Assembly: GCF_964188315.1 (NCBI RefSeq)
Contig: NC_135661.1
Location: 44,826,001-44,890,000 of the forward strand
From: Podarcis muralis
Taxonomy: Eukaryota
Length of the DNA: 64,000 bases
Reading direction: 5' to 3'
The notes beneath the pieces are model-generated. The model did no database searches, had not been told where the DNA came from, and saw only the letters and a list, made by a program, of their open reading frames with translations. The stretch's first letter is position 1. Each line of letters opens with the position of its first letter. Positions 1-64,000 of this stretch are shown here, one piece after another. Position numbers and translations under genes: made by a program.

Positions 1-1226
1 AGTGTGGGAAATATAGCTTATTAGACCTTTAAATGTCCAAGTGTTAAGTGCTTACTGTTCTCTTCTCCCTCTAGCTTTCTCAGAGTGAATAGACCACAAA
101 CTTTAGTAAGTTTAAATGCTTTACTTACAGTAAACACATGTCTCACTCATGCATTGTTCAATACAACAGCAGAAACAACACAGGCAGTATATTATTGATT
201 ACAAAAGGCAAACACTAATCTCAAACATGCGGCCTAAGTCTCAAACATCTGCTCAGCTTACATGGTTCAACAGAAGAAGGAGAGGAACAAGAAAAAGACA
301 ATACTTATTCTCAAATGTGAGGGGGTGTGACCTATCTGTCCCTTCTCTAGTAATTTACAGCTCTGTGGTCTTTAACCCCTTCATTTACTAACTAGCATAG
401 GTGTGCATTGTTAGCTTTGACTGCAAACAACTCCCACAATAATTACCCAGTTGAAATGGACAATGACTTGGCCATAGAAAACATGGAGGTTACCAACTTG
501 GCTCATGTCAGTGGTAACCAAAAATCCAATTGTACTTATAGAACAGATGATAGCAGCAGCTGTAAAAACCAGACATGAAACCAATAAGCCCCTAAGTAGG
601 ATGCAACATAACAATTTCCCCCAACCAGGCACCCTCCAGATGTTTTGAATCACAACTTACATCTGTACTAGCTGGGGTGGGAGGGAGCTATAGTACAAAA
701 CATCTGGAGGACACCAATTTGTGGAAGGCTAGAACAGAGAATTATGCCTAAATAATTGCACCAACGAGGTCTACCTTATTTGCCATTTTTGTCTTTTCCT
801 TTACGTAGATCTGCTAATGAGAGGTAGTTGCTTAAGTCCTTTTACCACCTTCCAGAGTTACACTTTTATCCTCTGTGGTTTGATGTCTTATGGAGTAGAT
901 TAAACCTTTTCTCAAGCCAGTTACTGTCCTTGTTCCTGTGGAATACTCTGGCAGAAAGCAGAAACTTCCTCTGACATACCAAATAAATAGTGTCTTATTA
1001 CTAATAAGAGTGGTTCTGGGGCATGATCCTGCTGGAAATCATTCCATCAGCAACATCCTATACATGTGCTCAGGGCCCTTCAAAGGCAACAAATTTCTGT
1101 CATGGATAAGCGGACATAAGGGAGAAGTGGTTGACTGAGCCAGGTAAGGAGAAGAGATGGCAGACTATTTTTCTTTCTGATGATAATGCTGCTGACCTTT
1201 GTCTCTTTGATGTTTACTTCTCAAAA

Positions 1227-1228
<2 letters not shown>

Positions 1229-1276
<48 letters not shown>
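1229..1276. repeat. (CT)24 microsatellite
   Basis: Uninterrupted CT dinucleotide run read directly from the sequence. Confidence 0.97.
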
Positions 1277-1279
<3 letters not shown>

Positions 1280-1779
1280 GTTCTTATTCCTTAAGTAAAG
1301 ATTATTTCCCTCTGCTTGTTAAAGCACAGCCTTTAAACCAACGATTCTCTGCAGCAACCTTAACTATGTCCCTGCCCTTCCTTCTTGTTCACAGTTAAGC
1401 ATGTGGTCTTATGACAGAGAAGGATTGATGGAATTTGGCATTTGGGCTGAGGATCATGACCATTGTCAACTTTGTCATACAGAAGAAACTTCTCTGGCTA
1501 AACCTTTAAGCCCACTTTCTCATTCCTTCACATGCAAACTCCTCCATCTTGCCTGTGAGTCCTGGATGTCCTGATCCCTCCCTTGCAGACTTTTTCCCCA
1601 CCTGGCCTGGGAGGGTGGGCCCCTGACTGACTCTAGCTACAAAAGCTGAGGCTTCACAAAATATTATTGGGCTGAGGTATGGGGGGGGGGGGCTTGCTCT
1701 TGGTTTTTCGTATCTTTATTTTAGATCTTGTTGTGATTTATGTGGACATTGTTCTGTTTGGTTCTGTTCTGTGAATTTT

Positions 1780-1905
1780 TAAATGTTTTGTTTATTGTTC
1801 ATGGTTTTTGTTATGTTGTAATCACATATTCATGTTGTAAACCGCCTTGAGCGTGGTTTGAACTGTGGAAAGGCCGCATGCAAATAAAACTATGTATGTA
1901 TGCAT
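1780..1905 (+). mobile_element. LINE (L2/CR1-type) 3' tail fragment
   Basis: T-rich tract followed by TTGTAAACCGCCTTGAG...GCAAATAAAAC and a (TATG)n tail, the usual layout of squamate LINE 3' ends. Family assigned from pattern recall. Confidence 0.5.
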
Positions 1906-4900
1906 GTAGCTTACTCTCCCATGTTGCCTTTATTGATGCCAATAATTGCATAGCTGTTACCCACAGTAGGGCCTAGAAAACGCTCTTGATTCTCTCCAGG
2001 CAGGGATAGTTTCATACAGCAGCAGCCACGAGGCACTTGGCACCCAGTATATGTGCTCACCAGTGTGCCCCTTGTAATTTTCCTTTTGGGAGGGTGGGGT
2101 CACTTCCTATGACCCCCTCCCTCCCGCCCGCTTTTACAGTAACTCCTGCAGAAGGCCAGGCACACAAGACCTCAGCAATGTGTGGGTCCTGGGCCTGGAA
2201 TGTTTTCTTTCATCTCTAATCGCTGCACTGAGGCTCATAAATCATGTAGCCAAGACAACAAGTAAAAACATGACTGTAATTTGTTTCTTCCTGGCCCATT
2301 TTTGGCACAGCAAAACCAGAGACTTTCTTGGCTGGGAATGATGATGACACCATGACAGAAGGCGAGTGAGTGGACATCAACCTGGTGACTCTTCCCCCAC
2401 CTTCCCTGCTTTCTTTTTAGAGGTGCCAGGAGGTAGTAGGATGCTGACAGTTATCTCACTGCTGACCATGCTGGATAGAGAATAACACAATTAGCAACCG
2501 GATTGTGTGTGCGTGCCACTTCTTTGGGGGAAAGAACGTCATATTCATGTGTGTTTATTGTCACAAAAGGCACCTGATCAGATGGTGGAAACAAAGTTTT
2601 CAGATAAACAAATTAATATTTTTTAATTTTTTCCTTTTGGAGATTGGAGGCAAAACAGGCCTGGTGGTGCAAGAAGTTTATGGATTGAAAAAAAAGTTAT
2701 GTTTTACATGATTGTCCTTATTTATATCACATCCGCAGCAATCCTCTGCAGAATTAAGTGGAAGCAAACCTCACTGAACACAGTTACCGGTATATTGACT
2801 TTGAGGCAAACATCCATGGGAATGGGCCACTGGATCCTAATTTCCTGAACCACAGGTGACATGTTCCTGCTCCTAAGTAGTTTAGTGTATGAGTTCAAAA
2901 CTGTCTCCCATGAATACATAACAATTGATTGACTGTATTGTGATGGGCCACCTCATCCAGAACTGTTTCACGAAGTGGCTCTGGGAAGCTCTCAGATCAG
3001 AGCTGACAGAAAGCACCATCCCATGTCTGTCTCAAGCAAGTACACTCAGGCATTGACATCTGGCCACCCCATTAGCCTCAAGGCTTCACCACCGGATGCC
3101 ACCAGATGTTGTGGACATGGCTCTCATAAGCCCCAGCATCATATCGCCATACTGCCTGGGGTTCATGGGAGCTGAAGTCAGAAACTTCTGGAGAGTGACA
3201 GGCTGGCAAAGGCTGTCCTAGTGTAAGCAATGCCACCACTTGAATGGGCTGTGCTGTTGGGCCAGTGCTACACAATCCCACATAATTCTTCAGTTACTAT
3301 TAAAAAGAAAAGAAAAAAGATAGAAACTGGTGTTTTTTCCCCTGAGAATGCCACTGCCTTTATGAGAACAGAGTTTCTACCCAAATCCTAGTTGGGAGTC
3401 CTGGGAAATAAAGGCTTGGGATGTGTGTGACTTACTCATTTCTGACTAGCCTGATAAGACCCAAGATGGACCCCACCACTGTTGTCTTCCTCCTACCCCT
3501 TTCCCTCAGTGGCTGTCAAAGAATATGAAGGGGGAGGGAATTCCACAGATCTCTCTTGGGCCTCAGCTGAAACTCCCCATTCCATAGCTCACTGGAAGAA
3601 GAATGAGGAAAAACACATACTTATACCAGAGCCTGCCAAATGGAAAATTATAAAACAGTGGGGAGAGGAGCGTGATTGACACACAAATAAATAACACTTA
3701 GAATGAGACACATTGTTTAAAAAGAAGGGAAGTTTTCTTTTCGCTCCATTCCTACTGCAGAAGTTATTACAAGCTACAGCTGACATCTTGACAAAGTTGT
3801 TGGATCCAGTATGTCCCATTGAGTTCAGTGGACCTGCTCTTATGACTGTCTGGATCCAGCACCTTATTTGCTGCCAATAGCTACGGCTGCTCTCTCCAAC
3901 TCTTTTTCTGCATAACATGAACTGGTGAAAATGTGCCTCTTTTAGCTTGATAGATAGTGGTATAATGGTAAATTCTGTAGTACAAGAGCACATCTTGACA
4001 CAGATAAATTTATAAGTGATGAGAATAAGGTGGTGCAGTCGGGGCAGAGTGAGGCAGCTGCCTCAGACAGCAGGGTGGGCAACAAAAGAGGCAAGTGGAG
4101 CTCTCAGAGGGTGAGCTTGGTCTGGCAGATGACCATCTTCTGGAGTAGAAACAAGCCTTTTTCATACTCTGTCTTTCTAATTTACACATGATGGGCAAGC
4201 AATTCCATTGGTGGGCATTTAGCCCTCTTGGTACCCCACCCTTCCCCAGTGCCACCTAGATCCCAGAGATTTTATAGCATAAAGGAAGGAAGGCAACACC
4301 TCTGCTATCTTTGTTATCTGCAAACAGAACATGCAGCCCCCAGAAAGGGAAATACAACAACCTTTCAAACATTAATTAAAAAGTAATTCCCAACTACAGC
4401 ATTTGAAGCTTTCATGATTTGCAATTGCACATTTAATATAAAAAATACACTTTTCCAACAGGACTAGATATGACAATGCTGCAAGCAAGCTATTTCTGGA
4501 ACTCCGCAAGGCTATAGAAATGCAAAGAAGCTCACATTGAATTTTAAACGGATATTTTGCTTGTGTAGTAAGAGCACGGTTAGGATCTCTTTAAGCGGGT
4601 GACAGCAGGTGTTTATTTTAAATGCAGAACAGGTAATTTATTGGTGTTCCACCCATGTGCTCTGTTCCCTGCGGGTATCCGCCCTGGCCAAGGATAGTGT
4701 TCATGATTCATGTAATAAAACCAGTTTAACAAACCCGTTCTGGTGCCCAAGGTGAAAGAGTCCTACACGTGAGGTGTTTCACCATGTTTAAATGGCTGTT
4801 CCACTGTCATTACAGCCTTTTGGAAGCATAACAATGTGACAACTTTCCCCAAAGACTTTTTGAAAGATCTGTTAGTTGTGCCGAACTACAGCCTAACAGC

Positions 4901-5134
4901 AACCTCCAGTATGTGAATAGTCCAGCATCATGTTCATGATGAAGAAGGTGGACATCCTTACCCGCTGGATCCATGATGTGACTTGTATTGTTTTTGATGT
5001 TTTAATCTTCTTATTGACTTCATGTAATTTCGAGTCAGTATTTTGCTACACCCTGCTCTGGGATTATTTTAGTGAAGAGCATAATATTTCCCCATCCCTG
5101 AGCTAAGCCCTGAATGTTATAGGAAGTGTGTGCC

Positions 5135-5170
<36 letters not shown>

Positions 5171-5330
5171 TCATTTATTTATTTATATCCCGCCCATCTG
5201 GCTAGGTTTCCCCAGCCATTCTGGGCGGCTTCCAACAAAATATTAAAAATACATTAAAACATCAGTCAAATAATAATTATAATGCCTGTTTTGTAGCAAT
5301 AAACTCTGCCCAAGCAGGTCTCTGGCCATT
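5135..5330 (-). mobile_element. LINE 3' end with (AAT)12 tail
   Basis: (AAT)12 at 5135-5170 abuts TTTATTTATATCCCGCCCATCTGGCTAGGTTTCCCCAGCCATTCTGGGCGGCTTCCAAC, a common squamate LINE terminus in reverse orientation. Confidence 0.6.
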
Positions 5331-6808
5331 ACTCCCTTCATACCTACGACCAGACTAGACTCAAGCTGGGGGAAACCAACCATGATGCCGTTCATCTGTT
5401 GGCCAGAGCCAAGGCTAAACGGGTTAACCGTCAAGCCTTTGCTGGATTGCCAAGAGAGGAATCATCACCCGGTTCCTAGTCCTGCTCTTCAGCACCCTCT
5501 CGTGGGATATGTACACACAGCAGCTTAAAGTGGATTCAGTGCATCCACACATTGTCCTCATCCAAATGGCAGCCTGAATCCTACCCACAGCTGCTTTAAT
5601 TTGGATTTCCCCAATATACAGATAACGCAGCAAAGGATATAAAGAAAATTTCATATGGGGGAAAAAGGCCAACATTGTGTGGACGAGTATTTTTATTATA
5701 AAAAAAACCTGGTGATGTTTTTTCTGGATGCCCTCTATTAATACCCTCTGTTACTAAGTCCTGTACTTTCATTGGCAAACTGCCTCCATGGGCCTGAGGC
5801 AAGACACTCACTTTTTAAAAAACCCACTGTTTTGTGCACGTGTGGTATATCAGAAAACTCTTATCTCAAAAATTAAAACAAATTGCCCAGTTCACAATGG
5901 GCCTCAGTTTTCCAGAACTCAGGGAGGATGGAGAATAACTAATTAAGTGAAAGGAACAGCAACAGGTTGATTTGGGTAGACAACCTGTTTATTGAACATT
6001 CTTCCTGATTTGTTTGTGGGAGGTTGTATGATACCTTATCAAGCATTTTTTTTATACCACACTCTCCAGGGCATTGCCCCGGCGCTTTCCTTACTGCAAA
6101 AATCCTTTTTTATTTGGAAGCAGCTTTCTTGTGTAAGAGGGCCCAATCCACTGGAACTGCACCACCTCAATTTGCCAGGAATGTATTTAATCCCACGCAC
6201 AAAACAGTAACAGCCTGGAAGTGGTCTCATGCTGGAGACAGGTAATTAATAAAAAATAGTAGTAGTAGTAGTAATAATAATAATAATAATAATTTTATTA
6301 TTTACACCCTTCCCATCTTGAACCATTAATGGTGTTTGTACTCAATTCTTTCCTTCTACTCTTGTCTCTGGTTGACCAGGTTTGCCAGGTTTTTGAAAGG
6401 GGGGGGGGAATAAAAACCTTGTTTACTAAAAGCAAGGTGAGTACAGTCAAAAAAATTTACCTGCCTCCAGCTCCAGCCTGTTGTTGTCACAGGTTCTGTT
6501 GTTTTGCAAACCACACTTCCTCAGCCAGATGCATTCCTAGCCTTCCCTTCCTGCAAATGTCAGACTGGGGAGCCAATGCGAGAGCAACAAACCTGGGAGT
6601 GAGGAGGAGGAGAACATGGCAGCACAGTGAGAGAAGCAGGAGCAATTGGTATCAGATCGACCTCATAACATTTTGGAGGGCATTATTTTATACTAATTGA
6701 TAGGAAAACATACTTTTGAGGGTAACTTTAATTATTTAACAAAACCCACATGCCACTTGATTGTAATAAAATATCTAAGTGGTTAATTAAAATTAAAGTC
6801 AAACAATA

Positions 6809-7152
6809 AGGTAAAGGTACCCCTGACCATTAGGTCCAGTCGTGACCGGCTCATCTTACTCTATGGGCCGAGGGAGCCGGCGTTTGTCCGCAGACAGCTT
6901 CCGGGTCATGTGGCCAGCATGACTAAGCTGCTTCTGGCGAACCAGAGCAGCGCACGGAAACGCCGTTTACCTTCCCGCTAGAGCGGTTCCTATTTATCTA
7001 CTTGCACTTTGACGTGCTTTCGAACTGCTAGGTTGGCAGGAGCAGGGACCGAGCAACGGGAGCTCAGCCCATCGCGGGGATTCGAACCACCGACCTTCTG
7101 ATCGGCAAGTCCTAGGCTCTGTGGTTTAAACCACAGCACCACCCGCGTCCCT
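6809..7152 (-). mobile_element. Sauria SINE (Squam1, lacertid type), full length with 13-bp TSD
   Basis: Minus strand begins GGGACGCGGGTGGTGCTGTGGTTTAAACCACAGAGCCTAGGACTTGCCGATCAGAAGGTCGGTGGTTCGAATCC (tRNA-like head with B-box) and ends in an ACCTTTACCTT tail. Direct repeat AAGTCAAACAATA at 6796-6808 and 7153-7165. Confidence 0.92.
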
Positions 7153-7908
7153 AAGTCAAACAATAGGAGACTGTTAAAAACAGGAATTAAAAACATTCAA
7201 AAGATAATGTTCCTGTGTGCTGGTGGAGATCTTGAATTTCACTCAGATTTCTACAGCAGAGCTGTTGCTATCTAACCACTGTGATCAAAGAAGTGCATTC
7301 AATATTTGAGGCTGAAAGCAGGAGTTTCTCCCCAGAAAGGCTGCTGTGTGTTTGGACTATATTTTTAAAGGGAAACAACATGCAATAATGCAAAACAGCC
7401 CTGAAGATGCTTTGGTGCCCTGAAGATGCTTTGGACTACAATTCCCATCAGTTCTAGTATCACAAGATTGTGCCAGGTGGGGACTAGGGGAGTGGTAGTC
7501 CAAAGGGTACCGGCTTGGACAAGGCTGGTATGCATAATTTTAAAGAGAGAATAAAGTAGAGAAGCTTTCTCTGGTGATGGTGTCCACACTCTGTTTAAGA
7601 TGGCAAAAAATAATGTCAAATTTCACTGGAACCTATTTCCAAAAAGATTGCAGATGTAAGCTATTCCTATGTGCCCTCCCCACCGCAATCTTGGCCCACA
7701 AGCTTTGTCATCCTCCTCTTCCTCCTAGAGTCAAATTTCCCTGCCCAGTGTTTGTGGAAGCTGCCCAGCTGCCCCCTTGATTTTCATGGGCAAATAGAGA
7801 CACCGGGAGGGCTTGGCCTCTTCCTTCTCTTGTGTTTCATGTGGGCTTCTAGCCAGAGGAGCAAGCAGAGCCCTGCTGGGACCATCTTGCCTATCCTGCC
7901 AGACTGAG

Positions 7909-10900
7909 ATGGCGCTAAGGCCACAGGCAGCTCCCGGCTTAGCCCTGCTGCTCTGGGCCCTGTGCAGGACTGCTGTGCCTGTCACCACGCCTGAGGCTGT
8001 GCTAAGGGAGCACCAGGGACATTGCTACCAGCTTGCCCAGGAAAGACTGGCCTTTGAGGATGCCCAGGCTGCCTGCGGCCGATGGGGAGGGCACTTGGCA
8101 CAGGTCCCTTGGGAGCTGACAGGGATGTGGGGTGCTCTGAGAAGGAGGAGGGGACAGCTGAGAGGGCCCTCTGGGGTCTGGTGGGTCTCCAAGGGCCCAA
8201 CCAAGCCTGTGGTGGCAGGTAAGTCAGTCCTGTGTGGGCACCTGAGAGGGCTGGGCAGAGGCGGGGAGTGGTTTCTACTCCAGAAGGTGGAGGGTGCGTC
8301 CTGGTTTCTATCACAAAGGCCAGGTCTTGGAGTCCCTGTCCCTTTACACAGCTGGCTTGGCTGTGGTTAAAGGCTGGGATTTGGGGAGCCACATTGAGGG
8401 GCAGGGTGTGAAGGTGGGGGGCACTGTGCTGCAGAGAGCTGGCTCTTTTGCTTGTAGTGTAGAATTCTGCTTATTTTAATCTGCTCTGTCAAGAGCACAC
8501 CACCCCGCTTTGCCTACTGTGGTCAGATCTTACAAGAGGGCAAGGCCCTTGCCCTGCCCAGCTTACCACCATGCCCATGGCGGCCTCTTGTGTCTTTGCC
8601 CAGGAGCCCAGCCTCATCTGCATGGGGCTCACCAGCCCCCCACTTGCACCTTCCTCTCCAACCTGGGCCTGCTGCAGGAGGCTACCGGGCCCACCTGCCG
8701 CCAGAGGCATCCTTTCATCTGCGAATTTGGTGAGAGACCAGCTGGGCTGCCAGGGTGTGATCGTGACACCCCCACCCCAACCCATCCCTGAGGACAGAGA
8801 TTGGTCCTCCTGACCCAGGAGGGGCTCCCTTTCAGGATGGTCTTTTTTGCAGGTCCTGTGGAGGGAGGTGAATGCCCAGTCAAAGCGGCCAGGAGTGCCA
8901 ACAGCTCCAGGCCTTGGCAAAAACAGAAGGCTCGGCTGGTAGGTGATGGTGGCCAGTTCTCTTCCCTCCAAGTCCAAAGCAAATAGGCTTTCCCTCCTGC
9001 TGCCTGAAACCAAACTCCAGCGGATGCACCAAGGCAGAGGATGGGGGGGGGGGCAATAAAAACAGCCTGTCTGCTACCTCTTAGCCACCCTCCAGACAAT
9101 TCCTTTGGGCATGATTCCTGGGCAAGCTCCTAACAGGGAACCCTTTGCCCTGCCCCTTCCAAAAAAGCCTATTGGGTGACATATCCTACCTGGCACAGTG
9201 GCACTACTCTGTCCCACTCTTTTTTCTCTGTCTGCCACCAGGATCTGACCTCCATGGGGCGGAGGCCACAAAGGCTCATGCGGCGGTATCTGGGTGATAA
9301 GCAGAAGTACCCAGGTGATGTGGGGATTTATTGATTTCTGAAATAATGTATTGAAGAGTAGGTCATCTGCAAGTATAAGCAATTGTGAGAGGCTGATGAT
9401 CTTGGGTCATTCTGCTCATTTTAACAAACCCTTTAAATGCCCTAAAATAATATTTGTGGGGCTGAAAGGGGTATTTTATCTAATTTCACATAGACCATCT
9501 TTTCAAAAAGATTGTAGATGTCAGCACAACCAAAAGATATGCTTTCAACCTGCCTGTACAGAATTACAACTCCAACATTTACCAATGGTATTTGTTTAAG
9601 CTATGCCCAAGGGGCAAGTTACCCGTGATTAACTGTTTTTAACAAGTTTTATTTCAGATAAACTTTTATTACCATGTTCTACCTCCTCAATGGAAAGGGC
9701 CTGAAGCAATGCTCAGTATGAAAATAAGCAACTGTAATAATGTAAAACCAGGAATATAACTAGTAGCCAATGGATCCCTTATCATGAGGCTGATCCTTTT
9801 GCCAGTCAGGGCAGTGGTTTTCCCCTGAAAGGAAGCAGCTTGTTGTTGAAACAGGGCCACCGCAAGAAGTTTGTGTTTATGGAGGCCAAAGTGCCTGTTT
9901 CTGTGTAGGGGGACCCTGAGGGGAGAAAAGACTCTTGCTCATACTTCTCCTTTTGCCTCCAGAGACATCAGCAATCAGGGAGGCCTTGCAGGTTGTAGTT
10001 CCCAGGACCTGGCAGCAGGTAAAAGAGCCCCACTGGGAGGGAGTATCTGGGGAGGGGACCCCCTTCAGCCCAGCCCCATTGAGGCCCACAGCAGAGCCAC
10101 CAACCTTCCTCTGGCTCAAGACAGCCAACCTCTCTTCTGGTGGTTAGCACAGGCCTTATGTAGGCCGGGAACCCCTTATTCAGTGGTCTGCCTTTGCCTG
10201 ACAGCATTTGAACCCAAACTCCTGATTCTGCCTACAGGAGCTGCTCCAGCGACTGACACTGCCGGTGAACAATGGTGCCTGGAGTGCCTTTGAGCTGGTA
10301 TGACTGGGCCCACGGGGAGGGCGGATGCCCCAGAAGGGACTGAGCCCCAACTCCAAAGGCTGTGTAGCTCCCATGGGAAACCTGAAGAAAGAGTCAGGCC
10401 AAGTCCTGAGAGGCTCTTTCCGCCAAGAGAGGTGATGGGGAACATTTCATGGAAGGAGTCGAGGGACCCCCATTAGTGCTGAGGGACTTGGGCAATGCAT
10501 GGGCATGGAGGAACATTAACATCATGTGCCTTTGCATGCCAGGAAGAGGAGGTGGGGTTTCTTCAGGCTGTCAGTGAGGACCTGCTGAAAAGGAGGCCTC
10601 CAGCCTCCCCACACTGGCACCTCCTCAACCTCCTGGCAGTCCATGGCACCAGCCGGCTCCTGCAGGTCATTCTGGGCCCCTGCTCACCCAACATCAACAT
10701 CCAGGTGAGAATATACCACACTCCAGGGTGCCCTGGTGGGGAGGGACAGGCAGGTGCATGGGTCCCTTCATCCCATATTGCCCCATCCCATATTGCCCAC
10801 TTCTCCCTCCAGCAGCATGAGGCCCTGACTGGCACCCTGATGCAGATCCTTCACAAGCTGGAGCAAGCTCTTCAGGAACTGGGGGGCAGCAGTGATGCCA

Positions 10901-13900
10901 TCACCATGGAGACGCCTCTCATCAGCATCTATACACACAGGTAAGCTACCAGGCTTGCAGCCACTGGGTGACAGGGAAGGTAGGAAGCTTGACTGGTCTG
11001 GGAAGGGAAGGGAAGGGAGAAAGATCTTGGCAGTAAGTGTCCAAGAGAAAAGGCCATGAGGTAGCCATCTGCCCTTCCCTTATCATGGCTGCTGGCTCAC
11101 ATTTGCCTGGCTGTCATGCAGATTGGCAGCTCTCCTGGGGCGCCCTGGTCCCGGGCACCATCTGCTGTGCCCTGGCTCTAACCCTAACTCTCTTTGTCTC
11201 CCTGGCTCAGGGTGAACTCTTCCAGGCTGGGCAATATGGCGTTCTCCTTCCCTGGCAACCCATGGGCAGCCAGAGTCATTTTGCCAGAGCAGTCTGTGCT
11301 GGGAGCCGTCATGCCACAGAATATCCCAGTGGATGTGCAGGTCAGAGGGTGCAGGAGTGTGTGGCTGGCCCTCTCCTTTGGACTGGGCACAGTGGCCTTC
11401 CCTTTCCATGAAACGGAAACTTTCCTCTGCCAACTGCTGCTACCCCAGGAGGAGGAGGAAGGCAGAGAGCACCCAGGCAAGGAGTCGCTTGCTGTGCTGT
11501 GGAATGCACTGGGGCCCAGCACTCAGAAGTGACTTGGCTCCTTCAGATCAGCCTGACGATGCACCCAGAGGCATCTTCCCTCCCTCCCTCTTCTGGAGCC
11601 TCATGCTTCTGGGTTGGACTCCAAACATTTCATGAAACCCCTTTGCCACACCCCTGCCACCAAGGTCCCCTGACTTGGCCCTACTCAATCTACCTACCCA
11701 GTGCTTCCAACATTAAGCAGCCATGTTTCCAAAAATGGGCAGCAGAGCGTGAGGAGGCGGGGAGGAGCGCCCAGCCATCCTGCCAAGTGTGGCCAAGCAG
11801 GCATGGCTGGTGGGGCAGGCCCCCTCAGCAGTGGCGCTGCCCTTTCTTCTTCTCTCCCTCTCTCTTTAGATGGTGAGCTTCCTGGGCAGCCCCTTTCCCC
11901 CGAGCTCTGAGCAAGGGGTCACAGGAGCTGTAGCTGAACTGAACCTCCTTTCTGAGGGCAGCCAGATCAGCGTTAGCAACCTGAGCACCCCTGTCCAGGT
12001 ATGTCCTGCCTAGAGACTTTGGGCTGAGTGGAGCCTTCCTCCCTGTAAGGGGGTGGGCTATTGAGCATCTCCAGAGGGCAAGGACAGCCCTCCAGGATCA
12101 TTTCTCATGGCAGGATCTCATGGTGTGGAGATCAGCTGGATTAGCCACCAGGTAGGCCAGCCGCTTAGCCTGGGAGAGCCTACAGTACAGGGTCTGGTCT
12201 CTCTGTCATCATCCTTCCCTCTCTCCCACCGCAGCTCACCTCCATCAGTGAGGTTGCCTCTGCTCCAGGTGAGAGCCTGAGGCAGCTGCTCATCTCACTG
12301 TGGTGGTGCAGTAGCATCCAGTGATATCCTGCTCTCTTTTCTCATCCCAGATTTTCCTGCCCCGGGTTGTGCCTACAGCCCCTGCCGAGTCAGCTGCCTT
12401 CCTCTCTCCAGGGGAGGCCCTCCTTCTGACTGCGAACGTGACATGGACAGGGGGGTCCCTGATGATCCACGCTCACCTGGGCCCTGTGGGGCCTCTGGAA
12501 CTCTTCCTGCAGCCAAGCGAGCAACTCCGGGAGCCCATTGAGCCCAACGTCGGCCTGGGTATAGCAGGGGGACAGAAGAGCTGGCTTCTGCTTCCACTTT
12601 CGGCCTGGGGAGTGTGAGGACCTCTTCCTAAAATGGTTTCCCTTTTGTGTTGCCCGCCCCCATCTCCTGCAGATGGCTACACTTGGCTAGTGAAGGAGGA
12701 AGTTCTTCGTGACCTGAGAGGAGCCCTTCAGTTCCTGGTGGTGCCGCTGAACCTCTCTGCCAGCCAGGGTCCTGCCACCTTACATGTCAGCACCTATGGG
12801 ATCCAGTGCGTCTCCCGGCACCTGCCTGATGCCCAGTGGCAAGAGGCAGGCTGCAAGGTGAGTCTTGGCGTTCAAGAAACAAGGGAATCTGGGTAGCTTG
12901 CGCTCCCTACTGCCGGAGGCAGGGAAGAATCAGAATCTGGTCCTTAAAAACACTTCTATCCCATTTCAAGGCCAGACTGCTGCTTCTTTATTTAAAGCAT
13001 CTGGATCTCTGTTTTGTGAGAAATATCCAATGTGATCTGCTGCCCAGAAGCACCCTTAATCCCACCCTGTTTGCAGGTAGGAGAGAGCAGCAGCCTGGCG
13101 GAAGTCCACTGCCTCTGCACCCACCTCTCCTTCTTTGGCAGCAGCTTCTGGGTGGCGCCAGTCCAGCTGGATGTGGTGCGCACAGCAGAGTACTTTAGCC
13201 AGGTGAACAAGAACCCGGTTCTGGTCGTGGTCCTGGGAGTCGTCTATGCCCTCTACTTGGTGGGGGTGGCCTGGGCCCGCTGGTTGGATACACGCCCCCT
13301 GCACCAGGTAAGTTGCTGGGGGGTGAGAGGGCCAGAGGTAAGGGGGGGGGGGTCTGGCAGCAAGCAGCACAAACCCACAGGCCCTTGGCAGCTCTTAGGT
13401 GGTGATACTCCCAGAAGGGCATGTCATTCAGCAACAGCCACCATTTGGAGACTTGAGCTCTTGGAGGGTTCTCCAGCTGCTCTCCCACGCCATGTGGAGA
13501 GGAAAGGACTCTGATCTCCTCACCCCCCCACCCCAAAAGGGTGTGGCTGGCTAGTGGCGGGGAAGGCTTCTTCTTTGCTACAAATGGTCATGACTGCATT
13601 TTGCTCTCTATAAACATACAGCTGAGTGAGATGCAGCTAACTCTGTTCTGTCTAACGATTCCATGTGGATTTAAGGTTTGCATATCTCTTTGCCAGCAAA
13701 AGAGATCCCCTTATTCTGGTCTTCACTGGGGCCAAGTGGGAAGGACAACTGTATGTATGGGGCTTCAGCACTCTCTGCTCTCCTGCGCTGCTCCGTGGCA
13801 GAGCATGACCCTAGAAACGCCACCCCTCACACCCCTCTCCCTCTCCCAGGCAGGGCCAGCCCTCCTGTCCGATGATGATCCCTGTGCCCAGTACGGCTAC

Positions 13901-16900
13901 CTGCTCCAGATCTGCCTGCATGGGCAGCAGAAGGCCCCCGGAGGCAGCCCCTGTGTGAGTGGTCTGCCCTGAGTGATGGAGGGGGTGGGGTGGGGTGCCT
14001 GGTCTTTGCCCCAGAGCTCACCCAGCCCTTTCATCTCCAGCAGGTCTGCATCTGCCTGCAGGGATCGTCTGGTGTCAGCAAGCCTCGGCGCCTGCCCCTG
14101 GATGCCAGCCTCTTTCTCCTACGGGAGCCATACCCACTGGGAGAGCTCCAGAGTATTTGGTTGTGGCAGGAGCCCCACTCCGCCCCACAGCTGCCCTGGT
14201 CAGTCTGCCCATAAGTAGGGTGGGTGACATCCCACTTGGAGACATTGTGCTGGCATGCGGACACTGCCCACCTCTCATGGGGTGCCAGCCTGCTCTGCTG
14301 GACATGCCACAATTCTCCCTCTCTCTGAATGGGGCAGAGGTGGTTATTGTGTCAGGGTGACCATCCTCAGGCATCTGAGAGGAGGCGGGGCTGGGGGGGA
14401 GGTCAGCACACCTGGCACTTATCCAGCAGGGAGGCCTCTTGCCTCTGCCTGGCAGGACTTTCTTCCAAGTGGGGCACTAGGAGCACCAGCCTCCTGCCTG
14501 GCACTCACTACCCATCCCCTTCCCTCAGGCATACCGCCCACATCACAGTGCGAGACCTGCAGCAAAGTAGGAGGTTCCATTTCTCTTGCCAGCCGTGGCA
14601 CGTCCCAGCAGCAGGGGCCCCACACAGCACCGCCCAGCATTTCCTAGCAGCTCCACAGCACCAGCTAACAGCATTCTGGTAGGCTTACCAAGAGACGGGG
14701 GAGTCTGTTTGGGTGTCCTCAGCCCCCACCTGCCCACTGTGCATGAACTTATCAGGGATCTCTGAACCACCTTCTCCCAGGCAGAGCTGGAGACTCCATC
14801 TGTCTTCCCCCTCTGGCTCTCCCATAGCCTGGCCTTAGGTCCTGCTCCCACCCATCTATCTACCACTCTCTCTGCAGGCCCATCTTCCGGCAAAGGACTC
14901 TGAGCGGTCTTCGGGAGGAGCACACAGTGCTGACAGTGCTGCTGACCCGGACAGGCCACGGGCGGCCCGTCACACGGGTCCAGGGCCTCTCCTGCGGCTT
15001 CTGCCTCCTCCTCTGCTCTGCCCTTGTCAGCCTCATGTTCTGGGAGGTGCCCCATGATTCACCCGAGCTCCTGAATGTTGGTAAGGGTTGTGCCACATGG
15101 GATATCTCCCAAGGGCCACTGGCATGGAAAAGGGGGCTGTGCAACTCCTCTGCTCCAACTTCTGCCAGTGGAGGAAAGTCCCTCCTGCCACAACTGGAGG
15201 GACAAACGCAGTCATACCCTTTGGGCCGGCAGGAGGGACATTCATGTATTAGGACTTCAGAAGAGCCTGGGTGCAGCTAGATCAGGCCAACTGCAGGTGG
15301 GATCTTCTCACACAATGGCCACCCGATGCCTCCTGGGAAGCCCACAAGCAAGGCTCCTCTCCTACATTTGATCCCCCACCCCCTGAATCTAGAGATATCC
15401 TGCCTCTGATTGGGCAGGTAGCAGTTGGTGCCTCCTTCCAGCTTCCTTGGGGCACAAAGAGTAGTGACTGGTAGGTCCACTTGCAGGCACTTTCCCCCCC
15501 TGTTGATACACAGGCAGCTGCTTCTCCCTCTCCTGGAAGGACATCATGATCAGTGTGGAGAGTGCCTTGATTACCTTCCCCGTCAACTTGCTCCTTGTAT
15601 TCATCTTCCGCCACGCTGAACCACGCAAGAGCCATGCAAAGCCCGGCCTGGCAACGGCTGTGCCCAGTGCCCCTGCCAGCCCAACAACCCTGGACACTGT
15701 GCATGAGGTAGGGACAAGAGCTCTCCAGGACCCAGGACATTTTCCCCATTGTGCCTCCCCTTGGAATAAGGTCAAGGCTGAGCTGGCAGTGGACAAGAAC
15801 CCCCACCCGATCCCCAGCTACCTCTCCCCCAAGCCCCAAGTCCCCCAGGATCCTTCTTGCACCAGTGAACTTAGTCCCAGGGAGACATTTTTGCATTTGC
15901 AGATACAACAAGCACTGGCTTGCCAGATATTTTTCTCTGTGGCACTTATGGGATGGCTTTTAATAGGTAGGAGAGGATATGTTAATGGTAATTTATCCCT
16001 CCAGGTGCCCACATTTGTGGGTTGAACATACAAGGAGATCAGCTTATCGCTTCGTTTAAAACACAGGGCTGAGCAGAGTTCAAAGTCTCATCCTCAGCAG
16101 AAAAATAGAAAGTATAGGAAAATGCTGTGAAGTAAAATACATGCAGGCAAAATGCTTATATTTACAGTATGAACAGCTTGAGGCATGTGGCCAATGCTGG
16201 AGTGATAGGATATATGTCTGCTCCATTGCTGGTTGAAGAGAAAAGAGAGAGGGAAGGAACAGGAAATACCTTGATTCTTCATTCCCAAGAGAGGAGGGGA
16301 AATGACCCCACACAGAACCATCTCTACCAATGACATTTCTATGGTCCGAGTCTGTCTTTCAATAATGTGACCCTATGGTCTTAACCCCTTCACATGCTAA
16401 CTCACAAAAATATGCATTGTTAGATTTGGCTGCAAATCTCCCACAGCACTTCTCCCATCTGCTACATCTTCTTGTGCCCAGCTTTGCCCACCTTACCCTC
16501 AGCCTGTTGGGTGCATTTGTGCCCCAGTCGCCTGCCACTCTCCCGTCTACCCATGCTTGTCTTTCCCTCCCTAGAGCCTGCGCGGGGCAGTGGAGACGCT
16601 GAGCAAAGCCAGCAAGCAGAGCCAACAGCTGCTACATCCCGACATGGACCTTGAGGAGCTTCTGCAGTGGCTGGCTCGTTTTATCCACCCTGATCCTGGG
16701 GAGGAAGAGGAGGCAGCAGGTGAGAGCCCAGCCATGCCTGCCTGCCTGCCTGCCTTGGGCAGCCCTGCTAGACTCCCAGAGGATGGTGACACTGTGGTTT
16801 CTGCTTGCAGGGAGGGAGCCCAAGATCTCCAGTGTGGCACCCAGCCCTGATGCGCTGCACCAGACCTACTGCAACCGCTACCTCCTCCTGAAGCTACGGC

Positions 16901-18177
16901 ACATTTCCCGTCTCCTGGGGGAGCTGGAACCAGTCTCGACAGCCAAGCACCCTCCGGCTCTGCAGCAGCGCGTGGAGGAGATGGCCAGGCGTCTTGAGCT
17001 AGCAAGCCCCATCCGGTCTCGCTCCATGTAGGTAGCTCAAACAGGCTCCGTGAGCAGGCAGGGAAGCCTACCCTGCAGAGCCTCTTCCTCATGCCTTCCT
17101 CTTGTTCCTCCACAGCCGAAGGTGGCACTTGCCCTGGTGGGGCACCTGGGTGGGGTGGGCCCTGCTAGTCTCCCTCAGCGCAGTGGCCACCTTCTTCTCC
17201 TTGCTCTATGGCTTCCACTATGGCAAGGAGAGCACCGAACGCTGGCTCATCTCCACTGCCATCTCCATGGGCCAGGCTCTCTTCGTCCTGCAGCCTCTCA
17301 AGGTACTTCCCAGCCAGGCTGAGCAAACCCAGCATTCCTGGGGGGGCCTTCTCACGGGAGGTCAGGTTGCCAGACCTCTAAGTCTGATCTGAAGTCTTCA
17401 GGTTTGCCTAGTACCCTCCAGGTGGCAGGTGAAGGGCTTGAATTGCTAGATGGGTGAGAGTTTCAGTGGGGTGTGTGGGTGTGTGTACGTGTGTACACAG
17501 AAGACTGTGTATAGAGCATGTACACTTTGGACCAGCAGGAGCTGGATGCAAATTATAGCATAGACACTCTGGGGGACTACCTCCACTCTTCTCCTAATTA
17601 ACCTCTGTCTCTAGGACCCTTGTGACTATACCAGGGTCTGTGCCCCTGACACCACCAGGGGCAGCCCCTAGGTCTCAGGTTTGGGCCCTGAAATCTCAGG
17701 GTCTGTGATACTCCTCAACTGGCAACCCATAGGGGAGGGGACATCTCAGCAGCAGCAGCAGAAATCACGGTGCACATACTTCTTCCTCATCTCAAGTATG
17801 TGTCTGCCACCTGCCTGCCTGCCTGGGACAGGTGTCTGGCATTGGAGCACTGCAAACACCCACTGCATCTCCTCTCTTCTTCCCATGAATTTCAAGGGGG
17901 TGGGGGAGAAATTAACCAAAGCACCCTCACACATACACCAGTTTGTTGTGGTGTTTTGGCACAAAGTGAGGGGCTTGGCTCATCTGGAGAAAGGGAAGCC
18001 TACAGATGCTCCCTCTGTTTTATGGATGGGGGGGGGGCAAAATGGCTGCCGATCCTGCCCATCCCTCTTCTCCCATGAAACCCACTGCAGGTGATAAGCT
18101 TTGCCATCTTCTGTGCCCTGATACTGAAGAAAGCAGAGGATGAAGATGAGGCAGCCCTGGACCTGGAAGACCGGTAA
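7909..18177 (+). CDS. Divergent PKD1L2-like polycystin-1 family protein truncated after TM5 (signal peptide, C-type lectin, GAIN/GPS, TM1, degenerate PLAT, TM2-TM5); ~1109 aa, 22 exons
   Basis: Predicted exons 7909-8218, 8604-8729, 8853-8938, 9242-9314, 9963-10018, 10238-10297, 10543-10704, 10813-10940, 11211-11340, 11870-11998, 12351-12558, 12673-12857, 13077-13307, 13850-13954, 14041-14198, 14529-14678, 14878-15080, 15514-15707, 16575-16719, 16811-17027, 17116-17302, 18091-18177. All are GT-AG, phases chain, the total is 3330 nt with no internal stop. Motifs: MALRPQAAPGLALLLWALC, GHCYQ...AQAACGRWGGHLA...HPFICEF, CLCTHLSFFGSSF, LPWWGTWVGWALL...LYGFHYGKE...WLIS...QPLKVISFAIFCALILKK. Exons 3-6 are less certain. 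Confidence 0.85.
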
Positions 18178-19507
18178 AGGGAGGAAGGAGGCTTGCAGAA
18201 GTTGAGAGGCAGGATGAATTGAAGGAGGGAAAGGGGCTTCCCCAGAGAGGGTTGGGGCCTGGAGTGCCTCCAAGTAGAGAAGGGCAAAGGTGGCACTGAG
18301 AATGCCCTGCACCCACTGCAGAAAACAAACTCAAGTTCAAAAAATTCCTTTCACGACTGTGGCCTGGCAAGAGGAAGGGTTTTCAGTACTACGTCTGTTC
18401 CCTCTTCCACCTCCCGTAAGGGAAGGTTATGCACACACAGAGAAGAATCACGCCTCTCCACTTTGGATTGGCATGACTGGGAGCCCACCTGGACCATTCC
18501 TCTGCTGCTTTGAGTGGCCCGGCAAGGCATGCAGGCTTGGTGGAGGAATCCAGTTGCTGGTGTGGGCACCTCTGGTTGCCAAGAGCAGGTAGCCCAGGGC
18601 CCGCTCTGGGAGACTCAGAGGATGCAGAGTGGCTACACTAGGCATCTCCTGGGCTTGCTAAACAGGAAGGAAGCACGTTGATCTGAAGCCTGCAAGGGCA
18701 GGACTGGGACTGTCCCCTGTGGAAGGGGAGAAGATTGGGGAGGGACTAAAAGGTAGTGACTGGCATGTGCACAGTGGGGGTGGAGAGGAGTCACCACCCA
18801 GTGGCAGAGCAGCTGCTTTGCAGGCCCCCTGCCTTCCTAACTCTTGACACTCCCCATTAAAAAGATCTCGAGTAGTCTCTCTTTGCTCGTGGCCTTGAAA
18901 CGCCACTGCCAGTCAGACTAGAGCAGACATATTAGGTTACCAGTAATTTAACCATCCTAAGGGACACTGCAGCTCCAGGACTGGGGCCAAGGGAGTAGAA
19001 AATATGCTGGGAAGCAGTCCTAGGGCCCCATCCTGACCCACGTCTTCGACCTCTGTGATTGCAGGCTGTGCTCTTTCCAGTGATGGGAGGACAACTTTCT
19101 GCGAGGCCACCTTGGCTTTTGCCACGCCATGTGCCCAAGACCTCCAATCAGCCTCTCCAACATGATGTCACCCACACCTGTACAAAGGCCAGGACCATCT
19201 CTCTGGAGGAACGAGAAGGCACAGCATGGGAGGGGGACAGCAAAGTCCCATTCTGTAACCTGCCAATGGAGCCAACCCTGAACTCACCGAGTGTTGAAAG
19301 AGTTGGGATGCAACTCAGCTTGCTGAGGGTTTGCATGAGGTTAAAGTGGATAGAGAAGGGAACCTCCAAGATTGTCTAACTGCCCTTTGATCTCTGTGAT
19401 GACCTTTCCTTTACTATTAGACTGATATTCTTAGGGTTCCTGACAGTGACCAAACTTCCTGCTTCCCCCTCTTCCTTCTGAAGCTGAAGGAGAGAGGACA
19501 TCTATGG

Positions 19508-20683
19508 CAGTGTTTCCCAACCACTGTTCCGCGGCACACTAGTGTGCCGCGAGATGTTGCCTGGTGTGCCGCGGGAAAAATTAAAAAATTGAAAGATTTT
19601 TTTTTTTAAAGTCAAATTTTCGATTGGGGCGCCGTCACTAGATGACCCCTGGGGTTCCCTCCCTCCCTCCCGCTCTGAGCCTCCCTCCTCCTCCTCCTCC
19701 TCCGGCAGCCGGGCGGGCAGGGGCTCTTCCGCGCAGACCCCGCGCAGCCTGCCTGCGCCCCCCGGAGATCGGGCAGCAGGATGGAGCCCGGGGATCCCCG
19801 CAGAGGCGGAGCGGCGGAGGCGGAGGCTGCCCCCCAGGTAGGGCTGCGTCGGGGGTGTGTGTTTATTTTTGCAATGCTGCATCCGCGCCGGAGGGGACGC
19901 ATCGGACCGCGGGGAGACCCCTTGGCGGGCGTGCAAGGCAATGCATGCGTGCAGGCATTGCATGGAGTGCAGTGCAATGCAATGGCAACGCGGCGCCCTG
20001 CATGCATGCATGCAACTTCCACCGGCGCTCCGGACTTGGCAGGTGAGGGGGGTCCCCAGTGGGCGGCAGAGAGAGCCGGGAGGGCGAAGGGGAGCCGGGG
20101 GGAGCAGCGCTGCTCCCCAAGCCGAGCCCGGGGGAAAACTTCGGCGTCGTTGCGCCGGATGTTGGAAGCGGAGGCTGGCGGGGGCCCCTCACCTGCAAAA
20201 CCTGGTCGCCTCTCATATATTTCGTGCATTGCATTCATCGCCCGCTTTCTCCTCCAAGGAGCTCCCGGGGGCGCGCGTGGTTCTCCCCGTGTTATCCTCG
20301 CAACAACAGCCCTGCGAGGTGGGTCAGGCGAGTGGCCCAAGGGAGCACCCAGGGATTGTCCTGGCCAGGTGGGGTGATTTGAACCCTGCTCTCTGCCCGG
20401 TCTTCGTCCTCATTTAGCCCCCACATGTGCATGACTGTGCATGACTGAGGTTTTCCCCCCTCGTCTTGGCTATGGTGTGAGACTGTGCTGTTAATTAATG
20501 GGGTTCTGCCTTCGGAGAAGATGAGCCAGCCCTCAAGGAGGTGATTATGTAATTTGCTAGCAATTCATGTCCCTCCCGGCGTGACACTGCGCGCTGACGT
20601 CACGGGGCTGTAATGGTGGTGTGCCTCGAGATTTTTTTCATGAAACAAGTGTGCCTTTGCCCAAAAAAGGTTGGGAAACACTG
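19508..20683. mobile_element. Non-autonomous hAT (Charlie-like) DNA transposon, 1176 bp, GC/CpG-rich interior
   Basis: 15-bp TIRs CAGTGTTTCCCAACC / GGTTGGGAAACACTG; identical 8-bp TSD ATCTATGG at 19500-19507 and 20684-20691; subterminal GTGTGCC repeats and a 22-bp palindrome CGCGGCACACTAGTGTGCCGCG near the left end; no transposase-like ORF. Confidence 0.93.
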
Positions 20684-21144
20684 ATCTATGGATGTATCTC
20701 TGCCGAGAGTAAAGAGCAAGCATGACTCCCTTGTAGCTTTAAGATTAATTAGCTAAAACTAGGAACTCTTTTCTATCCAAGTATATATTTCTTATAATAA
20801 ATGGAGCTTTATTATATTCCAATTTTAAGTACTCTGTGTGTGATTGCAATGAAGGCAAGCCTCCTCTCCCCAGTAAGAAGTCCATGTGTGCTGTGTGCTA
20901 TCTTGCAAAGTGATTCAGCACTAGGCGCGGCCCACACCGAATAAATGGCAGGCTACAGTTCAGTGGTGTCCGTGGAAGCTCTCTTTCACTCTCTGAGGAC
21001 TTCATGATTGGCTTCTCAGGGGCCCAGGCCCAGATCCAGACACCCATTCCCACTTCAAACGCCATGGTGGCCCCCTGGCAGTGACATGCAGTAAATTGTA
21101 AAACCTCATGTGGCTGGCTGAAGACTCGCCAGCACTTGTCCAGA

Positions 21145-21295
21145 AGAATCATAGAACTGTAGTGTTGGAAGGGACTGTGAGGGTCATCTACTCCTACCTC
21201 CTGAGGAATCCCACTAGCACAACCTCCCTGGAAGGAGGGTCCCTTCGCCTCCGTTTAGAAACCTCTAATGAAGGGGAGTCTGCCACCTTCCTGTC
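21145..21295 (-). mobile_element. CR1 LINE 3' fragment
   Basis: AGAATCATAGAACTGTAGTGTTGGAAGGGACTGTGAGGGTCATCTA... resembles the reverse complement of the CR1 3' end with its TTCTATGATTCT terminus. Confidence 0.65.
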
Positions 21296-21661
21296 TGCCC
21301 CACTCCCCAACCCCTTGAAATCCCATTTCTTGTCACCCAAACTGCTTGGTTATCATACTGTTCTTTGGAGCAAGAGGAATGGGATGTGCCACCTGGGCTC
21401 TCAACATTTGCCTGCCAGCGTGCCTTTTATGCAGCAGACAATGCAGTTGCTCCTCCTTTCTTCCTCGCAGGGGTGCAGACAATGGCACCCTCTTCTTTGC
21501 AAACAAGAGGGCCCATCTCCAGCTGGAGCGCCAGGTGCTGCACCTGTTCAGCCTCTGGGTGTGGCGCTGCTCTGCTCCTCTTTTCAGCAGCTCCCCCACC
21601 TGCTTTCACAGTTCGTGGGCTGAGCGTGCACGGTGTGGGGGGGGGGCCCGGCGGTTTAGAC

Positions 21662-21668
21662 TATTAAA
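21662..21668 (+). promoter_or_regulatory. TATA-like element upstream of PKD1L3 start codon
   Basis: TATTAAA 47 nt before the ATG at 21709; position is only suggestive. Confidence 0.25.
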
Positions 21669-21708
21669 GGGGTGGCCCCGGGCCAGCTTGCTCCAAAGAG
21701 GGAGCGGC

Positions 21709-24700
21709 ATGGGGATCCCTATAGGGATGTGGCTCTGGCTCTGGGCCGCACAGGTCTCTTCGGAGGAATCGGAGCCCGCCTGCCTGCCTGTGGCAGGAGA
21801 GGACTGCTATCGGCTGCTCCGGCGGCCACAACCCGCCTTGGGTGCAGTGATTTGGTGCGGACGATCCCACGGCCGGCTCCTCCACACGTGGAACCAGCAG
21901 ATCCAGGACGCCCTGCGCGACCGCCTGGACGACAGGAGCAAAACCTGGATCGGGGCTGCAGCAAAGGCGCTCCCAGAAGTGAGCCACCCTGGCAAAGGTG
22001 AGAGCGGGGCGGGGGCGCAGAGGCCCAACAGCAGCACCGCAGAAGAGGGGCAGCAGCAGCCAATTCCAGTATACTCTCCCGGGATGTGTGTTATTCCCCA
22101 CTCAGCATCTCTGACTCGCCCAGACGCCAAACCCCTCAGGGCAAGACCGCCACCCCCCCTACACCAGGTGGGACCACCGTCTTCTCGTGGGGATCGAGGC
22201 GGGGCAGCCAAGCTTCTCACTTCAAGGGCCCAGCCAGGCCCTGCAGACCCTTCCCTCCGTCAAGGGACCCCGCCCACCAGCGTTTCAAGGACACTCAGGG
22301 TGGCAACCCTCCTCCCATGCCAATCCTCGCTGCTGATGGCTCAGCTCTGCAGTCTGTGACAGGCAGTCAAGGAGTGGGGAGGGTTAAAAATCATAATAAT
22401 GCAAGGCTGTCCGAGGGTTTGCTACCAGGCACTCACTCACCCTATGCAAAGGCTCCCCTTAAACCACTTGCCACCACTGGGAGACTCTCGTCTGGAGAGG
22501 GAGCGGAGCCCTACAGGACAGCCTCAGCCGGAAAGCCTTATCCTAATAAAAACAAACAACTGGCGGGCTGGTGCTGAGTGTGGGGTGGCGGGGAAGAGGG
22601 ATAACCGTGTCTGACGGCGGCGCCTACTCTCCGCAGACCACTGCAAAATCCTCGTCCGGAATGGGGACCAATTCTATACCAGGAGGGAGGAGTGTGACCA
22701 GAAGCACTTTTTCATCTGCCAGTCTGGTGCGTGAGTCTGCCCGCCCCCCCCCCCGGGGGTGGGAGTTCGCGCCCTCATTCACGGCCTCGTTCGCGGCCTC
22801 CAGCTTCAAAGAGCGAGAAGGACCTCGTGGCTGAGCTGAGGATGAGACTCTCTGGAAGCACGCCTCTGGAAGCACCCCCCGCGAAGCACGCCCTTTCGAG
22901 GTGGCTGCAACCCCGGAGGCAGGGCCAGGGCCAGGCTCTCCCGAGGCGGCTGGGCTGGGCCGTCGCAGGTCCTAGAACCATCCCTGCCGCCCCGGAAGCG
23001 CCGCTTCCATGAATCCTCCCGAGCTCAACCCCTTCTGCTCTCTGTCCGCTACAGGCCCCCCGAGGACGCCCCGAGAGACTTCCACGCCCTGGGTGGTAAG
23101 TTCCCGCCAAAGCAGGTGCCTGCGCAGCCGTCGAACAGGAACGGGCGAAGGCTCTCTAGGCCGCCGTCGCTGCGCAGCGCCCCCTGGGCTGACTGCAGCG
23201 CACCACCGAGCAGCCGGCCCTGGTGACACTCTCTCCCTGTCTCCCAGAGAACGACCTGCCAGCATTTGACGTGCGGCCCGACGGAGGCGACGCCCATTCT
23301 CACCGAAGAGCCGACGGCGACTGCTCCTCTGAGCGCCCAGCCCTCCGCCGCGACTCCTCCGCCGCCCAGTGCTCCTCCAGGAAGCAGCACAGTTCGCCAG
23401 CCGACCACCGCTGACATCCAGTCATTCCTTGGGACCAGGCCAGAACTCGGCACTCCCCGCCATCCGCCGAGCAGCCCCAAGTCGGCATCCAGCACCTGGC
23501 CAGCCAGCAACAGCAGCCAGACTCACCCCAACTCTCGGACCTCAGCCCCAGAGCCCAGCACTCAGCCGCTGCCCACCAGCAAAACCACCTCGGGGGGTAC
23601 CAAAAGCCACGAGTCCAACACCAGCCCGGACTCCTTCACCTTCAGCCCTAGAGACTTCCCCCCTGAGGACCAGGGGAAGGTAGGGAGACATCTGGACTGG
23701 CACCTGCCCCCACCCTGGTGGCACCTTGTCCAGACAGGCTCTCCTCTCTCTCCGTCCCATACCCCACACCCTGCTCCGGAGATGCCAGGTGGGGGTGGGG
23801 TGTGCGTTGCAGGATTCTTCCTTTGCACCTGGAAAAATCAACGCTGAGGTGCAGATCAAAGATGAGTGTGACTCCTATGTGATTTCCCAGGGATCCAAAG
23901 TCACTTAGTGAGTGATTTCCAGACTGGTTTTGCCCACAGCAGAAAGGGGGGCAAGTGGCTCTGGGGAGGTGTGGGGGGATGTGTGGCTCCCTCCCGCCTA
24001 GCCTCCTTTTCAGGTCTTCCCCCTATAGGGTAGAGTAGCCTTCCTAGAATTAGAGATTTAGCGATAAGCTCTACTTGCAGGCTTACTGACAGCGTAATAG
24101 GGCAACCAGGCCCCCTTCTCCCCCAGCCCCTCTCACTCAGGGTCTGTCCCACAGGCCCTAGAGAAGGTGCTGCACCAGTTCAGCCAGGCTGTGCAGACCC
24201 CAGGCCACCCTATTGCACTGGAGCAGGCAGCCCGGATGCTGGAGAATTTGACAAATTTCCATGCTCTGCTCTCAGACGATGCCCAGGTACTGGCATGTGG
24301 CAGGGAGGGTGGGTGGGTGGGTGGCACCCCTGATCTAAGGGTCTGTCCCCTGCGGCCTATTCTCCCAGTCCTTGGTTGAACCAGGCTCTACCCAGGCTAT
24401 GTACAGAGGCAAGCCTGCCGCTTGGCACAGCCAGCCTCACCCTTGCACCCCCAAATCAGCCCCGCCAGATGACCAGCCCTGCCTTGTTCCTACAGGCCTC
24501 TGCCAGCCAGGCACTCCTCTCCCTGAGCTCTCAGCTACTGAGGGACCACCCTGCCAGCAATGCCTCCTGCCTAGACCTCGCATCACAGGCTCTTTTCCAC
24601 GCCCTCAGCAACCTCCTCCAAGCCTCAGGCAGCCAGACACCCAGCTTCGGCCCGCAACAGGTGGGGGAGAAAGAGGACCTGCAGGGGTCGGGTGGAGGAA

Positions 24701-27700
24701 GCTATTCTGACCTGCTCCTTCCTCCTTCACTCTTTCCTAGGCCAGCAGAAGGATGGGGTTGCCAGCTCAGGCCTGCTGCATGGCTGGGTCTCATTCTGAA
24801 GGCACCCCCTTTTGTCCAGGCCTTCCCATTGGTCTGAGCCCATGGGAAGGGAGCTGAGCTTCCCGGCTCCCCACCCTGGCTCTGCCCAGCTCCTGACCAC
24901 ACCTGGCCTTTCTGCAGCAGGAACCAAAGGTCCTGGAAACAGCATTGGAAGCCCTTCCTCTGATCCAGACGGGGCTCCTGTTGGGAAGCTCCACCATGGA
25001 GGAATCCACAGTAACTGTGGTGTCTTCTGTGCTCAGCACCACCCTCAGCAGGTACCAGTCTCCTCTCTCCTAGGCACTGAAGAAGGGGGGGGGGGCTTGC
25101 TCAGGGCAGCTGGGGAACTGAATGAATTGTTTGGTTGCCAATTACCTATTGGAATCCTTTTGGTACGCAGAGTAAGACATTGTTCAGAGAATGCATCTTG
25201 GTTAGGGGACAGACTTTTATGAGTTACAATCTCACACACAGGGATGTTTGTAGTTAAGATAAATAATAAAGGAGTCTATTACATTATTTTTAAAATTATT
25301 ACTACATTTATAACCCACTTTTTTCTCCAAAAAGCTCAGGATAGCTCACAGACTTCTCCTTTTTTCCATCTTATTCTCATAACAACCCTGCGAGGTAGGT
25401 TGGGGCTGAGAGATAGTGACTGGCCCAAAGTTACCCATTGGGTTTCATGGCTGAGAGGGGATTTGAACCCTGGTCTCCCACGTCCATGTCTTGCACTCTA
25501 ACCACATAGTTGGATAGAAAAGTTCCAAGTTCTAGCCTAACAAGTCTGTACTAGAGCATGGTAGCCATGCTGGCTCCTGTCTTATCTCAGAGGAGAATTC
25601 TTCTTGGAGAGAGAAATGTGAGAGGAGCAGGAAGTTGTGAAACAGAGTGCAGCCTGAGAATATCAAAAGAGATAGAGAGGTGAGCTGAAGAGGTTAATGA
25701 CACAAAGGTAGTCTGGGAATCTGGAGGTCTCGAACTCTGTTCTATCTGTCCTAACCTACGCAAGACCCCTCTTCTGAAAATGGAGTTGCAGTCAAACTTT
25801 CAACAGTAACCCCTCTCCCCACTCCCTACCAGGTGTGACAAAGCCTCCCTGCCCCATGCCTCCTTCCACCTGCTTCAGCCAAGGGGCCTGAACGTAACCT
25901 TCCCATCCAGCTCTGCTCTGGAGCCAGTTCTGAGCCAGCACCCTCAAGTACAAGTCCAGGTAAGGTGGTAGTGGCTTGCTGTCCACTGGGTCCTTGTAGG
26001 GGGACATAGCGCAGGGCTGGCAGGGCGTGGAGGTGGGGCAGAGGGCACCCCCACAGCTCGCTCTTGCTCTCATCTTCATTCTAGGTGGCCTCCTTTGCAT
26101 TCAATCCTTTCCGGCACCTGGATGGGAAGCCGATCAATAGGACGGCAAGTATCGCTCTCATGGCCAGCGAAGAGTCCATCGGTGTCCACAATCTTGCAGA
26201 GGAAATAGAGGTGAGAATGGATACTGTACTGGGAAGTTCTCTCATCAGGGGGGACTCTTCTCTCAGCACCCAAGTGGCATGGAGAAGCAGCGCTGTCCAA
26301 GGTCCAGCTCTGGATCAGAGATAAGCACTTTGTGCTGTATGGCCTGATGGGAGACAATATGTGCTCAAGGACCAGTGGGGGGACGCACGGACTGCAGGGC
26401 TGACCATAGGCATTCTGTCTGCTTCCAGATTGGGCTCAGTGCCGAGGCTAGTCCTGAGGCCCCTCACACTCACTTGACTGGCAACGTCAGGAACTTTGAC
26501 ATTGTGGTAAACATCACATCAGTAGAGGATGCCCTGCTAGTATCGGTGGAATCCAGCACAGTGGTCCAGATCACCTTGCACCTGGGCCTCCAACCTGAGC
26601 CCAACAAGAACAGCAGCCTCCTCAACACCACCCTGCCCAGCAGCGGATGGCAAGAGGGTGAGGACTTGTTAGAAGGAGGCTAGAGGGCAGGTGCTGCTTT
26701 GGGACTTCCTATTGGAGCATCTGACTGACCTCTAGGAGAATAGTGCTGGACTAGAATGGCCATTGGCCTGATCTTCTTATGCTCATACATACAACACAAT
26801 GCTGCATGTATCCCCTTAAAAGTAAGTCTCATTGGAGTTCAGTGAGGTAACTCTCAGGTAAGTGGGCATAGCTTTGAGGTGTTAACTTCACCGGCTGTTC
26901 TGGGTTTCAGCCATAAGACATGACCTGTATGGCAGGCTTCCTCAAACTCGGCCCTCCAGATGTTTTGAGACTACAATTCCCATCATCCCTGACCACTGGT
27001 CCTGCTAGCTAGGGATCATGGGAGTTGTAGGCCAAAAACATCTGGAGGGCTGAGTTTGAGGAAGCCTGCTATATGGGAACAATTTACCTCTATAAATAAA
27101 AAGGGAAAGTTGCAAAAGTATACAGATTGAATCAGCTGTGTTTCAATTATTTAATTGCCCATTCAATTCATTTAATTGCAAATTACCATGATGTAGTGGT
27201 CAGATTTGCACTGTGGGAAACATCAATGGGAAATTTGATTTAAATCGCTTAGTTAAATCAGCCCGTTTCTTCATTTACATAATTGACCAAACCACTTTGA
27301 TTTAAATTTGTGCACCTGGGAGTAGGCACAGAGGGAGGGGCTTGAGGAGCTGGGGCCAGGCAGGACTGTGTCCCCCAGTGGGGGAAGGTGTGGGTGTGGT
27401 CCCTCTCTGCTCTCTTTGACTCACTGCTCTTGCTTCAGAGGGTATCTACACATGGGTGATTCCTCCAGAGGAGCTGCAGCATCATGGCCTGGGCACCTAC
27501 TACATCTCTGCAGAGGTGGCTCCCCTCTCTCAGGGCCCCTGGAACCTCTCCATTCACACCATCATCTCTGGATGCTACTACTGGTCCAGCCAGCATCAGG
27601 CCTGGAGAAGTGATGGATGTCGGGTATGCAGTAGGGTCAACCAGGCCAGAGGGCTGCAGGGCATGAAGCAAGCCTTTGCTTCCATGCTGAGAGAAAAAAA

Positions 27701-30700
27701 ACGTAGGGCGGAATGTCATGGGGAACCAAATGGAGCAGAACTATTGAGACCTCATCCTCCTGTGTTGGTTTCTAATGCATCAGTGCTTCCCTCCCAGGTG
27801 GGCTCCCAAAGCACCCTCCACAGCACCCAGTGCTTGTGCAACCACCTCACCTTCTTTGGGTGCGTCGCCTTGGTCCTGCCACACCTGATTGACCTTCACA
27901 ACACTGCAAAGCTCCTGAGCACCGTGGGCCAGAACCCCTCTGGGCTGGCCTTGCTAAGCAGCTTGTTGCTGGGCTATGGAGCTGCCCTCGTTTGGGCTCA
28001 ATGGAGACAGAGAACGGATGTTAAGAAGGTGAGGGGAAAGGGCAAGCAAAAGATTTATGATGGTGGTTTGGGGTTATTAGCATTTGCAGGCCAGAGACAC
28101 CCACCCCCCATCTGCCCTCATTCAGGCCCTTCTTGTCTGATGTGCTGAAATGAGGAACAATGGAAGTTTTTCATTGGAAATGCAAACGGGTCATGAGAGA
28201 AGACATTTTACACCGTCTTTTTAGGGTATGAGATATTTATTCAGCAAACAGCTGAGAGCCAGACACCCTGGAAAAGCCGACTTGCTGAAGTGGGGCTTGG
28301 CCATTTCTAGGGCCACCCACCCCATGTGTGTCTCTCCCCCCTCCAGGTGAAGGTCACAATCCTAGCAGATAATGAGGCCACTGCCTGCTTCCCTTACCTG
28401 GTGCAAGTCTTCACAGGCTACCGCCGAGGGGCTGGGACCTCTGCTAAGGTAGGGGAGGGTCTTACTTCCCTGCAGGCCCACTTTGTACTGTCGATGGTAC
28501 AAGTGCTGCCCATCACGTTCCATGACCTCGGGCACCTGCCCACAGAATCTGGGCCGAGTCTGGCAGATCTCTCCCTATTGGGGAGTGGGTGTGTGGGGTG
28601 CAGGCTTCTGTGTGACTGGCTGCATGCAAAAGCCTGTCTTTGATGACAGCCTTCATGTGCTCCCTGCTTGGGCAAGGAACTGAGGAAAGGAAGCAATCCA
28701 TGAACCCCACCCAGCATCCGCCCTCTTTTCCCTTTCCTTGATTGAACCTTTCTCCCTCCTTGGCTTGAGGTTATCCTGACCCTCTATGGGGCAGAGGGCC
28801 GGAGTGAGCCACACCTGCTACAGCACCCCCAGGGGCCCTCCTTTGAGCGAGGTGGGCGGGATGCCTTCCTCCTTGCCACTCAGAAGTCCCTGGGCAACCT
28901 CCACGCCATCCGCCTCTGGCACGACAGCACTGGGCCCATCCCCAGCTGGTAAGTCCATGGCCCAGCGAGGGCTGAGGGTGGGGGCCAAGAGGGTGGGGTT
29001 AGAGTGAACCAGACAGCAACTGGGATGCCAGGCAAGGAGGAGGCACACGACTGGCATGGGAGAGTCCATTGGCAGCACCAGACCTTATCAGATGCTAGTA
29101 GGCGAAGGGGCACTGCAGCTGGCATACCTAGTCCTCCCATGCCATGGGGTTGTGCTGCCAGGGCCTGGACACATGCAGAATTCCCAGGTCCTCAAAGATA
29201 CCTCCTTTCGAGCCTATGCTGAAGAAATTCACAAGATCCCCCCTGTCCAACTGTAGCAAAACTAGCATCAGGTCAGTTGGACATTCCAGGGGGACGATGG
29301 AACTGTGGCATGTCTTGTCCCACCCAAGGTTCATGCTCACCATGTTAAAGGCCAGCTTTGGCTCCAGAGGCCACATTGTCATGTCAAATAATGCATATGA
29401 CCCACCTTTGGTCTGAACCCCCAAACATAAAGGATACATCAGGGAGGGAATACACTTCCATCTCCAGTCTTTTCCCAAAGCTGCTGGGCAAATAACGCTT
29501 TATGTATAGGTTAACTTGGAGCAGAGCTTCCCTTGTGCTTGGAGGAAGCCACATGCAGCTCTCTGCTTTGGCAAGGTGATGAGGGCAGAAGGAAAAGATC
29601 CCCACTGCTTCCCTTTAACCTGCAACTCTTGAGTGATGGGGGAGTGGGGGCAGATCCCTTGGCTGCAGCTAATGGGCACCACATGACTGCTTGGCAGTGC
29701 CACCCATGTGTGGGCAAACGACTGAAAGGCCTGAGCCTCCTGCAGGTTTGTGAGGCGGCTGGTTGTCTGTGACCTGCCTGCCAAGAAGAAGTGGCATTTC
29801 CTGTGTGACTCTTGGCTGGCAGCTGACCTGGATGACGGCCATGTGGATAAAGTCTTTGCTGCTGCCTCCGAGAGGGATCTCCTGTCCTTCAGGTAAATAT
29901 GAGCCCCACCCACCCACCTCCTGCCAGTTTGTGGCATCTCTGGAATGTGTTTTTGCCCTTGGGGTTTTTCTGCCCCTGATCTACCCAACAGGTACCTTGC
30001 CTTTGACTGAATTATGCTAAGAACACCTGTGTGAAAAAGCAATATGCAGACATCAAAAAATAAAAGTCAGGGAATGGCAGGCTTTGTCCCAGAATCTGCT
30101 TGGAATGACAAATCTCAGACCCAGTGAAGAAAGTTCCTTTGACTATACACAGAGAGGGCCTTTCTCTCCCACCCACCTGGGAGTTGGGTCTTCCTTCCAG
30201 GTCAGAGAGTATGATGCAGCTTCCAGCTCCTCTCCATTCAGAAATTATGTGCAGCAGGAAAGGTCCCACCCTGCTCCTGGCCCTCGACCCTCTCTGGCTC
30301 AGCCCCCACCAAATACATCCCTTATCCCACTTCACCAGGTACCAGTTCTGGTCAGGGCTGGTGGACAAATTGACGCAGGAGCACCTGTGGCTGTCGGTGG
30401 TGACCTGCTCGCCCTGGAGCCCCTTCACCCGTGTCCAGAGGCTCTCCTGCTGCCTGGCCCTCCTCTGCTGCACCTTCCTCATCAACATCATGTTCTGGAG
30501 AAAAGAGGCTGGGTCCAGAAGCCCTGAGGCTGGTGAGTCGGCTGCCAGCTGGAGACTAGCCTAGCCAGTGCCTTTCCTTGTCCCCTGCCCCAACATGATG
30601 CAGGTGGGCGCTGGGCTGGGGGCAGGTGAGTGGGTGGGGTAGGGAAGAGGCTGACTTCCCACCACTTGCCATGGCTCACAGCCCCCAAGGCAGAGCCCTA

Positions 30701-33700
30701 AAGGGTCCTGTATTTGTGCTCCTGTCCCCATGCTCCACCTTCCATGCATAGGGCTTGCATGTCTCTAAGTAGCAATGAGGATTCTAAGCTTCACAATGGA
30801 GCTGGGAGTCCCCCTCTGCACCCCGCCCAGCATTTTTGGCATCGAAACTGCCTCAGCCACAGCAGTGATCCTTTCAGCCACCCCCTCCTCCTGACTGAAG
30901 GTCTCTGTCTGCCCCTCCTCTGCCCCCCCCCCGCTCCTGAGACAGGGCCTTTTATGGTGACTTGGCACGAGCTGCTGGTGAGTGTGGAAACAGCCATCTT
31001 CCTAATGCCAGTGAGCCTACTGATCAGCCACATCTTCCAGCTGGTCCAGCCCCCAGCCCCAAAGCCTCCGGCTGCCAGCCCTGAACTCCTGCAGACTGTG
31101 ATGCCCCCCAAGCAGGTGATGCCCCTCACACGAGTCAAGCAGGTGAGACCCCCTCCTCACAAGTCCCTCCAGTCAGCAAGAGGTCCTGAGCGGTCAGTCT
31201 CCCAGCACCAGCCTCTGCCCTGATGGGTGCTTGGCACTCTTGCCCTGCTCTCTCCATTGCAGGAGCTGGAGGAGACCCTGGGCTTCCTCTACAAGAACAG
31301 CCTCTGCCAGTGCAGAGCCATGGACAAGTTCCCTGGGACTTCTGAGCAAGTACCAGAGCTTGTGGCTGCTCTGTGTGACCTCATTGAGTCCCACCTCCAG
31401 CACCAGAAGGACCTGGAAGGTCCCCCTCAGGGTAAGAGTAGCTTGTCTTGGCAACGGATGCGAACACCACTCCCTTCCTCTCAGACAGAGAGTGCGCCAC
31501 CCTTCCTCATGCTCTGTGCACCAGTTTGTACCTTTGGGGAGCTGAGCAACCCTTGACTCAATTGGAAAGAGGAGGGGGAATTAAGGCTCTGTAGGGTGAG
31601 AGTGATGCCTCTTTGTACTTGTTTCCAGAGAGGCGCTTCAACCTCCACAGCTACCTGAGCCATGTGCTGGATGACTTGGGGACTCAGCTCGGCAGCCTGG
31701 ATTTGTGCAGCTTTCCTAACCCCTATGACCATCTGCATGCAGTGGACCAACTACGGAGAGTCCAGCAGCACCTAGAGCAGCAGCAGGCCCAGCCTTGGCC
31801 CAGCACTGAGGGGCCTGGCAGGTAGCCCCCATCCGGAAGCTCCCCTCATCTATCTCTTCCCCACTCTCCTGGCCCCATTTCCTGGTAACATTATGCAGAG
31901 ATTGCTCCAAACCCAAAATAGTACTTGGGGAACAAGATCCTCATTTGTAAGCTGCTGTGTTGCATCTACTGTACACACCCTACATATGTATACAAAGTAA
32001 CACACCTAGCTAAGGTCAAAGTTCCTTCCATGAAATAGCTTGCAGGAAGAAACTAACCAGATATCTTCACACTCCAGGGAATGCCTTCAGGGGCTGGGCG
32101 AGGAGGCAGGTCGCAGTTACAGGAGATAGAAGCTGCCCCCCCCCCCCCGGACTCACCAGTGAGGATGGGGGTCGCATATGCAGCAGAGTGCTCAAATGTG
32201 ACCCAGAAACAGAGTGAGGCAACAGTCCAAGGGCACCACCGCAGTCGAGTTCAGGCAAGGTACAATGCAGCAAGGCAGGGCGATGAGAATCAGGAAATAA
32301 GGCACCAGAGACCTGTATTATTTCCTGCAACTAGAAGGCTCACTAGGGAGGCTTTATATGGTACTCTTGTCTCCTAAACTACACTCATCCACAGCCACTG
32401 ACTGCTTCCTCACAAGCAGACTGCTGCCTCTGATTCCAGAGACTGGCAGGGGGAGCTGTTCCACCAACTGTTCTGACAGTTCCAGGGGTTTTTCATCAGG
32501 TACTAACCTGGAGGGCCCCTGGATCTATAGGGTATCTGGTTCATCTTCAGAGGACTCTGTGTCTGGCCCCGTGTCACACTCAGACCCAAAGCCAGCCAGT
32601 TTTCCCAGCCCACCCAATAATGGTCTTTTTCTTAACTGCCTATTGCTTTTTTTGCTTGGTCTGTGGGACATTTGCCCTCCCCACTGCACAGTTCCCTCCC
32701 TCCACTGGTGTTCCCAAAGGCTGAGGTGCCATTTATTCTCCTGTCTCTGTGTCTCAGTCCCACTGGGCCCAGGAGCGAGCTCAGCAGTTTCCCACTTGAA
32801 GACCCTGAGAAGGAGAGGCCGCCGTTCTCCCACTGTCTCCCCGGGAGATTCAGCTTTGCCTGCTGGCTCACAGTGGGGAGCATCAGCCTGGTTTCAGCCT
32901 TCTTCACAGTGCTCTACAGCCTAGAAATGAGCAGGGACGAGGCTGGGCACTGGGCCGTCAACATCCTGCTCTCAGTGCTACAGAACATCTTTGTAATGCA
33001 GCCCCTGAAGGTAACTTGGCCCTATCTGGGGTGCAGCTAACCTCTCCCACACCCTTGCCAGAGCCAGCATCTCCCCTCTTCTCCCTGACTCTACAAATGT
33101 CTTTGGTGTTCTGTGATTCTGCAGCAACACAGCAAGGTCAGAGGTCTGCAAGGATCCTCAGACCCCACATAAGTCCAGACTCTGGGTTTAATGCTTGTCC
33201 ATCTCTCCCCCAATCTGCACCAGTAATGTGTGTAATGTTACTAACCATTCCATTTGTGGTGGGGCCTCTCCTGCATATTCTGCTAAGAGGGGCCCCAGAC
33301 ACCTGCCCTGTGGGGCTCCCCAATGGCAACCCTGTTCTCTCTCCTTCCCAGGTGTTGGCTCTGACCTTCCTCTTCTCACTGCTGCACAAGAGGGAGTTGT
33401 GGAAGGACAAGGGGCAGGAGCAGCAGCTCTGGTGGGCCCTGGGCCTTGTCACAGGTAATTCAAGCTCTCCAAACCCCCCTCCCCGTGCCTCCATCTGCAG
33501 TGCTCGATAGGGCATCTGCCTGAGCGGCCTCTGACCAAAGGGGGCCTTTTTCCTCTTGCTTGGGACTTTCCTCTCCCTCTAGCAAGGGGCCTACAACTGG
33601 AAGCTTATGGGCAGAGAGACTGGGCAGACCCAGCTTACAGACCCCCTGCCCTCCAGCCAATGGTGCAGCCAAAGGAACGAGCCTTGAAAGACAAGAAGTT

Positions 33701-36700
33701 GTACTCCTTGATCAGAGAGATTGCAGGTGAGACCAGGCACGAAGGCCAGTAAGGGCGTGGATGGGTTGTGCAACACTTCCTGCTCCCTCCCCACACCAAG
33801 CAGGGGTGAAATATGCTCAGCATTCACACTCCTAAGCATCAGTGGTTAAGGAAGCAAGCAAGACAGAGAATGATACCGAGGCCAAGGCCAGAATGGTGGG
33901 AGCGGCAGTCGCCTCTAGGAACACAGGAAGAAACTGCCACATACCATGTCAGAACATTGGGCTTACCTTACATTTTCATCAAAAAATTGCTTTGCACAGG
34001 TAACTACCATAGAGTTAGCAAAATTTTCAAAAGTAGGGGGTCCATGGCTTGGCTTTTTTAAAAATAGGGGGTCCTCAGTACAGTGTTACCTCGGGTTACA
34101 GATGCTTCAGGTTACAGACGCTTCAGGTTACAGAATCCACTAACCCATAAATAGTACCTCAGGTTAAGAACTTTGCTTCAGGATGAGAACAGAAATCACG
34201 CAGCGGCAGTGGGAGGCTCCATTAGCTAAAGTGGTACCTCAGGTTAAGAACAGTTTCAGGCTAAGAACGGACCTCTGGAACGAATTAAGTTCTTAACCCG
34301 AGGTACCACTGTAATTAGCTAATTGGGAACCACTGCTATAAACCATACATAACTCAGTGGGTGCAGAATCTGCTCAGGACAAATCTTCAGATGTAATTTG
34401 CAAAATTTAAACCACCAGCAGGGAACATCATACCCAAGGGCGTAGAAAGGGGTGTGTGTGTGTGCGGGGGGTGGGTGGGTGCGGTCTGCCCCGTGTCATT
34501 CCTGAGGGGGTGACAAAAGGGTGGCACTTACCGTGGGGCCTGGCCTGCAGTGCGCCCAAGCCATGCGTCTCTCCTGGGAGTGATGCAGTGGCTCAGGGCC
34601 CTGAGCTGCCCAAAACGGACTCCATGGGCAGATCACCACGCCACCCCCCAGGCGGATCACCATGGCGCCCCCATGGGCGGTGCCCCCCGCTCCCGCTGCT
34701 CCGGGTGCCGGAGCAGCTAGCTACGTCCGATCATACCTGGAAGCGGGTGGGTTGCTTAGATCTGGATGGGATTATAATTTGGCCTGTGAGGTTGTTCCCC
34801 CCACGTCGTCTGGCTGTAGGGATGCAAAATCCAACAGGACAAACTGTTTCGATCCACTTCCCTTTTCTGACACCCAGTGCAGCTTGTGTTCCTGGCTGTG
34901 CTGATGGTCCTCAGCTATACTGAGAGAAGCCCCAATGAGTTCTACTTTAACAACGCCCTCCAGAGGACCTTCACATCCCACCTGGAAGACATCCTTACCC
35001 CAGAGGAGTTGTATGGGTGGATCAGGGTGATTTTGCTACCTGGCCTCCATGGCAATTCTGAAGGTGAGCAGCACAAGGAACAGAGATAAAAGAGCCATCC
35101 TTCTGTATACAGGCAGCCCTCTGCTTATGGGCATTCTACTTGTGTGTGACTGCTTTTATGCGGGTCACCACAAAACGAATGCCTGAATAAATTGAAACAG
35201 TGTGCCTTCCCTTGCTCAGGGCCGCTGCCTGGAAGTCTCTTTTTGCTGCTCACTCACTGCGATGGGAGGGATTGTGGGGAAGGCTCAAGGCAGAAGCCTC
35301 AAGAGAGGGAAGGTGTGCCGGGCAGTGGCCCCAGCGGCACACACTGTATAAATTATAAAAATAATGGCCTCTTTAGGCTTTTTCAGTGTTGCCAAAGCTG
35401 AAACCTGAAATTTACCCAGCTTTTCACATCTGTACAAACAGCTGTGCACCTGTGTGTTTTGCTTCTAAGCAGCACATTTCTCCCCTCTCTCAATCTCCCA
35501 GGTTTGGCCATGGATGGAAACTCTTTCCTTGTGGGCAGTGTGCGGCTACGGCAGATCCGAGCCACAGGAGCCCCGCCAAAGCCAGGGCCAGCTTTTCTCC
35601 CACTCCAAGAGGGAAAGCAGGGTCCCACGGCCAGCTGGGGGCCTCCTGCTGCAGGTGGGAGAGGTCAGGCGAGTGCCTGGGTCTTCCAGAATGAGAGCAC
35701 GCTGCAAGAGTACCCCATCTGGGGGAAGTTTGCTCTCTATCCGGGAAGCGGCTACCTGGCAAACCTTGGCAGAAACAAAAGCTACGCCTGGAGGTATGTG
35801 GACTGAGGGAGCTGCAGAACAGGCATCAGGTACTGAAAGCTCCAAGGGCTCTTTCTGGGCAGGTGTATCTCAGTCTCTGCCCACTATCTCCTGATCTGGT
35901 GAAGCTGTGGGAGAGGGTAGGTGAAAGCTAAAGACCCACAGTCCTGGCTAACAGTAGTGAATATGGCATTGCTAGCTGAAGTCTGGCAGGTGGTACTTGG
36001 GGGAGAACTGATCAACTGGGCAGGGCATGCAATAGTAAACTAGAGTTGTGTTTCTCTTCCCCTGCCGCCAGTAGATTTAGGTACAGCCCTTAGAATTCTC
36101 TCCCACTGCAAGGTGGATACACAATACAACTTTTTTCTGCACCATTCCCACCAGAACCCTTCGCTATCTGGAACGGAACAACTGGCTGGACAAAAGCACA
36201 CGAGTCGTCTTCATTGAGTTTGTTGTCTACAATGCAAATGTCAACCTCTTCTGCGCAGTCACGCTGATCTTGGAGGCCAATGGGATAGGCAAGAGCGTGT
36301 AGTAGAGACAAAGGGGGCCTAGCCCTGCAATGGGCCTCAGAGGCAGGATGGCTGTCCTGGGGCTGTTGGGGAGGGAGAAGGAGAAAAGGTGTTCCCTCTT
36401 CCTGGGAGCCAGCCTTGCTTGCAGCCTCCATGCTTGACCCTGTGCCTGTTTCTGTGGCAGGGGCCTTGTTCAGCAAATCGGAGCTGCAAATTCTGCGCCT
36501 CTATCCAGACCTCCAGCTCGTCCTCCAATTTATCTGTGCCCAGATCACTTTTCTCCTGCTCATACTATACTACATCTTTGTGCAGGTGAGCGGGGCCTCT
36601 GTAAGGCAGCTTTGTTTCCTTAGCCTAGCACCCTCTGGATATTGCTGGACTACAACTTCCATCAGCTTTAGACAGCACTCTCAAGGTGCCTAGGGTTAGT

Positions 36701-38482
36701 GGGAGGTATCAGCCAGTACCAGCTCCCTGCGGGGGCCCTCTGGGTGCTTCTAGGCTCCCATCATTCCTGACCATTGCCATTGGCTGCCTAGAGCAGTTGG
36801 GCATTTGGATTCCCGCAACACCTGGAGTGCCGCAGGAGTGTCATCCCACCCTTGTTTTAGGGCAGTGTCAACCTTGGGTCCCCAGATGTTGTTGGACTAT
36901 AACTCCCATCATCCCTGAGCTCTGGCCTTGCTAGCTAGGAACGATGGGAGTTGTAGGCCAAAAGCATCTGGGGACCCAAGGTTGAGAAAGGCTGTTTTAG
37001 AGGGTGGTGGTGTGTGGAGGTTGCTGTATTGCCAGAGAAAGAGCATCACACCACCACTGCTCCTTCCACTTGCATTCCCCCCCCCAAACATGTGGCTGCC
37101 TGAGTCAAGCCTGCTTCTTCCATGGGGCCAGCAGGGCCGGCAGTTGAAGCAGCAGAAGTGGAAGTACTTCAGCAGCAAGAGAAACCTGCTGGATGCCAGC
37201 ACCATCCTCATAAGTGTGGCAGCTATTGGCCTTTATGCGAAGAGGCGCGTGCTGACAGAAGGCATCCTGAAGCAGCATCGCCAAGACCGCAACAAGTGAG
37301 TGTCTACCATCCGAAACAAGGGGCAGGGGCAGGCCCCCACTCAGCAGAGGCGGCTTTCACACACCCTAAAGCAAAACTCCCTCCATACCTCTGGCAGGTT
37401 CATCAGCTTCTATGAGATGGTGGAGGTTGACTCTGCTCTGACATACCTCATTGCTTTTCTGGTGGCCTTGACAACCATCAAGCTGTGGAACCTCCTGCGC
37501 CTAAATCCCAGAATGCACCTCATCACACAGACACTGCAGAAAGCCTGGGATGAGGTCCTGGGCTTCCTGCTCACACTTCTGGTGCTGCTTGTGGGTTATG
37601 CCATTGTGGTAAGAAGAGACCAGCCAACTGCAGGGAAACCAACCAAGGGCGGAGGGAAGAGCACCCCCACTTCCTGTGTCCTTATACCCCTCCCCCTATA
37701 TCACCTTCACTCTCTTGCCATCAGTGCAACCTCATGTTTGGATGGAGCGTAGATGACTACAAGACCTTCTTTCACTCAGCTGTGACCATCGTAGGGCTTC
37801 TCATTGGAATCTTTAATTATGAAGAGGTGAGTGCCATGCAGCCCCCCTTTAGGCTGAGGCACACTGCTAGGCTGCCCTTCCAGGACACCACAGATTGCAG
37901 CAGACCCCCAGCCCCATTCAGCTCCCAGCTCAGCACCCAGAGAGACCTGCATGGATTTCAGCTTTCTGGGTCTAGAATGCCATGCTTCCCTGTGCCCTGC
38001 AAAGCACAGCACGGCCAACAGCTCTCTGCTAAGTGCATATGTAGGCACAGGGGACATAACTGTGCTCTTCATGCTTAGGTCATTGCTGTGGACCCCGTGT
38101 TTGGCGCTGTGCTGATTGTAACCAGCGTCATCTCCATGGTGTTTGTGATCATCAACCTGTTTGTCTCTGCCCTTTTGACGACCTTCAGCCGGGAGATGAA
38201 GGCTGCCAAGGTAGGTGTAAGCCCAAGCGGCTGGTGCTGCTCATCACCAGCCACCAGCCAAGCTTCAAGCAATTAAGCCTTCATGAGAAGCTGCTTGTGC
38301 CGCAGCCACCCCTCAGGATCTGAGTTCACATATAAGGCATCTCTCTCTCTCCCGGTTCATCACAACAGGCCAGCAAGGAGGAATCCATGTTGCAGCTGAT
38401 TCAACTGAAGATTTCCACCTTGTTTGGAATCAAGAAACAGCCACCCTTCCCAGCAGCTTCCCGAAAGGAGCCACAGGACTGA
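21709..38482 (+). CDS. PKD1L3: Polycystin-1-like 3 (C-type lectin, P/S/T-rich stalk, GAIN/GPS, PLAT, 11 TM with TOP and channel domain); ~1772 aa
   Basis: Predicted exons 21709-21997, 22637-22726, 23055-23095, 23248-23679, 24155-24286, 24496-24660, 24918-25051, 25833-25959, 26085-26210, 26429-26657, 27439-27623, 27798-28028, 28347-28448, 28770-28948, 29746-29892, 30339-30532, 30946-31142, 31263-31431, 31629-31821, 32758-33010, 33352-33454, 33583-33726, 34878-35063, 35502-35793, 36155-36288, 36461-36585, 37135-37295, 37398-37608, 37725-37826, 38079-38210, 38369-38482; total 5319 nt, phases consistent. Motifs CYYW...W...[65 protein letters not shown]. Position tail-to-tail with IST1 matches the mammalian locus. 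Junctions around exons 2-4 are the least certain. Confidence 0.93.
25345..25510 (-). mobile_element. MIR-like tRNA-derived SINE fragment
   Basis: CAACCCTGCGAGGTAGGTTGGGGCTGAGAGATAGTGACTGGCCCAAAGTTACCCA...GGATTTGAACCCTGGTCTCC is the reverse complement of a tRNA head plus CORE-like region. Confidence 0.7.
26933..27068. mobile_element. 136-bp hairpin MITE (hAT-type)
   Basis: TIR CAGGCTTCCTCAAACT / AGTTTGAGGAAGCCTG, near-palindromic body (GACTACAATTCCCATCA / TGGGAGTTGTAG), 8-bp TSD CTGTATGG / CTATATGG with one mismatch. Confidence 0.85.
34081..34311. mobile_element. Tc1/mariner (Tigger-like) MITE
   Basis: TIR CAGTGTTACCTCGGGTTA / TAACCCGAGGTACCACTG flanked by TA on both sides; internal TCAGGTTA repeats. 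Confidence 0.88.
34438..34728. mobile_element. CpG-rich non-autonomous DNA element
   Basis: Short imperfect termini GGGCGTAG / CTACGTCC enclosing a CpG-rich island within an intron; no TSD confirmed. Confidence 0.35.
36626..36995. mobile_element. Cluster of hairpin MITEs in PKD1L3 intron
   Basis: Repeated GGACTACAACTYCCATCA motifs; inverted arms CAACCTTGGGTCCCCAGATG / CATCTGGGGACCCAAGGTTG at ~36868-36984. Confidence 0.7.
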
Positions 38483-39748
38483 AGTGGCATCATCCCACCT
38501 CCCCATTTGGACAGCTCTTTTCTATCCTAAAATGGGAAGGGTCACCATTTTCCAAGTATCACCAATGTACATGCTATCTTTAAGAATATCAGAGGTCAGC
38601 TGGGCTGGCAAGAAAATCTGTATGGCTTTTCTCCCACTTTTAAGCTGCCCCTCCCGCTCTTCAGCTAATTTACCATGTGATCTTGACTCAACATTACCTC
38701 ATGCTACATCCTACTTCCTTTATCCTCGACACGCCTTTGAGTTGTTGGGACTAACCAAGGCAGAACAAATCTGACTGCCCAGAAATCCCCTGCTGCTGCC
38801 CTGCAGGTTGAAGAGCAAAACCGATCTTACTGCCTTCCAGCCCAAAGGCCGGTCAAGTCCCTAAACAGCAGGAGCCAGTTTCTTCTCTGCCCAAAGAGGC
38901 AGAGCAAAGGAGGGCTGTTCTTATTTATAGCCAATCCCAAATACTCAGTGGTGCACATCAATTAAGCCTTACAAATCAATTTATTTTTCATGTCGCTGAG
39001 GAACTCTTTACCTATTGCAGGGCTTAACCCCTGAGGAGACAAACAGGGAATTGTAGATTATACTCCTCTACCCAGCCACAGATTTGAAGAACTCATATGA
39101 CAAAGGTGGGTCTGTTGAGATGCACAAAGGATACACTGTTTCAAGGTGAACCAGAGGGAGGAGATAGAAGGGTGGGTGGGGAAGAAGAGTGACTATTGCC
39201 CCTACCCACCCAGAGAGCTCAGTTTGCCCAGTGGGAGAGATCAAATCCATGAAAGGAATCCAATCCTGCCTTTCCTTAAAGGCAGCCAACCTCCAAGATG
39301 CAAGGATCCTTAAGCAGCCCTTACCTTAATCCAGAGGGGACCCTTCAGCCTGGCCCAAGCAGAAAGCACTCACCCCCCTGCTCCAACCTGTAAAGGTCAG
39401 CATAAATCCTACAAGGGCTAATTTCTCAAGAATGATAGCTTGACAGTTCTATCACATCACTGCAGAGAAGGACAGCTGCTTCAGCACCCAGGCACTTCCC
39501 CGTGCCCTGCAGGACAGGTGGCCCGCTCTTCTGAAGCTGCCCCTGCTGCCACCAACCACAATGTCTTGTGGGAAGCAAGTCTAAAGGGAGCCTCATAAAT
39601 TCGCCTGTGGGCGGTGGTTGTGGGCTGCACTGCAGATCCTCAGGTGTGCGATCCAAACTGATAGGACTTGTTCCAAAATATAACTGCGAAGCCAAAGTAA
39701 AGGCAACACATTTGCATGCTCCTTTTTGCCAATATTTCCCTTTCCCTC

Positions 39749-39754
39749 AATAAA
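39749..39754 (+). terminator. Candidate PKD1L3 polyadenylation signal
   Basis: AATAAA ~1.27 kb downstream of the stop codon. Confidence 0.35.
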
Positions 39755-39941
39755 TAGTACTCCTTGTTTGACTGGAAGTGTGACTGTCAGTCTGAAGGAA
39801 CGGCCATGATAAGAACTGGTGGCAGCTGCCCCTCCATGTTGTAAACATACCATGCCTCCTTTGCTTCCCCTCCACCACTGCCAGAAGCCAGGAAATGTTA
39901 TGTTTCACTTGAGACAGATCCAGTCAAGGCTATTCCTCAAC

Positions 39942-39947
39942 TTTATT
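39942..39947 (-). terminator. Candidate IST1 polyadenylation signal
   Basis: TTTATT on + (AATAAA on -) ~850 nt after the IST1 stop. Confidence 0.5.
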
Positions 39948-40800
39948 TAGAATTAATAGAGAAGATACAAACCAATCAAATTGTCCCAGAAAAGCCACAT
40001 GAAAGAGTTACATACAGAGTGTTACATGGGAGAGCTGAGGTTGGCTGCTGGCACTGCAGCTGGTCTGTAAGAGCAGCAGAAGTTGCTGGATGTGTTGCTG
40101 CTGCTGTCACCACCACCACCCATGGCTTTGCCCTATAGGCAAGGGAAGAGGCTAGAGAACCAGGAGTGATGGCACATGTCAAGCAATGGCCCTGAACCCA
40201 GCCTGATGCAGAGCCACGTTAAGGCAGAACTGGGCTCACTCAAAGCTAGGAAAATGTGCCTGCTGCTCTGCAAGCCAGAGGCAGGAGGACCACTGAGCCA
40301 CGAGGAGTGTAGACTGGTCAACTCCTGTGCCCCACAGCATCCCTCCCCAAAGGAAAGTCATAATGGCCCCGGAGGGCTCCCTGAGAACGTGGCAGGCAAA
40401 ACAAAGCTATCAGGGGCCCAGAGCAGCTCCCCTTCCACAGCACATGCCTGGAGGGGGGGGGGGCGCTTCTGTCCAACTACGTTGCCCAGAATCTTCAGGT
40501 TGGTGTCCCTACACCACTGTCTGTCCAAATGAGAGGCCACCTACATCACTCCCTTTCCCCTCTAATGCCCGGCTGCAGACTGCAGAGCAATGCATTCGGA
40601 GGGATTGTTCCTGCTCCCATCTCAAAGAGGCTGTGCAGTCCCCCACTCCTGGAGCAGAATGTCAGAAAAGCAGTGGCATTTGGTGTAAGTACAGAAGGAA
40701 GAAAGGCCAAGCGGAGGAAGAGGAACGAGCACTTGGCCGTGCTAAGAGGGAAGGAGGAGGCAGCAATCAGGCCCATCGGCCCCCTGTTCAGGGGCTCTTT

Positions 40801-41238
40801 TTAAGTTTTCTTCTTCAGTTCCTCAAACCTTCGAGAGAGGTCATCGAAGTCAATGTCTTCTGAGGCGGAAGTGTTGGCACCAGCAGAAGCGGCAGGCAGC
40901 GTGTCTGGCACAGATGGCAACTCTGGCAGCACAAAATTATCGCCCGAACTAGGAACTGCAGCTGGTGGCCTCCCCCTCGGCTGTGGCTTTGGGGCTGGTC
41001 CTGCAGCAGACAAGAGTGACTGGTTACAAGCAGTGGGCAGGCTCAAGGCAGCGAAAACAGTAGTCTACCTAACAGTAGTAGGGGCAGGGGTAGGACCATT
41101 CTTCTTTTTGCTGTACTACAGTTAGTATATGTCCTGCAGAAGCGAGCACTTGCTGCACTTTAGTTAAGTCTTGCAGCTCCTACCAGTTGCTAAAGGGGCC
41201 CAAGCTCTCTGCCATGAAGAGTCCCAGTCTCTGCCCCC

Positions 41239-41281
<43 letters not shown>

Positions 41282-44200
41282 CTCCCTCAGCAACTCAAGA
41301 GCAAACTCGAGTGAAGGGGACCAACTATAAACACAAGCACCAGCTTTCCCCTGACATCACCACCTCCCTGCCTCCTCACTGCCTTGCCAGCTCCACAGCC
41401 TCCCCCTCCGGCCCTGAACTCACCGGTCACCTGTGGGGATGGCAATTCCTTGTCAGCACCCATGTCATCAATCTGAAACAGAAAAAAGCTGGCTTTGCAT
41501 GGAGCACCCCACACAGAACCACCACCTGACAACTCCCTAGAGGCCTATATGCAAAGCAGAAGACCATATCTGGTGTTCCCATCTTCTTTATGCAGCCTTG
41601 CCATACAGCAGAAGGAAGGAGGAAATGAGGGATCTGGAGGAGGAGGAAGCAGTCGTGGTGAGCCTGGCCTGGTGGTGCCATAGGTGAGGGAGAGCCGTTC
41701 AGCATGGCTGACTACCTGACTAGAAAGTGGCCCTGGCTATGTCCCCCAAGGATGGCCTGTAGCTCTTCACCATTGCTGGCAGTCTCACCTTCAACCTGAC
41801 ATGAAGCACCACCACCAGCAACCACAGAAGTCTGGAGAGCAGTAGCTGAACATTTCCACACTCTCCACTCCACACCCATTTCCACACTCTCTAGCTGCTC
41901 AGCCCACCCCCACATCTCATCCTCTACCCCTGCTGGCCAATGTCCTCTGCTCATGCTTTCCATGGGCAGCAGCCTGGTCTCTGAGACCAAGGTGACCTCT
42001 GAGTCACTGCCTGCAAGCTCATCCAGGCTGCTGAGATCATGCTGAAGCTCCCTTGGTATCATTATCACAGCCCCTCCCTCCTGCCTGGTAGACTCAAGTA
42101 GCTGCCCTGCTCGATCCCCTCAGCGGCTGCCTCCTCCACCACCACATCGTCAACCAAGGTGCGGCTGAAGAAGCTGGAGCAGCTCCTGGTGGACAGGCTG
42201 CAGGGCCACTGCTGGACCCCCTGGTCGTCCTCTAAACCAAGTGCAGTTGCCACTCGCTGCTCCAGAGGGACAGGCTTGTCTTGGACTTCCTCAAGTGGGA
42301 ATGAGACTCCTGATTATTGAAAGTGACCTGGGCAAGTTTCTCCTCAACGATGCCTAGGCACTCAACATCCACCTTACCACTGGCGGTAGGCCTAAGAGCC
42401 CCATCATCTCCACCATGGCCCACTACTCGAGGACCCCAGCCAGTGCAACATCTGGCATTATGTGCATTTATGTGTATTTTAATGAACTGAACAGAGTGAA
42501 AGATTATGAGTCATGGGGGTACAGAGACTGTGTGAATGAACTTAGTGCTTAGCTTATATTTTTAATTGCTATTTTGTTAATGTTTTTAATATTGTTTTAT
42601 AGATTCTATAATTGATTTGTTAATCACATGACTTGCTGTAATTGTGAGGTTTAGCTTATTTTTTAGCTGCTGTTTTGTTAAGTTTTTTATAGATTGCCAC
42701 TGTTTTATTGATGTTTTATTGATAATTTGTTAATTATTTTATATGATGTATGCTGTATTTGCGACATGCTAGTATGTTTTATTATGTTATGGCTATTTAT
42801 TGTTTGTAAGCTGCTTTGAGATGAAAAGCAACATAGAATGAATGAATGAAAAGCCAACATAGAAATGCAATAAATCAAAATCATATCAAAGATGCATGAA
42901 GTTTGCTGCAAGCTCAAATCCAGTGGATGGCAACTCCTCAGTCAGTCCAAGCGGGAAGGCCTGCCAATACCCAGCATTAGACTAGGGACAGCAACAGTCC
43001 CAGCAGAGAGGACTTGCCCTCCCAGCAATTCAGCTTTTGTTTTTCATCAGCAGTACTTACAGACTCATATGTTGGAGGTGTTGCTGGAATCTGAGGTGGG
43101 TGAAGGTTGGTGAAAGGCTGGTAGGTGCCCACCGGTAGCCCGTTGAAGTGCTCCTAAAAGGAGAAATTGTTAAGTCAGACCAGCACCCCTTTCTAATGGC
43201 ATAATCAGATAGGCAATACCTGCCAGAACAGCTGGAAAACCTTGTTCACACAGCAGGTAGTGAGGTGTGCTCAGATGCTAACTCACCACAGTAGACTGCT
43301 ATCCTTTCCTCCCCCCCCCCCCACTACCACCCCCAATCCCAACTTTACAGACTCCTGTTTCAAGCAAGACATAGGACTTACTGGTCCCTTTGGAGGTGGG
43401 TATGCAAAAGGGGGAGCTGGAGACGGCATGGGCATGGGCATTGGCATTGGCACAACTCCATCAGGACCAGCCATTGGGGTCATGAAGCCGCCGCCGCCGC
43501 CACCACCACCTCCATGGCCACCTTTCTTTGTATCATCCACGAATCCCACATCAATCAGGTCAGCTTCCACGCCTGCGGGAGCCTCAGCCTGGGAAGAGGA
43601 AGAAGCTGATGTCACATGTGGGAAAGGGAGCTGCTACTGAGGGAATTGAGAGTGGAACTGCCTCCCAGTCACTCACCATGACAACAGAGTCTGGCTCATA
43701 GGGCACGTTGTAGTTCTTTGCGATCTCAATCAGGTACCTCTCCACTAGGATTTTGGGAGGTGCCTCTACGCTCAACTTGTGCATCAGCTGGAAGGGAGGG
43801 AGGGAAGAGTGAGCCCTTCACTGAGCTGGGCAGGTCAAGAACACTTACCTAGCTAAGAGATATCCAAGCCAGAAAAAAGATAAGTTTCTACCTTGCCTGG
43901 TGAAGCACCACAGGCAGGACCACCTGCTGCAAACAACTCATCTTTATGAAGCACTGATATCGTTCCCTCCCATAAGAACAGCCTGCTAGATCAGCCTGTC
44001 TAGCCCAGCATCCTGTCCTCACAGTGGCCAAACAGATGCCCCAACAAGAAGCCCCTGAGTGGAGCAGCAGCAGTGCTGCGATTCCCAGCAACTGACTTCA
44101 GGAGCAGATCACTTCTGACAGCAGAGGAAGATGTAGCCATTGTGGTTAGTAGCTTCTGAGAGCCTTACCGCCATCTCACCCCCATGATGCCCTTCCCATT

Positions 44201-46215
44201 CCACTCACCCTGTCATTGACGGTCCCAATCTGGTTGCTCCGGCACAACTTGCCATACTCTTTGCTGTACTTGGCACAGAGCTGGTCAGCAACCTAGTATG
44301 GAAATGGCACACTCAAAACAGAGTCCAGGCACCACTGACTCCCCTCTATTTAAGACAGGGCACAGCAACGATCGCAGCACCCCTGGACAAAAGGTTCAGG
44401 AGTTTGGAGACTGGAGCCAACCTAAACTCCCAGATCAAACAAGAAAGTCACCAAGTTCTCTGAGCATCCTGTGAGGATAGATCAAAGTCTTTCCCCAACT
44501 GCTGCCCCCAGATGTCCAGGAAGGCTGAGCAGCCTGCCAAGACACAACTGGCACTACTCACCATTTTCAGCTCAGCCACCTCCGCTTGCAGTCGGGGGGC
44601 AGCCCAGATGAGGGTGGAGACAGCTTCTGCCAGGCCGGAGTCCAGCTCCCTGAAGGGACACAAAGTAAGGCAAGAGTGAACAAGTAGTTGAAAGACAAGG
44701 AGGACAAATAGGTCCCAGACCGAGGGGAGGGGACACGTGGCAGGCACCCAGCACCCTCTTCCCCATAGGCCAAGACCTTACTTCATAGATTGTATGAGGC
44801 CAAAGCGTGCCAGAAGCAAGTCACAGTAGAGCTCCAGGATCTCCATGGCCTCCACCAAGTAGTCCTCCCGGATGATGTGCTCCACACGGATGCGAGCCCG
44901 CTCATCTTTGCCAGCAGACAAGTAGTCAGCAATTTCCTTCCGTGCCTTCTGGGCTAGCTCAGCTGCAAGAAAAGGATTCATCATGGGGCAGCAGGGGAGG
45001 CCCACAAGCCTGGCCCTGCCTGGGGTGTTTGTGTATGCAAAGAGAGGGGCTCCACCAAGAAGGCCTGTGGGTTGTCTCCAACTAAATTACCATATCTTTC
45101 GCCCTATAGGACGCACTTTTTCCCCTCCAAAAATGAAGGCGAAATGTGTGTGCGTCCTATGGGGCGAACACAGGCTTTCGCTGAAGCCTGGAGAGCGAGA
45201 GGGGTCGGTGCGCACCGACCCCTCTCGCTCTCCAGGCTTCGCGCAGCTCTCCGCAAAGCACAGGAGCCCAGCGCTGGGCTCCCATGGCTTGCGGAGAGTT
45301 GCCTGCATGCTGAAGCCTGGGTGCGCTGAGCTCAGCACGCCCAGACTTTGCGCAGCTCTCCGCAAGGCGCAGGAGCCCGGTGCTGGGCTCCCACAGCTTG
45401 TGGAGAGTTGCCTGTTCTGGGGGCTGGGGTCGGGGGAAGCTTGGGCTTCCCCTACCCCCGCCCCACACCTGGGGGGGGAAAATACATTTTCCCCCTTTAT
45501 TTCCCCCCCAAAAAACTAGGTGCGCCTTATGGGACGGTGCGTCCTATAGGGCGAAAAATACGATATACTCAGAATAAACATATTGAAATTAAGTAACCAT
45601 GTCCATTCAATGAGTATAGTGGGGCTAGAAATGGACACAAGTCCACAAACCTAAGAACTCTTCACAGAATCCACACCCCCATCCCAATGACCACAATTCT
45701 CAGCATCTTTGAAATACAGTACACACACACACAAGCAATTCCACACTTAAACTCTGACATGTCAAAATAAATTAAAACAATTCTTTTAAAAGATAGTTAA
45801 AAAGACTCTTCTTAAAAACCTAAAAACTCCCTTTAAAAAATCAAGTCTTCAAAAAAGTTATATGATCTAAGAAAGTCTTTAAAAGAATCCTTCCAAAAGA
45901 ATTTAAAAATTATAATGTAGCACCCTAGAGACCAACTGAGTAGTATAAGCTTTCGTGTGCATGCACACTTCTTCAGATACACTGAAACAACATGTGCAGG
46001 CTATAAATTAAGCATCTCTTAATTTATAGCCTGCACATGGTGTTGTAGGACACCACGACTACCAGCAACCTCCTGAATCACTGCTTTGGTGATGAGGTCA
46101 AGGAATTAGGTAGGAAAGTCCACTCACTTTTCTTTTTCTCCAACAGTTTAAGGCGATTGATGACAAGACGTAGGTTGACTCGCAAGCGCTCGGCCTTGAA
46201 CCCAGAGCCTAACAT
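40801..46215 (-). CDS. IST1: IST1, ESCRT-III associated factor; 366 aa, 9 coding exons
   Basis: Exons 46215-46128, 44962-44782, 44649-44562, 44292-44209, 43787-43677, 43588-43382, 43153-43061, 41472-41424, 41000-40801 (1101 nt). MLGSGFKAERLRVNLRLVINRLKLLEKKK at the N-terminus; C-terminal MIM region DNFVLPELPSVPDTLP...DIDFDDLSRRFEELKKKT. Confidence 0.98.
41240..41279. repeat. (AC)20 microsatellite
   Basis: Direct observation. Confidence 0.95.
42560..42855 (+). mobile_element. L2-like LINE 3' tail (T-rich, ending (GAAT)n)
   Basis: Duplicated T-rich blocks, GTAAGCTGCTTTGAG motif and ATAGAATGAATGAATGAA tail. Confidence 0.5.
45090..45563. mobile_element. Tc1/mariner (pogo/Tigger-like) MITE with internal palindromes
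   Basis: TIRs CCATATCTTTCGCCCTATAGGACGCAC / GTGCGTCCTATAGGGCGAAAAATACGA with TA flanks; perfect 58-bp palindrome at 45183-45240; ~64-bp direct repeat at ~45242 and ~45351. Confidence 0.88.
45916..45990 (-). mobile_element. Penelope-like element terminal repeat fragment
   Basis: Minus strand reads GTTTCAGTGTATCTGAAGAAGTGTGCATGCACACGAAAGCTTATACTACTCAGTTGGTCTCTAGGGTGCTAC, the usual sauropsid Penelope pLTR motif set. Confidence 0.8.
45943..45980 (-). ncRNA. Minimal type I hammerhead ribozyme motif (PLE-type)
   Basis: GUAU-CUGAAGA-A-GUGUGCAUGCACAC-GAAA-GCUU-AUAC: CUGANGA and GAAA core, palindromic stem II, 4-bp stem I, palindromic AAGCUU stem III. Confidence 0.7.
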
Positions 46216-46556
46216 GGTGTAGAATTCCTGCCAAGAATACAAGAGAGAAAAAGCCTACTGCCATGTGTGTTAAAGGCAGACAGCTAGCAGTTTCCTGTAT
46301 AGATATATTCTACTTGTAATATTTATATATTGGTTTGCACATTTAAAGCCATTCCAGAGTTATTTAGAATAAAATACAAAATACATTTAAAATTCAAAAA
46401 AATGATACAAATATAAAACACAAAAAGTGCTCAAAAATTAATCTAAACACAATATTCCCTGCTCTACACAAGCAGGACACCAGTATTCTCAAAAATCTCA
46501 ATCATCAGCGCTGTCCAAATGCTGAGAATAACTTTTTTGCATGGTTCTAGATTCAG

Positions 46557-46745
46557 GTAGGTAGCTGTGTTGGTCTAACGCAGTCAAAATAAAATAAAAA
46601 AATTGTCCAGGAGCACCTTAGAGACCAGCTAAGTTTGTTCTGGGTATAAGGTTTCGTAGGTATCTGAAGAAGTGTGCATGTGCACGAAAGCTTATACCCA
46701 GAACAAACTTAGGTAGCCTCTAAGGTGCTGCTGGACATTTTTTAA
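46557..46745. mobile_element. Penelope-like inverted terminal-repeat remnant
   Basis: Inverted arms 46604-46650 and 46691-46737 (TGTCCAGGAGCACCTTAGAG...GGGTATAAG / CTTATACCC...CTCTAAGGTGCTGCTGGACA). Confidence 0.8.
46659..46698 (+). ncRNA. Minimal type I hammerhead ribozyme motif (PLE-type)
   Basis: GGUAU-CUGAAGA-A-GUGUGCAUGUGCAC-GAAA-GCUU-AUACC; 5-bp stem I. Confidence 0.65.
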
Positions 46746-47399
46746 ATTAATCAATTTATTTTTTGCATGGTGCTGGAGCATTTCACAATTGGAGCGGGGG
46801 GGGGATCCTGTTCTCTTGTTGCTACCTGCTAAACATCTTTTGGAGAGGCAGACAGTGAATGGTCTCACATCTCAGGATCTCGATTGGTTTGAATGTGGAA
46901 AGGTTGCGAGCTGTAATGTTTTATCTCCGTTGCAAATATATAATAAAGCAAACAAGCAAATATAAGTAATTTTAATGTGAATTGTCGTATACAGCAAGAA
47001 TAAATGTTTGAATAGACTATAAATGCCAGCCATTTTTAAACAGAGCCCATACAGACTCAAGTGTGTGTAATAGTACAGTATGCCAAAACCTATTTAAGAA
47101 ATGCTTTGTGTGTGCGTGCTTTTGTCTGTATGTATGTGTAGAGCACTTCCATCTGTGCAAGCAACAGATTTCTGGTTTTTTCCCCTTTTGTACATGATTT
47201 GATCAGCCAGGCCCAACCATATACAGCACAAGGGGCAGCTCACAACCTTGGATCTCTTTAACCAGTTTCAATCCCTGGAGGACAAACCTGCCCCGCTTTT
47301 CAGCACTGGAAGCGGTAGAGAGCTCAGCTCCCACCTATGTGGAAGCTGGTGGAGGATTTGCTCCAAGAGGGTGGGGGAGTTTGCAGGTAGTTGAACTAC

Positions 47400-49150
47400 A
47401 GAGGCACGAAGGCAATTCTCAACTCTTCTTCCGGCAACGGCTTCGCTTTCGGCTAGACACAGGCAGCTGCCCGCTCCGGGTTCAGAGACCCCAAAGGCGA
47501 AACACGAGCGCCGCCCGACCCGTGGCCCAGACAGCCAGTTTCGATGTGCTACAGGCCCCAAGGAGGAGCCATTCCCGGCCAGCGGCAGGAGCAAGAGCCG
47601 GAAGGGAAGGCTGGGCAGAGGCCAAGCCCGCCAGCCGCGGACCAGGAAGCGCCGTTCCTTCGCTCGCGCCTCCCGCCACCGGCTGGCCGAAGGAAGCTTC
47701 AGGCGGCGGCCCCTCCGGGCCTCTCTCGCCTTTCCCGGGGCCCTTTCCTGCCACGGCCCGTTCCTCGGGCGAAAGGCGACCGGGAAGGCGGGGGAGGCTT
47801 GTGAGGGCGGCGGGAACCAGGACCTCGAGTCGTCCAAGGAGGGCAACGGCCCCGCTCCCCGGAAAACGCAGAGCCGAGCGAAGGCGGTCAGCCGGGACGG
47901 CCTTACCCGGGGGCGGGAGGGGGAGTCTTTTTGTCTCCGTCTGTCCCGGCAGGCAGCGAAGGTGGCGTCGGCGGCGTCACGGGTCCAGCCTCAGCTGGGC
48001 AGGCGGAGGGATACGTCTCTTCTCTGCTTTTCAGGAGGAGGTGGTGCGCGACAGCGACAGTAGCAAAAGCAATAGTCGTAGTTCTTAGCAGCGTCCGGCC
48101 CTCTGTCTGCGACGCGGCTTCTCCAAGACACAGTGCAGCGACGCACGGGGCGCTTTGTGTTTGTACGGAACTACTTTACGGGCGGAGGGATCTCTCGCCG
48201 GAGAAAGAGGGACCTCAATAAAAGTCGTACTTCCTAAAGCGAGCGTTACCTTCATTGAGGTCCCTCCATAGCCCTCAACCGCGGCTGGAGAGTTCCGACC
48301 TCGTCGGGTACGACGTCGGAGAAGGAGGAGGAAGAGGCGGCGGCCCCGCCCACTGCCCCCCTCCCTCCGAGCTGCTTCCCATCCCCGGGGGCGTCGCGCG
48401 GCAGACTGGAGCCCTCCTGCTGTAGGGGCGCTCGCGTGAATGGCCGGGCACCTTGCAGGGCATGGCGGGGGCGTCAATCGGGTCCCCCTGCTCGTGGCTT
48501 GAAAAGAGGCGGGGACGGCGGTAGCCCCGCCACTAGCACCGCGGCGCCGCCGCTCCGACAAGAGGAGAAGCGGCTCCGTGGAAGGAGGCGACTCGGGGCA
48601 AGGGAGGCGGGTTGCAGCAGCAGCAGCAGTTGCTCCTGCTCCTCCTCCTCGGTAGCTGGGCCCGTTGGAGAGCGCCGAAAGACACAACTCTGGCCCTGCT
48701 GGCTGGTCTGGGTGCGTGAAGCCCCCGGAGGCGCCGGCCTGATGGCTGCGGGACCCCCTCCCGGCTGAGCGCCTGCGCCGGCCTCGGGATCGGCGCCCCT
48801 GCTGCCAGGCAGGAGGCGCGCTCCGCTCGGAGGGGAGGGCAGGGCTCCAGCGCAGCGCGCCCCCGTCCGCCTGTCTGTCCGTCGGTCCCGCCGTGCACGA
48901 GCCGGGCGCTCCCGCCGTGCCGCCATCTTCCTCTGTCTGTCTGTCTGCCAGCCCGGGCGGCCCTTTGTCCTCCTGCAGCGCTGCTGGGCGAGTCCAGGCC
49001 GGGCGACGGAGTCAGGTAAGGGCCGAGGCGGCGGCAGCCTCCTTTCGAGCGCGGGGTGGGGGCTGATCTCTAAACGCCCCCCGCTCGCCTACCCTGGTCA
49101 TCCCCCGCATGGTGACAGGGCTCTTCTTTCCGCAGGTGCGCCCCCCCTGG
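47400..49150. promoter_or_regulatory. CpG island, divergent IST1/ZNF821 promoter
   Basis: Very high GC/CpG; candidate IST1 first-exon donor on - at 47907/47906 (CCGG|GTAAGG); ZNF821 first-exon donor CAG|GTAAGG at 49015; YY1-type GCCGCCATCTT at 48919-48929. Confidence 0.85.
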
Positions 49151-49160
49151 GGGGGGAACC

Positions 49161-52100
49161 ATGTCCCGTCGGAAACAGACCACCCCCAATAAAGTCCACT
49201 GTGAGTAATAAGGGGAGGGGGGCTGTTGTCACTTCCACCTTCACCCCCTTCCCCCGCTCAAGCGAGGCATCCTCATCCGCAAAATGATGGGGGGGGGACA
49301 GCCCTCCCCTCCACTATTTGCTGCATTCTTCTCCCATAGCCCTGGTGGGGGCTCCCTGCCCAGCATCGAGGATTTGTTGGCTGAGCTGAGACATGTCCAC
49401 GTACCACCTCTTGGAGCCTAAGGGCTCCTTAGGTACTCTGGGGGCTCAGAACCCCTCTCCGCCATTCTAGTGGCATTCTGTCTCTCATTGGGCCACCTTA
49501 CCCACTGATGTTTCTTCTGCAAATGAACAGCTTTTCAGCACTAGTTGGGAATGGTTGGCTAGTCTCCCTTGCACAGTGAGGAACAGGGGACTTCCAGGCA
49601 CCATGATAGCTTTAGGATCAGAATTGAAATAGCAGAGGCCCAGGAAAGAGTCTGGCAATTTCAGGCAAGCACTGCCCACTTTGCACAACTTAAGAGAAAT
49701 CAAGGAGGAACTAAAGCAGATAACTAAACCTGGACTACAAAATCCACAGAAGAAGTCTCCCACCACAAATTTGGCTTGCAAAAGTAGATAAGTAGGTTTG
49801 CTATTGCCTATACTAAAGCATCTTTTACACATATGTAACAGCTTTACCCCTGGAGGAGAACCTGTATGGCAGGACAAGCTCTTCCAAAATATGGGCCCCG
49901 GGGGTGGGAGAGGACATGCAAATTCTAGGGTGGAGCCAGGGCAGGCAAGAGCCCTCCCTGTGTGCTTAATGCTGCTGAAGACATTTGTATTTCCAGGTCA
50001 TGTTGGAAAGGATGCGAAGGGACGGATTGGTCAGGCCACCGTTGCTTTGCAGGAAGGGTTTGGGGAAAGCTGTTTTGGGGAATGGAGCCCAGGCATTAGT
50101 CCCATTCTGGGCCATCTTCAGGTAGGGGAGACCATCACTGGGCATCTGAGGAGGGGGCAAGGAATGACTGGGCTTGGGAAGGGCAATGGGCTAATGCGGC
50201 TTCTTCCTCCCCCATTGTACTTCCAGGGGAGCAAGTCTTTGCTGGGTTAGAAGAGCACACACGTCAGGCCATGATGCGAAGAGACTTCCCTGGGCTGCTT
50301 GGAGCCCAGTCACCACTCATGCAGCAGCTGCCACTTCCGCCACAAGAAAAGGACTCCAGCAGCAGCAGTAGCAGCAGCAGCAACAGTGAGTTTCCCCATC
50401 TTGTACATGAGGGCAGCTCTGGGACACCTGGGAGAGACCAAACACCTGCATGCTGCTTTGGAATCCTGTCAGCTGGTCTGTGGCAGAGGCCTAAAACTGT
50501 TCTGTATTCCAGGTGATAGCGAGGGGGATGAGACAACACAAGATGAGGTCTCCTCCCATGCTTCGGAGGAGGACGGAGCATCAGCGACAGTGAAAAAGGA
50601 ACTGGAACTTACTGAGCAGCTGGGCTGCAGCAAGCAGGTCGCTCGAGGCCATGAGGCAAGTGCATCACATTGGCCGTAGTCAACACATACTAAAGCAAAA
50701 GTGCAACACTGCTGTGGTTACTCGGTGGAAGGGAGAATAGCAATAGCAGACTCTTGGATGGCCCTAGCATGGAGAAAGAGGACTGTATAGCCCACTCTGG
50801 GATTCCTGGGCCTGGTCCATTGGTGTGTCCAAGTGATCACTACAGCAGGCTCAAGTGATTGGGTCTGGACTTTTTGGCATTAGAGTTCCCTAATAGTAAT
50901 GGGGGCAAGGGGAGTGATAGAGCTGTTGTCATCTCATTCTGGGCTTCCCAGAAGAGGCATTTGGTTGGCTGCTGTGTGTTAGAAATACAATACACAACTA
51001 GGTAGACCCTCAATCTGATTGCGCAGGGCTAATCTTACGTTGTAGAGAATCTGTCAACATGGTCTTAAAGGGTCTGATGCAGCATTAGTTGGGGGGGGAG
51101 GGGTATGTGTATGCGTGTGGCAGAATACCAGGCATCGGACTTGTCCTCTGCTCTTTCCTTAGCCTGCCTTTCCTTGCTTGCAGATGGGTTTAAATGCCAG
51201 CCCAGATACCCTGATGGGACTCTCCCGTTGTCCCCTCTGCCAGCTAGAGTGTGGAAGCAGGGAGCAGCTTGTCACTCACGTCTATCAGGTACTTAGAGGG
51301 GGCTTTGATGAGACCATCACGCAAGGCTAAACCATCCCTGCCCTGGCTCCCCCTTTCCTTCCAGGCTGAAATTAGTAATCCTGGACTGGGAAAGGGTGGG
51401 GATGGGGGCAGGGGCTGTTGGCATTGGATGCAATTTGAATCATCCCCCCTGGTGGGTTTGCACCACATCCCAGGGAAGGCCTTGCGGGTCTCTCTCCTTC
51501 TTTCCCTAACAGAAGAGGGAGCTCTTCCGTGGCTTGGCCTTGGCTGCCAGCCCTCATAGGGACAGCTGAGAGGGGGACAGGGCGGCGGAGCCCTTGCCTC
51601 ACAGCCCGGCCTCGTTTGCAGCATACGGCAGCTGTGGTCAGTGCCAAGAGCTACCTGTGTCCCGTCTGTGGCCGAGCACTCAGCTCCCCGGGCTCCTTGG
51701 GCAGGCACCTCCTCATCCACTCCGAGGACCAGCTGTCCAACTGTGCGGTGTGTGGGGCTCGCTTCACCAGCCATGCTACTTTCAACAGGTGAGAAGTGGG
51801 CATCTCTGAGGGTGGGACTGGGACAACGTGGCCCAGGCCGCATTTTGGAAGTCCTGGAGGGGCCCTGTTCAATGGAAGCAATGGAGGTTATACCTGGCAA
51901 TTTCTGGAGGCAGCTGGAATAGGTGACCCCAGCCAGAAGCGTTCTGCAGGCCAGCATTCATGTGGGTGGGGTGGCTTGTAAGCATGGCCAGAGGGAGGGG
52001 GAGGGTTACAGCTAAGGCAGTAGCTTGCAAGCCTACACAATGGCTTCTTAAGATCTGTGCTGAGCACCCGTCATTTCTACTCTTTGACTTTCACAGTGAG

Positions 52101-52766
52101 AAGGTGTCAGAGGTGCTGTGTGGAGATGCCCTGCCCATTCCCCTCCCTGAGGCTTCTTCTGGTGCTGAGGAAAAAGCCGGTGGTGGTGGTGCTGCTGCTG
52201 TCAGCCCCACAGTGTATCCTGCTGGCATCCTCCTGGTGTGCAACAGCTGCGTGGCCTACCGCAAGCTTCTGGAAGCTCAAGCTCCAGGGGTTCGCAAGTG
52301 GGCCTTGCGAAGGCAGAACGAGCCCCTGGAGGTGCGGCTGCAGCGCCTGGAGCGAGAGCGCACAGCTAAGAAGAGCCGTCGAGACAACGAGACGCCGGAG
52401 GAGCGGGAGGTGAGGCGCATGAGGGATCGAGAGGCCAAGCGGCTGCAGCGTATGCAGGAGACGGATGAGCAGCGTGCGCGCCGCCTGCAGCGGGACCGTG
52501 AAGCGATGCGCCTCAAGCGGGCCAACGAGACCCCTGAGAAGCGGCAGGCTCGGCTCATCCGGGAGCGTGAAGCCAAGAGGCTAAAGCGGCGGCTGGAGAA
52601 AATGGACATGATGCTGCGGGCACAGTTTGGCCAGGACCCCTCGGCCATGGCTGCATTGGCAGCCGAGATGAACTTCTTCCCACTGCCAGTGGGTGGGCTA
52701 GAGCTTGAGGGGCAGCTGCTTGGTAAAATGGCCTTTGAGGAGCCGAGTCCCAGTGCCCTGCACTGA
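49161..52766 (+). CDS. ZNF821: Zinc finger protein 821
   Basis: Exons 49161-49200, 50227-50385, 50513-50655, 51184-51288, 51622-51788, 52097-52766. MSRRKQTTPNKVHW, C2H2 fingers (CPVCGRALSSPGSLGRHLLIH), STPR repeats (NETPEEREVRRMRDREAKR). Confidence 0.97.
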
Positions 52767-52903
52767 GGAGGGTAAAAAGGAGGACCTGCTCTTGTCTGCC
52801 GAGGCCCCACTTGCTCTGCCAGTGAAGCATGGAACTGGAGTGTGACAACGGTCTGAGAGGGGCAGGGAGGGAGGAAGGGGCGGGCGCACTGGCTGTGATC
52901 AGA

Positions 52904-52909
52904 AATAAA
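52904..52909 (+). terminator. Candidate ZNF821 polyadenylation signal
   Basis: AATAAA ~140 nt after the stop codon. Confidence 0.55.
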
Positions 52910-55900
52910 TTAATTGTACATGTCCTCAGTCTGTGCCTCTTGGGCTTGGCCAATTCACTGCAGCAGCTTGAGAGGCAGCTGCTGCTTCTGCCTTGCCCAG
53001 CTTGCTTCCTTGCTGGGCAAGATCCAGCTGGAACTTTGCAGTTCTGTAGCCTGCCCCTTACTACATCACGCTGGAGCTCTTAAGTGGGGACTAGCAAAGA
53101 AGGTGGAGTCCTGAAGAGGGAGGTGTATAATACGGCTTGGAGCCTCACAAGTTACCCACAGGGGTGTATTAGGCCTAATCATAGTGGCTGCTAGACTTAG
53201 GTACAGCAGCACCAAATGGGAGGTTTGTGGAAAAATTTGACATTCTGGGGGGGATATGTGTTGGGGAGGGAGAAAGCAGCTAGATTTGAGTGCTGCTGCT
53301 CTTCTTGCCTTTGTGCGTAGAGAGATGGTGGTGGAAGGAGCACCAGTGAAAGGCAGACTTCTAAACAAAGGCTAGAGGAAGACCCTGCTGAGGGGTATAT
53401 TTATTTTCTTGGTCAGCAGCCTGTGCCGTCTCTTGCCCAACTTCCAAACTAGGTAAAAGGGAGAGACTTGGCTGCACAAGCGAGGAGAAGTTATCTCTGT
53501 CTTGTTAGCCAGGTCTGTTCTCTTCTATTAATCTTAAATCATAAAACCTATGTGCAGCCTGTTAAATTTTTTACACAACAGAACAGAGCTAATTGTGCCA
53601 GTGTGAAGATTGCTAATTGGGGCTTTAGTGACCATCGTATGAATGTAAGGAAGTTTCCTTTATGAGCTTTGGTATTTCTGCCAAAATTTTCTCCAGGAGA
53701 CAAGTAAGACACAGACACATCAAAGGAAAAGCTATTGGCTTATAATTATATAGATATATATATAGATATAGATATATGTATATATACTGTTTACATAAGT
53801 CAACAAGTTAAATGCAGTATTCATAAGAGCATTAACAATAAAAATACAATCTGTGTGTACAGAGACTTTAAATGGTAAAACAGGAAAAAGGATCTCACCC
53901 AAAATACAAATATACAGTACAAATTGATTTATTTAAAACAGGTACAAAAAAAGCACAACAAAATAGATTATCCTCCTTAGATTGGTAATGCTTCATTAAA
54001 GATCAGGTAGGAGAAAAGGGGCTGGGCACTCGGCTAGTCCTAAGGCTTCAGAGATACGATGCAGTGGGTTTTGGAGCGAAGAGGACTGGTGTTGGTTGCA
54101 GGGCTGCTACACACTCGCCCCTTGCCAGCTGCATACAGGAAGGTGACCCACCCCAACTAAGGTGCTATGCAAGGGATTGAAGGGTGGCAGGCTGACTCCG
54201 TTTGCTTTCTTCCTCAGTGCATCTTGAGATATAGCAAAGGAACTTTCTCTGCAACAAGCCACTGGGTCAGGCCATCGCTCAGTGTTTCTGGGCAGAGGTG
54301 GGACTTAATAGAAGCGGATGTTTGCTCCTGCAGGCAAGGGCTACAGAAACAGCTGGCAAGAAGGGACGGGAAACGTTTTAGCTGGAAAGGGTATCTGGTT
54401 GGTGCCCTTCTGAAAAGCAGGACCCCAGTTCATCACCCCCTGGTTTGGCACCCCACACTGAAACGTGTCTCTTTTAGCAGCCCCCATGGAATGGCCAAAT
54501 GGACACAGCTGTGCAGCTGCCAGTCCCACAGTATTGCATATTAGGGAGCCCTTCCCAAAATATTTACTAGGGCTTGGAAAGGGGTCGTGCTGTAGTGTCA
54601 CAAGAGAGAAATAGCTTATTGCTCTAGGAAGCTGGTTCTCCCAACCCTCCAGCGGCCCCAGATGGAGTAGTGCCCAAAGACACTTCCATATTTTGCAGCT
54701 CTATTCCTAACTCGGTCCTGGGCCCTAAGGGCTGTGCAGCAAGCTATCCTGAAACAGCACTGGACCAGGGTGGCAGTAGTGTTGGGCGGTCCAGATGAAC
54801 TGAGGGGAACTGACCCTCAATAGCCACGGAGGGCCAGAGTTGGTGCCAATGAAAGAGGTGGCCAATCAGGCTCTTCTGCTGTGATGCTGTGCAAGTGATC
54901 CAGCTCCCATGAAGCCCTGGGAGTAGAAGGGCACTCTGCCCTAATGGCATGAAGCAGACATCTCCTCCCTGGTGGCAGGGGAGCTGAAGGACAAAGGAGA
55001 AACCTAGGCCAGCATTTACATGGAAATGAGCGTTGGTCTAGTAAGCACACAATCCAGGGGAGCCCAAGAGCAAGTAAGGAAGGCAGAGGGTGGTTTGCGG
55101 GGAAACCTGGCTCGGAATAGTGCAAAGTGCCGGGCCTTCCAGAGGAGAACAGCAAAGTCTTCCACCTTTCATATAGAGAGGGCTTGGAGTGGATGAGGTG
55201 GCTGGTCAGACAGGAAAGCAGTTCCCGTTGTGAGCCAGGAATGCCTGTAGGCAATGGCCTAAAAGCAACAACTGTAGACAAAACATCCAAGGGAAACAAG
55301 CCAAGGCTGCCCATTTGGAGCAGTGGGAGGAGCTTCCTGGCTGCTATTCTGGAGTGGGACTTGGATGGCACTGATGCAGAGTCACGGCTATGATTCAGAG
55401 CCCTAGAGCTCACCCCTGCCGAGTTGAGGGCACCAGTGCAGGAGAGGGTACTCAGCCAGCGTCTTGAACCCAAGCAGTTCTACAGCTTTCTCGGCTCAAA
55501 AACTGTTAACCACTTGCACGTTTTATCTTCTTTCATTCTGTCTGAGTCACCAGTGCACACAGAAGAGCAATTTTCATCTTTATCAGAAGAACCTGAATAC
55601 ATTTTTCTAATATCCAAAGAAATCTTACACATGTAGTGGGGGCCATTCAAGCTGGTTACAGTGGCCAGAATGTCCCCTCTCCAAACTCTCAATAGGAAAT
55701 GCTTTAGTCACCCCAAGGAAAAGCAGGAGTGTCTGTATGTGCACTAGCATGCTCTTATATACAAACTGCCTTGCACTTTTCAAAGGAGCTGGCTGTAACT
55801 CGAGGCACCCACAACTGTGACAAGCCTTAGTCAGCCTAGGCCATTCAGACCTGGCTTAGCTGTGAACATCTAAGGCATCTGCAACAGAACTGGATGCAGC

Positions 55901-56576
55901 CTTTCTAGAAGATGGAGGTGGGGACTTAAGAGCAGGATGGAGATAGCTGAAGAAGCCAAAGCTAGAACATCCTCTCACACGTACACCTACACCATTCCCA
56001 CCTATGGGATTCGAGTTCTACCTGGCTGCAGAGCTGAGGCAACACACTGCCAGGTTTGCAATTTAACAGACTATTAACCATTTCCTTTCAATCTAACACA
56101 TGTGAGGAAATTGCATACAAATACTACCTCCCTGAGGAGAAATCCAGGCTCCCTTGACTTGGTGCCTGGAGAGGGGCTGCTGGGAGGCCCAGACAATAAT
56201 CCTTAACTTGGGACTCGAGCAGAAGAAACCTGGCAAACTCCCTCACTGCTCCCTTGCCCTGGTAAAAGCACCCTCCTGCTATGTGTGAGCAAGTGTCCAA
56301 TAAAGTGCTTGAGTGAGGTGGTGGGGGATGTTGAGCCCTTGCTCCTCTCCTCACAGAAGCAGCGCAGTCACTGCTTCCTTCAGAGTCTCCCCTTGGCTGA
56401 CCCCAATCTACCCTACCCAGGCTCAGACCTCCCCTACAGGGGGTGGAGAGAAGGAGCCTCTGTCAGTGGAATGATTCTAGGCACACAACTGGGGAAAGGG
56501 CTGAGCATCTGAGCAGTGGCCAAACTGGAAGGAACCCAGTTAAGCGTGGCACACAAGTTCACCCACCACTGGGGCT

Positions 56577-58562
56577 TCACTTCCCTGCATTTGAACGGCC
56601 CTCGATGGACAACTTGACCTCCTGGGGAATGAATGAAGGGCGGAGGAGTGGTGGCCGGGGCTCCTCCCCAGACCTTTGGAAGCTGGGGCCTGCCCAACCA
56701 TGCAGAGAAACAGGATCATGGTGGGTGGACTCCTGGGGGGAGCCCACTGCCACCCCACCCTTCTCCAATGGGTTTTTCTGCAGCTCCTGGAGACTCTCCG
56801 CACCCCGCCCAGGTCTCTCTCGGGTAGCACTCTGGGGGCTTGCCTGGGGCACAAGCCTCCCATTCAGACTCTGTAAACTGATGGAGATGCAAACATCTCC
56901 CACCTGCAGCCTGTGGCAGGAGAGTGAGAAGAGCCGATTTGTCCTCTCTGGACTGCATGAGGACCAGCCCTGTCCATACACAAAGAAAGGGTGCTCAGGG
57001 GGCACATCGATGCTCACTTTGCTCTGCTGCTCCCCCACCACAAAATGCAGTGTGACGAAACCCTGCCAGGGACTCTCTTGGATGTCCACCACAGTGCTGG
57101 AGTCAATCTTGAGGCCACCACTCACCTCTGCACTGCGCACAAAGTCCTGGGTCTGCAGGTCCTCCACCCTCTTTAGCTCTCCTGTGGCCAGCTGGATGAT
57201 GGCTCCTTTCATGAAGTGGGAGGGTAAGTGGCTCTGGGAATGGGCACATTCCGTGTCAGGTAGTCCCTCATGGGCTGTTCCCTCAGGACTTGCACCTCCC
57301 AGGCCATCCTGAGCCCCAGGAAGGAGGGACCCTGAGACTGGCCGACCATTGGCCATTGTAATGCCTTTCAGTATTTGCCGATGGCGGAGCTGCTCCTCAG
57401 GGGACTTTGCCGACAGTCTCCGAAAGTGGCTTTTCTCAGCAGTAGCAGCCACCACAAGTTCCACTGGGTTCCTCATTGACTCTGCCTTCTGCTCAGGGGG
57501 ATTACGATGGGAAAGGTTTAGAGGGCTCAAGCCATCCTTCTGCTGAGCAGAACAAACAGGGTAGTCCTGGGAAGCAAGCACTCCAACCACCCTCTGCACC
57601 TCCAGGTCTGTATCTGGGGTACTCCGCTGAGATGGCACAGAGATCTCTGTTCTCAAAATCTGACTGCTTGTCAGGAAGGTACCTTCAGTGCTGCACTCTA
57701 CCGTTGTCCTTGGCCACTGCCCTTCAGCCTCACTTTCCTTCGCCCCCACGGCAGACCTTTGCACCCCGTTTGCTGTGACTTTAGGATCTAGCTGATTCTC
57801 CTGCAGAGACTGCTCAGTGTTTGGGCCAGCAACAGAAGCTTCGAATGATGAATAGCCTGCTGGCAGACGGGACATCTGATAATAGACTGGAATTCGGCCC
57901 TGTGTAACATCCAGTGGCTGACCTCCAACATGGGGCTGCAGAGGGCCTGAAGGCAAAACTGAGGCACTGGTCTTGCCAAAGCTGTGGGCTGCCTGTGGAG
58001 AAGGAGCAGAGTCTTCAGCCAGGAGAGGTGCATAGGGCACAAAGTGTGGGATATGAGAGGCAGCAAGGCTGGCTGAAGAGGACAGAAGGTGGCTGGGCAG
58101 GAAACCAGGAGGCACAGTGGCGGCATAGGGTACAGAGTAGTGTGATCCCACAAACTGCAAGGGAGCAGGAGGAAGTTGAGTGTAATGGATAGGCGAGTAT
58201 GGGATACCAGGGTGCGGGATCAGCTGTGAGGTCATACTGAAGGCTGGAGGCAGCGGGCCGACATTCACCACGGGTGAGAAGGTGGCCGGGGGCATCGCCA
58301 CTTTGTACAATAAGCCGTACTGGTCCACGGTAAGACTGGTCACTGTGTCGGAGCTGCCACCAGCCTCGGTGTAACGTGAAGGTGCCTGGCTCGGCCTGCC
58401 TGTTGCTGAGCCCCGGGACCATTCCACAGAGGTCTCGCCGCCGCCACCGCCCACCAGACCCGACTCAGCCGCCCGCCCCGGCTCTTCGTTGTTGGCAGCC
58501 ACCGGCAGGTCGCGCTTCTTGGGGGGGAGGAATTCCTGGCCCCGCTCCTGGGCCGCTCTCAT
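56577..58562 (-). CDS. ATXN1L: Ataxin-1-like protein, single coding exon, 661 aa
   Basis: ATG at 58562 (MRAAQERGQEFLPPKKRDL); AXH domain SHFMKGAIIQLATGELKRVEDLQTQDF...FFVYGQGWSSC; C-terminus RPSFIPQEVKLSIEGRSNAGK; no polyQ; upstream acceptor near 58643 and donor near 58752. Confidence 0.97.
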   Translation of the reverse strand: MRAAQERGQEFLPPKKRDLPVAANNEEPGRAAESGLVGGGGGETSVEWSRGSATGRPSQAPSRYTEAGGSSDTVTSLTVDQYGLLYKVAMPPATFSPVVNVGPLPPAFSMTSQLIPHPGIPYSPIHYTQLPPAPLQFVGSHYSVPYAATVPPGFLPSHLLSSSASLAASHIPHFVPYAPLLAEDSAPSPQAAHSFGKTSASVLPSGPLQPHVGGQPLDVTQGRIPVYYQMSRLPAGYSSFEASVAGPNTEQSLQENQLDPKVTANGVQRSAVGAKESEAEGQWPRTTVECSTEGTFLTSSQILRTEISVPSQRSTPDTDLEVQRVVGVLASQDYPVCSAQQKDGLSPLNLSHRNPPEQKAESMRNPVELVVAATAEKSHFRRLSAKSPEEQLRHRQILKGITMANGRPVSGSLLPGAQDGLGGASPEGTAHEGLPDTECAHSQSHLPSHFMKGAIIQLATGELKRVEDLQTQDFVRSAEVSGGLKIDSSTVVDIQESPWQGFVTLHFVVGEQQSKVSIDVPPEHPFFVYGQGWSSCSPERTNRLFSLSCHRLQVGDVCISISLQSLNGRLVPQASPQSATRERPGRGAESLQELQKNPLEKGGVAVGSPQESTHHDPVSLHGWAGPSFQRSGEEPRPPLLRPSFIPQEVKLSIEGRSNAGK

Positions 58563-61500
58563 GGCGCTCGCTTCGGGAAGCTGCAAGGTGGGCTGCTGCT
58601 GTCGCCTCCTCCTCCTCCTCAGGGGGGTCTCCGGGCGGGATCACCTGCAAAGACACAGAGAAGAGCACAGGGGTCAGCCGGGTGGGAGGGGGGGCAGGCG
58701 GGCGGCTTCCGCCCGGCGGGGGGAAGGGAGCCCCGGACACTCCTGTCGCTCACCCGCCGCCACCGCCGCCACCTCCACGGCTTAGTGCCATTCCTCTGCC
58801 CGCCGACTCCGCAGCCACCCCGGGCCTGACCCCGCCCTCTTTCTTCTCCGCCGCCGCCGCTGCCGCCGCCTTGCACGGCGCGCCGGAACTGCCGAGGCTC
58901 ATGACGTTAGGACGGCGCGCGCACAGCGATGACGTGATCGCCGCCTGCGGTTGCCATAACGACAGCCGAGGAAGCGGCGGCGGCGGCGGCATCGCTATAG
59001 CGACAAAGGCACCTGCCCTTCCCCTCTGCACGTGACGTCGCGCCCCGGCATCCCCCCGAGCTCTACTCCGTCGAGCCATAACTGGCCTACCTGTAGGGTT
59101 GTCGTAAGGACTGCTGAGGTCTGGCTTGAGAAATAATAAGCGATGCTTGTGCACTTGAAGCGGTCTCTCCACTGTGTGGTGTGCCTCTTTATTAAGATGA
59201 TGAAGCCGCCAGCCTCGTGCCTTTGCGGCAGGAAAAACGAAGCGCCCCCAAGGGGCCTTGCTGGTATCAAACTGGGATTGGAAAGGAACGAATAAGCTGG
59301 CGCTGCTTCTCGGCTGGCTATTCCAGGCCTTAAACCGAGAAGATGCGTAAATTATGACCACAGTCAAATTCGCGCTAAGCAAATCAAGGAAGGGGAAGCA
59401 GAGAGGAGAGACCTTTAATAGGAGCCTCACGCTATCCTGGCAAGGAACCGGTCTCTGTGTGGGTAGGCAGCCAGTAAGTGTGTCCAAAACCGCAAAGAGC
59501 CAGGCCGCTTCAGTCACAGACTCTGCACGGTACGAGTTCCTTTTACAAGGGCAACAATTATCGAAGACTTTCCAACCTTCAAACATAAAAGTGTCCTTGG
59601 CCTTATACTGGCCAGGACAGGAACAGCTTGCTGGTGCTATGTAGATGGGATGGGATAGAGCTGTCACTCGATGTTGAGTTGATTAATTATTTCTCCTTTG
59701 TGTGTGTGAGAACGAGAGGAATGCTCTCCGTGGGGCTCCTGTCGCCCATCGATTTGCAACTAAAAAAAAAGCTGCTGTCTAGCGAGATCCTAGGAAGAGC
59801 CCTGCTTGTCCGTTAGATCAAACTAAGGAAAGTGGAGGAGGGAAGGGCTGCATGTGCTTTTGCGTGCAGACAGGACCAGACTTAAACTCCTGGCAGGTAC
59901 TTTCAGGTAGGCCAGAGTGAGGAATCCTGCCTAAAACCGTGAAAAGCTGTTGACCGCCAGTGTAAGCAATACTGAGCTAGGTGGACCAAGAGACTGACTC
60001 AATTTAAGACAGCTTCCTACAGTTTCCCCATCTGTTTCCCAACGATTAGCCAGATGCCCTAATGGGAGGCGGAAGCAGTGCAAGAAGCCGCCGCCGTTGA
60101 CTATCAGAGATAACGATTGAAGTGACCAATATATATCCCGTGGCGAAGCTTTCTAGCCCCCAAACCTTAATACTAGCCGCGGAACTGTAGAGCCCTAAGA
60201 GAGACCAGAGCTGAAATGGATGTATCGGCCACATTAGCGAAAACTGTTTCACGCAAATCGTAGGTGGTTGAGCCGGTAGGCTCTCCACGTTCAAACAAGG
60301 CGCTTGCCAGCAAGCTTCTTCGTCTCTCTGCGGCCTCAGAAACGGGACACTGGAGCTCCGTGCAAAGCCTGCAGTCCTGTGTATGTCCAAAGCACTGGGA
60401 TATATTTCCGAGTAAATTTGCTTAAGATTGAGCTTGCTAGGAAAGCACGTGCTCTGTACGGACTTGGCCCCGCTACTGTCAGGCTAGCCCCCGGCACTTC
60501 GCAATTGGCGAAGACGCTTCAGTCGCCCTGCCAGCTGGTTTTTTTCTCGAAGGACGGCAGGCGCTTCGCCTCTCGGGCTGTCGGCAAGTTCCGTATCCAG
60601 AACGGAACTTTAAAGTTCGCTGTACGACCCGGCCGGACGCATGTCGTGAGCACAGCCGCAGCGGTGACTAGGCAGGCGTCTGACGTCATCACTACCTGCC
60701 ACGGCGCAGTCTCACCGCTAATCGTGTGACACCGCTACAGATACTTCCGCGGAGGAAACGAGTTCTGGGGCCAGTTACCGCGGTTCCAAGCGCAGAGCAT
60801 TCTGTCTGGCCACGAAACCCGCCGGCTGGCGGCGACGGAGGACTCAGCAACGTTAATGGATGCAGCAGGCTATCGCCGCGCCGTGCTCTGAGGGAGGGCA
60901 GTCAGTGAGTCCCGGTCTCCAGATTCCTCCGCCTGCGGTATCGGTGCTGAGGCCGCGCCGCCGCCATTTTGGATGCCAGGCTCTAGCTACTGCCGCCGCC
61001 GCCTTCGCCGTAGGGATCCGGCCCGGTGAGTGCCGCTCGGGGAGAGAGGAGGGGCGCTGCCAGGCAGGGTAGGTGTTGCTGCTGCTGCTGCTTCTACTTC
61101 GGCGGTAGGATCCTAGGCCCGCCGCCGCTGCCCGGGGCAAGGCCCCGCCACCGCCGCCTCCCGCCCCGCCTCCCGGGACTGACTGAGCCTTGGCCGCCGA
61201 GGGCCCGGCCGCTTTCCGGTCGGTGGGTGGGTCGGCTGGCTAAGGGGAGAGGCGCCGGTTCCTAGCGCAAGAAGGGAGCGCGCTGCCGTGTTCCTTGAGG
61301 GTTGCAGCCGTCTGACTCGTCAGCTGGCTCGTGAGGCCTGGCGGGGCTGCTGTCCCTGCCGGAGCGGCCCTTCGCCCTCCCGGGCAAGAGGTGGCTGTTC
61401 CTCCGTCCGCTTCCCTTCTCCGCGCCGCCGCGTCCCTAGCAAAGGCCAGCCTAGGCGGTGCTCCTTAGCCCATGACTTCCTTCCCGCTATTCGAGGCGTT

Positions 61501-61750
61501 TTTCTCTTCGCCCGGCCAGTTCTGTCTCTGCTGTCGGCGGAAGTGCCTGTGGCCTCTTCTGTAGACGAGGAGAGCCTTCTCCGCGCGCCGCGCCGGAGTT
61601 CACCCCCGTACAGCTCGCCCGGGCTTCCGACGATCGGATCGGCTCCTATCCGAGACCTGAAGAAAGAGACTCGCCTCGCCCCTTGACAGGCCTTGTGAGC
61701 AAGGGGCTTAGGAACACCTCGTCGGGGAGAGAGACTGAGAGTCACTCCCG
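58400..61750. promoter_or_regulatory. CpG-rich region, divergent ATXN1L/AP1G1 promoters
   Basis: CpG-dense; ATF/CRE half-sites at 58900-59040; palindromic CRE TGACGTCA at 60681-60688; YY1-type GCCGCCATTTTG at ~60960. Confidence 0.8.
60940..61025 (+). other. AP1G1: Probable non-coding first exon of AP1G1 (coding exons lie beyond the window)
   Basis: GC-rich segment with YY1 motif ending in CCG|GTGAGT donor at 61025/61026, followed by intron-like DNA. Gene identity rests on conserved synteny only; 5' boundary approximate. Confidence 0.55.
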
Positions 61751-64000
61751 ATTACGGCAGGGTCGACACTAGGAAAAGGCTCAAGGCTGTTGGATGTGGA
61801 TTCCGACGCTTTGCAAGGAATGCCTGTTCAGTGAGCGCTGGGGAAAGTTTGAAAGGCCAAGACCACGGGTGGGTGCGGGGAAGTGAGAGGGCAGTCCAGC
61901 CAGCTGGCTCACCTGTCAACTTGACCTGAAGAAGCCATTGCAGTTCCTTTTCTTGCCCTCCTGTCGAGAGGGAAATATTTGTTTATTTTTATTTAACGAA
62001 AGTTTTATTCCATTTGATTGTAAGAATTTCTAAGGTTCTAAGCTGCTTTCCTACTGAGGTTAATGATTGTGAAGGAGTTATCTAGCAGTACTCTTGTAGA
62101 TGAGTAACAGTTGGAAGAGGGTTACTCAACATCTGCAGACCTTCTGAAACTTAACTTTATTTTAATATGGACATTCCTGCCCATATCCTTAGTTGCTTCA
62201 GCTTGATTGCCCAGTTTTCTGTCCCCTAGACTGGAACTCCTTGCGAGAAACCCTTTGTGACAATCTCTTTCTCTTCTCTTCAAACACTTCCTCAAAACAC
62301 ATTTTCACTTTGAAGCCTGTTGTTTAATGCCTTTGGTTTCACCTTCATTGTTGCAACATGGAGTATTTGCTCACATTTCTCCTTCATCTGTCATTTAAAA
62401 TTTAGAAACTGTAAGCTCATATTGATGTGATTCTCTGCAAAGCATCATGCGGAATGATGGTGCTACCTTATAACTAATGATTAACAGAACCTGTCTGACA
62501 GAGGGCCTCTCTTTTATAAAATGTCTAACTAGTGTATGCTGAAAATCCTCTGTGTCTCTTGAAAGAAATTATGACAATTGGGCAGAATTGTTACATTGAC
62601 TAAGTTTGGTGTAGCTCAAAGATATATCATGAGATGGAAGGTTTGTTTTTAAATAGTATTGCAGATGGAGTATGCTTGTCTTTTGTCTGAATACAGTGGT
62701 CTTTACCTTTGTTGAATTTCTGTTGGCTATGGGCAAGTGTCCAGAATTAGCCAGGTGCATTTTGCACTTGACTATTGACCACTCGCAACCATGAGTTATA
62801 TTTTATCTGCACAATCAGAATGAATTTCAGGAACCAAAATGCTTTTTCTGTGCAGCCTGAGCAGGAGCAACGTTAGTTAATTATTGTAGTTTGTCTTCAC
62901 TTACCCCACCCCACTGACCTTGTCACAGTTGTGAAGAACATTCCTATGTTATGAATGATCAGTGTCACCATTAAGAAAAAGATGTATGAATAGGCCAATA
63001 TGTATGTGGACTGTCCCTGCATCAAGTGACTTTTCTTTAAGTTCTCAGAGTTCTTAACCTAGTTCAAGGTAGTCATCTGAACTAGCCAGGTGTTTCACTG
63101 ATAATCAATCACAAATAGTCCATCATTTGAAAAATAAGACTTTAGAGCCATCTTACCCTCAAATGGCAACTAGATATTCCGTTTTGGTGACTGTAGCCTT
63201 GGTTTAAGGAGCCCTTTGGCACCTAACTTACATATCATAGTTTCTAACACTGCTGTGAGCTTATTCTGGATGTTTTTGTATTTGTAGTACACTTTCTTTC
63301 CAGCAGTATGGTTGCATTGCCACTGTTTTTGTTAACAATGTCTGGCTGTTAATTCAGGGTGTACCTGCATTGAGGTGGTGAATTGTGTTCTGTGTCTCTC
63401 CTCCCAAACATAGTTAATAAACTTTACTATGTGTGTTGGCTTGCATGTTGACCATCTTATGGCAGAGTTGGATTTTAGGAGTAGTTGCAGGTGTTTTTGA
63501 ACCAAAGACCTGTTTTTTATTGTTTCTTCAGCTTGGGCATCTTCTGAGAGTTTTTTGGGACCTGCAATCAGAAACTGTTTGTAATCTGAACAGTGCTGTC
63601 TTGAGACCTCTTGCTGCCTGAGGTAGATCTCAAATTTCTGTTCTGTAGGGCTAACCCTGTACCATTCAAACGGCAGTACAGCCTCCCTCTAGCTTTGGCC
63701 ACCTCCATTATGCTGCCTGAAGTGCGCTGCTTCATCCTTCTATGTATCAGGGCCCACCCTAATTGTGAAAGTTCCGTTAAGAGTGTTGCTACTTTGAAAG
63801 AGTTCTTATATTTGGTTTATCTTGTGACTCATTCCTTGGAGTACCTGAAGAGAGGTGGGGTCAACTTTAGTGTAGCAAGATGAGCTTTAGGACAGCCTTG
63901 CATGTAACAACTCACCTGGTAGTCATAGGCAACCAGAAATTCCATCCTGGTGAGTGAATGCCACATTAGACAGATAGCTATCAGAGCATTTCTTACTAAA

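What the first reader, a model, noticed from the sequence alone, without database searches (positions are those of the whole stretch)
7909..18177. Intact polycystin-1 paralog that stops after TM5: a channel-less lectin-GAIN-5TM receptor next to PKD1L3
Seen: 22 GT-AG exons chain in phase to ~1109 aa with no stop or frameshift, which argues against a decayed pseudogene. The ORF ends at ...ALILKKAEDEDEAALDLEDR*, and I found no TOP or S1-S6 exons between 18178 and the PKD1L3 start. Established: in PC1-family structures TM1-5 plus PLAT form an N-terminal membrane domain, while the last 6 TMs form the subunit that assembles 1:3 with PKD2 or PKD2L1. Inference: the product is an N-terminal-domain-only polycystin resembling an adhesion-GPCR-like sensor. 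It cannot supply a pore subunit and could act as an independent receptor, decoy or modulator of PKD1L3/PKD2L1 signalling. I know of no such gene at the human locus, where DHODH neighbours PKD1L3.
Basis: partly seen in the sequence, partly recalled or inferred. Interest (0 to 1): 0.88.

Follow-up and report, generated by a model that had tools for sequence, protein, structure and literature searches.

The report
Channel-less polycystin gene beside PKD1L3
This is a real, transcribed wall-lizard gene encoding the front half of a polycystin-1-type protein (sensor domains plus five membrane helices) without the channel half, but it belongs to an old vertebrate gene family already annotated in over a hundred species and previously dismissed in fish as a decaying PKD1L3 remnant.

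Summary
RNA contigs confirm every junction from exon 5 onward.

It overlaps the exon 22 donor. Transcripts splice from 18173 to a 23rd exon at 19065, and the ORF ends five codons later (TGA 19081-19083), giving 1114 aa. The protein still ends about 20 residues after TM5. No channel exons lie before the full-length PKD1L3 gene (21.7-38.5 kb).

The gene is not a novel lizard paralog:
- RefSeq annotates it in Podarcis, Lacerta, Zootoca, Pogona and Sceloporus, in frogs, and in more than 100 ray-finned fishes. It is auto-named "PKD1-like 2".
- All these proteins end after TM5.
- England et al. 2017 called the fish copy a "partial pkd1l3" remnant.

My tree and synteny (bowfin, frog, lizard) indicate a separate paralog that arose in tandem with PKD1L3 before ray-finned and lobe-finned fishes split.

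Against Lacerta the whole ORF is intact, with dN/dS 0.36.

Caveats:
- In lacertids the lectin and PLAT domains fall below Pfam thresholds.
- Exons 1-4 have no RNA support.
- The function is inferred, not shown.

The parts
7909..19083 (+). Coding span of the channel-less polycystin-1-like gene ('gene A'): 23 exons, 1114 aa with the 73-nt form of exon 4 (1107 aa with the 52-nt form)
   Evidence: Model built. Start ATG, stop TGA and donor GT checked. All 23 exons, their splice sites and the ORF are conserved in Lacerta agilis.
7909..8218 (+). Exon 1: start codon, signal-peptide-like hydrophobic stretch (aa 7-25) and the first half of a compact C-type lectin-like domain
   Evidence: Read from sequence; hydropathy. 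Homologous to Phrynocephalus model aa 10-68, and the same N-terminus appears in the Zootoca RefSeq protein. Pfam Lectin_C reaches only 13 bits. No RNA contig found.
8604..8729 (+). Exon 2: second half of the lectin-like domain (C...C...PFICEF)
   Evidence: 53% identity to Phrynocephalus aa 88-136. No RNA contig found.
8853..9314 (+). Exons 3 (8853-8938) and 4 (9242-9314, alternative donor at 9293): linker. Exon 4 is not a multiple of 3, so skipping it breaks the frame from exon 1
   Evidence: RefSeq isoforms X1-X3 of P. muralis start at an ATG inside exon 3 in another frame and omit exon 4; that is read off the P0155 N-terminus shown and compared by eye with the exon 3 sequence. The Lacerta, Zootoca and P. 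raffonei models include the 73-nt exon 4.
9963..12857 (+). Exons 5-12: GAIN domain (helical subdomain A and beta-sandwich subdomain B)
   Evidence: Spliced joints 10018>10238, 10297>10543, 10704>10813, 10940>11211, 11340>11870 and 11998>12351. The 12857>13077 junction is inferred from a loose end at 13075. The 12558>12673 junction was read from the sequence alone and is conserved in Lacerta. In the AF2 model the top Foldseek hits are adhesion-GPCR GAIN domains.
13077..13307 (+). Exon 13: GPS motif (CLCTHL|SFFG, cleavage tripeptide HLS at 13110-13130), stalk and TM1 (13218-13274)
   Evidence: Pfam GPS 23.9 bits against a 22.5 cut-off on the identical RefSeq protein. TM1. A family profile matches polycystin-1 chain 6a70_B at E 4e-65.
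13850..14678 (+). Exons 14-16: divergent PLAT-like domain (9-residue deletion, canonical motif lost)
   Evidence: Joints. Pfam PLAT is not detected in lacertid proteins but is detected in the Sceloporus, frog and fish orthologs. The modelled beta-sandwich matches PLAT domains of Rab6IP1, lipoxygenases and lipases. Local dN/dS is 0.19.
14878..15707 (+). Exons 17-18: TM2 (14984-15040) and TM3 (15549-15617)
   Evidence: Joints, hydropathy, paralogous to gene B 30421-30498 and 30951-31052.
16575..17027 (+). Exons 19-20: helical cytoplasmic loop between TM3 and TM4
   Evidence: Joints; model helices. All three same-species RNA runs carry an in-frame AGG insertion after 16931.
17116..18173 (+). Exons 21 (17116-17302) and 22 (18091-18173): TM4 (17150-17206), TM5 (17279-18123, split by intron 21) and the acidic tail KKAEDEDEAALDLED
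   Evidence: Joints 17027>17116 and 17302>18091; hydropathy. This is the most conserved block of the family.
18174..18177 (+).
   Evidence: Contigs leave the genome here.
19065..19083 (+). Start of exon 23: completes the Arg codon, adds LCSFQ, then the native stop TGA (19081-19083). The 3' UTR continues for an undetermined length
   Evidence: Loose ends of X1 and X4 at 18171 and of X3 at 17028 match 19063-19092. The tail RL(C/S/G)S(F/L/H)Q ends the Lacerta, Zootoca, Sceloporus and Anolis proteins (Pogona ends ...GPGSLQ).
21709..38479 (+). Neighbouring full-length PKD1L3 gene ('gene B'), with its own signal peptide, lectin domain, mucin-like region, GAIN/GPS (HLT), PLAT, 11 TM and channel domain
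   Evidence: It sits inside the tetrapod PKD1L3 clade.

Best explanation
Gene A is the wall-lizard member of an old, conserved family of 'half' polycystin-1-like genes. Shown here: the gene is transcribed and correctly spliced. Its ORF is kept intact and under purifying selection. The product has a GAIN domain with a GPS motif, TM1, a PLAT-type domain, TM2-5 and a short acidic tail, and it ends there by design. Proteins of the same build, ending about 35-50 residues after the start of TM5, exist in other squamates, in frogs and in more than 100 ray-finned fishes. The family forms its own clade beside PKD1L3. It lies in tandem upstream of PKD1L3 in lizard, frog and bowfin, so the duplication predates the split of ray-finned and lobe-finned fishes. 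The fish 'partial pkd1l3' is this gene, not a decaying PKD1L3. Inferred: the protein inserts with its N-terminus outside. It is probably cleaved at HL|S in the GAIN domain, and presents PLAT, the TM3-TM4 loop and the acidic tail to the cytosol. Lacking the TOP domain and the last six helices, it cannot take a subunit position in a PKD2-type tetramer. It most likely acts as a pore-independent membrane receptor or scaffold, possibly regulating PKD2-like channels in trans. Its persistence in teleosts, where no channel-bearing pkd1l3 has been found (England et al. 2017), argues that it does not depend on PKD1L3.
For: Gene model and splice sites. Spliced RNA contigs and the exon 22>23 junction. No channel exons before gene B. 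Exact identity (916/916 aa) to a P. muralis RefSeq protein; names. Lacerta agilis locus colinear, all exons, splice sites and the ORF intact. dN/dS 0.36 (bootstrap 95% interval 0.26-0.53), TM1-PLAT 0.19, TM2-5 0.29. The neighbouring PKD1L3 ectodomain gives 0.445. Same truncated build in bichirs, frogs and plaice. 115 fish proteins carry the motif before TM5 and end a median of 47 residues after it, and those listed carry Pfam GPS and PLAT but no PKD_channel. Squamate and frog orthologs. Careful tree: family clade 100/99, separate from tetrapod PKD1L3 (100/99); taxon names. AU tests reject a tetrapod-only duplication (p 0.023) and a bowfin-only duplication (p 5e-50). Synteny: bowfin A-B-Ist1, Pelobates DHODH-A-1836 aa gene, Lacerta A-PKD1L3, window A-PKD1L3-IST1. 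Fold: GAIN, PLAT and polycystin-1 matches.
Against: No function has been tested for any member. In lacertids, Pfam detects only GPS, barely; PLAT and Lectin_C fall below threshold. The squamate stem branch is long (0.85, against 0.44 for frogs). Exons 1-4 have no RNA contig. The RefSeq isoforms of this species lack the signal peptide and lectin part. dN/dS of the first 200 residues is 0.65 from few sites. Contigs show isoforms that skip exons 14-18 or 21-22. Expression looks low, and the raw-read RNA run gave no reads. In polycystin-1 the stalk is thought to act on the TOP/pore region, which is absent here (from my own knowledge, not checked), so an adhesion-GPCR-like mechanism is not assured. 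The AF2 model has only moderate confidence (pLDDT 70) and was built from an alignment that includes canonical family members.
Confidence: 0.72

Rival explanations
1. The gene is functional, but the main product in the wall lizard lacks the signal peptide and lectin-like domain. Transcription or translation would start further downstream (ATG in exon 3 or 4, or a start near exon 5), so 'lectin receptor' is wrong for this species even if the GAIN-5TM part stands.
For: No RNA contig covers 7881-9690 in runs that carry exons 5-23; one other run holds 6% of the words. P. muralis RefSeq isoforms of 936-938 aa begin in exon 3 (other frame, exon 4 skipped) or at a Met in exon 4. A contig under the second species label runs unspliced from 9751 into exon 5. 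Lectin_C scores only 13 bits. dN/dS of aa 1-200 is 0.65.
Against: Exons 1-4, their splice sites and the frame are intact in Lacerta. The Zootoca RefSeq protein uses exactly this N-terminus. The Phrynocephalus, Pelobates and fish orthologs have a homologous lectin N-terminus. A GAIN domain needs a signal peptide to reach the outside. The same unspliced contig also retains the next intron, so it looks like pre-mRNA. Coverage is patchy everywhere in the 5' half.
Confidence: 0.25
2. In lacertids the gene is a transcribed copy on its way to decay, and its products have no function.
For: The PLAT and lectin domains are degenerate. The squamate branch is long and has a biased composition. Exon-skipping isoforms and partly spliced contigs are seen. 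Depth is low. Variants between the RNA runs and the window are 9 non-synonymous to 7 synonymous.
Against: The 1114-codon ORF is intact, with 22 conserved GT-AG introns, in both Podarcis and Lacerta. dN/dS is 0.36 with an interval excluding 1, and is lowest in the supposedly degenerate PLAT region at 0.19. This matches the constraint on the neighbouring PKD1L3 ectodomain. Both skipped-exon isoforms stay in frame (exon lengths). Sceloporus, Pogona and Anolis have intact annotated orthologs with the same C-terminal peptide.
Confidence: 0.1
3. Gene A is a variable 5' module. Read-through transcripts would splice exon 22 onto the channel exons of PKD1L3, giving an 11-TM polycystin with an alternative N-terminal half.
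For: Exon 22 joined to the AG at 33586 (exon start 33587) would read in PKD1L3's frame. A public bowfin gene model (P0013) joins the A-type front half to the channel exons of the downstream copy. Both genes are on the same strand, about 2.6 kb apart.
Against: Both contigs that leave exon 22 go to 19065 and meet a stop after five codons. That terminal peptide is conserved in lacertids, Sceloporus and Anolis. PKD1L3's own acceptor is 33583, which would be out of frame. Teleosts keep the short gene although no channel-domain sequence was found at the locus in the four teleosts examined by England et al. (PMC5318412), and the fish proteins listed carry no PKD_channel. The bowfin model skips a complete second front half, so it is best read as a chimeric prediction. 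Contigs drop rare variants, so a minor isoform is not excluded.
Confidence: 0.05

Closest known systems
Teleost and gar 'partial pkd1l3' (England et al. 2017, PMC5318412; zebrafish 1083 aa with Lectin C-type, GPS and PLAT, no polycystin-cation-channel domain)
   Same: Same domain order and length, same end after TM5, and same chromosomal neighbourhood (the DHODH / PKD1L3 region). The plaice protein of this type, which has the same length and Pfam layout as the zebrafish protein described in the paper, groups with the lizard gene in one clade at 100/99 support.
   Different: The paper read it as a remnant of pkd1l3 being lost and did not analyse it further. Here it coexists with a complete PKD1L3 in lizard, frog and bowfin and forms a separate clade, so it is a distinct paralog. 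The lizard protein has diverged more, with lectin and PLAT below Pfam thresholds.
PKD1L3 (the gene immediately downstream, 21.7-38.5 kb)
   Same: Paralogous front half exon by exon: lectin, GAIN/GPS, TM1, PLAT, TM2-5. It is the sister group in the tree.
   Different: PKD1L3 goes on to the TOP (polycystin) domain and six more helices with the PKD_channel domain. Gene A stops about 20 residues after TM5. It also lacks the mucin-like Ser/Thr/Pro region, and its GPS reads HLS rather than HLT.
Polycystin-1 N-terminal transmembrane domain in the PC1/PC2 complex (PDB 6a70 and later entries)
   Same: A family profile matches chain 6a70_B at E 4e-65 over GPS-stalk, TM1, PLAT and TM2-3. The model aligns over about 530 columns with 9l0w_A.
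   Different: Polycystin-1 continues into the channel-like half that replaces one PKD2 subunit; gene A has none of it.
Sea urchin REJ proteins with few membrane helices (SpREJ1, SpREJ2; PMC1934368)
   Same: They are PKD1-family members that carry lectin, GPS and PLAT-type modules but lack the large TM and channel domain, so channel-less family members are precedented.
   Different: They are an invertebrate sperm-specific lineage with REJ domains and only one or two TM helices. They are not orthologous, and no 5-TM module was reported.
Adhesion GPCRs
   Same: They have a GAIN domain with an autoproteolysis motif directly before the first membrane helix. The best structural matches of the ectodomain are latrophilin and BAI GAIN domains.
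   Different: Gene A has five helices instead of a class-B 7TM bundle, has a PLAT domain in the first cytosolic loop, and gives no 7tm Pfam match.

Membership tests
Polycystin-1 (PKD1-like) family | GAIN domain ending in a GPS motif just before TM1 | tested here: met
   Pfam GPS scores 23.9 bits against a 22.5 cut-off on the RefSeq protein identical to the window product. The conserved Cys/Trp/HL positions are kept. The top Foldseek hits are GAIN domains.
Polycystin-1 (PKD1-like) family | Autoproteolysis at HL|T/S | not testable with these tools
   The tripeptide HLS is present at 13110-13130. Cleavage itself needs a western blot of the expressed protein.
Polycystin-1 (PKD1-like) family | PLAT/LH2 domain in the loop after TM1 | tested here: inconclusive
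   Pfam PLAT is not detected in the lacertid proteins at E<=0.01, but it is detected in the Sceloporus, Pogona (weak), frog and fish orthologs. The modelled region matches PLAT folds, but the model's alignment contained canonical PLAT sequences.
Polycystin-1 (PKD1-like) family | Eleven TM helices with a TOP/polycystin domain and a PKD_channel domain in the last six | tested here: not met
   Only five TM helices were found. The ORF stops at 19081-19083. There is no channel homology in 17303-21700. Orthologs have no PF08016 or PF20519.
Short lectin-GPS-PLAT-5TM family ('partial pkd1l3' of fishes) | Protein ends shortly after TM5 with an acidic tail | tested here: met
   The window protein ends 37 residues after the QPLK motif. 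Other squamates end at 31-41 (the shortest, Lerista, is a partial model), frogs at 35-48, and 115 fish proteins at a median of 47.
Short lectin-GPS-PLAT-5TM family ('partial pkd1l3' of fishes) | Orthology: one clade that follows the species tree | tested here: met
   The clade of bichirs, bowfin copy A, plaice, frogs and lizards has 100/99 support. Alternatives with lineage-specific duplications are rejected.
Short lectin-GPS-PLAT-5TM family ('partial pkd1l3' of fishes) | Position in the DHODH - PKD1L3 - IST1 neighbourhood | tested here: met
   Window: A, PKD1L3, IST1. Pelobates: DHODH, A, 1836-aa gene. Bowfin: A, B, Ist1. DHODH itself was not looked for in the window.
Short lectin-GPS-PLAT-5TM family ('partial pkd1l3' of fishes) | N-terminal C-type lectin domain | tested here: inconclusive
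   Lectin_C scores 36.9 bits in sturgeon, 20.2 in Pelobates and 13.4 in the lacertid N-terminus, against a 22.6 cut-off. The cysteine pattern is kept.
PKD1L2 (the name given by NCBI's pipeline) | Groups with mammalian and teleost PKD1L2 | tested here: not met
   The PKD1L2 clade (Peromyscus, Triplophysa, Channa, Electrophorus) is separate from the clade that holds gene A.
PKD1L3 orthologs | Groups with tetrapod PKD1L3 | tested here: not met
   The tetrapod PKD1L3 clade (goat, jerboa, newt, frogs, gecko, Hemicordylus, window gene B) excludes gene A at 100/99.
Adhesion GPCRs | Class-B2 seven-helix bundle after the GAIN domain | tested here: not met
   There are five helices with PLAT between TM1 and TM2, and no 7tm family in Pfam.

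The most novel reading that the evidence does not exclude
The short gene is a separate 'half-polycystin' paralog at least as old as bony vertebrates. It arose with PKD1L3 by tandem duplication, was kept in ray-finned fishes, frogs and lizards, and was not found here among mammals or birds, though that absence was not properly tested. The teleost 'partial pkd1l3' is its ortholog, and the true channel-bearing pkd1l3 was lost there. Its conservation would mean that the GAIN-PLAT-5TM module of polycystin-1 proteins has a function of its own that needs no channel half.
Probability: 0.5. Interest if true: 0.7.

Novelty: new member of a known kind. Interest (0 to 1): 0.5.

Why it matters
Whether the N-terminal membrane module of polycystin-1 proteins (GAIN, stalk, TM1-5, PLAT) signals by itself or only tunes the attached channel half remains debated in polycystic kidney disease research. 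This gene family is a natural version of that module without the channel. It has apparently been kept for more than 400 million years. It is present in zebrafish, where it can be knocked out, and it was set aside in the literature as a remnant. For genome annotation, these proteins are mislabelled 'PKD1-like 2', and some public models fuse them with PKD1L3 (bowfin, Pelobates cultripes, Phrynocephalus).

Tried and rejected
- Pfam on single stop-free exon stretches gave nothing useful, because the domains are split by introns.
- A PDB sequence search with the GPS exon alone found nothing. The family profile did find matches.
- The raw-read RNA run X17 had no reads on the stretch.
- The search for homologous proteins with the full P. 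raffonei protein returned only three hits, because of the candidate cap. Region-restricted queries worked.
- I considered A and B being one gene. I rejected this because B has its own signal peptide, lectin, GAIN, PLAT and TM1-5, and A's transcripts stop before B.
- I considered that bowfin has a full-length ortholog of A, which would imply repeated independent truncations. I rejected this because the bowfin locus holds two tandem front halves and the public model jumps from the first to the channel exons of the second.
- I considered the 9751-10015 contig to be an alternative first exon. It more likely reflects pre-mRNA, because the same contig retains the next intron.
- MetaClust protein P0065 looked truncated but groups with frog PKD1L3 and is a fragment.
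- Not done: a survey of birds, turtles, crocodilians, snakes, mammals, lungfish and coelacanth. Absence from my hit lists is not evidence of loss. I also did not look for DHODH upstream in the window.

Full report
**Observation**

The stretch is a eukaryotic gene on the + strand. Twenty-two exons between 7909 and 18177 chain in phase with no internal stop, and every intron is GT-AG.

**RNA evidence**

Public RNA runs of the same species hold 10-24% of the sampled words of 12900-18300, about what the exons alone would give. Laid on the window, their contigs give GT..AG joints at these positions:
- 10018>10238, 10297>10543, 10704>10813, 10940>11211, 11340>11870, 11998>12351
- 13307>13850, 13954>14041 (with a 3-nt alternative acceptor at 14044), 14198>14529, 14678>14878, 15080>15514, 15707>16575
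- 16719>16811, 17027>17116, 17302>18091

A loose end fixes 12857>13077. One junction, 12558>12673, has no joint in the contigs; I read it from the sequence, and its splice sites are conserved in Lacerta. One of the four runs carries a different species label and shows exons 7-11 spliced in a single contig.

The TAA overlaps the donor of exon 22 (ccg|GTAAAG). Contigs of two runs leave the genome at 18171 and continue with letters that match 19063-19092. The two mismatches are a C>T change at 18172 and a G>C change at 19068.

The junction is therefore 18173>19065, behind a good acceptor. In frame the ORF reads ...DLEDR LCSFQ and stops at TGA 19081-19083. The protein is 1114 aa, or 1107 aa with the shorter exon 4 donor.

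The conclusion that the protein ends about 20 residues after TM5 is unchanged. A third run joins exon 20 directly to the same last exon, and one contig joins exon 13 to exon 19. Both skips remove a multiple of three bases.

**Surroundings**

- tblastx of the gene against the rest of the window finds a second, colinear copy of the GPS/TM1, PLAT and TM2-5 exons at 27.8-33.0 kb.
- A fused Phrynocephalus model maps with residues 10-991 on 7936-17320 and residues 1028-2754 on 21640-38461.
- The downstream gene starts at ATG 21709. It has its own signal peptide and lectin domain, a Ser/Thr/Pro-rich stretch, GAIN/GPS with HLT, a canonical PLAT, and the channel half. It is PKD1L3.
- Channel-domain queries from six species hit only 33.6-38.5 kb and nothing in 17303-21700.
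- IST1 lies on the minus strand at 40.8-46.2 kb.

**The gene is already annotated**

An exhaustive profile-free search with the GPS/TM1 exon returned a 99% identical 940-aa protein and several 950-1120-aa relatives. The source names for these clusters are as follows:
- Lacertids: Podarcis lilfordi, P. muralis, P. raffonei (1107 aa) and Lacerta agilis, all called 'polycystic kidney disease protein 1-like 2'.
- Relatives of similar length: Pelobates fuscus, Rhinoderma darwinii, Erpetoichthys and Polypterus.

Residues 192-1107 of my 1107-aa model are identical, 916 of 916, to P. muralis XP_077787783.1, so the window is from the common wall lizard or something indistinguishable from it. The alignment shows that all these proteins stop at the same place, after TM5 and an acidic stretch. 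The distance from the GPS to the C-terminus is 561-600 residues in this group, against 1040-1230 in full-length relatives.

**Distribution**

A search with the bichir protein (GPS to C-terminus) gave 318 hits. The 120 listed are ray-finned fishes: sturgeons, gar, bowfin, tarpon, eels, herring, salmonids, carps, catfishes, cichlids and many others. They are typically 1000-1130 aa with Pfam GPS and PLAT, often Lectin_C, and no PKD_channel. The one exception is the bowfin model discussed below.

In 115 of these proteins the C-terminus lies a median of 47 residues after the QPLK motif at the start of TM5, and teleosts share a conserved tail.

A search with the lizard protein added Zootoca, Sceloporus, Pogona, Anolis, a skink and six more frogs, including Xenopus laevis. 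The Lacerta, Zootoca, Sceloporus and Anolis proteins end in RL(C/S/G)S(F/L/H)Q, that is, in exon 23. The splice into that exon and its stop are therefore old within lizards.

**Evolution**

I built a careful maximum-likelihood tree of the region from about 220 residues before the GPS to TM5. It has 34 rows and is rooted on amphioxus.
- The short genes form one clade with 100/99 support, and its internal order follows the species tree (bichirs; bowfin plus plaice; frogs; lizards).
- Tetrapod PKD1L3 (goat, jerboa, newt, frogs, gecko, Hemicordylus, window gene B) forms another clade at 100/99, joined by bowfin copy B and three cartilaginous-fish genes.
- PKD1L2 (mouse-like rodent, teleosts) and a lamprey gene lie outside both.

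AU tests reject a duplication confined to tetrapods (p 0.023) and one confined to bowfin (p 5e-50).

Synteny agrees:
- The bowfin locus carries a front half at 9270-15539 and a second front half plus channel exons at 24832-34532, followed by Ist1. The public bowfin protein P0013 is thus a chimera that jumps from the first copy to the channel exons of the second.
- Pelobates fuscus has DHODH, the short gene, then an 1836-aa gene.
- Lacerta has the short gene, then PKD1L3.

The duplication therefore predates the split of ray-finned and lobe-finned fishes. The tree would even place it before the split from cartilaginous fishes, but that node is weaker (91/96) and I did not sample for it.

**Constraint**

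The Lacerta agilis locus is colinear with the window at about 90% identity. All 23 exons map with AG/GT kept, with only two 3-nt indels, and with an intact ORF from the same ATG to the same stop.
- Nei-Gojobori dN/dS is 0.36 (bootstrap 95% interval 0.26-0.53; dS 0.085).
- By region: 0.65 for residues 1-200, 0.37 for GAIN, 0.19 for TM1-PLAT and 0.29 for TM2 to the end.
- The front part of the neighbouring PKD1L3 gives 0.445 for the same species pair.

The short gene is thus no less constrained than its full-length neighbour's ectodomain.

**Domains**

- On the identical RefSeq protein, Pfam finds only GPS (23.9 bits, cut-off 22.5). PLAT is missed in lacertids but found in Sceloporus, frogs and fishes.
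- The lacertid PLAT region has a 9-residue deletion and has lost the usual motif.
- Lectin_C scores 36.9 bits in sturgeon, 20.2 in Pelobates and 13.4 in the lacertid N-terminus, though the cysteine pattern of a compact lectin-like domain is kept.
- An AlphaFold2 model from a 28-sequence alignment (mean pLDDT 70) shows a helical plus beta-sandwich ectodomain, TM1, a beta-sandwich, and four further long helices.
- Foldseek matches the model to adhesion-GPCR GAIN domains, to PLAT domains of Rab6IP1, lipoxygenases and lipases, and to polycystin-1 in PC1/PC2 complexes.
- The family profile hits polycystin-1 chain 6a70_B at E 4e-65.
- Hydropathy gives a signal-peptide-like stretch and five TM helices.

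**How it probably works**

Shown: the build, the transcription, the conservation and the lack of any pore-forming part.

Inferred from what is established for polycystin-1 and adhesion GPCRs:
- The N-terminus faces outward.
- The GAIN domain likely cleaves itself at HL|S.
- PLAT, the TM3-TM4 loop and the acidic tail are cytosolic.
- The protein has no way to occupy a subunit position in a PKD2-type tetramer.

I commit to a pore-independent membrane receptor or scaffold that may regulate PKD2-like channels in trans. The best-conserved parts are the stalk, TM4-TM5 and the acidic tail. Teleosts keep the gene although England et al. found no channel-domain sequence at the pkd1l3 locus, so it cannot depend on PKD1L3. 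I hold the mechanism loosely, because nothing here tests it.

**Weak points**

- Exons 1-4 have no RNA contig in the runs that carry the rest; one other run holds 6% of the words.
- The RefSeq isoforms of this species start in exon 3 (another frame, exon 4 skipped) or in exon 4, so they lack the signal peptide and lectin part.
- A read-through splice from exon 22 to the AG at 33586 would be in frame with PKD1L3. I saw no such contig, but contigs drop rare forms.
- I had no read-laying runs left to test either point.

**Literature**

England et al. 2017 (PMC5318412) list a zebrafish 'pkd1l3' of 1083 aa with Lectin C-type, GPS and PLAT and no channel domain. They report similar loci in pufferfish, stickleback, medaka and gar, next to DHODH. 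They call these partial remnants, 'not bona-fide pkd genes', and did not study them further.

Mayeur et al. [quoted passage not shown] Channel-less PKD1-family proteins with one or two helices are known in sea urchin sperm (PMC1934368).

My three literature searches found no paper that treats the short vertebrate gene as a separate, conserved paralog coexisting with PKD1L3.

**Verdict**

Its end lies one exon further on. It belongs to a family that is already annotated and partly described. The modest new result is the reinterpretation: it is an old tandem paralog under constraint, not a decaying PKD1L3.

Noticed in passing
window 19508-20683: This stretch, just after the last exon of gene A and flagged earlier as a Pack-type hAT element, has no counterpart in the otherwise colinear Lacerta agilis locus (the alignment jumps from 19507 to 20684). 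It is therefore an insertion in the Podarcis lineage or a deletion in Lacerta. An ATTAAA at 19580 lies inside it.
   Followed up: partly
window 13307>16575 and 17027>19065: RNA contigs of run X3 show two exon-skipping isoforms: exon 13 to 19 (removes 810 nt, covering PLAT, TM2 and TM3) and exon 20 to 23 (removes 270 nt, covering TM4 and TM5). Both stay in frame. P. lilfordi has annotated 841- and 799-aa isoforms that may correspond.
   Followed up: partly
window 14041/14044: Exon 15 has a tandem acceptor 3 nt apart; different runs use different sites.
   Followed up: no
window 16931 and 18172: All three same-species RNA runs carry an in-frame AGG insertion after 16931, matching the longer Lacerta exon 20. 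Two runs carry C>T at a CpG in the last codon of exon 22 (Arg to Trp, as in the P. raffonei protein). These are polymorphisms or differences between populations relative to the assembled individual.
   Followed up: partly
L001 (Amia calva JAAWVP010002995.1) 9270-15539 and 24832-34532: The public bowfin protein MBN3299417.1 ('PK1L2, partial') is a chimera of two tandem genes. It takes the front half of the short gene, then jumps over a complete second front half to the channel exons of the PKD1L3-type copy. The Pelobates cultripes (2401 aa) and Phrynocephalus forsythii (2765 aa) models likewise fuse the two genes end to end.
   Followed up: yes
window 40795-46246, minus strand: An IST1 ortholog (up to 93% identity per exon to the bowfin Ist1 region by tblastx) lies downstream of PKD1L3, as in bowfin. 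The last 18 kb of the window were not examined.
   Followed up: partly
window 33583/33587: The PKD1L3 exon after TM5 has two AG acceptors 4 nt apart. PKD1L3's own frame needs 33583, while exon 22 of gene A would be in frame with 33587. This may be coincidence.
   Followed up: partly
window 7708-7726 and 11445-11462: Short 18-19-nt matches to long, deep RNA contigs (2.8-3.2 kb, depth 25-35) that otherwise lie elsewhere. They are probably a repeat or low-complexity match, not part of this gene.
   Followed up: no
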